From Macrostomum lignano (lineage: Eukaryota): 64,000 nucleotides of DNA. The stretch's first letter is position 1. Every line of letters begins with the position of its first letter. The DNA lies in the NCBI GenBank assembly GCA_002269645.1, contig NIVC01001431.1, forward strand, positions 1 through 64,000, in the 5' to 3' direction. Under the pieces are notes generated by a model. That model searched no databases. It worked only from the letters and a program-made list of their open reading frames with translations, and had not been told where the DNA came from. The position numbers were made by a program, and so were the translations under genes. Shown in pieces: positions 1 through 64,000 of the stretch.

Positions 1-27
1 TTTTCCTCCAATACTCAACCACCTCCT

Positions 28-626
28 TTAACGTATCCCCGCAGGCCGTATTACCTGCGTACTCTTCATCCAGACGGCGAAACCAGGTTCCAAGACAGCA
101 CGAAAATCGTACCAATTCGAATCTAATATACCTGCCTCGTCCATTGCATTCGTTATGTTCGTCCAGGATTCACCGCCGCATCCGCGGTTGGGTGCGTCGT
201 CGTGAGCTGTCAAACCCCACGTACTGAAACCAAAGCATGTCAAAAAACTCCTTGGCAGTTCAATGCCCATACGTCGGCTGCCGGAATTTCGCAAATACCA
301 AACATATGCTTTAGTAGCCGGCGTCCACGACAAGTGTACCTCCAAATCATCGGCCTGCCAGACCTTACCCAAGAAGACTTCATCTGTTTTCTCGATAATT
401 TTCTCGATGTTGCAATAATATATCACCTTCACCTCTTCTCGAAGTTCCGCGAGGAAGTTTCCGCCGGCGGCTGTTACATAGCAAATCCACCAAAGCCACT
501 TCATACTTCCCAGCCGGCGCTAGATTCAATGGTGTAGTTAGCCGCACCCGAAACTCGTGCGCAGAATTGGTCGGATAACTACGATCGTTTGACGGAATAA
601 ACACAAAGAAACTAATCTCACCCCAT
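28..626 (-). CDS. Minor capsid protein (penton), frameshifted; may run past the window start
   Basis: FFVFIPSNDRSYPTNSAHEFRVRLTTPLNL...YEVALVDL matches the Polinton penton N-terminal motif (F.LPSN.S..YP.N....F.V.L..P..L.G.WEVAL). It continues in the 28..504 frame after an indel near 480. Confidence 0.8.
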
Positions 627-642
627 AAGCTGTAGCGCTTCC

Positions 643-1333
643 TCAAAACTTGTCCTCCTCCTTGATAGTCTCCGGACGCATATAAACAACCTGGTGAGTG
701 TCACTCGGAAAGACATTCGTCCGTATGCGTATCATATCCGGCGTGTCTGTCGTAAGTCTATGAAGAGATAGCTGAAGGCCTTGTCACCCGTCGCGTCGTC
801 ATAAGCCTGCACCAGAAATCTACTAGCTCGGGGTACATCTGCCGACCAAATGTTCAACGGCGCTACGATCCTAACATTTCGGCTTAAACAGATATAACTC
901 GTCGATAAACTTCTTTTTTCTTGCCTCAGGATCCGCAGGGTCAAACAAATTTTGGCACAAATAAAGACAAGTCAATGGCGTATGATGAGCCAATTTGGTG
1001 AATACAGCGGTAAAAGCGCTGTTGCAACTTCACCCTGCAATCATCAACGACTAAATCGTGCGGCTTGAATCTAGCCAACAACTGATCGGGGAATCCCTGT
1101 ACGAAGTGACATTCGCCACTTCCACCCAATGTCCAACATTCTCGAACTCGTTTTTCCTCAGACGAATGTAACTCTGTCCGTGACACCAAATTAGACGCCT
1201 TGGTACTACTCGAAACAGACCCAAGCGCTCCCTTACCAGTCGAAGCACCCATTCAGTCTTTCCGAATTCGAAGGACCTGCGACGATAAACGTCGAGTCAT
1301 GAGCAAATCGCAAGTCGAATGTACGCTGTCCAT
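643..1333 (-). CDS. A32/FtsK-like DNA packaging ATPase, several frameshifts
   Basis: FDLRFAHDSTFIVAGPSNS[G]KT Walker A (one G missing near 1265), LVVDD Walker B, CQNLF, FLVQAYDDAT..AFSYLFIDLRQT and TPDMIRIRTNVFP C-terminus, rebuilt across frames. Confidence 0.9.
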
Positions 1334-1745
1334 CACCCAAACGCTGTTTTACGTTCATAACACGGGATACCAGTTTTGCGGCCAAACGTTCCCCCCACTT
1401 AGTTGTAGGATCCGCAGCAATCTCTCGAGCTCCTGCTTCGAGTTGTTGATCGGCCTTTGAACGCTCTGCACGTCCGAGTGCTTCTCGTATGCCAGGTCGT
1501 GTAAGAGACACAATTTATCGAGCCGATTCTTCCCAGTATCGCCCCGCGCTAAACGTTCTCTCAATCTGGTCCGGGGCCGCAGAATTGGTAACCCCCGGCA
1601 AATGAAGCTCCCCTGGGAGATGATTTATTACCCAATTAACAATACCAAACCCCGTCTGACCTCGACGACGAGATTTCTTAGCTCGAGTCGACTTTGCTGC
1701 TGTCGAACGCACTCGCTTCTTCTTCTTCTGTCCGTTCCCATCCAC
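1330..1745 (-). CDS. PLA2X (parvovirus-type phospholipase A2-like protein of adintoviruses), frameshifted
   Basis: Rebuilt sequence HLPGYQFCGPGTRLRERLARGDTGKNRLDKLCLLHDLAY...ADQQL has the YxCGPG Ca-loop and the HD..Y catalytic motif, after a basic N-terminus (KKKKRVR). Confidence 0.85.
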
Positions 1746-1849
1746 TTAATTGTACCAAAAGAACCAATTGCATTTGCTTATACACACAGTGGTTAAATCA
1801 CGAGCATAATCAAAGTGACAAGCCGCCACCCACCACCGACGACGGGCTC

Positions 1850-2302
1850 CGGGCGTGACCAGCATCACATGTTAGTGCTGCCATCGCGAACCGCCACCCT
1901 CCGGTTGTCGGTGCCACACCCCGGCAGCTGGCCCTCGCGAGCTCGACCGACTCTACCGGGGCGTGACGCAGCGCTGGACAGACAGATGAACTTTCTCATC
2001 TGACGTGTTGTGCAGGATCACGCGGAGTTCCCCGGTATAGTCCGGGTCAACCACGCCACCCTGCACATTTAGGCCTCGGTTGGCCCAACTGGACCGGCTC
2101 GCTATCCGACCATAGGTGCCCGGCGGCAGCATCACCCGGAGGCCGGTGCGAATGATGGCCGTGTCAAAGGCTCCACAGTGCGGTCTTCGCACGTGGCTAG
2201 GTCGTAGCCCACCGACCCGGCCGTAGCTCGCCGAGGCATCACTGCCCCGGCATCCGTGAGCACTACGCGCAGCGGGACCGTCGAGCAAGAGTCGGAGCTC
2301 AT
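1850..2302 (-). CDS. dut: dUTPase, frameshifted, with motif IV missing and motif V garbled
   Basis: PRRATAGSVGYDL (motif I), GRIASRSS (II), GGVVDPDYTGELRVIL (III). Confidence 0.9.
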
Positions 2303-2561
2303 AGTGGCTGCGGGATCATAGTTCATCTTATGCTTAGGAGGTTCTTCGTCCTCTAAAATAAGTCTAGTACTACCCGCGTAATCCTCGTCCAATCAAAAAA
2401 ACTAAGCCTAGTACTAATCCCCTGCACTGCCATCATAGGCCTAGAAAAACGAAGAGAAAGAAGGAAAGGCGGATTCTTGCATATACATTCGATAATTGCG
2501 CGCATATATTGTGTGCAGAAAAAGCATAAACAGACAGAAAACAGAGAGCGGAGAGAACAAG

Positions 2562-5500
2562 TCAAGTCAACCGCCAATGACCAAATGGGAGGGATGAGTA
2601 GGGATCGAGCCAGGCTCGCTTCGTGTCGAAGAAGCTAAGCGCCTGCTTGCGCTGCTCAAGAAGATAAATCTTCTGTCGTCGCGAAGTAATCGTCCGCATC
2701 GTTACATGCTCCAAAACTCGATCCTTCAACACACTCAAAAATACATTGTGCTTCATACCTCTTACAATCGACTTCGACACGCCCTTGCAACGCACAATCT
2801 GACAGAGGCTTTCCTTTGCATACACCATTGAATAGTTTTTCGGGCGTAGAAATGCAAACTCCAACAGTGTACAACCGGAAACTTCATCTTTCCAGGCCAT
2901 TAACTTCCCTTTATACTTTGTTGTATAAAGCGGATGAGAAGGTGGATAATTACTAGTGTCTAACACACCGCACTCCACCAAGTCTTTAAACAATGTCTCC
3001 TGAGGACTCGTCTCCGGGTCGGCCATAACCAATGCCAGGATCAAACTATCCGTATCTCCACCAAGCACGCGGGCAGAAGCAAGCGACCTATGGCATTGAA
3101 TCCTTGAATAGAAAAACTCGTAGACAAATGTTTTCGCAAGGTCCAGAATAGCGCTACCAATCAGAATTGGCTTGTTTAGCAATACTCGACGAGGAGTCAA
3201 ACTCACGCCCGCTAGACGATCTGTATACAGAATCACGTCCATAAACTCCTCTTTAGCGACATACGTTTCCAACTTCTCGGCAGTAGTACACATGCGATAG
3301 CTGAGTCGGTCTCGAACTCGCTGCAGAAACTTGCCGTACACAGCATTGTTCAATAGTTTAAAGAAATCTCGATCGAAATCGCTAGTCGCCTCAGACCGCC
3401 GACGAATATTATGTTCAATATATTCCTGTAGAATAGGACCTTCTACGAATTCGAGAACACGATTAACCCGCGTCACGCGCATGCCTAACTCGAGGTAAAG
3501 ACGCAATGCTCGATGATGTACAATGTACCCTGTTTTATGCGTAACAGAGCCAATTAGTTTCCTTGTCGGAGAAGTGAATCGTTTTACGTCCTCGTATACC
3601 TCCGCATTCCTCTTCCTGGGATCAAGCTGGCGTTGCAGACAAACCCAATCCTGCTTCATATGCTCGGTTAAATAGGCACTATCAATTCTTTCATGGCCAA
3701 TAGCCAGAGGTAGATCGGCAGTTGAGTCGTGCAAAAACTTTGGGTAGTAAAGATCGACATTCAATAACGCCCCTCGTCCATTCGAGCAATAGCTAGACAA
3801 CCAAGCCAAAAACTTGCTCGACTTGTTCGGATTTTCCAACTCAGCTGCCTCATCATCAACTGATAGATTTTCAATCACTTCACGGGGCAACCAACGATAG
3901 GCCTTATACGGCAGCGCCTGCACCATACAACTGGCATAAAGAGAATTAGCATCAAGGTAGGCCAAGTGAGTGCCATACGGTGCATTCCGCCGTAGTTCTC
4001 TTAAATTGTCGTCGTCGTCATCCAGCTGCCGACGACATTCTTCTACCATTGGATTATTTGCCGTAGTAAGATGGCGAGTGCCAAAACTGAACCCACCTCG
4101 AATCGAAGCTTCAACCTCGGAGTACATACGAGCGTCTGTAAACAACTCGATCGGCTTCTTCACCTTCAACAGACACGCAGCCAGACTATACATTGGCGAT
4201 CCGAGAAAATGACACACATCCAAACCGTATTCTCGAATTGCAGTCCGACGAAAACTCTCAAATACGTCGCATAACAGTAGTACATCCAACAGTAAATACG
4301 CAGTCAGATAGTCACGCAAATTGGCACAATCAAACTCTTGCCAACTCTGCTGAGCGCGTGTGTACTCCTCCTTAGAACACTCTTGCCGGGTCATTGCGTC
4401 GTAAAACAAATCTCGCGATGGCAGTTCAGTCACACTGTCCAACTTCTCTTCAGAGTCCAAGTAACAATACGGAAACACTCCCTTCTGCTGCAGAGTAGAC
4501 AGTTGGAGTTTAGGATAAACATTCAGCAAATCTCGACAGTGTACCAATTGTTCCTGCGTCAAACGGTTTGCCAGACTAGCTAGACTTGTCGACAAGTACG
4601 CAAACGTGTCCTTGAAGCAGATTTCAAACCAAACAAAATTCTTCTTCTTCTGCTTTTGTTGCTGCGGCCGTTGACTGCCAACCAGCAGCGGTACCTTGAA
4701 CTTTAATGAAAACGTCTTAAACCGTTCCCTAGACTCGGGAAGAACGTGCAGTTGAACGTCGTCTTCTCCACTAAACACATTGTACACCTCACGAACAATT
4801 ATTTTACCGTCATATCCTCGAAGATTGTGCAGGTAGACGATAATTCGATAGCGCTGCAGGGCAAGTTTTCGATTGCACGACATGCAAGCCATTCCACGTG
4901 GAAGACCACTCAAATGACAATGATCCCAGACTTGAGACTCGTCAGCGGAAAACTCGCGACGACAGACGTAGCATCGATCTGCGCTAGGACGCTGACCTAG
5001 ATACTTTCTAAGCATTGGTCTATAAGTCATCTTGCTAGTCGCATTAGTTACTTCGAATGCAAGCTCGCGCAGAGCCAAGAGAAACCTGCCAATACAATCT
5101 GTTGTGCCAGGCGTAGAATAAAACAACTTGCATGGAGTATTGTATCTGCTCAACAAATCCTCCCTCGTTACACTATCCAAATCCGGATCGACAACCAAAC
5201 GAAAGGCCACACAAACGGGCACGTGAATTTGTAAAACACGGCTGTTAGCCGTAGGCACTGGCAGGCCCTTGACGAGGCCCCCGATGCCTTTTCAACAGGT
5301 ACAAGTAGACTCTCAATATCAGCATAAACCAAATACAGCGGCGGCAGTCGAGTCTCGTAGGCTGAAAAAGACAAAAATGCTTTGCCCTCCTCTGGTAAAA
5401 CCTCCTCCGTGACTGGCTTTGGCGTTCGAATGAAGCCGCCGCCGCCGCCGCCGCCTGGTTGCTCCTCCGTCGTCTGGCCACACACGTGTTCTTTCAAGAT

Positions 5501-7008
5501 ATAATCCCAAGACGTGGTGTGAATAAAGCTCGCCAGACATTCAGGACAATAGCGCCGGCGTTTAGCACGAGAACTCAACAGCCTATCCAGATTTAGCACC
5601 GCCATGTAGTGTCCATACTTGAATTCTGCGTAAGGTGGTATGAACAGACAATTGACTGGCGCAAGGTCACCAGTGGAACGACGAAAATTAAAAAACAGCA
5701 CGGCAGTATTCGTGGCATGACTCCAGACAAACACACGCATCAGTCTAATTCGAGGGTTCAGCCGGCAAAACTTTCTGTAGCTCCCAATTGAGTGACGAGT
5801 CACTCCGGCGCGCGTAAATCGAAAGCTTTTCAGCCAAGGCCTGTAAGACGCCTTTCGCCTTTTACGGGCTTGCCCTTCGACCTGTGAGGAAAAGACGCTC
5901 GACACGACAGCATACATAAAACAATCATGCTGATCTGCTCGGTGCGGGCGTAGAAACAAAACCGCTCCCGGCATACGACCAACAGCCAGTGGAACGCGGA
6001 ATGGAACGGAACGGGTCGGAGCGGATTCTGTTGGACCGCCGCCCGCCTGCGCGCCCGCCGCCGCCGCCGCCACGCCCGCCGCCACCACCACCGCCGCCCC
6101 GCCACCCGCTCCCCACACGTCCTGCTGCTGCTGCCGACGACTGCTAGTGTTCGACTGTAGTAGTAGATATTTTCGGCGGAATATGCACAGCATAACGTCG
6201 ACCTTGACAACGCCGAGGAACTTCCAGTTACTACCTCGGGACTGAAAGTTGTCTAATTTAGCTACCAGATCGTTTGTTGCCTCGCTGTACCATTGGTTGA
6301 AAACGTCCTCAGAGAGAAGAAGTACACGGCGGCCGGCGGCTGGAGCATTCGCATCGAAGGAGACCATAACGACTTTGGAATTGAAAAGGGCGCGATTACT
6401 TCTACCTCTTCGTTGTGGGGGGATTCACCAGCAGCCGTGTCATTGGCGGGGGGATAACGAGTACGATACATTTTTACATTAAGATGTATACATGTACGGA
6501 GTAAACAGTCCGCAGATCCGAGAGAGTTAAAAAGACGAAAAAGTGGAACTTGCAGTTGTGGAAGTAACTCGCTGGGTGGTTCGGTCTCGCCATCGTCCTC
6601 GTCCAGCAGAGGCGTGAACGTCAGAAAGTTCGCCCGACCTCGGTGTGCGGACTCGGTATGTTGTACCGACCAGCCTGGTGGAGTGTCCTCTTCGATTAGC
6701 CGACGCACTGGTTCTCGAAGTAAAAGTTGGTCTGGTTGATAGCACGAGCCATTGTGCGAGTGCCCATGGAGGGCGGCTTGACTGTTGAATCTCTGCCGGC
6801 ACACAGGGCATCTGATTTGTTTCGTCGTCGTCGTCGACGGCTGGAATGGTGTTGGCGATTGTTGGCGACGGGGTGGTTGTGATAATCGCCTAAATAGTTT
6901 GCTCGGTGGTAAAAATAAGGAAGGAATGCACAGCCTTAAGTTTGGTGGACAGTCCAAAAATGTCCTCCGCCGCGTGGTTAAACTGTATTTTACTTTGCAG
7001 AGATACAA
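2562..7008 (-). CDS. polB: Protein-primed family B DNA polymerase (N-terminal C2H2, endonuclease VII domain), two frameshifts (~5280, ~6300)
   Basis: YADIES (ExoI), CYVC...DHCHLSG.PRG.ACMSCN (EndoVII), YLDANSLY (motif A), KLLNNAVYGK (B), GGDTDS (C). The N-terminal ORFs hold LDNFQSRGSNW and CPVC..F....L.GH. The true start is uncertain. Confidence 0.93.
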
Positions 7009-7298
7009 TTATGTAGACAATTTGAATATTTAGGAATGAACAGCAGGCTAGTAAGTAGTAGGTCGTTGATGGTGGTTGAAAGAATAGAATCGTATAACTT
7101 AGTCAATGGTAGTGTTTTTAGGGGTCTGAATCAGTTCGAATGGATCATCATGATAAACAAAAATCGTTGGGTACGCATGGGAATTTTACCTTCAGGTAGT
7201 AGTGGTAGGTGGTGTTTTTTCAACTTGGTAGGGGCTCGGTTGAATTTAGGTGTTTATTACTACAGCAGAAAATCGTTGTTGTTAATATCAAGTGCATG

Positions 7299-8099
7299 TC
7301 AGAGCTCACGACGAATGATGCCGCCAACAAGATGGGCTAGATCGGTCGTAGATGTATCCGATCTGATTAGAATTTCGTGTACGTTCGAGTAGTCCTGGTA
7401 GTGTCGTGTAAACGCCTCGTCTAGCGATCGTAGATAGTCCAGGGAGATGCCAGTCTCCTCACCGCTGCGTCCGCGCTGCGCGATGCGTTGAATGGCCAAC
7501 TCCGGGTCAATGCGCAGGTAAATAAGCGTCGTGTTCGCGCCGGTAAAGGGTACCCCAGTCGCTTCGAGGACGTCTAGTTGGCGCTGAGCAATCGCCCATT
7601 CGGTGTCAGACAGCGAGCCTTGACGGTGTAGTACGTCTTGGAATGCTCGAGCCGACCCGAGGCAGCGGTCGAGGATAACCACCTTGTTGTTGGATTGTTG
7701 GTTAACCTCATTCCGGACCTGGGTGGTAACACAAGATTGGCAAAAGTAGCTATACCGTGCGTGTCTTTCGACATTGGTTGTACATGCAGTAGGAGCTATA
7801 CGAAAGGAATTGCTAGATACTATAGTACCACTTACTTTGCTGTCTCTGTCGAGCAAGTCGTGGGAGACGTGCTGTTGGAATGCGACGGCCGGAAGCTCGC
7901 CTCGATAGAATGACTGAAGCAGATTTACCGAGTCCGGGAGGAGCGGGTGTCGCGCGTACTGGTGAACAGGCTCGGGACCGAAGACGGCTTTGTCGGCCCA
8001 ACCCTCGAGGCGGGAGGTGAGAGCCAGTTCTCGAAGCAACGTCGACTTCCCGGCACCGATTACGCCCTCCAGGAGAAAAATGCGAGACTGGCTCGTCAT
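7299..8099 (-). CDS. Deoxynucleoside kinase (dNK/dGK family), in frame with the upstream TBP-like domain
   Basis: IFLLEGVIGAGKST P-loop, PEPV, NLLQSFY, AFQ, ILDRCLGS..F, IYLR.DPE....RI.QRGR.GE lid. Confidence 0.9.
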   Translation of the reverse strand: MTSQSRIFLLEGVIGAGKSTLLRELALTSRLEGWADKAVFGPEPVHQYARHPLLPDSVNLLQSFYRGELPAVAFQQHVSHDLLDRDSKVSGTIVSSNSFRIAPTACTTNVERHARYSYFCQSCVTTQVRNEVNQQSNNKVVILDRCLGSARAFQDVLHRQGSLSDTEWAIAQRQLDVLEATGVPFTGANTTLIYLRIDPELAIQRIAQRGRSGEETGISLDYLRSLDEAFTRHYQDYSNVHEILIRSDTSTTDLAHLVGGIIRREL

Positions 8100-8678
8100 A
8101 TTGGCTAGAATTGGAACAAATTCTGGTTTCGGAGCGGCTTCCTGACACAATTGTTTAACAATGTTGATCATTTCTAAAATCTGGCTAGTAGTCTTTGCAC
8201 CTATTATAACGATCTTAAGGGAATGAAAAATATTGCACACCGTCCTATTGAGTGGAGCAGTACTACGGAGGGTGATGGCTTGTGGGAATATCTCCGCGTC
8301 GTAATACAGCCGAGCTGTGTGAAACGGCCCGATAAAGTTTTTCAGGGTCGAAAATTTGAGTCCAGGATAGTGGAGCAGACCAACGGTTGTAGAGCTGATT
8401 ATACGAATCGATGTTTTGATTAGTTTAATTACTTTAAGGTGTATGAAATTCAGGGCACGTAGAAGTTGGACTCGGGATCTACAGCCATAAAGCGTGAGTA
8501 GTCCTCCGGGGTAGAACTGACATGAAAATTGGGGCAGTCCGATACGAAGCATACTTGGCTTGGCGGAGTATAATTTGGAGGGGATTCCCGCCTGGCCTAG
8601 ACGTTTTTTTAGCCTATTTAAATCTAACTTTTCTCCTGGAGGGGTACTCGTTCTGGCTTGCACTATTAGTAGGACCAA
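8100..8678 (-). CDS. Divergent TATA-binding-protein (TBP/TLF)-like domain
   Basis: Two TBP half-repeats: KLDLNRL...YSAKPSMLRI...CQFYPGGLLTLYGCRS and YDAEIFPQAITLR...CNIFHSLKIVIIGAKT..QI. These resemble the TBP consensus YEPELFPGLIYR...LIF.SGKIV.TGAK. Confidence 0.8.
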
Positions 8679-8820
8679 TCTCTGAAAAGAATAAATACGA
8701 GAAAAAATTCTGTATAACGGTTAAGATTTTTATATATTTCTGGGTGATGCGTTTCCGTTTACGGAGAATGGTAGTTAGAGTTATAGGTATAGCTTCCCGC
8801 CACCAAGTGAACGCTAACGG

Positions 8821-9912
8821 TCACTGTGCGAAGACTTCATCATCTTCGCTGTCCATGGGCTCCGTCGAGGCCCCCGAGTCCACGTCCCCTAGCGCTGGGT
8901 TGGAGGCTGCAGCTTTACCCGCTTTGGGGACAGTATTGGTAACACCGCTTACAAGATCTTTGACGGGAGTCACCGTGATCCAGTCTTCAGCTGCTGCTGC
9001 TGTTGTTGCTGCTCCAGTCGTCTTGGTGGGGCGTTTGGCGGGGCTGCGACGAGTTGGGCCTTGTCGTCGTTTTCGTCCGCTAACTGGTTTCACTAGCGTC
9101 GTCGTAGTTGTTGACTCTTCTTCCTCAGTTGCGGCGGTGGCGGCGATTGGAGTCGACGTAGTTGGGATGTGAAAACGCAAAGCTTGGGCTAGCATCGGCA
9201 GGTGTTTCGGGTCGTCGTCGACCAGTGTCAGCGAGCGAAGGGCGAGGCCGAGGCGCCATGTCTTGCTTTCCTTCTGACGATAAAGACTTGTGAGCTGAAC
9301 GGAGAGATGGTAAAGACCGCTAAGTCCTCTCAGCTCGCTTGTGTCAACTTCACGCGGGTGTTGATTAGGCAGTGCTCGAAAGGTGAAACATGGTAGTGTA
9401 GGTTTTATGGCAATCCACTGGGCAAAGCCCAGGTCGCCTTCCTCGGTGGCGCGGGAGATGCGAAGCAGCGGCATCGGATCGCCCATTTGCTTTAGTTTGA
9501 TAGCGATGCCTCTTTCGACTTGTCTAGCGAGAGCAAGGGGATTGAAGAGCAGTAAGAATTCATGGTCTAGTGAGTATGCACATGTAACAAGGATGGCGAA
9601 TTCTTAAACTTACTTGATGCATTGTAGGAATTTGCTGCAAAAGGCCGATGATGACAGTCCGATGGCCACCGCCTCACGGTCTCCGGCTAAAAACTCTCCG
9701 GCATCCTGTATTTGGATACCACGAAGAATCTCGACTGGGGTCGTGGTTTGAATCACTAGTGGGGACCTCCTGTCGACTTTGGGGGGCGTCCACGTTACGC
9801 TACGGAAGGTGCAGCTTGCTGTAGGAGCGTTGGGTTCGCCTAGGTGGAGATTACCAACGTCGGCTTGGATAGCACCCGGTTGGAATACGGATTCGGCAGC
9901 GAAACCAGCCAT
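8821..9912 (-). CDS. Putative OB-fold ssDNA-binding protein, two exons (9912-9614, 9523-8821), about 333 aa
   Basis: The two ORFs share one frame and are separated by a 90-nt GTAAGT...polypyrimidine-TAG intron with two in-frame TAA codons. Motifs PLVIQTT..V...GI, F...LQ.I.Q.E and VQLTSLY....WRLGL.L.SL plus an acidic DSEDDEVF tail resemble NCLDV/T7-gp2.5-type SSBs. Confidence 0.55.
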
Positions 9913-11371
9913 GGTGTTGATCTTGCCTTGCTCGGAACGCGTGTTTGAAGTGCCTTCTATTTGGAGTCTTAATGAATATTTTATTTCGTTTAGGGGTACC
10001 TATTTTATAGAGTTGTTTTTAAGGGGGGCGTGGGATCGTTGAAGATTGTAGTTGGTCTTCTGGCTGGTGAATTCCCAGGGACTTTAGACATTTTGTTAAA
10101 GAGTTTAGGGTTGGTGAGATGCGATGCATATATACGTGCGTTAAGAGATAATTTTGGCATTATAGTAGTGCGTGCAAATCGGTGAATTGATTTGACATGC
10201 TATTTAAGTTCACTAATTTGGTGTTCACTAGTCGAATAGGAAATTGATCTCACTCGATGCGTTCGGGTTTATAATAGTACGGGTTATAGTAGGCTGGGGT
10301 CGGTGAATTGACTGCATGCATTTCATGGGCGTAAATTGCGTGCTCATTGCTGGATTGATAAAAATTTGGAAATGCCTGCACCCTAGTTTGGGTCACGGGT
10401 GACGTTTTCCCATAGAGGTCGGTTTGTAGAAAGATACCGAAAGGGGGGTTTTACTGGCTTCGGCATTGAGTGGTTGGTTGACAGCGCGGTGCTATCTATA
10501 TGCTATATGCCGATAACGGAAATTGTGCAATCCCCCGCGTGGGTTGAGTTTCATATGAAGGGGAGATCTAGGTCATTGAGTTAGAGAGGAGACTTGGAAC
10601 TGTTCGAACGATAGATTGCGAATGACAATGGCCGAGGCTCAGGACGGATCGCGGGAAGAGTATTGGAAGGCACAGGAGGGATACTTTGAAGAATTGGAAC
10701 GCAAATTCGCTTTCGTGGACTACGGTAGCGATCGACTCCGACGAGTGTCGCCCTTGAGTAGACCGTCTGGTAAGTATAGTTTTTTATGGCTGCCACTCCT
10801 CTTGTATGGCACCGTATTTTGATAGGGCATCATATACCGACTTCAGTAGACGGGCAGCAAGACCTCCGTCCGGTCGCGGTAGTTCCGCCTAGTGTGCGTG
10901 GCCGCGAGGATCCCTATGACGGGGAAATTAATATAGGGAGGAATACGTTCCCACCAAGGACAGAGGTATGTAATATGCATTCTGAGTTCGATTGCTTTGT
11001 GGTAGTATAACTTACTATGCCTTCATCTACTGGTAGGATTACTTCAACGCAAGGACGGTAGCTTTGGAGGAGCTAAGTGAGGAGCGACCCGAAGTTCGCT
11101 ATCGTGAAGCGGGTTACGACGTAAGATTGATTTTTAGTTAGTAGTGCCTGAGCTTGTACTTGACGAGTTCATTTTGCCTTTTTTAGCAACTATGCATGAG
11201 TGACCGAGTAGTTTTGCAGCACCAGTGGGCGACGGCAGTTTGTACGCGAACGCATGAACTGGTGCCGGAGATGGTGGCTCGGGAAGGGAGGTACGAGACA
11301 ATATTCGTATGCTTTTCTTATCACATATTGCATTAATAAATAAAGAATTTCCATTCTCATTTTAGGAGTTT

Positions 11372-11741
11372 TTAGCCATGGTGAGTGGAGATGTGCTTTT
11401 TGGTGTGGTATAATTCACTCGTCCGTATGAAAATAAATTTACTTGTCTGTTCTTTATTCTTGAATCGTAGATTCGCGGACGTGGGCGTCGGACTCGAAAC
11501 GAGGTATGGATATTGTATTTTAATTGAGTGTGATCCTAGTTCAATATTGTAGCCCAGTTGTATTTTCTGCTGTTGCATATTCCAGGCTGCGTGTGTTTCG
11601 TCCAGCCCAACACAGCTTACAATGGTCAGTATTCGCTTGGCATTGATTAAACATTGAAGATATAAAGGCTGGAATCTTATTTGACATTTCAGGCGAATTG
11701 CGCGATCGGAGAAGGGCGAGCTCCCGGACCACCGCAGCCAT
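11372..11741 (-). CDS. Hypothetical viral protein, probably frameshifted; degenerate paralog at ~11900-12060
   Basis: Overlapping ORFs 11541..11741 and 11372..11578, with a similar sequence about 313 bp upstream. Confidence 0.35.
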
Positions 11742-13516
11742 GTGTTCCGGTTAGTGATACATCGAACCCCATGCTCTTTATTTTGGCGGGATGTACATAA
11801 GTAGCTCGGTTTGGGAGGTGCTCTTCACGTGCCGGTTTAAGATGGAGTTACGAGGTTTTATGGTAGTAGAATTCGTGTTATTTAGTGTGAGACGGGACCG
11901 TTAATGCATGAACCAGTTCTACTTTATGCTGCCACGCATTCAAGACTGCATGGCATTGATTAAAACTTGAGGGTTAAAACAGTTGAAATCTTATTTTTTA
12001 AATTGCAGACAAATTTCGTGTTCGGACGGGGGCGGACTCCTGGACCGCCGCAACCTTCCACGGTTGGTGTTACGTAGAAGAATATGCTCTTCTTTGTAGG
12101 GTGTTCACAGTCATATCGGGTGGGGGGGGGCAGGTTGGTAGTGGTTTAGGGTGAAATATGCAAGTCTATGGTGGTAGAGTTTGTGTTACAACAAAGAGTT
12201 ATTTATACAATCAAATTTTAGATTCCGAAGCCGCCATCCGGAAGTGGATTCCCTGGTGGTGGTAGGGTTAGTAAATTTTATATTGATTGCAGCGTAGTAA
12301 ATTGACCTGGTAAATGTATGTCATCTTCCTTGGTTTCAGGATGCGGACCTGTCGTAGGCATTCGGAACTCGGCGTGTGGGTTGGTTGACTCCGTCGCCGC
12401 CGTCGGCTTGTTTATGTGGACTGTAGGGGACTTGTATTTGTAAATGTTTCGTATGCGACTTTTATTTAGTGAAGGCTTGGACATATGTGTCTATTTATTC
12501 TTTTGGATTCGCTCTGTGTGCAGAATCGTACATGTAAATACAGTGTGGCGTAGATCCAAGGCCTTCGTTCTATGTAAGGGCTTGCCAGCGGGGTGTCTGT
12601 CTTGTTGTGTCATCGGTGGAAATATAGCGTTGTTAAAGGATTGGTTTGGATCTTGTTTGTCTTAGGGTTAAAGAGAGGGGTGATAAACTCGGGGTTTGAG
12701 TTTTCGGTGGTGTTGTTAGTTCTAGGGCTTCTGGGGTGGGGGGTCTGTATTATGGGGTCTGGTTTATCTCAAGTGGGGGTGAAGCATGGGGGGTGGGAGT
12801 CGAATCACCCGGGGGAATCTTAACGCGGCTATATTTTTTAAATCGCATGTAATTTGCTTTAGTTCTTTAAATTCAACTTTTATTCAATTTTATTTTATTT
12901 TACTTGTTAAAAACTTTTAATACAAAAATATACCGGTTTGTCAATGAATGTATTAAAACTTGTAGTGCTAAAATACACGGATTCGATGTTGGTTGAAGTA
13001 GCTACTGAAGCCGGCGTTCAATCGAGAGGGCGGATAAGGTAAACAAAAGTGCAAGATATGCATATGTAGATGCCGCGGAGACGGATGAAAAGTAACAGAA
13101 AATATGCGAAAAAGTATAAGTACGAATATGAGTGGTTGGTATCGAGGTTTTGAGTTCTATGGGTAAAATATTGAAGCCTAGTGACAGTCCCCCTGGTTCT
13201 AATCTGTACTACATAAAAATGGAAAATATCCTGATCCTAAAATTGTAGACGTTTCGAGAAGTTTAACAATACAGCATAATAATGTTTGTTAGCAGGTAGG
13301 CGAGTACACTTAATGGCGGATTCAGTCAATCAACACGGCCGTGGACGATAGTGGAAAGGTCGGCATGGACGGCGAGCGTGGTGTTGAAGTCCATGTTGGG
13401 GCAGCACGGCGGTTTGGGTTCGGTCCGGGTGAAGGTGTTTCGGTGCTGACTCTGCAAATAAGAGCGGAATGCTTCGGTAGTTGGGGGCCATGTTTCGGAT
13501 AATGATTAGAATTTAC

Positions 13517-13903
13517 TTACGTCTGAGTGGCTTGAGAATACTCTTGGCTGCGGAAGTCATTCGGACGGCGGGACTCGGGAGAGCGGATGCGTTTGTAGCA
13601 GTGGTGAAGCAACGCGAGCACCAGGAACAGAAAAATAATTAGAAAAACGACCTTCAGGGCCACCAGTTGCGCACTTGCTAGGTTGATTAGTTTGTTGACG
13701 CTTTCTCCGATTGCGGTAAACATTTGGGTATTATTGTATGCCTGGACGGCTATACGATTTCGGAGCTCTTCTTGGGAGTAATGGGAATTCTCGGATAATT
13801 GTCTGACAACTGCCGAAAGTTGTCTGGTAGTTTCCGCGTTGTTTTGGGTGGCTTGGGCCTGTTTAATAAACACAGCCAGTATTTTTTGTAGTCGGTTCGC
13901 CAT
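13517..13903 (-). CDS. 128-aa viral membrane protein (helical N-region, C-proximal TM helix, basic tail)
   Basis: Intact ATG ORF with hydrophobic LVALKVVFLIIFLFLVLALL followed by HHCYKRIR. Confidence 0.65.
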   Translation of the reverse strand: MANRLQKILAVFIKQAQATQNNAETTRQLSAVVRQLSENSHYSQEELRNRIAVQAYNNTQMFTAIGESVNKLINLASAQLVALKVVFLIIFLFLVLALLHHCYKRIRSPESRRPNDFRSQEYSQATQT

Positions 13904-14500
13904 TAAGATGGTTATACGAGACTCGGTGAACTAATAAACTTGCCAGACTTGCCAGACTATTCACTCGAGAATCCGACTTGACGCCGTTTTTAGCGCTTGC
14001 GTCTAGAAGTTTGTATCTGTTCAAACCCTCAAGTCGTGGGGAGGGGTGGGGGTGGGGGTAAAAGTTGTGCGCGGGTGGTTGATGAGAATCGGATTTTAAT
14101 CGATTAATGTGGCGGGGGGTGTACATTTCGCTGTGTGCGCCCTAGCGTTTGGGGTAAGGTCTTTTCTCGGAAATGTAGCACTTATGGTCCGGCGGGAACG
14201 GAGTATGGATCGTAGAGTTGGTATAGAATGCAAGTGGTTTATTTACGGAGCAAGTGGTTATTATAATCTTCGCAATATCTATTACTGGAAGTGACGCAGG
14301 CCGCGCTCGTGAGTAGTGTTGCCTAAGGCCGAGTAAAGCGTATACCTTATCGTGCGTTTAACACGGTTTCGGAATTTGAAGTGCTTGGTGAATAGTCTGT
14401 TGGTTTCCACCTACTCGGGTGCGACTGCGAGTATAAGATAAGTAGGGGTACGATTTGTAGGCGGCTCGCTTGAGCGGGTTAGGACGGGTGGGGACTGTAT

Positions 14501-14550
14501 TCATTTTTACATGTAAAAATGAGGGGTGCGTGTAATATACTAATACTACT
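14501..14550. other. Viral terminus: 22-bp perfect palindrome followed by terminal ACTACT
   Basis: TCATTTTTACATGTAAAAATGA at 14501-14522, and TAATACTAATACTACT ending at 14550. Confidence 0.65.
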
Positions 14551-16396
14551 GATACGGATAGTAGAAAATCTCTTTCCAAATATTTTCGCTTAATTGTCAC
14601 AGACAGCCTGAAAGGCTAGAAGGGGCCGTCGTCAGTCGAAAAATGGAAGTTGCTCTTCCGAGTCTATTGCACTGGAAATGTTTATAAAAATTTAATATTT
14701 AATCTCTTTAAGTCCCTCTGCAGAGAATGGGACTTTAAGATGAGGATCTTATGTATCCGAATACTTGTACAAGCCTCCCCGGGTAGAAGCAGGATCGCAA
14801 TTACGAGCTATCTGGTTTTTAATGTGCCAGCGGCCGTAACTATACAGAAGACTACGCTCGTATCATTGTTTCAGTGTCCAAGCCAGTGTGAACAGCCGGA
14901 ATGACTTAAAGGACCCATGATTGGAAAAAAGATTGGAAACTCCAGTGACAGATTTACTTTTAGGTTGTCAAGGTGCAAAAAGTGGCCATGCCAAGTGTCG
15001 AAGCTCTATTCGGGCTCAAGCGGCTCAAAGTATCTGATAGCTGTCCCTGCTCAAAATGGCGCGCCGTTTCCTCCGTTGCTTGAGAAGAAAAAAGAGCCCA
15101 ATTCTGCTCTCACCACCGGTCAAACACTCAGATTATGTTGACATCGCCTTTACTAACTGAAATTGAGTTATGAGCAACAGGCTCATAGGATTGGGACTTA
15201 TAGGTTAGGGAATCCCAACATTGTATTTGTATCAGAGGAAGGAGCCGCGATCGATTTGGACATCGAAGTGTCGGCGAGATGGCTCAAGAGAACGGCGTCC
15301 GAGCAAGATCGTCAGATCAATGACCAAGCTGCAAGATCAGGCCAAAGTGGTCAGTTTAGCGCTAGTGTTTTGCCACGCCTGAAGGTAGACACTGAGAAAA
15401 AAATGAGTTTACTGGAAATAAAATAAGAAGAGCTCAAAAAGCTGGTGTGACTTTAATATCCCAAGAGCCTATAAGAAGGGAGAATTAACTAAACTTAGAA
15501 CTTACATTCAGAACTACTAAAACGCTAGACATCTACGAGTATATTACAACACAGACTTTAGTCTTTAAGGAGCCCAGTTTTTTAAAGCGCATTTAAGCAA
15601 CGCAACTAACGAGCATTCGATAAAGTTACTTGTCAAAAAGTTTAGTGGGTTAAGAAAAGAATTCAAAGCAGATTCAAGAGGAAGAAACTAAACAATAACT
15701 ACATGTGATAGATACTGTATTAAGAAGAACCAAAACTGAGATTTAAAACATTTAAATTTTTAAACATTTTGCCTGTATATTTAGAAGAAAAAACTCTCAT
15801 TTCAGCATAAAGGTGAAAGCTAAAAATCAGCCACTGGCTGAAAAAAGTTCAGTCGACCACAGGAAATGCACCGAAATGACTTCATACATAGTTAACCTAC
15901 TAACCTACAGAGCTAGCCACGGGTTAACCCGCCTAAAGACTGCAGTTTAAGATGAAGTACTCAGCAATTCCACTGTCTAAGAGGCAAGGGGCAGAAGGGC
16001 GCACATTGATTATCTATTGTGCTTCTGCCATTGTACAAAGCCTGGCTGTGCTTCTGTGATAGCCTACAAAACTGCACTTTATCAGACAAGAATTTGCTCA
16101 CAGCTAAATGCACAGCACGGTATTATTTGCGCTACTGGAGAGAAGTGGGCTTGTATGTCAAAGTGCAAAACTTCTGGGGAACTTCGGGCAGGCAAGAGCC
16201 TAGTCCGACTGAAAAAAATTACGTGAATACTTTCAGCTTTTGTAACTTTTACGAGGGCTGTCCCAAAAGTAGTGTTACGTAGTTGCTGATATAAAGCGTT
16301 CAATTAATGTATGATTCCACAGAACAAGATCCACTACTGACGTGGTCAGGACGCCGCGAAGCCCCTATATATAGCAACCCCCAAGCTAAAAACAGG

Positions 16397-16715
16397 TGTT
16401 GTTATTTTGGAGTCGATTTGTTTAACTTTAGGATGAGCAACGGAAAAACAAACGATAGGCACGAAAGGCCTTGCACGGTCAATATATTTTGTATTAAAAA
16501 TGGTGAGTGAAAATTTGGGGGGTTTGAATTGCAGATAATAAAGAGAGGGGGTGGAGTGCGCGACTGAGGAAAGAGGCGAGAACGGAGAGCCAATCAGAAC
16601 GCAGCAAGGGAGAGAGAGATAAGAATAACAAGATTGAGCTAGACAGAGAGAGAGAAAACGGAGTAAACAGAGACAATTGAAGGTGAACTAAGAAATGACT
16701 AGGAAAGTCGCGACA
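16397..16715 (-). repeat. 3' LTR (319 bp)
   Basis: Starts TGTCGCGAC and ends AATAACAACA on the minus strand; about 168 bp match 20078-20245. Confidence 0.85.
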
Positions 16716-17019
16716 CTCCCCCCAAAAAATGGAACATTTTTTGAATTTTCGAGTACCAATAGAATTATGAATTAGGGTTCAAGAAACAACTTTAAAGCAA
16801 ATTTAACAATGGTGTACAAATACGACTAAGAATTTCAATACAAAACCTGTGGAGACTAGAGTGAATGCAAATTTGACCAAGAAATTTCACGTGTGCGATT
16901 TTAATGAATAAATTGTTACGAGTATAACCAATGAAAAAACTGAAATAAGGCGCTTTTACCCTCCCCCTAAAAAATTAATTTAATTTTTTACATTGTGAAA
17001 GAAAAAATTGAATGACGAA

Positions 17020-17470
17020 TTAACGAGGCGATCCGGCAGGCGATGAGCGAAGAGACGATCCGGCAGGCGAGCCCTGAGGCGCCCCGGCCGAGAATTTGAA
17101 CCGAGAGAGACCGAGGACACCGCAGGTCGCAGGACGCACCTCCGGCAGACGATGAGTGAAGAGAGTCGAGACGATCCGGCAGGCGAGCGAAGAGACGATC
17201 CGGCAGGCGAGCCCCGCGGCGCCCCGGCAGAGAATTGGAAACCGAGAGAGACCGAGGACACCGCAGGACGCACCCCCGGCAGACGATGAGCGAAGAGACG
17301 ATCCGGCAGGCGAGCCCTGAGGTGCCCCGGCCGAGAATTTGAGACCGAGAGAGACCGAGGACACCGCAGGACGCACCCCCGGCAGACGAAGCGATGAGGC
17401 CGACAGACGAAGCGATGAGGCCGACAGACGAAGCGATGAGGCCGACAAACGAAGCGATGAGGCCGACAGA
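17020..17470. repeat. Tandem and patchwork repeats in the BEL 3' region
   Basis: Recurring GAAGAGACGATCCGGCAGGCGAGC modules and about four copies of GACGAAGCGATGAGGCCGACA (21 bp). Confidence 0.8.
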
Positions 17471-17594
17471 CGGGATGACGAGATGACTGGTGGAGGGCTA
17501 CGACTATGACGATGGCATGGCCTTTGCCAGCCTTACTGAATTGACTTAATTATTTTACATTGGGCGCCATGTAGAAAAAATACTAAACTAAAGA

Positions 17595-19778
17595 CTATTT
17601 AATTGGAGTTAAATTGAAAGAGCAGGAAGAGCAGCATAGAGCTAAAGCGCAGGTGTCCTCATTGGGAACACTAGACTCGATCGAGTTGCCTATACTAGCA
17701 CTACATGTATTGTTGATGCCAGTAGCGAGGGGGCCGCATAATAGAAACCCCAGCTTTGATGAGATGGCCACTGGGCCAGAGTCTCCACGCACTACCGTGT
17801 CACCCACGATTTGGTAATAGAAGTCTGAGCCTATTAGAATAGATATAGGCGTGTGCTGATCCCGAGGATCGTATGGATCCGCTAAATCTAGAGAGTGCAG
17901 GTGTTCGAACCCTGTCACTTTGACTGAATGTTGTGGTTGACATATTGTCTCGACGATATTTGTACGAATCTGGATCACTTCGAAAGAATCCATTTTGCGT
18001 AATGCGATGTTAGCACTACCAGACTGCAGAGCCGTGCTGTTTCCAGCAAACGACGAGACGTTAAGCCGTTCCAGTGAATTCGCCTGAATGCCCAGCAGGT
18101 CACAAATGTCCTGACGAATGTAGCTGCGATTACTGGCCGTGTCAAACAGAACACGCACCATCATTTCCCGGCGACCATCTGTGCTGAGCAAAATGGCTTT
18201 GGCAACGGGCAGAGCCACTGCCGGATTGTCAGAAATGAACATTGTGAAGGCAAAAGACTCTGTCACAGATGCTAAGCACTGATTCGGCGGCGAAGCTGGT
18301 TTCTTGGCGGACGTGGATGGCTTATCTGACTCCCTGCCTGCCTGTGAATTTTTAATGCAGATGCTGACATGGTGTCTACCTGAGCAGCCCCGACATGGTC
18401 TCGGATCTTTGCATTGAGGTGCCAAATGTCCCAGGCGCAAGCACCTAAAGCAGCGCTTCTCAGACGCAAGAAAGGCCCGTCTCTGATCAGCGGAAACGAG
18501 GTTGGTACAGGACTCAGACGAGTGTGAGCCTTTGCAGTAGGTGCAGAAGATCTTCGAAGAGGCCTGTTTGGACGCCTTCGGCTGAAGTGTCACCAGAGTC
18601 GAGACAGACGAATGCCGTGGAGAAGCTTTGCTACTGCTAGAGCCAGCAGGTGATGAGGACTTCGTCGACTCTTTCGAACTCAGGAACTGCCCTTGCCCAG
18701 CACTTTCGCGAACCGTAATTTCCTGCTTTAGCGATCGCAAGAGGCTCTCCAGTGAATTAATGTCCGATCCCTGCATTTGCGCGGCTCTCAGGAGCTCTAA
18801 CCGGAAGGCTGATGGGCACTTGCTCATCAGCGATGGAACCAAAAGTGACTCGTAAGAATTGGCAGAGACACCCTGAGCGTTCAGGCTACGCATGGCAGCA
18901 GAAATGTCATCGTGAAATTGCTGCAGAGAGCGCAGGGATGCATCAGACAGGCGAAGCTCCGAGATTTTATGCATTAACTCCTTGACAACCACCTCGGGTT
19001 TGCCAAAGCGCTCTTTTAGAATATCCACCGCAGTGGAATAGTTGTCAGCAGTGATAGCCAGGCCTCTAATGCATGACTTTGCCGCCTCAGATAGAGAGGC
19101 CACGAGATAATTAAACTTGTCAATTTCAGAAAGTGAGGTGTTTGAATTGATCGAGGAATCGAATTGATCCCAAAATGATTGCCATGTTGAAACCTGCCCA
19201 TCGAACGTGGGAACCTGCAGCTTAGGGAGCTTGACTTGAGGTTGCTGCGACTGAGTGGGAGGCGAACTCGCCTGAGATTTAAAATTACGAGAAAGAGCAG
19301 CTTCTAACCTTTTGATGCAAGTGAGACACTGCAGCCCATAGCGCTCACAATCATCGCGCTCCGACTCTAACTGCTCATCTGCAAGAGACTCGTCTATCGC
19401 ATCGTCCAGTTGCCTCAATATACTGAGCTTCGAATTGAACACCTCGAGATACGCAGCCGCCTCAGCGACTTCGACTTCTCTCTGCAAACCCCTGTCCAAC
19501 AGCACTTGCACTTTGCCGACCGCTTTAGTAACGCTAGACCGAATGCCTGCCCGTTTCCGGACAGCAGCTGCCAATTCATCTTCTGAGAGAACCATGATTG
19601 AGATGCGAACGACAACGAGAACACAGAGAAAACCGGCAGCGAGAATCCCGACTAAAGAACGTCTAAGCGACCAAACGGAGACAAAGGTGGAAAAGAGAGG
19701 ACAAGAGGGCAGGAGACAAACTACGAGTAGTATGCGAATAGAAAAAAGAACATCGAAAAAACAAGCACATAGAGTCAA
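17595..19778 (-). CDS. gag: BEL/Pao Gag-protease ORF
   Basis: VKLPKLQVPTFDG...W.SFWDQF (DUF1759-like), Cys/His knuckles CTYC..H, CFRC...GH...C and CRGC...HH..IC, and aspartic protease VLFDTASNRSYI. The ORF stops before RT. Confidence 0.92.
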   Translation of the reverse strand: MTLCACFFDVLFSIRILLVVCLLPSCPLFSTFVSVWSLRRSLVGILAAGFLCVLVVVRISIMVLSEDELAAAVRKRAGIRSSVTKAVGKVQVLLDRGLQREVEVAEAAAYLEVFNSKLSILRQLDDAIDESLADEQLESERDDCERYGLQCLTCIKRLEAALSRNFKSQASSPPTQSQQPQVKLPKLQVPTFDGQVSTWQSFWDQFDSSINSNTSLSEIDKFNYLVASLSEAAKSCIRGLAITADNYSTAVDILKERFGKPEVVVKELMHKISELRLSDASLRSLQQFHDDISAAMRSLNAQGVSANSYESLLVPSLMSKCPSAFRLELLRAAQMQGSDINSLESLLRSLKQEITVRESAGQGQFLSSKESTKSSSPAGSSSSKASPRHSSVSTLVTLQPKASKQASSKIFCTYCKGSHSSESCTNLVSADQRRAFLASEKRCFRCLRLGHLAPQCKDPRPCRGCSGRHHVSICIKNSQAGRESDKPSTSAKKPASPPNQCLASVTESFAFTMFISDNPAVALPVAKAILLSTDGRREMMVRVLFDTASNRSYIRQDICDLLGIQANSLERLNVSSFAGNSTALQSGSANIALRKMDSFEVIQIRTNIVETICQPQHSVKVTGFEHLHSLDLADPYDPRDQHTPISILIGSDFYYQIVGDTVVRGDSGPVAISSKLGFLLCGPLATGINNTCSASIGNSIESSVPNEDTCALALCCSSCSFNLTPIK

Positions 19779-20077
19779 TCTACCGCAAGCCGTGCAGAGT
19801 CAGAAGCCAGCAGCACCGGCTCGAATCTAGATGAGAGCCCCTGGTTCCAGAACGTCACGAAGTTGGCCCGTGCTATGATGTGAAATCAGGTGTGGTCGAG
19901 CGGAGACCGTGACCGCCACGGCAGAAGCCGGTTGAACCAGGAGCGAGCCACTGTCGAGTGCAGACGGCTAGAACAGCGAACTGCAGAGAATGTTGAGCTG
20001 GGCCGGAGTTGAGGTCGAGTTTGGCTAGTCGAACTGAGCTTCTAATGCTAGATTTTGAGCCAGGTTGAATTCTTCAA

Positions 20078-20245
20078 GGGGTGGAGTGCGCGACTGAGGA
20101 AAGAGGCGAGAACGGAGAGCCAATCAGAACGCAGCAAGGGAGAGAGAGATAAGAATAACAAGATTGAGCTAGACAGAGAGAGAGAAAACGGAGTAAACAG
20201 AGACAATTGAAGGTGAACTAAGAAATGACTAGGAAAGTCGCGACA
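20078..20245 (-). repeat. Truncated 5' LTR
   Basis: Direct repeat of ~16548-16715 only; the sequence then diverges and no clear PBS follows. Confidence 0.8.
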
Positions 20246-20339
20246 ACAGGACAGGCCTTGGGACTGTGCCCACGCCTCGACAGCAACAGAAGAGCTCGCG
20301 AGAGTGGCATTTGCGATCTGCACCCCGGCAGGAGCCCTT

Positions 20340-20830
20340 AGTCTTACTCGTAGCCTTGTACTAAGCGAGTAGCCTAGGAGGCTTTGTTGAAGTGCAGGCA
20401 GAATATAACGTGGTGTTCCTTCCTCTAAGCCACAAATAGGGCAAATGTGGGAGCAACCAATTTGTAAGTGAAATATGTCTCCGGAAGAAGCTGTGGCCAG
20501 TAATGTCTATGCACATCTTCCTGATGTCAATTTTACTTAAAGAGACTACATGTAGGTATTCGCATACTTTCCGGTTTATAGCAGGCATCGCAGCTCGCGT
20601 TTGCCGATACAAGATTCAGAGCAGCTGTTTCAGTGCAGCTGGTGTTGGTGACTCAGGCATTTGTGAATAACACACGGTTGACGGATGACTTCGGGGCAGC
20701 CAGCTTAACCCGAGGGTGCTGCCTCGTTTGGCGAGTTGATCCACCAGCTCGTAGCCAAGGATGCCGCTGTGACCTGGTGTCCAGATCACGGTAACCCTAT
20801 TTAGGATGGTCCTGCCAGCTTGTGAAACAA
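20340..20830 (-). pseudogene. 3' fragment of an RNase H-containing non-LTR retrotransposon (I/R1/Loa-like)
   Basis: VTVIWTPGHSGILGYELVDQLAKRG (RNase H), then ITGH..F.RH and CPICG.EE.T zinc knuckle, with frameshifts. Confidence 0.8.
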
Positions 20831-21568
20831 TTTGAAACTGATTTAGTTGATAGCTATCAACTATAGAACAAGGTCACTCACGATTGACTTTAGGTGAATT
20901 TCCTCATCCAGCTAGAGTGAGGTCAAAGACCTAATTGATAAAATCAGCAAGTTAAAAGTTTTTTCCACCCTCGGCAAAGCAAACGTCCCAAGAATCTATT
21001 TCTCAGAAGCGCCGAGCAAAGGAGCCGCCAAGGACCCTAAGCATGTCTGAGAATTCTTCCGGCCAGCGAGTCAATTGGTTTATCCTAAAATATATGTAAC
21101 AATTGGCCTTCAATCACATTTGCACGATTAAGTAGTTCATAGTGACTGCTCAGGTGAGCAGGTCTGTTGCTGGTGTAACTGGCTTTTTAAAAAAAGAAAA
21201 ATATCGAAAAATTATGTACTATTATGCTTTTTTGTCTCATAACATATTATATTATACAATATTATAAACAAAATTAGCAATACAATCAGCAAAGGTACAT
21301 AAGTACAAACTAAGATGAAATCTACTCACTCGGTGCAATTGCAGAATTTCATGCAAAAAATCGCATCAAGGTTTTACTTCACATTATTAAACTCAAATAT
21401 TTGTGACTCAAATCCCATATCTAGTAGAGCAGCAATGAGAAGGCGATGAAGAGGATAGCGAAGGAGGCAGAAAAAACGCGGATGTGTAGCGGAGAAGATT
21501 GCAGGAGACAAGAAAAGAGGGCCCACTGTGATGTTCTTTGTGTCCAAGTGTGACATTCAATAGTTACA

Positions 21569-21900
21569 TACTCGAGAGTGACATATTCGAGGGTGACATA
21601 TTCAGGAGTGACATATTCGAGAGTGACATATTCGAGAGTGACATATTCGAGAGTGACATATTCGAGAGTGACATATTCAAGAGTGACATATTCGAGGGTG
21701 ACATATTCGAGAGTGACATATTCGAGAGTGACATATTCGAGAGTGACATATTCGAGAGTGACATATTCGAGAGTGACATATTCGAGAGTGACATATTCGA
21801 GAGTGACATATTCAAGAGTGAAATATTCGAGAGTGACATATTCGAGAGTGACATATTCGAGAGTGACATATTCGAGAGTGACATATTCGAGAGTGACATA
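21569..21900. repeat. 15-bp minisatellite (TTCGAGAGTGACATA)n
   Basis: About 22 tandem copies. Confidence 0.97.
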
Positions 21901-22348
21901 CATACCTGTCATATAATAACATAATAGTGTTATATAGCAAGTGCAACCTTGCAGCTAATTATTAATACACTGTATTGCAACTTTTACTTTTCCTGCTCCA
22001 GGATAATTAATGCTTAATATAAAAATGAAACATCCGTTTAAAAATAAAAAACAAAAAAGTTAATGTCTCAAACACATCTGAATTTTTCACCTGCTGGAAA
22101 TCTTTTTTAGTAATATTTGCTTTTTTGTGTTACTTGAATTTAATTGCATGCGTATTAATATAATATATCATTCGAGGTAAAGTGGTGCTTAATAAATAAA
22201 AAACTCGAAGATTTACTACTTAATAAGATAGTAACATAACTGAATGTGTCCATGATATAATACGCTGGTGGCCAATTTAAACTAAGCGGTTTTTACACAC
22301 AAGGGACACGTAAGTAAGCTTGAGCTGCAGGGGTGCCAGAGTGGAGTA

Positions 22349-22868
22349 GGGGTGCTAGAGAGGGACAGGGGGCGGGGGTGCTAGAGAGGGACAGGGGGCG
22401 GGGGTGCTAGAGAGGGACAGGGGCGGGGGGTGCTAGAGAGGGACAGGGGGCGGGGGGTGCTAGAGAGGGACAGGGGGCGGGGGGTGCTAGAGAGGGACAG
22501 GGGGCGGGGTGCTAGAGAGGGACAGGGGGCGGGGGGTGCTAGAGAGGGACAGGGGGCGGGGGTGCTAGAGAGGGACAGGGGCGGGGTGCTAGAGAGGGAC
22601 AGGGGGCGGGGGTGCTAGAGAGGGACAGGGGGCGGGGGTGCTAGAGAGGGACAGGGGGCGGGGGTGCTAGAGAGGGACAGGGGGCGGGGGTGCTAGAGAG
22701 GGACAGGGGGCGGGGTGCTAGAGAGGGACAGGGGGCGGGGTGCTAGAGAGGGACAGGGGGCGGGGGGTGCTAGAGAGGGACAGGGGGCGGGGGGTGCTAG
22801 AGAGGGACAGGGGGCGGGGGTGCTAGAGAGGGACAGGGGGCGGGGGTGCTAGAGAGGGACAGGGGGGC
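22349..22868. repeat. G-rich ~26-bp minisatellite (GGGGTGCTAGAGAGGGACAGGGGGC)n
   Basis: Tandem copies that vary in G-run length. Confidence 0.95.
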
Positions 22869-23412
22869 AGAGACGACACGTGCTAGGTAGGATAGGATGG
22901 GATGCCATCGTATGGTACAAGCGTGACAAAAGGACGTCTACTGGACTCCAAAATGAACGTGTTTCTACATGTACGAGTACATAAGCATGCAGCCAGTAAG
23001 TAATAAAAAATATAGCAACAACAGGCTGGAGTCCTATAGCCAGGTGTTTTAATCTCTCTGAGCCGATTTGGGCACTGGCAGTTGCACGCTTAGACGGAAA
23101 TCGCATCCGGGCGCTACCGGTTCCGTTTTGGTGTCGACCAGGTTCCGGTGTGGGTGCAGGCGGAGGTTCACATCTGATGGTGGGGCTGCTGCTGTAGCGA
23201 GAGCTGATGAAGCTGCTGAGAAAGGGACAGAAAATTGAACTATTTGTAGAAACAGTATCTCTAATCAGCAGCATTTTATTTCCCTCCCATTGGTTATAAA
23301 CATTTTCTATATTTTTCCCATTTCCAGTTCTCTACTTTAACCGCCTTCTCTTTAAGCCATTCCAGGGCAATTTCGCATTTCAAGGAATAACAATTTTGCT
23401 TTTGAAGTACAT

Positions 23413-24951
23413 GCACGCGCCCCCTGGTGCTGGCGCCCCTGGTGCTGGCGCCCCTGGTGCTGGCGCCCCTGGTGCTGGCGCAACTGCTGCTGGCGTCCCT
23501 AGAGCTGGCGCCCCTGGTGCTAAAGCCCCTGGAGCTAAAGCCCCTGGTGCTGGCGCCCCTGGTGCTGGCGCCCCTGGTGCTGGCGCCCCTGGTGCTGGCG
23601 CCCCTGGTGCTGGCGCCTCTGGTGCTGGCGCCCCTGGTGCTGGCGCCCCTGGTGCTGGCGCCCCTGGTGCTGGCGCCCCTGGTGCTGGCGCCCCTGGTGC
23701 TGGCGCCCCTGGTGCTGGCGCCCCTGGTGCTGGCGCCCCTGGTGCTGGCGCCCCTGGTGCTGGCGCCCCTGGTGCTGGCGCCCCTGGTGCTGGCGCCCCT
23801 GGTGCTGGCGCCCCTGGTGCTGGCGCCCCTGGTGCTGGCGCCCCTGGTGCTGGCGCCCCTGGTGCTGGCGCCCCTGGTGCTGGCGCCCCTGGTGCTGGCG
23901 CCCCTGGTGCTGGCGCCCCTGGTGCTGGCGCCCCTGGTGCTGGCGCCGCTGGTGCTGGCGCCCCTGGTGCTGGCGCCCCTGGTGCTGGCGCCCCTGGTGC
24001 TGGCGCCCCTGGTGCTGGCGCCCCTGGTGCTGGCGCAACTGCTGCTGGCGCCCCTGGTGCTGGCGCCCCTGGTGCTGGCGCCCCTGGCGCTGGCGCCCCT
24101 GGTGCTGGCGCCGCTGGTGCTGGCGCCCCTGGTGCTGGCGCCCCTGGTGCCGGCGCCCCTGGTGCTGGTGCCCCTGGTGCTGGCGCCCCTGGTGCTGGCG
24201 CCCCTGGTGCTGGCGCCCCTGGTGCTGGCGCCCCTGGTGCTGGCGCAACTGCTGCTGGCGTCCCTAGAGCTGGCGCCCCTGGTGCTAAAGCCCCTGGAGC
24301 TAAAGCCCCTGGTGCTGGCGCCCCTGGTGCTAAAGCCCCTGGAGCTAAAGCCCCTGGTGCTGGCGCCCCTGGTGCTAAAGCCCCTGGAGCTAAAGCCCCT
24401 GGTGCTGGCGCCCCTGGTGCTAAAGCCCCTGGAGCTAAAGCCCCTGGTGCCGGCGCCCCTGGTGCTAAAGCCCCTGGAGCTAAAGCCCCTGGTGCCGGCG
24501 CCCCTGGTGCTGGCGCCCCTGGTGCTGGCGCCCCGGTGCTGGCGCCCCTGGTGCTGGCGCCCCTGGAGCTAAAGCCCCTGGTGCCGGCGCCCCTGGTGCT
24601 GGCGCCCCGGTGCTGGCGCCCCTGGTGCTGGCGCCCCGGTGCTGGCGCCCCTGGTGCTGGCGCCCCTGGTGCTGGCGCCCCTGGTGCTGGCGCCCCTGGT
24701 GCTGGCGCCCCTGGTGCTGGCGCCCCTGGTGCTGGCGCCCCTGGTGCTGGCGCCCCTGGTGCTGGCGCCCCTGGTGCTAAAGCCCCTGGTGCTAGAGCCC
24801 CTGGTGCTGGCGCCCCTGGTGCTGGCGCCCCTGGTGCTAAAGCCCCTGGTGCTAAAGCCCCTTGGTGCTAAAGCCCCTGGTGCTAAAGCCCCTGGTGCTA
24901 AAGCCCCTTGGTGCTAAAGCCCCTGGTGCTAAAGCCCCTGGTGCTAAAGCC
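23413..24951. repeat. 15-bp minisatellite (GCTGGCGCCCCTGGT)n
   Basis: About 100 copies with GCTAAAGCCCCT variants; open in several frames. Confidence 0.97.
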
Positions 24952-25870
24952 CTAAAAGATGCGCCATCCCCATCAAAATATTTCACAACAGCTACAGAGC
25001 TACGCCCCTTAGTGAGAAATGAGACGCGGTCTTTCAAATTACCGCGACTATTAAGCGACTCCCTCAATTTGAAATCGACAGCGTCGCTCGAAGCCGACTG
25101 GCTGCCGGGAATCGACGACCGCCGGCTGTCCAGAGTGGCCGGGTAGCCAACCGACGAGCCGGCGTCCCAGCGCCAGTCCAGCTCCCAGTCGCTGCTGTCG
25201 TCTCCGCTGTCTCCACCACCGTCGTAGCGACGCTGCCGATGCTGGGTTTTCCACTCGCTGCCGATGTCAATGCCGACATCCGAGGCGGTCAGCGAGGCGT
25301 GGACATGCCGCAGCAGCAGGCCGGACATGCCGGCGCCGATGCCGCTTCTCTTCGACATCGACGGCCGCCGGCGCCGCTGCCAAGTCCACGTCGTCGATCG
25401 ATCGTCGGGGACAGTGGATCCGCCGTCGCCGCTGAGCGCATCGGCCAAGTTGGCGTCGAGCTCCTGGTGCTTCACTTCGCTGGCTAGGCGGTCGCGCATG
25501 CCGCAGGCGAGCCGGTCTCTGCGGTCCTCAGACTGGTCCGAGTCGAAGCTGAACACCGAGGATGAGGCGGCGAAGTCCTCGTCGGCAAAACTTGGCGCCC
25601 TGGCCAGCAGTTCGGGACGGATCTTCACGATTAGGACGCAGATGTTGCCGCTGGAGCCGTGCGACTGTGTTTGAGTGGAAGAAGGCAGTTATGTCTGAGG
25701 ATTTTGGTCACAGATTGAGCAGATGTCAAAGTAATCTCCTGGATAGCTGGATCAGCAGGACGCTGCAGTCAGTTTTCTTAGAAAAGAGACTGAGGTCGGT
25801 GGGGTAGTGTGCTCTTCTTGAGAAGTCCGATATTTTCTCGACCGAATTAGTCTATGGCAAAACCTGCTGA

Positions 25871-27171
25871 ACTACTATGTGCACAATTATCCGGGCGTTT
25901 TGGAGGTGGGGTGGGTGTCAACCCACCCTGCCTCTCATTGGCTGGCGCTCGGCGCGCGCGCGCCGCAGGCGCGTGGCGCCAAGCGCCATCCAGGCGCGCG
26001 GCGTCAATCAGGCGCCAATTAGGCGCCCATGCCGCAGGCGCACCCTCCCGATATGTACACCCTCCCGATATGTATGCCCACCCTCCCGATATGTATGCCG
26101 CAGGCGCACCCTCCCGATATGTACCCCGATATGTACACCCTGCCGATATGTATGCAGCAGGCGCCCATGCCGCAGGCGCCCCAAGCCGCAGGCACCCCGA
26201 GTGTACACTCTCCCATGCCGCAGGCACCCCGAGTGTACACTCTCCTCAGTACACTCTCTGATGTACACTCTCCCCAGTACACTCTCCCGATATGTAGTCA
26301 ATGATATTAGGCTAGCGAAAACTACTTATAGTAGGTGAAATTGCGTATATTTACATAAAAAAGTAGATAAAACATATTGGTAAGTGTGAATAATGACGCA
26401 TATAGGTGTACAGAATTATCCAAAAAACATACAATGTAGGTGCATATTATCGATATATTGACAGAAATAGACAAAATACAAAGCAGGTACTGTAGGTGCT
26501 AATAAACATAGGTGGAAATACACACAGTATAATGCACACACTCTAGATTCAAATTATGTAGGTGCATAGGCTAAAATACACACACTGCAAGTTAAGTATA
26601 ATGCAGGAAAATTTAATACATAGCATATAATGTAGGCGCATTTTAAACAATACATTTTCCATATTAACCCGCAGGTACAAATTTCAGTGCATAGGCTAAA
26701 ATACACACACTGCAAATTGAGTATAATGCAGGAAAATTGTGACATATACAACATATGTATGCAAAATTAAGCGTATAATGTAGGTGCAAAGTAAAATACA
26801 AGCAACCGGCTCCATAGTAAAGAGACACGCCCCCAGAGCCAGGGCCGGGGGGTCCCAAGTACAGTGCGGACAGAGAGGAGTAACATAGAGAAATTCCTCC
26901 CCAAGCCTCAAATAGGGTTTTTTCAAGGGGATCCCAAGTACAGTTCAGGCAGAGAGCATTCCAATCCTCCCCAAATGGGGGTTATCAAGGACCCCTCACA
27001 TTGCACAGTGGAGGTAGAGTAACAGACCGCATACAAAGAGAATTCCAGTCAAACTTTACAGCACCTCCCACCCCAAATGAGGGTTTTAGTGGATCCCCAG
27101 AGGGTAGCTCTCCAAGTTGAGGGATCCCCCAGTGTGTTGCGAGGTCCAAGTACAGTGCAGGCAGAGAGTAA
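25871..27171 (+). repeat. Left TIR (~1.3 kb)
   Basis: Reverse complement of ~33481-34889; contains GC-rich CCTCCCGATATGT/GCAGGCGCCCATGCC modules and an AT-rich block. Confidence 0.92.
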
Positions 27172-27342
27172 TAGAGACCGCCCCCATGTACAGTGTGCTC
27201 CCGGGTGTCAAATGATGAAGGACCCAGCCTCAATGTTCAGGAGGTGTCAAATGATCCCGCCAGAATGCACAGTTGGGGTGAGTTTAGAACATAGGGGAAT
27301 CCCAGGCAGAGAGGTGTAAAAAGACAGATCCTTATCTCTCAC

Positions 27343-30300
27343 TCACTCACGAAAGCCATACGGTCGGCTGGCGGCCCCATACACCCTCTTAGTCATCACG
27401 CGCTGGAAAGTCTTGTCCATCTCGAGGGTCCTTATTGTGCAGCTGGCCTTATCGCGCCTGAACTGGGCCTGGGGCAGCCGTACAGTCCCGCCGTGGCGCA
27501 GAATCTGCTGCAGTTCATCCTCGCGCTCCGCAATCTCGGGCGTGACTCTGATGCCCTTACACTTGAGCACCGAGTACAGCGACCCGTCAGGCTTCTCCAC
27601 CACGTACCGGTAGAGTTTGGGGCCTCCCGTGGTGAACTGTACCATGCGGCAGCCTGCAGGTACTTCGTCAGTCCACTGCCCCAAACTCGAACCGCCCGGA
27701 GGCTCGTACTCGCCCGGAGAGCAGCGGTATACGACCCTGTGAGGAGGTGGAGGAGGATATAGTTTTAGGGGGAGAAAGAGAGACAGAGACAGTTGAAAAA
27801 ATTACTTACGAATCGGTATCGGCGTAAATGACGCGGGTTCCTAGACCCTCCAGAGCCTCGTAGAGTCGCAGCCGGGCATGGGAGGTGGTGAAAACGCCAA
27901 TAGGCACATTGGCGTACTTAAATGCGCGCTCGCTAGCGGCACCAAATCGGGGCTTGTACTCGAGCATCATGAAGCTCTCCCCGATTGGCTCGCACGACTT
28001 GACCTTGATGGACGGGTCCGTCAGGCGCTGCAGCCACGCCTCGTAGCTGTCCACAATCTCTGTGGAGGTCAGGTCGTCGCGCTGGCAGAATTTGCCCAGA
28101 GCCTGCAGGGAAAAAATAAATTTTTGTATATCTGGCTACTGTAAGTAGAAAAACACGGTCCCCCACTGCAAGTAGAAAAACCCCAACTTACGAGTTTAGA
28201 AAAATCTTGGCAACAAAGCGCAGGCCAGGATTTTCTTCCACCTTTTCCAGCCGGACGCCTTCGCGGTCGAAAAAGCTGGCCATGTAGGCAGCCTTGGCGT
28301 CCTCAGTCATCCCCGGTGAACCGCTAGACTCGGCTTTGAGCTTTAAAAAGGTGTTTACATAGTCTGCAAACAGCCCGGTCCGAGTCTCGGTCCAATAGGC
28401 CAGGGCATGAACTGACTGCAGCTTGTAACCCAACTGCAGGGCCTTGTGGAGCTCTGGGGTCGCCCACGTGCCGCGGAGCATTCTCTCAGCGTCAGTGTGT
28501 GTACACTCGCTGCTGCACTGTTTCTCCATGCAGACGCGGCAGAGGCCGAAAACCAGCTTCTTGTTAATCTTGGCGGGCAGTAGCGGGATGTGGAGATTGG
28601 TTGGCGGCAGAATCGATACCTCGGCGATGCCAAAATACCCAGCCAGCTGCTGTTCATCCATTAGATGAGGTTCGGGGTGGTAAACCGGGTGCCCGACGGG
28701 GTACTTGTCAAACTTGTTGACAGTCGGGTAGAGCGACACCTAGGGGGGATAAGTAGGCTAAACTCAAACGCATGTCAACTGTGTGTGTGTGTACAAGTGT
28801 ACAAAATTACCACATCCCGATAGCGCAGCTCCACAGTCTCAGTGGCCTCGGCGTGCGGGACAAAAGCCTCGGTGCGACCGCCGAACAGGGCATCCTCCAG
28901 GCGAATAGGCTGCTGGACTGGCGCTCCCTCGTCCTGATAGTCGTGCTCCCACATGACACGTACATTGTAGGCAGTGGAGAGCAGGCGAGTGAAGCGCTCA
29001 GTCTCTTCATAAATTTCCCGCATTGGCTGGTTCTTGAGCGGGTGCAGCACGTCGCCGTTGGGGAAGCACTTGGGACACCCGTGATAGAAGCACCCGTGAA
29101 ACTGCAGCACCGTCCTACTCTCCGGGTCGAAACCGTCCACCTTACGGCCCATGGCGAAAGCCTCGCCGCCAGAATCGGCTGTCCTCAACCGGCCGCCAAA
29201 CTCGGTTGCATTCAAATGTGCCAGCCAACACCGCGCCTTGTGCGACTGTACATCTGATCGGCGAGAAATCACCCCAAGAGTGTTGGGCTCCATAAACTTG
29301 GAGGTGAATACCGACATAGCCAAGCCCGAAAGTGTTGGATTGGACAAATGCGTCCAGTCCGCAAATGTCCTTAATCAGGCGGGTGTATTTAAGGCAGCCT
29401 TCCCGCAAAATTAGCGTGTCCTGCAGACAATAGTCCAGATACTCCTTATTAAAATTAAACACTTTGCCCTCCTGCTTGGCCAACCAGTCCGCGATGGAGT
29501 CGTGCTGCTTATTCTTCTTCCCGCCGTACATTTCAATTGAACAGTAAGGCCCCACGTAGCCCCAGTTTTGCGGCTGGTTAAACACGTGCGGGAAATCTCC
29601 TTTGGTCAGTTGGGTGCCCAAACCAAGCGCCTTTGGGAATTGCGCCAGACCAATAGGGATGAAGTTGAGGCTGTCCTTGAAGGTGATCTTGTCACACTTC
29701 ATGTACATTAGGCGGCTGTTCTGGAAGATCACCTGAGGCTTCTTCTTGGCCAGTCCGTTGAGTAGGGCGCCGAGCAGGAGGAATGCGTCATACGCAGAGC
29801 CGTTGTGTGCTATAGCAATAGCGCCCTGCTTGAACACGCTAGTCAACCAGCAGTAAAATGCATCAAGAGAGTGCGGCCCGACTGATACAAACTCTCGCAT
29901 CCCGCAGGCACAGTCGCTGTGGGACACACAGCTCGTGAAATCGCGAGCCAAATCGCGTCCCGCAATGCAATTGGCTAAGCTGTGTAGTCCCCCGCACGCG
30001 CCGCAGCGGGGCCTGGGGAAGAGTTTGGGACACGCCTCGCAGGAGGTAGCTGCCGTAACCAAGTGTACCCGGTGCTGCTTTCCCGAGTCCACGTACGTCT
30101 CAAAATCATAGTAAACGTACGGGGCGCTATACTCTTTGGCTTTGGGCGGGGTGACAAAGCACTCGTGGGTGGCAGTTTCGTCGTACTGCTTGCAGACTGG
30201 GCACTTGGCGTGCGTGACCGCACTGGTGTTCTGGGGCTTGGCCTACTTTCAGTTCTTCTAGATAGCCACACGTGCCGCAAACGTGGACTGAATCACAGCG

Positions 30301-32542
30301 AGATCTGCCCGCCTTATTCTTGCGCTTGTGATTCTCTAGGCACTGAGCATTATAGCAATTTAGCCCGCAATCCTGGCATCTTACATATGCTCGGTTAGCC
30401 CTGCAGTTGGAGCCCGGAGTCTTGCAGGTGCTACACGCATCCGCACACTTGTGCTTGGCGGGGTCGCTATCATAGGCCATCTCGCACTTCGCGCAGTAGC
30501 AGAGGCTGCCGAAAAACGCAGGCAGCTTGGTGATCACGTTGAAGTGCTGCTCAACCAGGTGCAGGTGCAGAATCTCGGTGCCAGGCAGGTTGAAGATGCA
30601 CCGGTTGGCCTCCTCTGCCCGGTACACGCGTACACCAAAGTTGTGGCCAGGATGCAGCCGGTTCAGGGCACAGATCGCTTCGGGCAGTGCATCCAGCCCG
30701 AAAGGACCGGCCTGCGAGACGATTTGATGAGTCTGTGTGGGGGGTAAAATATTTCTTTTAGTATTCCTTATCGAAAAATTTCTCATCAGAGTATGGTTCT
30801 TTTAGTATTCCATGATACTGTGCAAAAAAATCTTATCAGAAAATATATCTTTTAGTATTCCATGATACTGTGTAAAAATTATTTTAGTATTCCCTGGTAC
30901 TATGTAAGATTTCTTATCAGAAAATATATCTTTTAGTATTCCATAATACTGTGTATAAATTCTTTTAGTAATCTATGAAAATAGCAGAAAATATATCTTT
31001 TAGTATTCCATGATACAGTGGAAAATTAGTGCACAACTTACCGTGTAGAGGCCTGCTTTGACTTGCAGCTCAGTCGCCAGCTTAGTCTGCTTGGGCGAAT
31101 TGGCCTTGATCCTGCGCCACACATCCTCGGTGATGCGCTTGGCCACAAATTGCAGGTAGGCGCAGGCCACGACCAGAGCACGCAGCAGGCACCTCTTGTA
31201 CGTGTTGTTGATGCGGACATAGTGCTTGGAGAAGGCGTGCCTCTCTTCTAGATGCTTGTTCTCGAGGGCACAGCCACCTCGAGGTACCCAGGCCTTTAGC
31301 AGACGGATAGAAAAGTTGCCCGTCAGTACAGTGGCATCCGACTGCACAATCTTGTTGATGTGCTTAAACAACAATTCAGCCGTCATGCGGGATGCACGCA
31401 CCGGGGGAGTATGGGCCGCTTTGAGCATATTGTCGCTCTCGAATTTCGCAGCCATGAAATCCTCGCCGGCTAAATCTTGCTTAAAGACATCGAGCATACT
31501 AGCGAATGTCTCGCGTAAATCTTCGGTGTCATCTAACTTCACAACATATTCAACACCCTTTGCCCTAAACTTGGGCAGGTCACGCTGATTATCTAGCCGG
31601 GCCGTGAAACCTGCATGGAATGAGTAGGGGGTGTGAGTCAGCCAGGGTCTGTCTGGGGATTGGGGGGGCTGGATAACTCACCCGGTCCGGTAACAGATTC
31701 CGGCTGTGTTGGCGGGACAAACGCGTCTGAAAAAACACAAGGAGATAAAAAAACAGAAGAATCTGTCATTTTCCTGACCCCAGCGTGTTTCCCAACCCCA
31801 GCCCTCAGTCGCAGCAATTTCTAATCAGAGTCTTTGTTTACTCTGCCGTCCCCGCAGCAACTCTCTGTCGCAGCAATTTCTTATCTGCACCCCCGCTGCA
31901 GCCTGTCACACTACCCCAGTCTTTGTTTACTCTGCTGCCCCTCTCCCACAGACCCTGCAGCTGTTGCTGCTGTCTAGCCCTCCCCAGCAACTCTCTGTCT
32001 GTTTTTGCAGCAATTTCTTATCTGTACCCCAGCTGCAGCCTGTCTGGGTAGCGCCCTATCCGCACCAATTTCTTATCAGTCTGTCCCCGCGCTACACACA
32101 CCCCGCAACTCTCTGCCACCGCCCTGTTGAAACTTGTCTAGCCCCACCCCAGTAGTTTTTTTTGCTACAGACCCTGCCGCAGTACCCCACCCTAGCAACT
32201 CCAGTCTAGACCCCTGCAGCTGTCGCACCACCCCTGCCCGCGGTCCCAGTCTTTGTTTACTCTGCTGCTCCACAGCAACTCTCTGTCGCAGCAATTTCTT
32301 ATCTGCACCCCAGCTGCAGCCTGTCTGGACAGCACCCTATCTGCAGCCCCAGTCTGTCCCCGCACACCCAGCTGAAGCGCTAAACCCCTGCAGCTGTCGC
32401 AGCAGCTCACCCCCCTGCCGCAGTACCCCACCCTAGCAACTCTAGTCTAGACTAGACAGCCAGAAATTAATTAAAACTTACCATAAAGACGTTGCCTCTT
32501 GTCAGCCAGGAAAGCAGTTGCTGCGGCGCTGCGTTTAGCCAT
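27343..32542 (-). CDS. polB: Spliced protein-primed PolB with a Vsr-like insert, about 1,275 aa when repaired; exons 32542-32482, 31726-31682, 31610-31042, 30732(or 30711)-28811, 28739-28192, 28102-27810, 27736-27343
   Basis: YYDFET (ExoI), AHNGSAYD (ExoII), YCLQDT (ExoIII), FHGCFYHGCPKC (Vsr-like). Splicing restores RDV|VSLYP, LNS|LWGK and YADTDS|VVY. All introns are GT..AG with matching phases. Three indels remain (+4 at ~30210, +1 at ~29345, -1 at ~28095). The first two exons are less certain than the 3' ones. Confidence 0.88.
31780..32460. repeat. Patchwork repeats in the predicted first pPolB intron
   Basis: Recurring GCAGCAATTTCTTATCTG.ACCCC.GCTGCAGCCTGTC and CCAGTCTTTGTTTACTCTG modules. 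Confidence 0.75.
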
Positions 32543-32781
32543 TTTGCAAACAGAGAGCGTGAGAGAGCGGAGAGAGAAGGATTATCTCTCTACCCTGGCT
32601 CTGGGGGTCTGTATATATACTAAAAAATCTGCTCAGCTTGCCTGCTATTGGTCAAATCGCCAAAAACCAACCAAAATCATAAAAAATCACCCTCAAAATC
32701 ACCACCCACCCCACCCTCCATCTGGGGGTATATAAGGCGCTGCACGGCTGTCAGAGAGCTCTCTGCTGCTGCTGCTAAATC
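32543..32781. promoter_or_regulatory. Putative bidirectional Pol II promoter
   Basis: GTATATATAC (32611-32620) upstream of the pPolB ATG and TATATAA (32729-32735) upstream of the PC4-like ATG. Confidence 0.55.
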
Positions 32782-33267
32782 ATGTCTTCTATCTCTCTAT
32801 ACGAAAACTTTGTGGCGCGGATGCCCACATTTGAAACTGAACACAACTTGATTGAAATTCGGCGTCTCTACACAGACGAGGCTGGAGTGTGGAAGGACGG
32901 CTTCCCTGCAATCTACTTGAGCGAGCGAGAGTGGGAGAAGCTCGAAGCTGCGCGGCCTGACCTGGAGGCCGCTGCCCGCCTTCACGTGAACAAGCGGGTC
33001 CTGTTGGGCAATTTCAAGGCAGTTGAAGCTTCGCGAGGGAGGATCCGTTTGCGGCGCAATTGGCTCAACGTGGACCCAAAGTTTAATTGGCGCTACACGA
33101 TCGAATTCACGCCTGATCTGTGGCGCCGGATGTTTGCCTCCCGTTTGGACAAGCTCTTCAAGCTGGAGCCCGAGGCCAAGAGAGCCAAGACAGAGGACAA
33201 TCTGCAGGACTGCCTTGACAGCATCAAACCCTACCCTTGGGGAAATCTGTTTGACGAGGGTTGCTAA
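32782..33267 (+). CDS. Tandem PC4/Sub1-like ssDNA-binding protein (161 aa)
   Basis: Intact ORF. F....LIEIRRLYTDEAGVWKDGFPAIYLSEREWEKL aligns by eye to the PC4 motif IDIREYW.D..GE.KPG.KGISL...QW..L, and a weaker second repeat follows (IRLRRNW...YTIEFTPDLWRRM). Confidence 0.7.
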   Translation: MSSISLYENFVARMPTFETEHNLIEIRRLYTDEAGVWKDGFPAIYLSEREWEKLEAARPDLEAAARLHVNKRVLLGNFKAVEASRGRIRLRRNWLNVDPKFNWRYTIEFTPDLWRRMFASRLDKLFKLEPEAKRAKTEDNLQDCLDSIKPYPWGNLFDEGC

Positions 33268-33480
33268 TTGAGGCATGCCGCATCCGTACAGCGCGAACCC
33301 GATTTTGGTAAGCTTAATCTCATATAAATTGCATATAAATTAGATATAATCTGTCTATATTGAACACTAAAATATTGTTTACTTTGACAGATGTTTCGAG
33401 AGCGCTGATGAGGAGGAGACTGCCCTGGCTGAAGATCGAGCTCGAGTTTGACTGATAAGGGAATTTCTGTTTGTACTCTG

Positions 33481-34889
33481 TTACTCTCTGCATGCACTGT
33501 ACTTGGGCCTCGCAATACACTGGGGATCCCTCAACTTGGAGAGCTACCCTCTGGGGATCCACTAAAACCCTCATTTGGGGTGGGAGGTGCTGTAAAGTTT
33601 GACTGGAATTCTCTTTGTATGCGGTCTGTTACTCTACCTCCACTGTGCAATGTGAGGGGTCCTTGATAACCCCCATTTGGGGAGGATTGGAATGCTCTCT
33701 GCCTGAACTGTACTTGGGATCCCCTTGAAAAAAACCCTATTTGAGGCTTGGGGAGGAATTTCTCTATGTTACTCCTCTCTGTCCGCACTGTACTTGGGAC
33801 CCCCCGGCCCTGGCTCTGGGGGCGTGTCTCTTTACTATGGAGCCGGTTGCTTGTATTTTACTTTGCACCTACATTATACGCTTAATTTTGCATACATATG
33901 TTGTATATGTCACAATTTTCCTGCATTATACTCAATTTGCAGTGTGTGTATTTTAGCCTATGCACTGAAATTTGTACCTGCGGGTTAATATGGAAAATGT
34001 ATTGTTTAAAATGCGCCTACATTATATGCTATGTATTATAATTTTCCTGCATTATACTCAATTTGCAGTGTGTGTATTTTACCCTATGCACCTACATAAT
34101 TTGAATCTAGAGTGTGTGTAATATACTGTGTGTATTTCCACCTATGTTTTATCAGCGCCTACAGTACCCGCTTTGTCTATTTCTGTCAATATATCGATAA
34201 TATGCGCCTACATTGTGTGTTTTTTGCTGCTCAGCTCCAATATGTACATTTTAATATGCATTATGCGTCATTATTCACACCTACCAATATGTTTTATCTA
34301 CTTTTTTATGCAAATATACGCAATTTCACCTACTATAAGTAGTTTTCACTAGCCTAATATCGCTGACTACATATCTGTGTATGCATACATATCGGGAGAG
34401 TGTACTGGGGAGAGTGTACACTCGGGTGTCTGCGGCGTGGGAGAGTGTACACTCGGGGCGCCTGCGGCTTGGGAGAGTGGGGCGCCTGCGGCATGGGCGC
34501 CTGCTGTTCTGGAGGGTGGGCATACATATCGGGAGGGTGCGCCTGCGGCATGGGCGCCTGCTGCTCTGGAGGGTGGGCATACATATCGGGAGGGTGCGCC
34601 TGCGGCATGGGCGCCTGCTGCTCTGGAGGGTGGGCATACATATCGGGGTACTTATCGGGAGGGTGGGCATACATATCGGGAGGGTGCGCCTGCGGCATGG
34701 GCGCCTGCTGCTCTGGAGGGTGGGCATACATATCGGGGTACATATCGGGAGGGTGGGCATACATATCGGGAGGGTGCGCCTGCGGCATGGGCGCCTGATT
34801 GGCGCCGCGCGCGCCAGCCAATGAGAGGCGAGGAGGGTTGACACCCACCCCACCTCCAAAAACGCCCGGATAATGGGGCCCTTAGTAGT
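33481..34889 (-). repeat. Right TIR (~1.4 kb)
   Basis: Inverted copy of the left TIR with a different number of internal modules. Confidence 0.92.
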
Positions 34890-35031
34890 TGCTGATCCCT
34901 GAGCACGCGCCCGGGTGAGTTGCGCATGCAGGCACACGCTCACACAGGGTGAACACAAGGACCACTCAGGTAGATCGGGGACTCCGTTTCTTGGAAAACT
35001 TTAGGAAACAGATTTTCCGAAATTGTACATT

Positions 35032-35300
35032 GGGGTTGTAGCCTGGTTGTTACAGCGTCGGACTCACGACTTGAAGGTCAGGGGTTCGATTCCCGATCCC
35101 ACTGGAACAATTTGTGTCTTTGAGCAAGACGCTTAACTCTGCATTTGCGTCAGTTCACCCAGCTGTAAAATGGGTGCCAGCATTGGGGTAATTGAGGCTG
35201 TGTGTGTGGCGACCCCCCAGGGACTGGACTAAGCAGCCTTCAGATGCACCGCGCAATACATGTAGCTGCTGCTGAGCTGTCGGTTGCACAACTGGCCCAA
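35032..35300 (+). mobile_element. tRNA-derived CORE-type SINE
   Basis: A-box-like TAGCCTGGTTG and B box GGTTCGATTCC, then TGTGTCTTTGAGCAAGACGCTTAAC...CAGCTGTAAAATGGG, which resembles the MIR/CORE domain. Confidence 0.75.
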
Positions 35301-36959
35301 TTGGGGCATATTGATATTCATACTGCTTTTGGTTTATAAAAGATTAACATAGAATCATAATTTTCTAATGAAAAAGCTTTATGAATATCTATAGAGCTAT
35401 AAAAAAGGCAAGTAATACCAAAAGACAAACGTTGGGTCTCCCTTCTATCAAAAGCAATAGCAATTTTTGTGCTGAAATTTTAGTCCTTGTGTGTACAGCG
35501 GCCAGCAGTGTGCACTCTCCGTGGCATTGGGGTTAACACCTTGGAGCTAGCGTGTGCGCTCTAGGCCAGAGTTTAAACTCACCTGCGCCAAGTCCACCAG
35601 CCGTTTTGCCGCAGCCACTGGATGTGCGACCTTCAGCACTTCGGCTGCCACCACTTCGTGTCCGACATGCCACCACCCAACTGGAAAAGTTACGCAAAAT
35701 TTACGTTAAAATTACGTTAAATATCAACAAAACTTTGGTAGAATATACGTAGATATTTTACGTAGATTTCACGTTGAAAGTGTCGCGTGAAAATGCTTTA
35801 AATCTACGTATCTGATTTTACGAATAATGTACGTATTATCTACGCAGGAGATTAACGTCCTAAAACAGCTTAATTAGCTCGTATAGTAATATAATCGTCA
35901 GGTTCTAATTAGATTTTAAGCCACAAACCATTGGTGCATATTTTTCTCACCACTTAACTTCTTCGGGCAAGCAATTTACAGTTTAATTTTTCTTAAATAG
36001 TAATTAAGTAATGGAACACAGAACGCGAAGATTAAAATATACTCTTAATTATATGTTTCTTCACTACATTTGACTGAATTAACGGTATTTTTTACCGTTC
36101 TGTTTCAAGTCGCACCCATAGTATGTTTTATTATTGGCATTATGAAATATATATATAACACCCAAGTATACAAAACTATAGAACATGAAAAAGTAAAGAC
36201 TGCAATGTTTGCACCTAATTTCAGCATGCAAAAAAGATTACTTAATTAAAAAATAGGAGCGAAAATAAATATTGAGAAAAGACACAAGAAAAAGTTAAAG
36301 GCTGAATTCAAATTTGCAAGATTCAAGGCAGGAAGAGAAACGGCACGCTTTTAGAGCAGGTGGCATCTGCAAGAATTAAGGTAGGAAGAGAAACGGAAGA
36401 GGCAAAAGTAACATTACGGGCTCGGCACGAGGATTCTATTTAGAAAATTGCCTTTCTACTCATATCTTGAATATATTTGTAACTGTTGTAGATTAGCTAC
36501 CATTAGTAGTGGATTAGTCTAAAAAGCAAGTCAAATCTCAAAGGCAAAGGAGCAATCAATTATTCCTAAAGTGCTCGTGAAAATTATTTTCCTAGATTGA
36601 AGATTTCTAGCATTGTAGTTTATTTCCCCCAAATAATTTTTTTAATGGGTAGAACTAATTTAGGAGTAGCTCTAGGTCTAGGTAATTGAGTTGGGTAGGG
36701 TAGGTAATAGGTGGAAAGTGACCTATCTTACGCTATTTTGTGATTTGGAGATGTTTTTTATACTTTTAAGTAAATAAGTAACTACTAACTGCATGGATTG
36801 ATTGTATACCACTGATTTCTTCACCATGTGTAGTTACTTCTGCAATATATAAGACTAAAATGCAACTGACTGAAATAATTCCGTCGCGGATTGTGGATCT
36901 CTATAACTACTAGCTTTCAAGTTTCAACAAACAAATAAGAACTAGTGCAAGGGAGCCAG

Positions 36960-38792
36960 CTAGGTCGCCTTAAGGCGGGCAGGCGCCTGACGGAGCCAGT
37001 CGGCAATGGCTGTTTTAACTATATTTGATTCGCACTTGCCCGACTTGCTACCCTGGGCTACCAGTCGCCTAACCAAGGAAATTGTGTTAGCAAAATCCTT
37101 GAAGGCAGCCTTTCCACCTCTTTTGCCTTCGTAATTAAAAGACGCAGCCAATTGCGTAGTGATAAACTTTGGCATTAACATAAAAACGGCTTTGCGCTGA
37201 GAATCAGAAACCATGCAGCCGATATAGGAGGCCAGCATGGTTGATTGTTTAGGAATCCTTAAGTACTGTTCCAGCTGATCCAATTCGTCCTTTGTGCTTA
37301 CTGGCAGCACAAAGGGCAAATTTAGCTTTGCAAGCTGGGGCATTTGACGACTAGCCGCCAGTTGTTTTAGCAGCTGGTTATTTTCCTTCGCTAAAGAAAA
37401 TGTGGAGCAAACTAAACGCATTAAAGTCGTCTCGTCATCTCCCGTGTAACGAAAGTTTTCCTCTGCGCAAAATTGCGACAAAAAACTTGTACCCAATGGA
37501 GCAGCATTATCCGCCCGTCGCGATGGGCTTGGAGTCAAATGACTGTCCAGTGGGCCTGGTCCAATGGTGTCGTCATCATCACTGGTGTATTCAAGCGAGC
37601 AGCCAGCTGCCGATTGTACCGGTGTAGCAGGACTGAATGGATGAGGTTAAAGAGCATGACAATTAAGCTTTCAAAAGCGAATATTTTAGTGGTTTGGATT
37701 ATACATTGAAATCACCCAGGCCCGCACTTACACCGACCGACCAGAGAAATTCATGCTAGCGGCTGTTTCTTGTCGTTGAACCGAGCTGCAGGCGCTTGCA
37801 GACCGTCCAGCTGCTGAGTGATTTGAGCTAGCGACGCTAGCACTAGCAGCAGATGCTTGCTTCTGTCGTTGAACAGAGTTGTAGGCGCTTGCAGACCGTC
37901 CAGCTGCTGAGTGATTTGAGCTAGCGACGCTAGCACTAGCAGCAGATGCTTGCTTCTGTCGTTGAACCGAGTTGTAGGCGCTTGCAGACCGTCCAGCTGC
38001 TGAGTGATTTGAGCTAGCGACGCTAGCACTAGCAGTAGATGCTTGCTTCTGTCGTTGAACCGAGTTGCAGGCGCTTGCAGACTGTCCAACTGCTGAGTGA
38101 TTTGAGCTAGCGAAGCTAGCAGCAGATGCTTGCTTCTGTCGTTGAACCGAGTTGTAGGCGCTTGCAGACTGTCCAGCTGTTGATGGATTTGAGCTAGCGA
38201 CGCTAGCAGCAGACGTCTCGTCATCTTGTCGATGCGAACTGGCACTGGCAGAACAACCATGGAGCGAAAATAGCGAGCCAATATCACCAACGTCCTCTTG
38301 CTGCAGCATATCAGTTTCGGATTCAGTCTCCGAATCGGATTTAGACTTCGACGACTCGTCATCACTTGATACATATTTATTCTTCTTACGCTTTTTCTGT
38401 GTTGGTTCCATATCGATAAGTCGATGAACTGGTTTTCTTTGCCTAGGTGCTTCTGAGTCAGTAGTCTCCAGACCAGGTGTATCCTCGCCCGCAGCAGCAG
38501 CAGCTTCTAGCTTCTTTAGCTTTTCGCGTGCTTTTCGTTCAGTTGATGCCATACCTAAGACTCTAATAGAGCATGAACGCCATAGTGGCTCAAGTGTAGC
38601 TGTAGGCTTTTCCATTTTTGAACGTAAAGAGGCGACTCGACTAGTTGATTGCGAAGTGGGGTAGGCAACACTGTCCGAAGCTAATAGCCAAATCGATGGT
38701 ACATAATCAACTGACTTGTCCTCCAGAAACTCGACTATTGTGAAAGCCTGGTTGCTCGAATGCATCTGAAAGTGGTGTAATAAGAGTAACAA
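36960..38792 (-). CDS. EnSpm accessory ORF2 (DUF4806-like C-terminus), probably two exons
   Basis: N-terminal FTIVEFLEDKSVDYVPSIWL, ~93-bp tandem repeats, and C-terminal LPVSTKDELDQLEQYL...FNYEGKRGGKAAF...IADWLRQAP. A probable short intron lies at ~37630-37735. Confidence 0.7.
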
Positions 38793-38939
38793 TCTTTTTA
38801 CTTGGGATTGGAATGATTATCGAAATCAGAGAAATCTTCAAGTATTTCAAGTATATTTCAGGAATTATATTTCAAATGAATTAATAATATATCTTGAAAA
38901 ACATTTACCTAGTTAAGCTTGTAATCCTAGCTGTTCCAG

Positions 38940-40925
38940 CTAAATCATTGGAACAATGAGCACTGACTCCTCGTCATAATCCTCACCAAGAGGCATAGCA
39001 AAAAGCTTTGTAACTGGATCTGTAAGCTCAAACATTACAAAAGTATCTGAGAGCTTTGAGGCAATGAAAATTCCAAGTGACTTGCTATTGCATGGAAAAT
39101 TAAAATAGTCTTCTTTTTGTTTGAAGCATCTTGCAATGACATAGATGGATGAACAATCAGCTCGAGTAAAAATCTTTGATAGCTTAGTAGCTACACCATT
39201 AAAACTAAAATAGCTGTCTCTCTGATGTTTGACAGATAGTTGCAGTCCTTGAAATTTAGCTTGGGCAAAAAAAATTGGTTGGAAATCAATTTGCAGTGCA
39301 ATGTTTCTTAGAAGGCAGTCACTCACTTTTTCAAAAAATTCAATGTTTTTCTGTTGAGAGCCTTGCAGATTTACAGTTGTAACTTGTGTTACTTCTCTAA
39401 TTCGGTTTACAAGCTGCATGAATGGCAAGTTACCACTTCTAACACGCCGCCTCAAGAAGCCAAGAGCATTTTCAAACCGAAAAGCACTAAAAGAGTCAAG
39501 ACAACCATATAACTCACAATCATCTGGAAGATGCAGCAGTGCATGCAAATTATAAACTAAGAAGATTCTAGAATAACTTTGCTTGCAACTTCGTAAATAA
39601 ACTCTAATAAGACGAGCAACCATGTTCTTCCTATGCCCTTCAATACTACTAGAGCACATAATTCGAGCAATAATGAAAAGTAGACAGAAGTTCCGAAAAA
39701 TTTGACGTGGAATCCAGTTATTTTTTAATGCACATATTCCAGTGTACAACAAGAAAGTACGAAACTCAGTTGCTTTCCATAATTTATACTGGGCAAGAGG
39801 TCTAGTCTTTCTGTTGAACTCAGAAGGCATAAATGTCCGTATTAACTCTAGCCTCTCTGAGATTGCTACTCGAGCCCTACTAGTCAGTCTAGAAATTCCA
39901 AGTGGACCACAATGCCAAAAAGAAATCATGCGCTTAACTACTCCAAGGCAAAGTAAATGCATGAAGTCATAGGGAAGCTGAGATATCATGTTGAATGTTG
40001 CAAGAGCCAATAGTGGAGATGTTCCTGAATGATGATGATGATCAATCTTTGAACGAAAAGACTGGTTACTTCTAAGTGGCACTACAGAAAAGTCATCAAA
40101 CACAATTCGACCTTCAACTCTTTGTCCACGGATAACACAACGATCACAGGAATAAAAAGCAGTATGTCCTTTAATACACTTGATAAGTGCTCGAGCAGGT
40201 GTATCAGCCAGAATATACTTCAAATTTAAACGTGTTTGACTTGGGTCTGACATAAGCTCATTGATTTCATTAATTAAAGGTGACATCAATTCTGAAGCTG
40301 TTGGTTTTACATGTCCTTGATAGATAGCAATGACAAAAGGTGTTTCATTAGATCCTAATAGTCCTAAGACTGCCCAGCAAGATGAAGTTGAAGACTTAGC
40401 AAGTGAGAAACCATCAACAAAAACAACCAAATCAGCCTGATTACAGAAGGAAAAGTCCTTATTGTTAAGAAAACACCTCAGACCAAAGTATGCTATTTGG
40501 CCAGTTGAAATAGCCTGGATAATTGGCTGAGGAAGATTTGCTTTCAAAAGTGTTTTACCACACTTGGGTAAAGTAGGATATTTCTCTTGTAGCCGTGGTA
40601 GTAGTACATCTAGACTATAGATAGGAATGTTGAATTTGATTACCCATTGTTTAATAAATTGATTTATGCTATCATCAGGAATACTATTTTCACTAGTAGA
40701 GCTTGCTTCTGGCCAAACATCAATAGATGTACTGCTTGCAATTGAACTTTGATCTATCTGATCTATAATTTCAGAACTGTTAGATCTAGATTGAAGATTT
40801 GGTCCATCAGTTGAACAAGCCTCTAAGAACAAAGATGCCTCTAATTCAGTTGATGCTGATTCCAAACAATTAGAATTAGACCTTGCTGTTCTTACTTGAT
40901 ATTTGCTATGAATAATCTTTTTCAT
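38940..40925 (-). CDS. EnSpm/CACTA-type transposase (661 aa, intact)
   Basis: VFVDGF, ADTPARALIKCIKGHTAFYSCDRC, YDFMHLLCLG, WKATEFRTFLLY, YNLHALLHL, FRFENALG. Confidence 0.92.
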   Translation of the reverse strand: MKKIIHSKYQVRTARSNSNCLESASTELEASLFLEACSTDGPNLQSRSNSSEIIDQIDQSSIASSTSIDVWPEASSTSENSIPDDSINQFIKQWVIKFNIPIYSLDVLLPRLQEKYPTLPKCGKTLLKANLPQPIIQAISTGQIAYFGLRCFLNNKDFSFCNQADLVVFVDGFSLAKSSTSSCWAVLGLLGSNETPFVIAIYQGHVKPTASELMSPLINEINELMSDPSQTRLNLKYILADTPARALIKCIKGHTAFYSCDRCVIRGQRVEGRIVFDDFSVVPLRSNQSFRSKIDHHHHSGTSPLLALATFNMISQLPYDFMHLLCLGVVKRMISFWHCGPLGISRLTSRARVAISERLELIRTFMPSEFNRKTRPLAQYKLWKATEFRTFLLYTGICALKNNWIPRQIFRNFCLLFIIARIMCSSSIEGHRKNMVARLIRVYLRSCKQSYSRIFLVYNLHALLHLPDDCELYGCLDSFSAFRFENALGFLRRRVRSGNLPFMQLVNRIREVTQVTTVNLQGSQQKNIEFFEKVSDCLLRNIALQIDFQPIFFAQAKFQGLQLSVKHQRDSYFSFNGVATKLSKIFTRADCSSIYVIARCFKQKEDYFNFPCNSKSLGIFIASKLSDTFVMFELTDPVTKLFAMPLGEDYDEESVLIVPMI

Positions 40926-42028
40926 AAGTTTTTTAACATTTCGTTCATGTTTTTTTGGTTATTAGGAACCATAGATGTGATATTACTGAAAGAAAGAGAA
41001 ATTGTAAAATAAATTAATAGGGTAAAAGTAAATATCAAAATTTAAAATATTCATAATTAAAGTTAAAATTATATTTCTCAGTACCACAGAATAACTATGG
41101 CAGATTAATGTGTTAGAGGATGCTCTAGTGCAATACGCAGCAATAGGTATTATTTATATATAAGACTTTTTTATTACTTTAGTTATAATATAAGAATAAT
41201 CAGCAAGGCTATCTAGTCTTTGCCAATAAAGCAAAACTATAAGATATATTTATTTTAAACTTTATTTAAAAATTTTGTTTATTTAGCCTATTAACATTGG
41301 TAGAATGGTAAATTTAATGATCTGGTTCATTATAAATTAGCAATAAATGTCAATTAGCAATAAATTAGCAATAAATGTCGAACCTAGCAATAAATATCAT
41401 TATAAAAAAGGAAAATATTTTGCTACCTACCAGTCTACCACCCACAACCAAATCTTGGCAAAAGCATAAAAAGTTATTATACTATAGTTAGCAACTAGCA
41501 AAAATAAAATATATAAGTACAATACAATTGACCAACAATTCTAGTTATTAGCTAAGCTAGTAGTCTGGTGAAACAATAGGTCAACAGCTACATATAGGCC
41601 AATAGACCTACTCAATAGCTAAATATTGACATTGTCAATGTCTAAGATTTCAGCATTTCAAGTAAAATTTGTAGGCCTGTGTAAATAGAAGGATAAGAAG
41701 GATGAGATGTAAGTAACCATCTGTTCTAGAACTTAATGCAATACAACAGATCTGCAGATTCCAGTTTAAATTATTGGGGCCAAACGATTCCCCAATGTGT
41801 TTATGAGTATGACTAGCAATCAAAATCAGCCAGAGACAGTGAGACTTTTAACTGCATGTTATAGTCGTGAAATCAAACAACAGCGACAAGAAATCTTATC
41901 ACCATTATACACTGTAACTATTAGAGTAATTCGCAATTGGAGTTACGTTTACATGTGTTAATTAATCCACCTCTCACTAACTAAACACTTCCATGTTTAG
42001 TCCAGTCCATGCATGTTTCCGGCCTGGG

Positions 42029-45000
42029 GGGTCGTTCGCAAATTCTAGGAGGAGCAAAATTTTAACAATTTTCCGAACATTTACTATTGTTACTGCCATA
42101 TTGAAAATAATAGGACACTTTTATCTGTCAATAAAGATAATTTTTGGGTTGAACTTTATCATACAAAAGTGTTTTTAATCATCTGGCGGTATTAAGCGAT
42201 AATTAGCGATGAAAAAATTCAAATTCAATCATTTCACCGATGTTAATTTTTGATACTACAAGATGTCTGTAGCTAAAAAAAGTTGTTGTTGTGTTGAAAC
42301 CTTGCTATATTACATTTAAAATGAAAGCTTATATAAATTTAATTTAAGAATTTTTTAAAGCTCAATAAACTGCACTACAAATGATTTTATAGACGCTTAA
42401 CTGTACGCCTAGCATTTCCGGTGGGATAGCCTCTTTGCGTCTCACAAAATGTATTTTTCGGCTGACGTCTAGAATGCGTGCTTAAAATGATACATTTTGA
42501 TGCAGATAATTAGAAAAACATGCCTTATTATCTTTTTGTAAAAAATTGTTATGAAATAGAGCACTATTGTTGATAAAAATAATTAAAAGCAACCATGCAT
42601 CGCAATAAACTCCTACTTTGAAGCACAAAATAAATATCCTGTAACCACACTAGCATTCTCCATGGAGCACCTTTTGAGCTGAAATTTTACAAAGATATCC
42701 AGTAAAGTAAACTGAGCAAATGATTTTTTTGTTTTTGAAAATACTTCAATTTGGCTATGTATCAGTTAGTTCATTGGACATATTTACTATATTTTTATTA
42801 AAATCCTTGTAACCAAGCTACAGAGAAACATGTGCAAAACTGGACCTTGAAATTTGACCTGAATGATCAGCAAATGTGTATCTCGAAATGATTTTTTTTG
42901 TTTTCATCAAGTCATTCTATGCTAATTTTTTCTGAAGGGAAAGATACCATATATTTAGAGTCAATAGGGGAAGCATTTAAACTTATTCAATAGTCATTAA
43001 AATTGCAACTATATTATTATAATATAGTAATACTATTATACATGTATTATATAGTAATATTAACTTCTAAGATGCCCTTATAAATTTAAGTAAAGACAAC
43101 AGGCCTTAATTAATTAATCAGCATTTTGAAGAAACTGACTTTATACAGATGGGCCCCAAGCTAAGAAATGAATGTAGAGCTTATTTCGTGTAAGGTATAA
43201 AAATCAATTTATTATAATATTAAATACTCCTAATAAATTGGTTAAATTAGTTATTTACCTTGAATTAATTTAATTTAATAATTAAATATATAAATTTGTT
43301 TCACTTCTTACTGCATTTAAATAGAGTACCTCTCTACTATACTATAGAAGTATAGTAAAAGTATGGTAAAAAAGTATAGTAAAAAATTTTCTTTGGTTTA
43401 ATCCCAGCTTGCTTCAGTTTTTTAGTCTTAATACGAGCTAGATAGTAAGTGTTGATTAATTTGCTCCATCACCTTTTGCCACGGAAACAGCACATGTCGG
43501 ACATGCAACACTCTTCCTGATCCCTGGATTCAAGATGACTGCTTCTGCTTCTTCAATGCTTGAAAACTGAGCTCATGGAGCTTTAGGTTATGCTGTCAGA
43601 GTGCTGCTGCCGGTGCTGTGTGTGTATGTGTGTGTCTTCTGTGGGTAGGTTCCCTGTCCCTCAGTTTAGCCACTGTGGTGGGCTAACTGGAGGAATTGCC
43701 GTTGTCGGTGCTGCAGGTGGCACTACATGGTAGTATTGACGCTGTCAGTGACGCTGGCAAAGGCTTGGACGAAGCTAGGTGCCGTCATTGTCAGAAGGAC
43801 ATGCGTGTGCTGCTTAGACCAGTGCGCAAATTCGACTGGACTCGTATCTGGTGCAGTCTGGTGTATTCACTGAGATTGTGTGGATCTGCCTCCTCGCATC
43901 ACCTCAACCAGGCTCAATTTCTTTTGTAGAATTTTCGTGCGCTGCTTAACTGCATCTTGTGCCTGCTGAGTGATGCCAAGAATTGTGCCACACAATAATT
44001 TGGCCCATAAACTACTCGTATATTATACATATGTATGCACAGCACACACACACGCAGTTCATTCATATTAAATGTACTAGTTAATGGAATTCTCATCTCA
44101 TGAGCTCTAGTCTATGGACAAACCTGAAATTACTAGAATATCTAGATAGAACTAAACTTCTTTGAGCAGCGCGCTGCGCTGCGAGCAAAATACATGTAGA
44201 TTCCTTATAGCGCAACTAATTACTGAAGTAAAAGTGTAGTACAGTCTACAGCCTGAAGTAGCCTGTGTAAGATGCGGAGGGATGATTTTTGCATAGGAAG
44301 CCACTAAGGTAAGGTTGATGGAACTATGGGGAGGTGAGAGATTCAAAGCGAGGGACGGAAGCCATGCATAGGTCGATCATAAGTTTGATTATTGCAAGAG
44401 TCTGGGGATGCATTAACGAGAGGCGGCATAGAAATAAAGCGGGCTAAATATATTAATACACAAAATTACATGTACTAGCTAGTAATTTCAGAATGGTCAG
44501 CGACTCCTCCGATTTGTATCCGCGACCGCATGCCCACAAATCCCCCGGCAGACCCTGTCGCAGTTGGTGGTTGTGCACAGAATACAATGTTAATTTTCGA
44601 GCTTCTCTGCAAAAAATGCGTGATGCACTCAAGATGCGTGCTAAAGTCTACTTCTTTGATTGATGGCTGGGTTTTGCCTTTTCGCTTGTGATCATCAAAA
44701 GCTTGGGCGTCATTGCTACTGGTGTTTCAGTGTGCGCATTATGTCTGGTCATCATATTATGTGCATGTGCAGTGTCTTTTACCTACATTTTTGTTTGTCT
44801 CTGTTTCCTGCATGCTCTTTCGCATTTTTACACCTCGCACATCCTCATTTTTCTCAATTAACAAGTGAAATCTTTTCTTAAAGACTAATTGCTATTTTAG
44901 TTAAGCTAGTAGGTTTTTGGTAATTAAATAATTCAATTTTGTCTATTTTCCAAAAAGTTTCAAAAAATGAATTAATTAAAATAAATTTGAATAATTTTAA

Positions 45001-45826
45001 GTTAATTGGAGTAAAATGTCTAATAAGTAACTATAATTTTTTATTTTAAGTACATGTAGCTTTGGTATAAGTATTAATGTATTAAGTACTTAAAGTAAAA
45101 TCAAGCAAGTTATAGTTTTCAGAAATTATGCTGCAAATAATCAAATATATACTAGAATCCGAATTCCTTTATTAAGGAACATGCAGTTGATATTAAATCC
45201 ACAATGTGCTTTTTGGTGTTCAAGAATAGTTCCCTGACTTTTTCTATTATTAGTTAGATTTTATTATATTTAATGTAAAAATGAACAATTCTATTCACCG
45301 TAAAAATGAACATTCTTTATTTGTCGAATCATCTTGACTTTGAAAAGATACATAGTGAAAACTTGATTTTTAATTTAACCTTTCAAGACTTATTTAGACT
45401 TCTTAATTCAGTGATTAGTTAAACTGATCGAAGTCCTTTCGAGTGCATGCTATAATAATTTCGCACTTTTTCGCACACGATAATTTTAAATGTCTGGGAT
45501 TTAGAGCAGAGTAGCAAAATGCTGTGCTCAAAAACATTTCCTTTGTCAATTTCTTGTTCTTTTATTTTTGCAAAAGAAATTTAACTGCATATTTAAAATA
45601 AAAATAGAAGAAAATTTTATTTTCTCTTCAATATTTTTGTCGTTTATTTTCCGCAACAAAGAATAACAAATAGCCTTGATTTCTTCTCAATTTCAAGTTT
45701 TCTTGTGGTTTTAGTAGCAGCTTCTTACAGAAATTGTCGAAATAATTTTTTTTGTACGATTATTGGTCGATGTATAAACTTTTTTTGCAATTACAAAAAG
45801 TTGTGACCTAGCTTTGAGAACGACCC
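42029..45826. mobile_element. Nested non-autonomous TIR element, Sola2-like
   Basis: Imperfect TIR GGGTCGTTC(G/T)CAAA..CTAGG with 4-bp TSD TGGG (42025-42028 and 45827-45830); no transposase seen. Confidence 0.6.
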
Positions 45827-46352
45827 TGGGCGCGAACGCGAATGGAAGAGTAAATCAGTTTGAAATTTAGATTTTAAAACAACACGTTAAAACAAATATA
45901 ACTCTAATTTTTTGTTGTATGCTCAGGAAAAAAATTGTGAATTATCCCATTAAAAGAAACACTTAATCTAATTTAATAAAACACTAATTGCATAAGGCAA
46001 ATCATTGACCACAATCGTTATTGCTGCCTTTACGCTTCTGCTCAAAGAGAAGACCTTCGCGAAAGTATATGATGAACCTGTTCAAATATGCAGACAATAT
46101 TCAAAAATAAAATACTGTGGAGCAAATTTTAGTTAAAAGTTGTTTGTTATATATATCCATGGAACACGAAAATTATACGTAATACCCACGAACAACATTC
46201 ACGTAAAATTTACGTTAAAAAAATCTACGTATATTTACGTAGATAAACCAAGCTTTCCAATTGGGCACAGGCCGCGGTTCGCTAGGACGAGGGCGTCGTC
46301 CCACTCTGTGAGGTTGAGCTGAGTCACCTGCGGATCCGGCACCACTACCGGA

Positions 46353-47629
46353 TAGGGGGCGACCCAGTCCCGGGCCCGGGCCCGAAAAAAGTCGGGAAAT
46401 CGGGACAAGTCTTTTTTCCCTAAAGGCACTAACCGCGTGCAAATAAGAATAAACTCAAGACTCAAGCACTGCACGACTGCAGTAACAGTAATAGATGATA
46501 TGATGTGAAGTAGCAATATCATTGATTCGTAGTAGGCTTCTAGCGTGAGCGTCAGCCACAGCCAGTTTCCACTTTCCAAGAAGATTGGATTTTTTCCAGG
46601 AAGATAAGATTTAAACATAGTTTTGCAATACTTTTTTGCAATTTTGATTCCACTTTACACGCTGCAGCCTAATAGCAAAAATATGATTCTTTATTTAAAA
46701 AGTTGATTTGTCATTTTTAAGCTTTTGTAAATAAAATTTAAATTTCTTATTTAAATTCCAAGAAGTACCTACCAAGGGCCAAGGCTACCATTTTTCCAAG
46801 AAGTTTGCTATCTATCAGAGTTTGTAATTGTGTTCGTATTTGTATTGTAGTCATAGTCGTAAACTCATAGTATCGTATTCGTAATCATATTTATATAGGT
46901 AGGTAGGTGAGCAGGTAGGCAGGTATCAGCTAATTACTTGTATTTTCATTGTCTGTTTGCCTGTTCTGTTGAGTGTTGTGTTGTGTTGTCACTTCACTTG
47001 TGTTCTGTTCTGTTGTCTTGTCTTGTTGTCTTACTGAATACAGACTGTGTACATGGCTCTTTACATTGAAGCTATGTAAAGGAACTAAAAATTCAAATAA
47101 AAGAATCAATTGATTTGGTTCTTACTTCCTTATTGCTTCCAATGCCAAGTGCCTTACACTTAATGCTTCAGCTTTTCTTCTTTTTGCTTACTGCCACTGC
47201 TAGCCACACTGCCGCAGTGTCTGCTTGCCTACCTCACTGCCTGTTAGTGTCACTGTCACTGGCACACACAGTACTTGTGCCACAGTGACATTGAATTTGA
47301 ACTATTGAGTATATTGATATTTGAGTATTAAGTATTGTAATGTAAGTCTTATCTATTCCTAAGTCTTAACTAATGTATTAAATAATAATAATATTTAATA
47401 TATTTATATATTATAATATATTTAATATATTATATTATATTTAATATATTTATATATTTATTATATATTTAATAGTAATCTGCATATGCTAAAAGTATTA
47501 AGATTTATTATGATGATTTTTTTCCAATTATTGAGCTGTCTTGAAGATCTTGTCCCAAATTCCCAAGGCCCAACCCGGGCCCGAGTCCTCATTCCCGGGC
47601 CCGACTTTGGCCATCCCAGTCGCCCCCTA
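46353..47629. mobile_element. hAT-type non-autonomous element (1,277 bp) inside a PHLPP exon
   Basis: TIR TAGGGGGCGAC, 8-bp TSD CTACCGGA/CTACTGGA (7/8 match), subterminal CCCGGGCCCG motifs. Confidence 0.85.
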
Positions 47630-47749
47630 CTACTGGATGAAGGGAGGACTAGCCCAGTATCCTGGTGCACCTGTATGAGGAAGTATTGTGTGCATAATGT
47701 ACATGCATAAATGGTGACTTCACAAACTTCTGTAATTTACTCGTTGGTG

Positions 47750-48205
47750 AAACTAATAGTTGGTGAACTCACTAATAGTTGGTGAACTCACTAATAGTTG
47801 GTGAACTCACTATATTTGGTGAACTCTGTAGTTGGTGAACTCACTAATAGTTGGTGAACTCACTATAGTTGGTGAACTCACTATAGCTAGTGAACTCTAT
47901 ATATTTGGTGAACTCTCTGTAGTTGGTGAACTCACTAATAGTTGATGAACTCACTATATTTGGTGAACTCTCTATAGTTGGTGAACTCACTAATAGTTGG
48001 TGAACTCACTAATAGTTGGTGAACTCACTAATAGTTGGTGAACTCACTATATTTGGTGAACTCTGTAGTTGGTGAACTCACTAATAGTTGGTGAACTCAC
48101 TAATAGTTGGTGAACTCACTGTATTTGGTGAACTCTCTGTAGTTGGTGAACTCACTATAGTTGGTGAACTCACTATAATTGGTGAACTCACTATAGTTGG
48201 TGAAC
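47750..48205. repeat. ~19-bp minisatellite (TAGTTGGTGAACTCACTAA)n
   Basis: Tandem intronic copies. Confidence 0.95.
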
Positions 48206-48421
48206 TCACCTGCACTGGCCATTCACGCGGCCATCGTCAGTGACGACACCGCCAGCTTTTGTGACTCTCGTTGCTTCGTCACGGTCTCGCTGGGCCAGGA
48301 AGCAGCGGGTGAGCCGGCGCCCAGCTCCATCTTCAGCTTCCGGAATCCGCGGTCGCTGAACAGCAGGGCTTCAACGTCACCTGCATTGGCGGCTGTCACC
48401 TGAGGTTTAATGGCAATCGAA

Positions 48422-49030
48422 GTGGGGATTCTTATGGGACTTCTATGGGGATTCTTATGGGACTTCTGTAGGGATTTTTATGGGACTTCTGTAGGGATTC
48501 TTATGAGACTTCTGTAGGGATTCTTGTGAGGCTTCTATGGGGATTCTTTTGGGGCTTCTATGAGGATTCTTTTTGGGACTTCTATGGGGATTTTTTTGGG
48601 ACTTCCATGGGGATTTTTTTGGGACTTCCATGGGGATTCTGTTAGGACTTCTATGGGGATTCTTATGGGACTTCTGTAGGGTTTTTTATGGAACTTCTGT
48701 CGGGATTCTTGGGACTTCTATGGGAATTCTTTTGGGATTTCTATGGGGATTCTTTTGGGATTTCTATGGGGATTCTTTTGGGATTTCTATGGGGATTCTT
48801 TTGGGATTTCTATGGGAATTATTTTGGGACTTCTGTAGGGATTCTTGTGGGACTTCTGTAGGGATTCTTATAGGACTTCTGTAGGGATTCTTATGAGACT
48901 TCTGTAGGGATTCTTATGAGACTTCTGTAGGGATTCTTATGGGACTTCTGTAGGGATTCTTATGCGACTTCTGTATTGATTCTTATGGGACTTCTGTAGG
49001 GATTCTTATGGGACTTCTGTAGGGATTCTC
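48422..49030. repeat. ~23-bp minisatellite (GGGATTCTTATGGGACTTCTGTA)n
   Basis: Tandem intronic copies. Confidence 0.93.
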
Positions 49031-49754
49031 CTTGGGATTTCCAAACAGAAAAATTAATCTTAGGCAACGGAACGAAAAATATGGAATTTTCTTAGAAAGC
49101 AAAAGTTTTTCTTAGAAACGCCACTCGCCTGCCAGTGCCCCGGCCACCGTTTCAAATGCAGGGCAGCGCAGGCGGCTCCTCGCCGTCTTCCCAGATTGCG
49201 CAGTCGCCGATGGCAGGTCAGCAGCGCGCGACGCAGCGCCGCACCTTCTGGCGAGGCGGCTGGCGCGGCGCCGGAACCAGCGACAACGCCTCGCAGTTCG
49301 GCTTTGAAGGCGCAGCAAAAGTCCGCCTGCAGTCGGCGAGCTATCGCGGCGTCGCCGTCGCCGTCGAACATGGCAAACAGGCTGCCGTCGGGCGTCGGGT
49401 AGGGCATCCGCTTGGCAACTGAGACGCTGATGATGGAGCTCGCCCGGGAGCCGGCGACCTCGGCGAGGCCGAACTGGAACGGTCCAACGCTCCTGACGGA
49501 GCCAGTCGAGCCGCGTCGCTGCGCCGTTTGCAACGGCGTCGTCGGCGGAGACAGCAGCATCAGGGTCGACTCGGCCGAGGACGCGTCGACGGTGTGGATC
49601 GGGCTGCTGCTCCTGCGTCGGCGGGGAGGGGTACGTGTAGTTCAGACTGCCTTTTTCTACTATTAGTAGACAAGTACAGATTTTTGTAAGTATTGAATAA
49701 ATTAGGCAAAAACAATCTGCTTCAATTCGGGTGTATTTTTAATGATTTTTACAC

Positions 49755-50000
49755 CTAGCAACACCATAGCAACACCATGGCAACACCATAGCAACACTAT
49801 AGCAACACCATAGCAACACCATGGCAACACCATAGCAACACCATGGCAACACCATAGCAACACTATAGCAACATCATAGCAACACTATAGCAATACCATA
49901 GAAACACTATAGCAACTCTATAGCAACATCATACATGTAGCAACACTATAGCAATACCGTAGCAACACCGTAGCAACACCGTAGCAACACCATAGCAACG
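49755..50000. repeat. 11-bp minisatellite (ATAGCAACACC)n
   Basis: Tandem copies. Confidence 0.93.
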
Positions 50001-50744
50001 GACAGAAGAGCAGCTCAGCCTGGTTCCCTGGTTTCAAATAATTTGATACTGCAGGCTCAACTGGGCTGTCGTGCAATTCACAGCCATGAGGGCGCCAACC
50101 CCCAAGGCACAGAGACTGTACACGCCTGGCGGTTAGACAGTCAAACGGCCGCCTGTACACCCTGTGTGAGCGTGTGTTTAAGTGCGCGCCTGCGTACAGT
50201 ATTGGCGCGCTTGCAGGTGCTCAGGAGCCAGCAGAACGGGCAGAATTGCCGTCAGCCCTGGCTGTGTGCATGGGACGAGTGGAAGTTTAAAGATTTGCCT
50301 AGCAACAGAAAATCTCGTTAAGTCTTTGATGCTCCGACAGCTAATTTTAGCGACTTTGAGTTTCCTGAGTTTGATAATCATTTTTATAGCAATTTCGGCA
50401 CAAAGGAAATCTGGATCATAATTCACCTAAATAAGTATTATGCGAATTCGTGAAATGCATGGAGCAAAGCAAGGTAAAAGGAAATGAAAGATATGCTGGA
50501 TTTATTGAAGGATTCGAATGATTTGAGAGATTTTCTCTGCTAAATTGAATTTCTTTAAGAGGAACAAGTTCCTATGTCTTGTAAGAATGAAAGATAATCT
50601 TGCCCTACCTGTGTGATATGTCGATCGTAGACTTCTTTCTTTGCTGGAGAACGAAAATAATTGCATTTTTGATAATTCTGACATCTGTTTGATTATTTGC
50701 TGTTTCGAGTTATAGGCCTCGGTTTGCTTGACGTCACGCATATT

Positions 50745-51740
50745 GGTCTGTTAGACAGGGAATCATCGGTTAGACAGGGAATAACCGGTTAGACAGGGAA
50801 TCACCGGTTAGACAGGGAATCACCGGTTAGACAGGGAATCACCGGTTTAAAACATGGAATCACCAGTTTTAACAGGGAATCACCGGTTAGATAGGGAATT
50901 ACCGGTTGGATAGGGAATTACCGGTTAGATAGGGAATTACCGGTTAGATAGGGAATCACCGGTTAGACAGGGAATCACCGGTTTAAAACATGGAATCACC
51001 AGTTTTAACAGGGAATCACCGGTTAGATAGGGAATTACCGGTTGGATAGGGAATTACCGGTTAGATAGGGAATTACCGGTTAGATAGGGAATCACCGGTT
51101 AGACAGGGAATTACCGGTTAGACAGGGAATCACCGGTTAGACGGGGAATCACCGGTTTAAAACATGGAATCACCAGTTTTAACAGGGAATCACCGGTTAG
51201 ATAGGGAATTACCGGTTAGATAGGGAATTACCGGTTAGATAGGGAATTACCGGTTAGATAGGGAATTACCGGTTCGATAGGGAATTACCGGTTCGATAGG
51301 GAATCACCGGTTAGACAGGGAATTACCGGTTAGATAGGGAATTACCGGTTAGATAGGGAATTACCGGTTAGATAGGGAATCACCGGTTAGACAGGGAATC
51401 ACTGGTTAGACAGGGAATCACCGGTTAGACAGGGAATCACCGGTTAGACAGAGAATCACCGGTTAGACAGAGAATCACCGGTTAGACAGGGAATCACCGG
51501 TTAGACAGGGAATCACCGGTTAGACAGAGAATCACCGGTTGGACAGGAAATCACCGGTTAGACAGTGAATCACCGGTTTAAAACATGGAATCAGTGGTTA
51601 GACAGGGAATCACCGGTTAGACAGGGAATCACCGGTTAGACAGGGAATCACCGGTTAGACAGGGAATCACCGGTTTCAAACAGGGAATCACCGGTTAGAC
51701 AGGGAATCACCGGTTTCAAACAGGGAATCACCGGTTAGAC
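50745..51740. repeat. 19-bp minisatellite (GGGAATCACCGGTTAGACA)n
   Basis: About 50 tandem copies. Confidence 0.96.
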
Positions 51741-52229
51741 ACAGGTCCAGCCCCAGGTTCCCACCTCACGGAAGCCAGGTCCTGCATAGACATTCCCATC
51801 TGCTGGTTGCAGGAGAGATCCAAGAAGCTGAGCCTGGATTCCATCAGATTGCGCACAGATCCGCTCAGTGTTGAGTTGCAGCCAACGTCAAGAGTTCGCA
51901 TTCTGGGCGAGTCGCTGAGGTCCGGTAGTTGCTGCAGGCAGTTGGAGTGAGCCCTGATCGTAACCAGGCGTTCAAGACGAGACAAAGTCGATGGCAGCGT
52001 CTTCAGCTGGTTGCCGGATATGTTCAATTCGCGAAGCTCGCAAAACTGAAGCATTGTTCTGGATGATGGGGTACGTTTGAATGCTTTTATTCTGTGGCAA
52101 ATACATGCACTGTGAGCGAAGTTAATCAAACATACTGGCAAGAACAAAGAACAGAACTTGCTTTGAATGCTTCTTTTTATGAGACATTGCGCGCTCAAAG
52201 TTCATCGGGGCAATTCTTTTTAACACCCT

Positions 52230-52885
52230 TCTAATTCCCATCAAGTAACATTATAATTTCCCTCAAACATCAGTCTTATTCCCCTCAAATACTATTTTAA
52301 TTCCACTCAAACTCCATTCTAATTCCTCTCAACACCAATTTTAAGTCACCTCACATACAATTCTTATTCTCCTCAAGTACCAGTTTAATTCCCTTCAAAT
52401 ACCATTCCAATTGCCTTCAAATACCATTCTAATTCCCCTCAAACAACATTCTAATTCCCTTCAAATACCATTCTAATTCCCCTCAAACAACATTCTAATT
52501 CCCTTTAAATACCATTCTAATTCCCCTCAAACAAAAGTCTAATTCCCCTCAAATACCATTCTAATTCCCCTCAAACAAAATTCTAGTTCCCCTCAAATAC
52601 CATTCTAATTCCCCTCAAACAACATTCTAATTCCCTTCAAATACCATTCTAATTCCCCTCAAACAACATTCTAATTCCCTTTAAATACCATTCTAATTCC
52701 CCTCAAACAAAATTCTAATTCCCCTCAAATACCATTCTAATTCCCCTCAAATACCATTATAATTCTCCTCAAACAGCATTCTAATTCCCCTCAAATTACC
52801 ATTCTAATTGCCCTCAAACACGATTCTCATTCTCCCTCAAACAGCAATATAATCCCCCTCAAATCCCATTCTAATTCCCCTCAAA
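52230..52885. repeat. 22-bp minisatellite (ATTCTAATTCCCCTCAAATACC)n
   Basis: Tandem copies, more degenerate at the left. Confidence 0.92.
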
Positions 52886-53674
52886 CACAATTCGAATCCC
52901 GCGACACACAATGTACTCAAAAGAAGCCCAGACTCACTCGTCGCTAATCTCCGTGAGCCGGTTAAACGCTAGCAGCAGAGTCCGCAGGCTGCTCCCAAAG
53001 TTCTCCGCAAGGAAGCTGACATCTGCATCGCTTAATTGGTTGAACGAAGCCGTCAAGACTTGAAGTCGATTGCCGGAATTCCTAAGCGGCAGTTTTGGCA
53101 ACTCAACGAGCTGGTTGTTGGCTAAATTCAACTCAACTAGAGCTGGCGTCAGGTGGAAAAGAGCCGCTGGTAGCCTAGTTAACTGGTTGCTATCGAGACA
53201 GAGCTCTAGCAGCTCAGTCAGACCGTTGGCAGCCTCGGCTGGCGCAGCTGGCAGCTCGGCTATCCGGTTTCGCTCCAGACGGAGGCTCTGCAACTTGGCG
53301 CAGCGCCAGATGTCGGCTGGCAGTCGGCGAATTTCATTGCCGCCGGCGTGCAGTCGGAGGAGGCTGGCTCGGCCAGACGGCCACAAACAGCCGGGCAGGC
53401 TGTCAAGGCGGTTGTCACTGACGTCGAGGCATTCGAGACGCTTCGGTGGCGGCGATATTTTTAGGCTTTGCAGCTCTGCGTTGGCGGGGATCGAGACATT
53501 GGCTTGGAGAGGTTCTTTGGAAATTGTCGATCAGCTTTGGGCAAATCCAGTTTCTCTCTAGTGACCTTGAGGAAAGACAGTCTGTTTAGTGACCTTGAGG
53601 TTAGCGAACCCCTTTCCAGTGACCTTAATGAAGGCAGTATCTCTTTAGTGACTTTGATATGAATAAAAGCCTAT

Positions 53675-54730
53675 TTAAGTCCAGTGACCTTGAGAAAAAC
53701 GAGTTTCTCCCCAGTTACCTAGAGGTAAGCGAATCTCTCTCCAGTGACCTTGAGGAAAGCCAGTTTCTCTCAAGAAACCTTGATGAGGACTTTCTTTCTT
53801 TTTGGCTTCAGCCTCATGCTCATGACCAGTCTCATGATGAGGACTTTCTTTCTTTTTAGCTTCAGCCTCATGCTCATGACCAGTCTCATGATGAGGACTT
53901 TCTTTCTTTCTGGCTTCAGCCTCGTGCTCATGACCAGGCTCATGATAAGGACTTTCTTTCTTTCTGGCTTCAGCCTCGTGCTCATGACCAGGCTTAGTTT
54001 TCGCTGGAGCTATGCGCTCCTTAATCGATCGAGTTTTTTTCATAAAATTTTTACTCAAATTCTCACTAACATAGCTCTTCAGTCATTGCGTGGCGTGATT
54101 GACAATCCTTTTTCTGACAGACGAGCACATTTCTTCGAATAGCTTGTTGCTTAGTGATTTAATTAAATTTTTAATCAATTTTATTTTTACATGTAATTCG
54201 TGTCCAATTCTTACAGGTCTTTCGTTTTCTCCTTGGTCTTGGTGTGTCTCATGCGTCATACTCTTTTCGTCGCAGATTTTTTGCAGGCGAGCAGCCAATG
54301 TTTCGCAGAACTCTGCGGATAGTCTGCTCACGCCTACTGCGCAAGCCGTTGCGTCAAAAGCTTTCAATAGCCAGTTGAAAGCACTGAAGCCTTTCGCTAA
54401 TTTCTTTTGTTGTCCAATTCTTTTATTGTCAGACAACTGGTGACTGAGCTGCTGAAGAAAGTCGAACCCATGCTTCTCCCACCCAGGTTGGTGTAAAAAA
54501 TCAGCGACTATACCGCATCCAACTGTCTCCACACAGTTTTTGGTTTCTTCAGCTGCTCTAATAGGCTCCAGCTTTTCAGTGTTCTCGTAGTAATCAAGCA
54601 ACGACATGATCGGACCATTTAGATCTGGCCCACGGAATTCCCGTGACAACTTCTTCTCAATCTCGGGCTTTGCGGCACTGGCAATTTCGTCCTGAAGTTC
54701 ATCTAGGATTTTTTCAGATGCCAAGTCCAC
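53675..54730 (-). pseudogene. Unidentified coding-like segment with an internal TGA and a His/Glu-rich repeat tail
   Basis: ORFs 54083..54730 and 53675..54058 share one frame, separated by a single TGA; four 60-bp repeats encode HEHEAEA(R/K)KKESPHHETG. Confidence 0.4.
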
Positions 54731-55664
54731 CCCAAAAGCGACTCCTTGAGAAACTATTTCTTTTAGACTAACATGTAGAAAATGGTAGACTAACGGGTAG
54801 AAAGTGGTAGACTAACATGTAAAAAATGGTAGATTAACAGGTAGAAAATGGTAGACTAACATGTAGAAAGGTAGAATTGCATGTAGAAAGTGGTAGAATT
54901 ACAGGAAAAGGTAGTAGAATTACAGATAGGAGGGGTAGAACTACAGATAGACAGCTAGAAAGTGGTAGAAGGGATGTAATTCCCCTTACAGCACAGCCGC
55001 GGACCCCCCCCCTACCTGCGCAGCCGCTCGCCGCGTTCGCCGCGTCGCAGCTCCGGGCGCGGCCGTCGATCGTCTCGCTCGCCAGCTGGCAGCGGCAGCC
55101 GAGGCGGCGGAGGCGATGACCGCGAATCTCGGCATCATCGCGGCAGCGACCGCGGCGACCGTGACCGCAGCGACCGCGGCGACCGTGACCGCAGCGACCG
55201 CGGCGACCGTGACCGCAGCGACCGCGGCGACCGTGACCGCAGCGACCGCGGCGACCGTGACCGCGGCGACCGAGACCGCGGCAGACGACGTGACGCCACC
55301 GACGAGAACGGAGGCGGCGAAGATAATAGGCGTCGCCGAGCTTCGTCGGGCTCTCCGCCGCCTCAGCATCGCTCGCCATCGCCGATGGCACCGCTGCCGC
55401 CAGCTTCAGGCCGCGACAACTACGACGACGAGGACAATGATCGCCGTGGCGCCGCCTCGATGTCGCGCTCGCCGTCGCGCTCTCGTTCGCCGTCTCGTTC
55501 TCGTTCGCGCTCGCGTTCTCGCTCCGGTTCGCGCTGAGTGCCTGAATTCTTCGAACTTTTGTCGTTTGGTTTGTAACTGACCTGCGGGGCTTGTGGCTGC
55601 TTTTACAGGAATTTAAACTGAATTTTTTAATGTTTGCTGTTCATTTCTCAAAGTTTTATAGTAG

Positions 55665-56770
55665 GCTGTCAGACTGTCAGAGCGAGATTCCAGACTGTCA
55701 GGGTGAGATTCCAGCCTGTCAGAGTGAGATTCCAGTCTGTTAGAGTGAGATTCCAGACTGTCAGGGTAAGATTCCAAACTGTCATAGTGAGATTCCAGAC
55801 TGTCAGGCTGAGATTCCAGACTGTCAGGCTGAGATTCCAGACTGTCAGGGTGAGATTCCAGACTGTCAGGGTGAGATTCCAGACTGTCAGGGTAAGATTC
55901 CAAACTGTCATAGTGAGATTCCAGACTGTCAGGGTGAGATTCCAGACTGTCAGGGTGAGATTCCAGACTGTCAGGGTGAGATTCCAGACTGTCAGGGTGA
56001 GATTCCAGACTGTCAGGGTGAGATTCCAGACTGTCAGGGTGAGATTCCAGACTGTCAGGGTGAGATTCCAGACTGTCAGGGTGAGATTCCAGACTGTCAG
56101 GGTGAGATTCCAGACTGTCAGGGTAAGATTCCAAACTGTCATAGTGAGATTCCAGACTGTCAGGCTGAGATTCCAGACTGTCAAGTTGAGATTCCAAACT
56201 GTCAGAGGGAGATTCCAGTCTGTTATAGTGAGATTCCAGTCTGTCAGAGTGAGATTCCAAACTGTCAGGGGTGAGATTCCAAACTGTCAGGGGTGAGATT
56301 CCAAACTGTCAGGGTAAGATTCCAGTCTGTCAGAGTGAGATTCCAAACTGTCAGGGGTGAGATTCCAAACTGTCAAGGGTGAGATTCCAGACTGTCAGGG
56401 TAAGATTCCAAACTGTCTTAGTGAGATTCCAGACTGTCAGGCTGAGATTCCAGACTGTCAGGGTGAGATTCCAGACTGTCAGGGTGAGATTCCAGACTGT
56501 CAGAGTGAGATTCCAGACTGTCAGGGTGAGATTCCAGACTGTCAGGGTGAGATTCCAAACTGTCAGAGTGAGATTCCAGTCTGTTAAAGTGAGATTCCAG
56601 TCTGTCAGAGTGAGATTCCAAACTGTCAGGGGTGAGATTCCAAACTGTCAGGGGTGAGATTCCAAACTGTCAGGGATGAGATTCCAAACTGTCAGGGATG
56701 AGATTCCAAACTGTCAGGGGTGAGATTCCAAACTGTCAGGGGTGAGATTCCAAACTGTCAGGGGTGAGAT
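55665..56770. repeat. 21-bp minisatellite (GTGAGATTCCAGACTGTCAGG)n
   Basis: About 50 tandem copies. Confidence 0.96.
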
Positions 56771-57689
56771 AAATTGTTAGGCAGACTTTTGGAATCATTA
56801 AATTAGAAAAAAATTACTTGAAAGTTTCCCTAGTACTGATATAATTTAAATATTGCTTTGTTAAGCCAGGCCCTGCCTGAGCAGTGTCTAATATTGACTC
56901 ATCGACTCATTACCTGCGTACATTCTGCACTAACTAATTCAACTAGGGTGGACATTCTTTGTTGTTGTAAAAAATTAATTAAAAGACCGGCGGTTATCGC
57001 CTTTATGTACGAGTTTTCTAATTAGGGTAATTACTAGTTGTTTCCATAAATAGTAACTATAATATCACCCTCATCTGTTCTGTTTTTTATAACTATTTTT
57101 GTAAACAAACATAAATAAAGTATCTCAATATATATTTGTCTGTATGTGTGTGTGTGTGTTAATGTTAATGTTTTCAGTTTTACGAGTATTTTGTTGTTGT
57201 CTTTGTAACAAAATTAACAGTGAGGTCTTGTGTTGCACAGTTTCACTGGTTTTTAATCATATAATAATAATATTCGTATAATAGTAATATTATAGCAAGT
57301 TCAGTCTAGCAGCTAATCATAATGTATTGCACTTTTCTTTCTTGCTCTGATAATTCAACTCTACTCTAATAAATAAACCATCTGTTTAAAAGGAGAAACA
57401 AAAAATCTGTAACATTTCAAGCACAGTTTAAATAATTACCAGTTGGAAATCTGTTTTGTAATGTTTGTTTATTTTTGTTACTTTTTTCTACTTGAGTATG
57501 CGTATTGATATAATATATAATTCAATGTAAAGTGGTTAGGCAGTAATACAATAAAATTAGCGACTTTTACTACTAAGTAGTAATATAACTTAACTTTGTC
57601 CCTAATTAAGTGAGTTGATGCTAACTTAAACGAACTGATTAATTAACACGTAAGGGGTAAGGGGTGCTATCTTAGAGAGGGCAGAGGGA

Positions 57690-58995
57690 ACGGTGCTAGA
57701 GGGGAGAAAGGGGACAGGGCTAGAGGGGAGCAGGGGTGCTAGAGGGAAGCAGGGATGCTAGAGGGAAGCAGGGGTGCTAGAGGGGTACAGAGGGCTAGAG
57801 GGGAGCAGGGGTGCTAGAGGGGTACAGAGGGCTAGAGGGGAGCAGGGGTGCTAGAGGGGGACAGGGCTAGAGGGGAGCAGGGGTGCTAGAGGGGAGCAGG
57901 GGTGCTAGAGGGGAGCAGGGGTGCTATCTGGGGACAGAGGGCTAGAGGGGAGCAGGGGTGCTATCTGGGGACAGAGGGCTAGAGGGGAGCAGGGGTGCTA
58001 GAGGGGGACAGAGGGCTAGAGGGGAGCAGGAGTGCTATCTGGGGACAGAGGGCTAGAGGGGAGCAGGGGTGCTATCTGGGGACAGAGGGCTAGAGGGGAG
58101 CAGGGGTGCTAGAGGGGAGCAGGGGTGCTATCTGGGGACAGAGGGCTAGAGGGGAGCAGGGGTGCTAGAGGGGAGCAGGGGTGCTATCTGGGGACAGAGG
58201 GCTAGAGGGGAGCAGGGGTGCTATCTGGGGACAGAGGGCTAGAGGGGAGCAGGGGTGCTATCTGGGGACAGAGGGCTAGAGGGGAGCAGGGGTGCTATCT
58301 GGGGACAGAGGGCTAGAGGGGAGCAGGGGTGCTATCTGGGGACAGAGGGCTAGAGGGGAGCAGGGGTGCTATCTGGGGACAGAGGGCTAGAGGGGAGCAG
58401 GGGTGCTATCTGGGGACAGAGGGCTAGAGGGGAGCAGGGGTGCTAGAGGGGAGCAGGGGTGCTATCTGGGGACAGAGGGCTAGAGGGGAGCAGGGGTGCT
58501 AGAGGGGAGCAGGGGTGCTATCTGGGGACAGAGGGCTAGAGGGGAGCAGGGGTGCTATCTGGGGACAGAGGGCTAGAGGGGAGCAGGGGTGCTATCTGGG
58601 GACAGAGGGCTAGAGGGGAGCAGGGGTGCTATCTGGGGACAGAGGGCTAGAGGGGAGCAGGGGTGCTATCTGGGGACAGAGTGCTAGAGGGGAGCAGGGG
58701 TGCTATCTGGGGACAGAGGGCTAGAGGGGAGCAGGGGTGCTAGAGGGGAGCAGGGGTGCTATCTGGGGACAGAGGGCTAGAGGGGAGCAGGGGTGCTATC
58801 TGGGGACAGAGGGCTAGAGGGGAGCAGGGGTGCTAGAGGGGGACAGAGGGCTAGAGGGGAGCAGGGGTGCTATCTGGGGACAGAGGGCTAGAGGGGAGCA
58901 GGGGTGCTATCTGGGGACAGAGGGCTAGAGGGGAGCAGGGGTGCTAGAGGGGGACAGAGGGCTAGAGGGGAGCAGGGGTGCTAGAGGAGGACCTG
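57690..58995. repeat. G-rich minisatellite (GGGGAGCAGGGGTGCTATCTGGGGACAGAGGGCTAGA-type)
   Basis: Tandem 19/38-bp modules. Confidence 0.95.
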
Positions 58996-60904
58996 CTAGA
59001 GGGCTCAAGCGTGTTAGATGGGTTGAGACGACACATGGGCTAGGATACTCGTATGATGGAATGTCCTCGTATGGTTTAGACGAGAATGACTGTCTATGGC
59101 AGTCACGAGCCAATAGGAAGGAACAGGGGGGAAGGGGTGCTAAAAGTGAAGATTGAGCGAAGCAAAAATAACTTGCTCAGATTAGCACTCCATTCTATTC
59201 TTTCCTCCATGGCCGAGGCCTGGAACAAGTCCGAAGGTTATGCTTTAGACCATAGACTAATATAAATGAAAATAATTTATTTATACCCCAGTTTTTGCCA
59301 TGTTAACATAGGAAATTTTAATAATGTCGATTTGATGCAGTTCTCGAAAAGACTGGATTGGGTATTTATGATTGAATGAGTGATTGTCTGTAGGTCTACT
59401 TGATCTCTTTAATTTTTATCTGCAACATTTTTGAGTTATTTGCAACACGAGCGACGTATAGTATATAGAAGACAGCATCGGTTTTGAGTCACTAAGTCTT
59501 GCTGAAATCGTAGCTGTCTTGAGTGACTTATTACCCTTTGGCTCCCCCAACCGACTACAGCGAAGATGAGTAGAGACTCAACGAGATGATTGTGTCTGTT
59601 GTGGAATGTGTGTTTGTGGATAGTAGAAATCCTTTGATCGCAGCTTTTCCAGATAGCTCCAGGATTTCTAGCCTTTTCGCACCGGAGCTAGAAATACAAA
59701 AGCTCCGTTCCTGCCGGCATGGTCAGCTGGGCTGGCCATAGACTATAGCTAGAATCTAATTAATGCGCCACTGTGCAAAGCCTTTCCAGCCGAGAAGGGA
59801 ACATTTTATACTCGGCTTGGACAAATCTAGTGTCGAAAAAAGCAGTTTCAAAGTGCATTTCTCCGAATAGATTATTCAGTGTGTACACTCGATATCTGGC
59901 TATAGACACTACAGTTCACTTTAAAACAGGCCTTTGAAGTGAGCACTAGTTTAGTGTTAGGTGCCCCTTTGTCAGCTGTGCCCTGCGCCCTCCTGAGCTG
60001 TTGGCTGCCGCTGGCCGCAGCTCTCCCTCCCTCTCTCCCTCTCCCGCTCTCTCCCTCTCCCGCTCCTCTCTCTCCCTCTCCCTCCCTCGTTGTCCTTTTG
60101 TCTGCCTGCGCTCCCTTTTGTCCCCCCTTTTTCCGGTTCGTTTGCGTTCCCAGCGTCTGAGCTTCTCCGCTCAGCCTGTCCTTGTTTCATTCTTTGTCTG
60201 TCTCCATCCCCCCTTTTTGTGTGGCTGCGTTCTCTTGGCTCGAGTCCAGCCAGTTCTGGCTGTACTCTCTCTGTCTGGCCGTACGGAAGCGGATCACGTG
60301 CCCCGGCGCTCTGTCCTTTTCTTGCGCTGCCTTGTGCAATCTCGGGTGTCAGGCTCTAAATTAGGAATGGCGTCCGTGCCTCTCAAATTGAGGGTTCCGC
60401 GCCTGTTTCTAAAAATAGAACTGAATCACGCCAGATTGGGGGCAGTGAGAGCGACCTTGCGCACTCTGGCGCAATGGGGTGTTGCACGGTGTGGTGAAAT
60501 CGATCCGCTACCCTATAAGTACGGGCCTCTCGTGCCTCTGTTTGCAGTTTATGGCCGCCCGTTAGCGGAGCCCATCCCACGCTAAAAATAGCCCGTTAGC
60601 GGGGTCCGCCCCACGGTGGGGTGGGCTCCCTTAGCGCGGGCCAGCCCACAATTATTAGGATATGCCATTACGGGGCTGTGGAGAAGCAGACTCCAGAACT
60701 TGACTCGCATTGGTTGTCAAGATACATGGCACTAATTCAAAAAAGAAAAAAAACTCTTTTTTCGGCTCCATTGCGTGAGAACTAAATGCAATGACCTTGC
60801 CAGGGCGCTAAAATGGGCGCCGAAAGGCTAAAATTGGCGCCGGTAAATTAAAATTGGCGCCCAAAAGTAGCAAGCTGATATATGCTGCCACTTCTACGCC
60901 CGTT

Positions 60905-63900
60905 GGCACATTCCAGCGCTGATTAAGGGATCCTGGCGCCGATTTGGTGATCCTGGCGCCAAATTTGACTTTCGGCGCCAATTTGAGCTTTCCGCGCCAA
61001 TTTGAGCTTTCCAGCGCCGATTTGAGCTTTCCAGCGCTGGTCCGGGCTTTTTAGCGCTGTTTTCAGCATTCCGGCGCTGATTTGGCGATACTGGCGCCGA
61101 TTTGGTGATCCTAGCGCCAAATTTGACTTTCGGCGCCAATTTGAGCTTTCCGCGCCAATTTGAGCTTTCCAGCGCCGATTTGAGCTTTCCAGCGCTGGTC
61201 CGGGCTTTTTAGCGCTGATTTCAGCATTCCAGCGCTGATTAAGGGATCCTGGCGCCGATTTGGTGATCCTGGCGCCAAATTTGACTTTCGGCGCCAATTT
61301 GAGCTTTCCGCGCCAATTTGAGCTTTCCAGCGCCGATTTGAGCTTTCCAGCGCTGGTCCGGGCTTTTTAGCGCTGTTTTCAGCATTCCGGCGCTGATTTG
61401 GCGATACTGGCGCCAAATTTGACTTTCGGCGCCAATTTGAGCTTTCCCGCGCCAATTTGAGCTTTCCAGCGCCGATTTGAGCTTTCCAGCGCTGGTCCGG
61501 GCTTTTTGGCGCTGTTTTCAGCATTCCGGCGCTGATTTGGCGATACTGGCGCCGATTTGGTGATCCTGGCGCCAAATTTGACTTTCGGCGCCAATTTGAG
61601 CTTTCCCGCGCCAATTTGAGCTTTCCAGCGCCGATTTGAGCTTTCCAGCGCTGGTCCGGGCTTTTTAGCGCTGATTTCAGCATTCCAGCGCTGATTAAGC
61701 GATCCTGGCGCCGATTTGGTGATCCTGGCGCCAAATTTGACGTTCGCGCCAATTTGAGCTTTCCGCGCCAATTTGAGCTTTCCAGCGCCGATTTGAGCTT
61801 TCCAGCGCTGGTCCGGGCTTTTTAGCGCTGTTTTCAGCATTCCGGCGCTGATTTGGCGATACTGGCGCCAAATTTGGTGATCCTGGCGCCAAATTTGACT
61901 TTCGGCGCCAATTTGAGCTTTCCCGCGCCAATTTGAGCTTTCCAGCGCCGATTTGAGCTTTCCAGCGCTGGTCCGGGCTTTTTAGCGCTGTTTTCAGCAT
62001 TCCGGCGCTGATTTGGCGATACTGGCGCCGATTTGGTGATCCTGGCGCCAAATTTGACTTTCGGCGCCAATTTGAGCTTTCCGCGCCAATTTGAGCTTTC
62101 CAGCGCCGATTTGAGCTTTCCAGCGCTGGTCCGGGCTTTTTAGCGCTGATTTCAGCATTCCGGCGCTGATTTGGCGATACTGGCGCCGATTTGGTGATCC
62201 TGGCGCCAAATTTGACTTTCGGCGCCAATTTGAGCTTTCCGCGCCAATTTGAGCTTTCCAGCGCCGATTTGAGCTTTCCAGCGCTGGTCCGGGCTTTTTA
62301 GCGCTGATTTCAGCATTCCAGCGCTGATTAAGGGATCCTGGCGCCGATTTGGTGATCCTGGCGCCAAATTTGACTTTCGGCGCCAATTTGAGCTTTCCGC
62401 GCCAATTTGAGCTTTCCAGCGCCGATTTGAGCTTTCCAGCGCTGGTCCGGGCTTTTTGGCGCTGTTTTCAGCATTCCGGCGCTGATTTGGTGATCCTGGC
62501 GCCAAATTTGACTTTCAGCGCCAATTTGAGCTTTCCGCGCCAATTTGAGCTTTCCAGCGCCGATTTGAGCTTTCCAGCGCTGGTCCGGGCTTTTTAGCGC
62601 TGATTTCAGCATTCCAGCGCTGATTTGGCGATACTGGCGCCGATTTGGTGATCCTGGCGCCAAATTTGACTTTTGGCGCCAATTTGAGCTTTCCGCGCCA
62701 ATTTGAGCTTTCCAGCGCCGATTTGAGCTTTCCATCGCTGGTCCGGGCTTTTTAGCGCTGTTTTCAGCATTCCGGCGCTGATTTGGCGATACTGGCGCCG
62801 ATTTGTGATCCTGGCGCCAAATTTGGCTTTCGGCGCCAATTTAAGCTTTCCGCGCCAATTTGAGCTTTCCAGCGCTGGTCCGGGCTTTTTAGCGCTGTTT
62901 TCAGCATTCCGGCGCTGATTTGGCGATACTGGCGCCGATTTGGTGATCCTGGCGCCAAATTTGGCTTTTGGCGCCAATTTAAGCTTTCCGCGCCAATTTG
63001 AGCTTTCCAGCGCTGGTCCGGGCTTTTTAGCGCTGTTTTCAGCATTCCGGCGCTGATTTGGCGATACTGGCGCCATTTGGTGATCCTGGCGCCAAATTTG
63101 ACTTTCGGCGCCAATTTGAGCTTTCCGCGCCAATTTGAGCTTTCCAGCGCCGATTGAGCTTTCCAGCGCTGGTCCGGGCTTTTTAGCGCTGATTTCAGCA
63201 TTCCAGCGCTGATTTGGCGATACTGGCGCCGATTTGGTGATCCTGGCGCCAAATTTGACTTTCGGCGCCAATTTGAGCTTTCCGCGCCAATTTGAGCTTT
63301 CCAGCGCCGATTTGAGCTTTCCAGCGCTGGTCCGGGCTTTTTAGCGCTGTTTCAGCATTCCGCGCTGATTTGGCGATACTGGCGCCGATTTGGTGATCCT
63401 GGCGCCAAATTTGGCTTTCGGCGCCAATTTGAGCTTTCCGCGCCAATTTGAAGCTTTCCAGCGCTGGTCCGGGCTTTTTAGCGCTGTTTTCAGCATTCCG
63501 GCGCTGATTTGGCGATACTGGCGCCGATTTGGTGATCCTGGCGCCAAATTTGGCTTTCGGCGCCAATTTAAGCTTTCCGCGCCAATTTAAGCTTTCCAGC
63601 GCTGGTCCGGGCTTTTTAGCGCTGTTTTCAGCATTCCGGCGCTGATTTGGCGATACTGGCGCCGATTTGGTGATCCTGGCGCCAAATTTGGCTTTCGGCG
63701 CCAATTTAAGCTTTCCGCGCCAATTTGAGCTTTCCAGCGCTGGTCCGGGCTTTTTAGCGCTGTTTTCAGCATTCCGCGCTGATTTGGCGATACTGGCGCC
63801 GATTTGGTGATCCTGGCGCCAAATTTGACTTTCGGCGCCAATTTGAGCTTTCCGCGCCAATTTGAGCTTTCCAGCGCCGATTTGAGCTTTCCAGCGCTGG

Positions 63901-64000
63901 TCCGGGCTTTTTAGCGCTGATTTCAGCATTCCGGCGCTGATTTGGCGATACTGGCGCCGATTTGGTGATCCTGGCGCCAAATTTGACTTTCGGCGCCAAT
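60905..64000. repeat. ~158-bp higher-order satellite made of eight ~20-bp GCGCC/GCGCT-initiated subunits
   Basis: GGCGCCGATTTGGTGATCCT recurs at 60935 and 61093; the array runs to the window end. Confidence 0.93.

What the first reader, a model, noticed from the sequence alone, without database searches (positions are those of the whole stretch)
25871..34889. Minimal two-gene pPolB element: a capsid-less, integrase-less Maverick-related replicon
Seen: a complete 9.0-kb insertion with both ends, a 6-bp TSD and 1.3-1.4-kb TIRs. It holds only a pPolB and a PC4-like SSB, and less than about 220 bp is spare on either side, so there is no room for an integrase, capsid, ATPase or protease. Known: canonical Polintons are about 15-25 kb and carry a retroviral-type integrase that makes 6-bp TSDs. 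Inference: this is a linear-plasmid-like, self-synthesizing satellite that keeps replication genes and borrows integration, and perhaps packaging, from a helper. It could be an undescribed element class rather than a random deletion derivative, because the divergent two-gene layout is tidy and symmetric.
Basis: partly seen in the sequence, partly recalled or inferred. Interest (0 to 1): 0.9.

Follow-up and report, generated by a model that had tools for sequence, protein, structure and literature searches.

The report
Polymerase-only Maverick satellite with spliced gene
This is one copy of a repeated 9-kb mobile DNA family in an animal (likely flatworm) genome that carries only an intron-containing viral-type DNA polymerase and a predicted single-strand-binding protein, so it likely copies itself but borrows its insertion enzyme from full-length Maverick virus-like elements, a satellite lifestyle I found no description of.

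Summary
Observation confirmed: a 9,019-bp element with 1.3/1.4-kb TIRs and a 6-bp TSD. It holds pPolB plus a PC4-fold gene and no integrase, capsid, ATPase or protease. Corrections: the ends are 5'-(ACT)2…(AGT)2-3', the reverse of the usual Maverick ends. pPolB has six GT-AG introns (four skipped in likely-RNA contigs), and this copy has three frameshifts.

It is no one-off deletion. Twenty-one TSD-bounded family-A copies were found, 19 measured at 8.5–9.8 kb. Sister family B (66% amino-acid identity, shared intron positions) also lacks integrase and capsid. pPolB dN/dS is 0.05–0.17. A+B form one long-branched clade only 15–23% identical to the resident full Polintons, so no parent was found. 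A third tier of non-coding 6.7–9.4-kb giant palindromes uses the same ends.

Best reading (0.65): a replication-autonomous, integration-dependent Polinton-derived satellite. Free linear DNA, the integrase donor and packaging are untested. Ten paper searches found no description; Repbase/Dfam were not searchable.

The parts
25865..25870 (+). Left copy of the 6-bp target-site duplication
   Evidence: identical to 34890-34895; flanks differ beyond it
25871..34889 (.). Whole element, family A, 9,019 bp
25871..27176 (+). Left TIR (1,306 nt): (ACT)2 tip, GC-rich minisatellite, AT-rich part, near-identical inner part
25878..25897 (+). Fixed-length 20-nt variable spacer (positions 8-27) between the invariant 7-nt tip and a conserved block; 31 variants among 68 ends
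27343..27736 (-). pPolB exon 7 (C-terminal palm/thumb; stop codon)
   Evidence: junction seen in likely-RNA contigs
27737..27809 (-). Intron 6 (73 nt, GT-AG)
   Evidence: skipped in X12 and X14, not in X1 or X15
27810..28102 (-). pPolB exon 6 (ends in the YxDTDS motif); this copy is out of frame near 28,095
28103..28191 (-). Intron 5 (89 nt, GT-AG)
   Evidence: skipped in X12 and X14
28192..28739 (-). pPolB exon 5 (SLYP and KxxxNS motifs), Pfam DNA_pol_B_2 E=8e-15
28740..28810 (-). Intron 4 (71 nt, GT-AG); intron at the same codon position in family B
28811..30732 (-). pPolB exon 4: predicted vOTU His strand, Cys-rich region, exonuclease and VSR-like insert (FHGCFYHG; VSR label rests on a recalled motif); frameshifted near 30,210 and 29,330 in this copy
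30733..31041 (-). Intron 3 (309 nt, GT-AG, tandem repeats)
   Evidence: skipped in X12
31042..31610 (-). pPolB exon 3: predicted terminal-protein domain and vOTU Cys motif (C-x-x-R-A invariant in 7 of 7 aligned sequences)
   Evidence: domain names
31611..31681 (-). Intron 2 (71 nt, GT-AG), predicted
31682..31726 (-). pPolB exon 2 (45 nt), 100% identical in 18 of 18 other copies
31727..32481 (-). Intron 1 (755 nt, GT-AG), predicted; only 65-82% alike between copies
32482..32542 (-). pPolB exon 1 (coding part; basic MAKR start), predicted
   Evidence: matching first exon in family B
32543..32781 (.). Likely bidirectional promoter with TATA-like boxes near 32,612 and 32,730; 94-98% conserved among copies
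   Evidence: sequence; function inferred
32782..33267 (+). 161-aa PC4/Pur/Whirly-fold protein, predicted single-stranded-DNA binder
   Evidence: Pfam PC4 E=0.016, below cut-off; family-B homologue E=1e-5; model pLDDT 79; human PC4 rmsd 1.7 over 66 residues; Pur-alpha Z 9.2, rmsd 4.5 over 118 residues
33476..34889 (-). Right TIR (1,414 nt)
34890..34895 (+). Right copy of the 6-bp target-site duplication

Best explanation
It is a frameshifted copy of a multi-copy mobile-element family that encodes only a spliced Polinton-type DNA polymerase and a PC4-fold protein, and that likely replicates itself as protein-primed linear DNA while likely relying on the integrase of full-length Polintons in the same genome to insert. 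Shown: family structure, TSDs, splicing, purifying selection, absence of integrase/capsid/ATPase genes, and coexistence with intact-looking Polinton integrases. Inferred steps: (1) host Pol II transcribes the two divergent genes and the host spliceosome splices pPolB. (2) The TP-vOTU-exonuclease-palm polyprotein frees its terminal protein and primes at the trinucleotide-repeat ends. (3) Strand-displacement synthesis, with displaced strands coated by the PC4-fold protein, passes through TIR panhandles, which homogenises the TIRs and throws off giant palindromes. (4) A retroviral-type integrase acting in trans inserts the product with a 6-bp duplication. (5) The non-coding palindromes with the same ends ride on this polymerase as a third tier.
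For: Copies: 19 of 25 places fetched from TIR hits are TSD-bounded pPolB elements; with the window and one more (C211) that makes 21, at 20 distinct sites. The 19 measured span 8,455-9,773 bp and all carry pPolB plus PC4 with no integrase, capsid or ATPase hit. End patterns occur 225 times (family A) and 109 times (family B), control 0. Selection: pPolB dN/dS is 0.054-0.149 within A and 0.069-0.171 within B; A-B synonymous sites are largely saturated at 55-71% amino-acid identity. Nine of 19 A copies read open through the five long exons. Splicing: four introns are skipped in guessed-RNA contigs (three in both studies, one in X12 only) and not in the two DNA runs; the nr protein ALD16274.1 reads across three junctions. 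A and B share intron positions. Tree: A+B clade with support 1.0 on a branch of 0.76; the nearest outside protein is about 40% identical and resident Polinton polymerases 15-23%. Within-copy TIR identity is at least 98% (substitutions only) in 13 of 19 A copies, while TIRs differ widely between copies. All 19 end-pairs fetched for lacking a pPolB hit are TSD-bounded with long inverted arms and no hit to 16 Polinton/pPolB queries. Potential helpers are abundant: 115 matches to one Polinton integrase, most with open frames, and 73 capsid-family matches. A canonical Polinton with its own TSD sits inside one A copy. Resident Polintons carry PC4 (31% to the A protein) and dUTPase (52% to the B gene) homologues. 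Mavericks with AC…GT ends and 6-bp TSDs are reported in swamp eel.
Against: No call shows free linear or protein-capped DNA, because only contigs were available. The integrase donor is not identified. Every integrase-bearing element whose ends I saw has AG-type ends, while these elements end in AC, so a resident integrase may not accept them. The expressed and spliced sequences are only about 88-96% like the window copy, so they come from other copies, and 'RNA' is the tool's guess. The window copy is broken in three places and has mismatched tips. PC4 is missing from 8 of the 9 oriented B copies, so it is not essential, and its within-A dN/dS of 0.49 is uninformative (dS 0.03). dN/dS pairs are not independent. 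The TP, vOTU and VSR labels rest on motifs and papers, not on a fold test.
Confidence: 0.65

Rival explanations
1. Self-replicating as above, but integration comes from another source. Candidates are a cognate AC-ended helper that is missing from the assembly, unseen or lost; another transposon's retroviral-type integrase; or the nuclease-like insert of its own pPolB.
For: The ends differ from all resident Polinton ends seen. 125 of 225 A-type and 9 of 109 B-type end matches were not listed, so they were not examined. Only 114 of 2,318 integrase candidates were scored. A decayed intronless pPolB of the same type lies about 15 kb from Polinton ATPase, capsid and integrase genes (C234).
Against: A constant 6-bp TSD is the Polinton-integrase signature. 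29 of 34 listed A-type end pairs are 8.1-9.9 kb apart. The long ones opened were nested insertions: a Polinton, LINEs, and a two-ORF insert that looks like a DNA transposon. The decayed C234 polymerase does not group with A+B.
Confidence: 0.2
2. Mainly an episomal nuclear linear plasmid inherited outside chromosomes, whose integrations are occasional dead ends.
For: It has the gene set of a minimal linear replicon. Cytoplasmic linear plasmids arose from polintons by losing the morphogenetic module. Mosaic ends (only 20 of 34 copies have the same variant at both tips) suggest recombination among free molecules.
Against: About 110 plus 55 integrated elements by end count (half of 225 and 109), including non-coding ones, point to routine integration. 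Introns and a possible Pol II promoter fit expression from integrated copies.
Confidence: 0.08
3. An ordinary non-autonomous deletion derivative of a Polinton, with pPolB carried as neutral baggage and amplified wholly by a helper.
For: It lacks the defining integrase and capsid. Deleted and non-coding relatives exist. Ten of 19 A copies have at least one break.
Against: pPolB dN/dS is 0.05-0.17, two families are saturated at synonymous sites yet share the plan, six introns have been gained, transcripts are spliced, and no parent was found.
Confidence: 0.05

Closest known systems
Polintons/Mavericks (Polintoviruses, adintoviruses) with VSR-type pPolB
   Same: Long TIRs, 6-bp TSD, trinucleotide-repeat ends, and a pPolB with predicted TP-vOTU-exonuclease-palm order. 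Closest outside proteins (30-40%) are labelled from cnidarian, mollusc, echinoderm and insect genomes or come from metagenomes. Several long contigs with related polymerases carry integrase or ATPase genes.
   Different: No integrase, capsid, ATPase or protease; 9 kb versus 12.7-24.6 kb; six introns, whereas core genes of intact Mavericks are reported intronless; reversed end motif.
Non-autonomous Polintons (recalled from Kapitonov and Jurka 2006; paper not held)
   Same: Depend on a helper integrase, have TIRs and 6-bp TSDs; the non-coding palindromes found here fit this description.
   Different: Families A and B keep a selected, expressed polymerase and share no DNA with the resident autonomous Polintons examined.
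Cytoplasmic linear plasmids of fungi (pGKL1/2 type)
   Same: Capsid-less pPolB replicons with TIRs, derived from polintons by loss of the morphogenetic module; a 9-kb plasmid helped by a 13-kb one (abstract).
   Different: Those are cytosolic and, as I recall, intronless and not integrated with TSDs; this one is spliced (nuclear), chromosomally integrated and in an animal.
Transpovirons / Tlr1
   Same: Capsid-less linear elements that parasitise a larger virus-like element.
   Different: They encode pPolB-derived SF1-helicase fusions lacking the exonuclease; this pPolB keeps its exonuclease and has no helicase.

Membership tests
Polinton/Maverick | [quoted passage not shown] | tested here: met
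   Pfam DNA_pol_B_2; catalytic motifs present
Polinton/Maverick | TIRs of 0.1-1.5 kb and a 6-bp TSD | tested here: met
Polinton/Maverick | Own retroviral-like integrase | tested here: not met
   no rve hit in 76 frames; no tblastn hit inside 19 A copies or the TSD-bounded B copies
Polinton/Maverick | Major/minor capsid, packaging ATPase, protease | tested here: not met
   no Pfam hit; no tblastn hit with resident capsid or ATPase proteins, and under 210 bp spare on either side; protease and minor capsid tested by Pfam and lack of room only
Polinton/Maverick | Terminal motif 5'-(AGT)2 or (AG)3, rarely (AC)3A | tested here: inconclusive
   ends are 5'-(ACT)2 (family A) or a close variant (family B): not a listed motif, but AC-initial like the swamp-eel type
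Polinton/Maverick | Intronless core genes | tested here: not met
   six GT-AG introns, four seen skipped
Polinton/Maverick | TP and active vOTU domains fused to pPolB | tested here: inconclusive
   N-terminal region aligns with outside polymerases and keeps the Cys motif; a His motif lies in exon 4; no structure of this region was predicted
Non-autonomous deletion derivative of a resident Polinton | Shares TIRs/DNA with an autonomous parent | tested here: not met
   no blastn similarity to four full-Polinton regions or of its ends to ten further integrase loci; polymerases 15-23% identical; not every Polinton in the genome was examined
Non-autonomous deletion derivative of a resident Polinton | Coding remnants evolve neutrally | tested here: not met
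   pPolB dN/dS 0.05-0.17
Eukaryotic linear plasmid | Free linear DNA with 5' terminal protein | not testable with these tools
   only assembled contigs were available
Eukaryotic linear plasmid | Cytoplasmic/mitochondrial life with own RNA polymerase or organelle expression | tested here: not met
   spliceosomal introns and no RNA-polymerase gene
Transpoviron/Tlr1 | pPolB-palm/SF1-helicase fusion without exonuclease | tested here: not met
   exonuclease region present, no helicase family hit

The most novel reading that the evidence does not exclude
This is the first satellite of animal Polintoviruses: a nuclear, intron-bearing linear replicon with its own origin and polymerase that hijacks Polinton integrase and capsids. 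It is in turn parasitised by same-sized non-coding palindromes, giving a three-tier helper/satellite/sub-satellite system. The shared ~9-kb size of coding and non-coding forms (about half a resident Polinton) would reflect a packaging limit.
Probability: 0.25. Interest if true: 0.95.

Novelty: new variant of a known kind. Interest (0 to 1): 0.8.

Why it matters
Protein-primed self-synthesis of Polintons has been inferred largely from gene content. Here the replication module persists alone under selection, is transcribed and spliced, and has its own dependent palindromes, in what the homologue labels indicate is a laboratory flatworm. That makes free intermediates, the source of integrase and possible trans-packaging directly testable with RNAi and long reads. 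It is also an animal, nuclear parallel to the polinton-to-linear-plasmid transition. And it shows that surveys requiring five Polinton proteins or intronless ORFs would miss such elements.

Tried and rejected
Hidden integrase or capsid exons: none in 76 frames.

A parent with integrase inside the same TIRs: the 40.6-kb C271 case is a canonical Polinton nested in an A copy, with its own TIRs and TSD. Long B copies hold LINE insertions in the glutamine-rich first exon. C126 holds a two-ORF insert (one CIDE-N hit, one without a Pfam hit) that I read from recall as a nested DNA transposon.

A bipartite partner carrying integrase or capsid with the same ends: the 19 end-pairs lacking pPolB that I fetched were palindromes without such genes, and ten integrase loci showed no A- or B-type ends.

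Pox_A32 family search of the genome found nothing although resident ATPases exist, so family searches here are insensitive.

Close relatives outside this genome: none in viral or metagenome contigs with the single protein. The profile found only 28-38% relatives; of 26 loci of at least 7 kb, one had terminal inverted repeats and it carries an integrase. Several others had no integrase hit but are incomplete, so they decide nothing.

No run is on record as RNA. A second organism label (X15) holds unspliced matches at low depth: a hint of a second host only.

No solved-structure sequence match for the VSR-like insert. The single-sequence PC4 fold was poor (pLDDT 43). The Atlas search of exon 3 gave only unnamed eukaryotic clusters.

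Target-site base preference was not analysed. One search had mislabelled loci and was replaced. Two Macrostomum papers were checked for this element without result (passages only; supplements not read).
Full report
OBSERVATION. The element spans 25871-34889 between identical 6-mers at 25865-25870 and 34890-34895. Its TIRs are 1,306 and 1,414 nt, 93.6% alike by substitutions and near-identical in their inner part. Inside are a minus-strand pPolB and a plus-strand 161-aa ORF, diverging from a 239-bp spacer; 166 and 208 bp are spare next to the TIRs. None of 76 frames of at least 60 aa matches an integrase, capsid, ATPase or protease family, and the genome's own Polinton proteins do not hit the element. 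The ends read 5'-(ACT)2…(AGT)2-3', the reverse of the common Maverick ends; an AC-initial type is reported in swamp eel (PMC8097293, section 7 read).

GENE STRUCTURE. pPolB has seven exons and six GT-AG introns. Contigs of two runs guessed to be RNA skip introns 4, 5 and 6 (both runs) and intron 3 (X12 only); the two DNA runs do not. These contigs differ from the window by roughly 4-12%, so they come from other copies. Introns 1 and 2 are predicted only: exon 2 is identical in 18 of 18 other copies while intron 1 is 65-82% alike. The public protein ALD16274.1 (967 aa, labelled Macrostomum lignano) reads across three junctions and matches window exons at 85-98%. Close homologues in UniRef carry the same label, so the host is likely that flatworm or a near relative. 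The window copy is frameshifted near 30,210, 29,330 and 28,095; mutation and assembly error cannot be told apart. The N-terminal part aligns with outside polymerases and keeps a C-x-x-R-A motif, matching the TP-vOTU arrangement described for polintons (bioRxiv 2024.03.18.585575, passages). The FHGCFYHG insert is shared with a Nematostella protein; I label it VSR-like from a recalled motif and from passages of bioRxiv 2023.08.22.554363. The small ORF folds like PC4/Pur/Whirly single-strand binders (pLDDT 79; PC4 rmsd 1.7 over 66 residues, Foldseek E 0.003; Pur-alpha Z 9.2).

FAMILY. A TIR query gave 91 matches. Of 25 places fetched, 19 are TSD-bounded pPolB elements, 2 are truncated and 4 hold PC4 without pPolB. 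With the window and C211 this makes 21 copies at 20 distinct sites (two contigs repeat one site). The 19 copies measured are 8,455-9,773 bp, all with pPolB and PC4. A 35-place end pattern occurs 225 times, control 0. Among the 100 rows listed, 29 of 34 inward-facing pairs are 8.1-9.9 kb apart (counted by hand; one 165-kb non-pair dropped). An exon query revealed a second family, B, at about 70% identity. Its copies have 0.2-0.9-kb TIRs, 6-bp TSDs and AC-type ends, measure 9.5-10.4 kb when free of insertions, and have no integrase or capsid; its end pattern occurs 109 times. Of nine oriented B copies, one has PC4, another ORF and dUTPase; C694 is similar; the rest have pPolB with no recognisable second gene. 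A and B share intron positions.

SELECTION AND ORIGIN. Pairwise dN/dS over four pPolB regions is 0.054-0.149 in A and 0.069-0.171 in B; between families amino-acid identity is 55-71% and dS is largely saturated (pairs are not independent). Nine of 19 A copies read open through exons 3-7. A tree of 146 sequences (FastTree, 771 columns; proteins under 800 aa and four further hits left out) places A+B as one clade (support 1.0, branch 0.76). The nearest outside sequences are about 38-40% identical; six resident Polinton polymerases are 15-23%, and a decayed resident fragment of the same type (43% over 265 columns) falls elsewhere. The HMMER search of 1.84 billion representatives shows the same gap. 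So no parent was found, and the minimal, intron-bearing plan likely predates the A-B split.

POSSIBLE HELPERS. The genome has many canonical Polintons of 14-18 kb with AG-type ends, rve integrase, ATPase, capsid and endonuclease-VII-type or other polymerases. One integrase query gives 115 matches, most with open frames. The four regions tested by blastn share no DNA with the element, and ten further integrase loci show no A/B ends. Links are indirect: the same TSD length, a Polinton nested in an A copy, and PC4 and dUTPase homologues in resident Polintons.

THIRD TIER. I fetched 19 end-pairs chosen because they lacked a pPolB hit. All are TSD-bounded, and 18 measure 6.7-9.4 kb (one is 14.4 kb with an insert). 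They have inverted arms of about 2.4-4.6 kb at 92-99.9% and no hit to 16 queries. Fifteen have A-type ends and share only a few hundred terminal bases with A; four have B-type ends. Across 68 A-type ends, bases 1-7 and 28-31 are invariant, while the 20 bases between form 31 variants; 20 of 34 elements have the same variant at both ends. Homogenised TIRs, mosaic ends and snap-back-like palindromes are what strand-displacement replication of linear DNA would produce (inference from adenovirus and linear-plasmid biology, recalled).

MECHANISM. The best explanation (0.65) is a replication-autonomous, integration-dependent satellite, as set out above. The main gaps are free DNA, the integrase donor (the AC versus AG ends are a real difficulty) and packaging. 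Rivals: another integrase source (0.2), a mainly episomal plasmid (0.08), a neutral deletion derivative (0.05).

COMPARISON AND NOVELTY. It works like a Polinton replication module or a linear plasmid, but fails Polinton membership on integrase, virion genes and intronless genes. Reviews name integrase, protease, ATPase and capsids as core (PMC5718144, PMC6431247; passages). Intact Maverick core genes are reported intronless (PMC8097293, bioRxiv 2022.07.12.499685; passages). PMC12721341 and bioRxiv 2026.10.13.758929 (passages) describe reduced elements of other kinds. Ten library searches showed no description of this element; I saw listings only, apart from the papers named. Kapitonov and Jurka 2006 was not held, Repbase/Dfam and subscription journals were not searchable, and no supplements were read, so a library entry may exist. 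Verdict: real, a new variant of a known kind, interest 0.8.

Noticed in passing
window 900-9600 (minus strand): Part of another Polinton-like element: endonuclease-VII-type pPolB (2562-6424, split over two frames), dUTPase (~2000-2320), an ATPase-like stretch (~940-1260) and a 473-aa frame with TBP and deoxynucleoside-kinase Pfam hits (7299-8720). A TBP-like gene in such an element looks unusual.
   Followed up: partly
G000 C56, C93, C176, C181, C212, C303, C436, C530, C625, C660, C977, C1009, C100, C201, C261 (L283-L296, L302): Young family of non-coding 6.7-9.4-kb giant palindromes with family-A ends and their own 6-bp TSDs; four B-ended equivalents exist (C293, C695, C1379, C126).
   Followed up: partly
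G000 C2301:56000-70947 and C3189:41200-55822 (L303-304, L315-316): Apparent palindromic derivatives of a canonical Polinton, with the PC4-integrase-capsid-ATPase arm duplicated head to head and no polymerase hit: the mirror image of the element studied.
   Followed up: no
G000 C2286, C1945, C485, C583, C694 (family B): Different LINE-type reverse-transcriptase elements inserted at or near the glutamine-repeat first exon of pPolB; in two copies the LINE frame continues the exon's frame. Possibly a repeat-targeting LINE.
   Followed up: partly
G000 C271:276939-317558, C1485, C2368, C157: Frequent nesting: a Polinton inside an A copy, B inside B-type ends, A inside A, and a cluster of A and B pieces.
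   Followed up: partly
positions 8-27 of A-type ends (window 25878-25897 and 34863-34882): Fixed-length but highly variable spacer that appears built from recombining short blocks; family B has a similar one. The cause is unexplained.
   Followed up: partly
G000 C566 (L061-L062): One TIR of this B copy has grown to include the 3' end of pPolB, so TIR length changes by copying one end onto the other.
   Followed up: no
G000 C479, C2296, C2409, C578 (L053-L056): Diverged A-related elements with PC4 (73-76% identical) but no pPolB hit in 20 kb.
   Followed up: partly
window 17595-19799 (minus): DUF1759 and peptidase hits: gag-protease of a probable BEL/Pao LTR retrotransposon (family name recalled).
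   Followed up: no
window 35025-35110 and 36960-37538: A tRNA-like stretch just right of the element, not called by ARAGORN, perhaps a SINE; and a DUF4806 ORF.
   Followed up: no
L230 (metagenome contig, 13,696 bp): Complete-looking Polinton-like contig with 502-bp TIRs starting AC, a related intronless polymerase and an integrase: a natural AC-ended integrase carrier.
   Followed up: no

Follow-up and report, generated by a model that had tools for sequence, protein, structure and literature searches.

The 64,000 nt analysed here (positions 1 to 64,000 of Macrostomum lignano contig NIVC01001431.1, hereafter the window) contain a pPolB gene interrupted by six predicted introns, three of which lie at polymerase motifs A, B and C. 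Polintons are defined by a polymerase and an integrase together, and they are central to ideas on the origin of adenoviruses, bidnaviruses, linear plasmids and giant viruses. The locus raises the question whether these introns are spliced, to what kind of element the gene belongs, and why introns should sit in catalytic codons. Our results confirmed that the pPolB introns are real and spliced. The gene encodes the polymerase of an element of 9 kb. This element is likely to be one half of a bipartite Polinton, the half for replication; its counterpart would be a separate element of about 10 kb with the same ends (probability about 0.75).

Structure of the polymerase element

The element is 9,019 bp long. 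Its inverted repeats are long, its ends read ACTACTA, and it is flanked by a 6-bp target duplication. Its gene content is pPolB and a PC4-like protein only; neither an integrase nor capsid, protease or ATPase genes were found in the 9,019 bp. The features are as follows, in window positions.

25865..25870, no strand: left target-site duplication, 6 bp, identical to the 6-mer at 34890-34895
25871..27176, plus strand: left terminal inverted repeat, starts ACTACTA, 84% to the right arm over 1,434 columns
27343..27736, minus strand: pPolB exon 7, from after motif C to the stop
27737..27809, minus strand: intron 6, 73 nt, phase 2, inside motif C; joint in 4/4 runs
27810..28102, minus strand: pPolB exon 6, spans motifs B to C; reading frame disrupted close to its start in the window copy
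28103..28191, minus strand: intron 5, 89 nt, phase 2, inside motif B; joint in 4/4 runs
28192..28739, minus strand: pPolB exon 5, motif A to motif B; PF03175
28740..28810, minus strand: intron 4, 71 nt, phase 0, inside motif A; joint in 3/4 runs
28811..30732, minus strand: pPolB exon 4, Cys-rich region and exonuclease; two frame breaks in the window copy
30733..31041, minus strand: intron 3, 309 nt; joint in 3/4 runs
31042..31610, minus strand: pPolB exon 3, predicted terminal-protein/OTU region
31611..31681, minus strand: intron 2, 71 nt; joint in 1/4 runs, same place in 8/8 sister copies
31682..31726, minus strand: pPolB exon 2, 45 nt
31727..32481, minus strand: intron 1, 755 nt, repeat-rich; joint in 3/4 runs
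32482..32542, minus strand: pPolB exon 1, starts at ATG
32782..33267, plus strand: PC4-like gene, 161 aa, divergent; PF02229 E 0.016, below cut-off
33308..33390, plus strand: seventh GT-AG intron, 83 nt, downstream of the PC4-like ORF; 83-nt skip in 3/4 runs
33476..34889, minus strand: right terminal inverted repeat, starts ACTACTA
34890..34895, no strand: right target-site duplication, 6 bp

The polymerase was identified by PF03175 matches in two exons, and exons 4-7 all align to full-length homologs. Exon 3 aligns weakly to homologs (E 0.07), and by motifs in exons 3-4 this part is a candidate terminal-protein/OTU region. A layout of terminal protein and vOTU domain at the N-terminus of Polinton pPolB is described in passages of PMC11161782. 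The PC4-like protein (Atlas 0.88, PC4 clusters) is likely a single-stranded-DNA-binding protein, and a homolog adjoins the integrase in a complete Polinton. The GT and AG borders of the seventh intron appear after a shift by one. Bounds with 6-bp duplications were found for 8 of 10 family-A polymerase copies, in addition to the window copy, and for 5 of 8 family-B copies; the terminal inverted repeats of these polymerase elements measure 0.9-1.4 kb, with arm identity of up to 100%.

Splicing of the pPolB gene

Splicing was tested on Logan contigs from four runs of four studies, whose RNA type was guessed, none being on record as RNA. The six introns had been predicted from the letters alone, with a junction check proposed; their GT and AG borders are present, and every one of them was found skipped, as a joint in contigs of the RNA-like runs, in one to all four runs. 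The joint of intron 2 came from one run, with loose ends in two more, one of them matching exon 3. A single 1,729-nt contig of a fifth run covers exons 4-7 with introns 4-6 removed. The contigs of three larger DNA-like runs extend into the introns, and none of the six joints is among the 15 of 22 joints listed for those runs. These read comparisons, which are the expression evidence, covered the polymerase element (segment 1) only. The transcripts and the window disagree at several percent of their sites, and the transcripts thus derive from other copies.

All six introns are kept in 30/30 genomic copies. The donor GT is present in 30/30 copies for introns 2-6 and in 26/30 for intron 1, and the acceptor AG in 30/30, except for intron 2 with 29/30. 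Joints arising from retro-processed intronless copies were ruled out, as no such copy exists among the 30. A prediction artefact or pseudogene debris was likewise ruled out by the joints, the conservation in 30/30 copies and the purifying selection on the exons. The spliced contigs back nuclear transcription and spliceosomal splicing, as the sequence-only reading had proposed.

The last three introns do cut at DV/VSLYP, LNS/LWGK and DTDS/V (the slash marks the joint). The intron phases, claimed to be compatible, are so for the family, in which exons 2-7 are stop-free and keep the frame in 11/30 copies, and not for the window copy, which has frame breaks near 30.2 kb, 29.3 kb and 28.09 kb and in which L-W-G-K is out of frame. 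An alternative acceptor suggested for intron 3 at 30712 is absent among the joints listed.

Age and position of the introns

In a sister family that is about 70% identical (about 50-73% per exon), introns 2-6 occupy the same positions, so that intron positions have now been compared in 30/30 family copies and, for these five, in the sister family as well. The exons are under purifying selection (pN/pS 0.04-0.18). Together, the co-located introns and the constrained exons support the long host-like evolution that had been offered as one cause of the pattern. Tandem repeats expand intron 3 to 309 nt in the window, as compared to about 61 nt in the sister family. Open frames of 867 aa in the sister family are explained by an in-frame 81-nt intron and not by a loss of introns.

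Introns at motifs A, B and C exceed uniform placement (P 2-10 x 10^-5 for those three windows; a hand calculation that admits any of seven catalytic motifs gives about 2 x 10^-3). At the motif-B serine, the site of intron 5, 16 of 30 outside homologs show a read-through break, which needs at least three gains or losses on the tree, and breaks at the motif A or motif C positions were found in none of the 30. Almost all matches of an exon-6 protein search were same-species models.

Such recurrence at one serine is among the points that suggest that the introns in motifs A, B and C may be shields against, or relics of, homing-type nucleases cutting conserved polymerase motifs in DNA; Polinton polymerases have nuclease domains of this sort incorporated. 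An EndoVII domain occurs in resident intronless pPolBs, and exon 4 of the window pPolB carries an insert that is, by its motif, putatively VSR-like. A VSR in marine pPolB2 is described in passages of 10.1101/2023.08.22.554363. However, the six introns have no sequence in common save 12-16 nt matches between two repeat-rich ones, and a simple retention bias in constrained codons accounts for the positions equally well; we consider the nuclease explanation unlikely. It bears on intron position alone and fits alongside a bipartite explanation of the element. An introner origin was rejected, because the introns are unrelated to one another. The introns would rather be passengers acquired long ago in nuclear life that came to rest in codons under the strongest constraint, with no switch involved.

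A partner element with capsid and integrase genes

Another element, about 10 kb long and likewise present in many copies, occurs in the same genome and has an integrase, a double-jelly-roll capsid, a minor capsid, a protease and an ATPase. No polymerase match was found in any of 10 partner regions, one of which ends at a contig edge; both ends and a 6-bp duplication were found in 6 of the 10, and the terminal inverted repeats measure 0.4-0.67 kb. The integrase is of the rve type (E 2e-9). The major capsid is, by its model, a double jelly roll (pLDDT 87; Foldseek E 2e-17 to PBCV-1 and virophage double-jelly-roll capsids; a single-sequence fold reached pLDDT 31), and no solved structure matched it by sequence. 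The minor capsid, protease and packaging-type ATPase are putative assignments from weak Pfam matches, motifs and gene order. No helicase family was detected among the partner ORFs scanned. An A32 ATPase profile gave no match over the genome, though such genes exist there, which makes blanks of this kind weak. From one sister system to the other, the partner proteins share 50-88% identity and the genes keep their order.

Shared ends and separate loci

The element ends read ACTACTA / ACTACGTA. The first 32 nt or so of the left terminal inverted repeat, from 25871 on, are the end in common with the capsid/integrase partner. Of the seven different partner ends, three have an exact 32-nt counterpart among the 18 polymerase-element ends, and all seven are within 4 mismatches; beyond these 32 nt the repeats of the two element types diverge. 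Two sister systems (A and B) are present and the split occurs in both. Over nucleotides 28-50, the polymerase element of family A agrees with the partner of family B and not with that of family A, and the pairing of polymerase and partner thus departs from strict one-to-one. Alongside them are palindromic elements of about 9 kb that have these ends as well and are non-coding; they were rejected as coding segments, since their ORFs contain no protein families. Many copies of both segments are broken.

One could suppose that the polymerase element replicates independently, without a capsid, and borrows its integrase from any resident Polinton, that the capsid element is a separate parasite, and that the common ends reflect only ancestry or a convergent use of one enzyme. 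The genome carries at least four complete Polinton families that have rve integrases, and passages of 10.64898/2026.10.13.758929 propose autonomous replication modules. But the ends read for four of the complete families start AGTAG, not ACTAC, and on this ground they were rejected as helpers. Identical alleles of the variable 32-nt end on both element types point to ongoing exchange, and the capsid element itself lacks a replicase. We regard independence of the two elements as quite improbable.

The 98 polymerase places and the 62 capsid places, with 100 of the 508 capsid candidates scored, have 3 contigs in common, and the nearest pair is 47.7 kb apart. This distance bears on the idea that the two element types arose by deletion from one complete Polinton, still present but unassembled or unscored, and that each is non-autonomous and mobilised by that parent and not by the other. 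Mobile Polintons lacking polB beside complete relatives in butterflies, according to passages of 10.1101/2025.02.07.637071, set a precedent, and a complete parent may be missing from the assembly or from the 100 of 508 candidates scored. Yet polymerase and capsid matches among these places never lie within 47 kb, and the four oversize end-pairs (14-18 kb) each hold one module or none. Both halves are constrained, as the pN/pS values, the partner identities and the kept gene order indicate, and the split recurs in both sister systems, all of which makes a shared complete parent highly improbable.

Probable bipartite organization and proposed mechanism

The best reading of the system is a bipartite Polinton, with two sister systems plus palindromic defective passengers. 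The sequence-only reading had overlooked the broken state of the window copy, and that the element is probably half of a split Polinton and not a curiosity akin to a plasmid. Complementary gene sets lie on separate molecules with common termini, as the definition of a multipartite virus has it. Of 22 contigs of at least 6.5 kb that hold relatives of the virion module elsewhere, 15 also carry pPolB, so the split is derived. No earlier report of a Polinton split between polymerase and capsid was found in the literature searched. One polymerase and the capsid alignment had no match among viral contigs, where a further scan gave two distant matches, and one metagenome scan gave no match.

In the bipartite Polinton as we picture it, host Pol II and the spliceosome would express segment 1. 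The pPolB, primed by its own terminal protein and aided by the PC4-like protein, would copy any linear DNA with ACTAC ends; the integrase of segment 2 would insert each piece independently, and its capsid would package pieces of 8-11 kb singly. Joint replication would let pieces swap ends, and the palindromes may be copy-back defective genomes. We infer trans-complementation and particles. A fuller version, in which this is a segmented double-jelly-roll DNA virus of animals with two co-replicating, separately packaged and integrating genomes, a spliceosomal polymerase with recurrent motif introns and packaged palindromes, is tentative, its chances lying a little short of even.

That splicing at the catalytic motifs is a switch keeping the polymerase off outside some tissue or state, which had been the other cause offered, has very little chance of being right: the intron positions are non-random and one contig in one run extends into intron 4, the sole hint of retention, but spliced joints occur in every run (motifs B and C in 4/4, motif A in 3/4; contigs give no levels), the alternative acceptor is not among the joints listed, and a retained intron anywhere would stop the protein, so that a switch requires no placement at motifs.

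If true, a stable division of this kind, present in both sister systems, would show concretely how modules can be swapped and how capsid-less or segmented lineages can arise, and it bears on the question whether animal Polintons form particles. The intron-rich polymerase is an example of a viral gene that has gained introns, and their positions are strongly biased. Split systems would be overlooked by pipelines that require polymerase and integrase together, or long ORFs.

Comparison with known systems

The elements are most readily compared with Polintons/Mavericks (adintoviruses) of the pPolB2/Beta type, which likewise have pPolB, long inverted repeats and 6-bp duplications; the partner resembles them in its rve integrase with a chromodomain-like end, double-jelly-roll capsid, minor capsid, protease and ATPase. 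Introns are absent from intact vertebrate Mavericks, whereas pPolB here has six spliced ones, and the genes here are divided between two separately integrating elements. According to passages of PMC8097293, the partner order of integrase, minor capsid, small gene, major capsid and protease is that of the second module of vertebrate Mavericks, whose ends are (AGT)2 or (AG)3 instead of 5'-ACTAC. Bidnaviruses also have two segments with matching termini and pPolB on one, as passages of PMC8502044 describe. They differ in their parvovirus NS1 helicase and single-jelly-roll capsid, as against the double-jelly-roll capsid, integrase and integrated pieces found here and the lack of a helicase family in the partner ORFs scanned.

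The butterfly Polintons without polB are alike in that virion/integrase elements are mobile without it, and differ in having complete close relatives and TE cargo; a polymerase-only partner is not described in the passages of 10.1101/2025.02.07.637071 concerned. Transpovirons, linear plasmids and the proposed autonomous replication modules share the plan of a capsid-less, repeat-bounded replicon. In the examples given in passages of 10.64898/2026.10.13.758929, however, pPolB is consistently paired with a DDE integrase, whereas the window element has no integrase, is spliced and has a capsid partner. Spliceosomal introns within an element are also known from introner-filled Polinton-like viruses of dinoflagellates, where, by passages of 10.1101/2025.03.18.643946, they are mostly recent post-integration transposon insertions; in contrast, the introns described here are mutually unrelated, fixed in all copies and conserved across families.

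Splicing of the polymerase gene

32542 to 27343, minus strand: pPolB (family B protein-primed polymerase) gene, seven exons, two of which match PF03175

The sequence-only reading had proposed six spliceosomal introns in this gene, numbered here along the minus strand, with introns 4, 5 and 6 cutting polymerase motifs A, B and C, respectively. All six have GT-AG boundaries where it placed them, and all six are skipped in contigs of four runs from four studies whose RNA type is the tool's guess. Introns 5 and 6 are skipped in all four runs, introns 1, 3 and 4 in three each and intron 2 in one. A fifth guessed-RNA run provided one 1,729-nt contig across exons 4-7 from which introns 4-6 are absent. 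In three larger DNA-like runs the contigs extend into the introns, and none of the six joints is among the 15 joints listed, seven further joints falling beyond the listing. The alternative acceptor suggested for intron 3 (30712) does not appear among the transcript joints listed.

All 30 of the best genomic copies retain the six introns. The family frame of 61+45+569+1920+548+294+394 nt amounts to 1,276 codons, exon 1 being taken from the window copy and the other exons at their commonest length among copies. The claim that the intron phases are compatible holds for the family, as exons 2-7 are stop-free and keep frame in 11/30 copies, but not for the window copy, whose frame is broken at three places. 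The transcripts differ from the window copy and therefore derive from other copies. Per exon, pN/pS values are 0.04-0.18. The nearest protein matches (95-98%) carry the label Macrostomum lignano, and the gene models of this species already include spliced pPolB pieces, without further description.

The polymerase element and its sister family

The gene is part of a 9,019-bp element (the polymerase element) with ACTACTA ends, inverted repeats of 1.3-1.4 kb and a 6-bp duplication. Its sole other gene is a 161-aa PC4-like ORF (weak match); some copies hold one extra low-complexity ORF, and a seventh GT-AG intron lies downstream of the PC4-like ORF, which is divergent to the polymerase gene. Both ends were found in 8/10 other fetched copies of this family (family A), spaced 9.0-9.5 kb, each of the eight with a 6-bp duplication and often with near-identical inverted repeats. 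An exon 5 search of the genome returned 45 full matches at ≥92% and 26 at ~70%, some of which in either group may be haplotype duplicates. The ~70% matches belong to a sister family (family B), whose elements measure 9.5-10.4 kb; 5/8 copies show ACTACGTA ends together with 6-bp duplications. Its introns stand at the same places as in family A: intron 2 in 8/8 copies, intron 3 in 7/8, introns 4 and 5 in 8/8, intron 6 in 6/8 (by pattern) and the intron 1 acceptor in 8/8; exon 1 was not found in the eight copies. A complete AGTAG-ended Polinton family (L160-L177) carries beside its integrase a PC4-like gene ~31% identical to that of the window.

A probable partner element with integrase and capsid genes

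A 6-bp duplication needs an integrase and the polymerase element has none, so the ACTAC ends were followed through the genome. Four complete intronless Polinton families are resident there, and the ends read for them begin AGTAG. The end searches gave 242 and 133 matches, from which 20 and 19 end-bounded elements were fetched, picked mainly as not already known polymerase carriers. Most were non-coding giant palindromes (13/20 in family A, 6.7-9.4 kb). Such whole-element palindromes (L051-L065, L180-L197; about 7-10 kb) have the same ends and 6-bp duplications and look like copy-back defective genomes. Inside four ACTAC-ended shells (L060, L068, L186, L196) lies sequence of a Gypsy, mariner, LINE or P element, and 6-bp duplications flank these shells too.

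An rve integrase was present in 2/19 elements of the second set. One of them spans 8.3 kb, has a 6-bp duplication and can be read as a Maverick virion module; the predicted fold of its large ORF (pLDDT 87) matches double-jelly-roll capsids, and the ORF has a profile match to a PF21738 capsid. Among 100 of 508 scored candidates, this capsid had at least 16 full genomic matches at 98-100% and at least 15 at 87-88%. Ten fetched copies of this partner element share one gene set (integrase, minor capsid-like, small basic protein, major capsid, Ulp1/adenain-like protease and ATPase), with four upstream ORFs, one TBP-like, and no polymerase match in any of the ten. Both ends were resolved in 6/10, 9.8-10.5 kb apart, with 6-bp duplications in 6/6. 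The 88% capsid group has ACTACTA ends (57 end matches in the genome) and the 99% group has ACTACGTA ends. One family-A partner copy (L218) carries a Fic-domain gene (4037-4840, E 7e-14) and a TBP-like gene (6376-6909, E 1e-4). VSR, OTU, terminal protein, PZ and adenain are putative assignments, made partly on motifs.

A probable bipartite system

The polymerase element works like a Polinton replication module, yet by itself falls outside the Polintons; together with the partner it makes up the complete Polinton gene set. The splicing, the anatomy of the elements, their separation and their common ends are all observed. We put the probability that the two form a bipartite system at about three in four, in which they would complement each other and yield particles. 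Polymerase and capsid loci are nowhere adjacent: the 98 places of the former and the 62 of the latter have three contigs in common, with a minimum spacing of 47.7 kb, and four oversize ACTAC end pairs enclose one module or none. Terminal positions 8-27 vary among copies, in recombining blocks flanked by an invariant start of 7-8 nt and an invariant T run, and polymerase elements and partners have variants in common. Of the seven distinct partner ends, three match one of 18 polymerase-element ends exactly over 32 nt; the others carry 1-4 differences. Such a pattern would result from joint replication in which ends are exchanged. Past nt 32 the family-A polymerase-element and partner repeats are unrelated. 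The pairing is not tidy, since the family-A polymerase element matches the family-B partner over nt 28-50; the four elements may thus work as a single pool. Among facing end pairs <50 kb, 25/31 span 8.1-9.9 kb, coding or not (hand count on the first 100 family-A ends listed), which hints at a possible packaging limit.

In related metagenome virion modules (80/181 loci kept), pPolB is on the same contig in 15/22 contigs ≥6.5 kb, the other seven being unbounded fragments. Short contigs of other public assemblies encode capsid proteins (P0084-P0086) that share 78-80% identity with that of the partner, and related hosts therefore probably have the system too. The literature considered includes PMC8097293, 10.1101/2023.08.22.554363, 10.1101/2024.03.25.586562, PMC11161782, PMC12220804, 10.1101/2025.02.07.637071, PMC8502044, 10.1101/2025.03.18.643946 and 10.64898/2026.10.13.758929. 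No bipartite Polinton, similarly spliced Polinton polymerase or Macrostomum Polinton study was found in the openly accessible papers searched; elements of this kind may be listed in the supplements of Polinton surveys.

Introns at catalytic motifs

Six uniformly placed introns would strike motifs A, B and C with a chance of 2-10 x 10^-5, or about 2 x 10^-3 by hand arithmetic if any of seven motifs is allowed, the motif windows having been picked post hoc. Among 30 non-Macrostomum homolog clusters, 16 break directly after the motif-B asparagine, and motifs A and C are uninterrupted in all 30; some of the entries scored as intact could be spliced models. Several broken homologs run through a pyrimidine-rich insert of ~25 codons and return into SFWGKF, which is how an intron placed in that same serine codon would read. 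In marine-type pPolB2 genes (P0013-P0034, P0104, P0109), prokaryotic gene calling overlooked an apparent motif-B-serine intron. A tree of 30 rows, built on the motif A-B segment after exclusion of five homologs that lack it, places the flatworm families in a clade of their own (support 99/98). The break label requires at least three changes, which implies repeated gain or repeated loss of the motif-B site. Retention of introns in constrained codons fits these positions, as does shielding from polymerase-borne nucleases; the earlier idea that splicing here is a regulatory switch found no support.

Other features of the window

Part of another, intronless Polinton-like element occupies 826-9603, and many tandem arrays lie between 21 and 64 kb.

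826-1023: ATPase-like match, second Polinton-like element
2562-5291: 909-aa pPolB frame with EndoVII domain, same element
7299-8720: frame with TBP-like and deoxynucleoside kinase domains, same element
17595-19799: BEL/Pao-type DUF1759 frame
36960-37646: DUF4806 frame
51728-53530: leucine-rich-repeat exons
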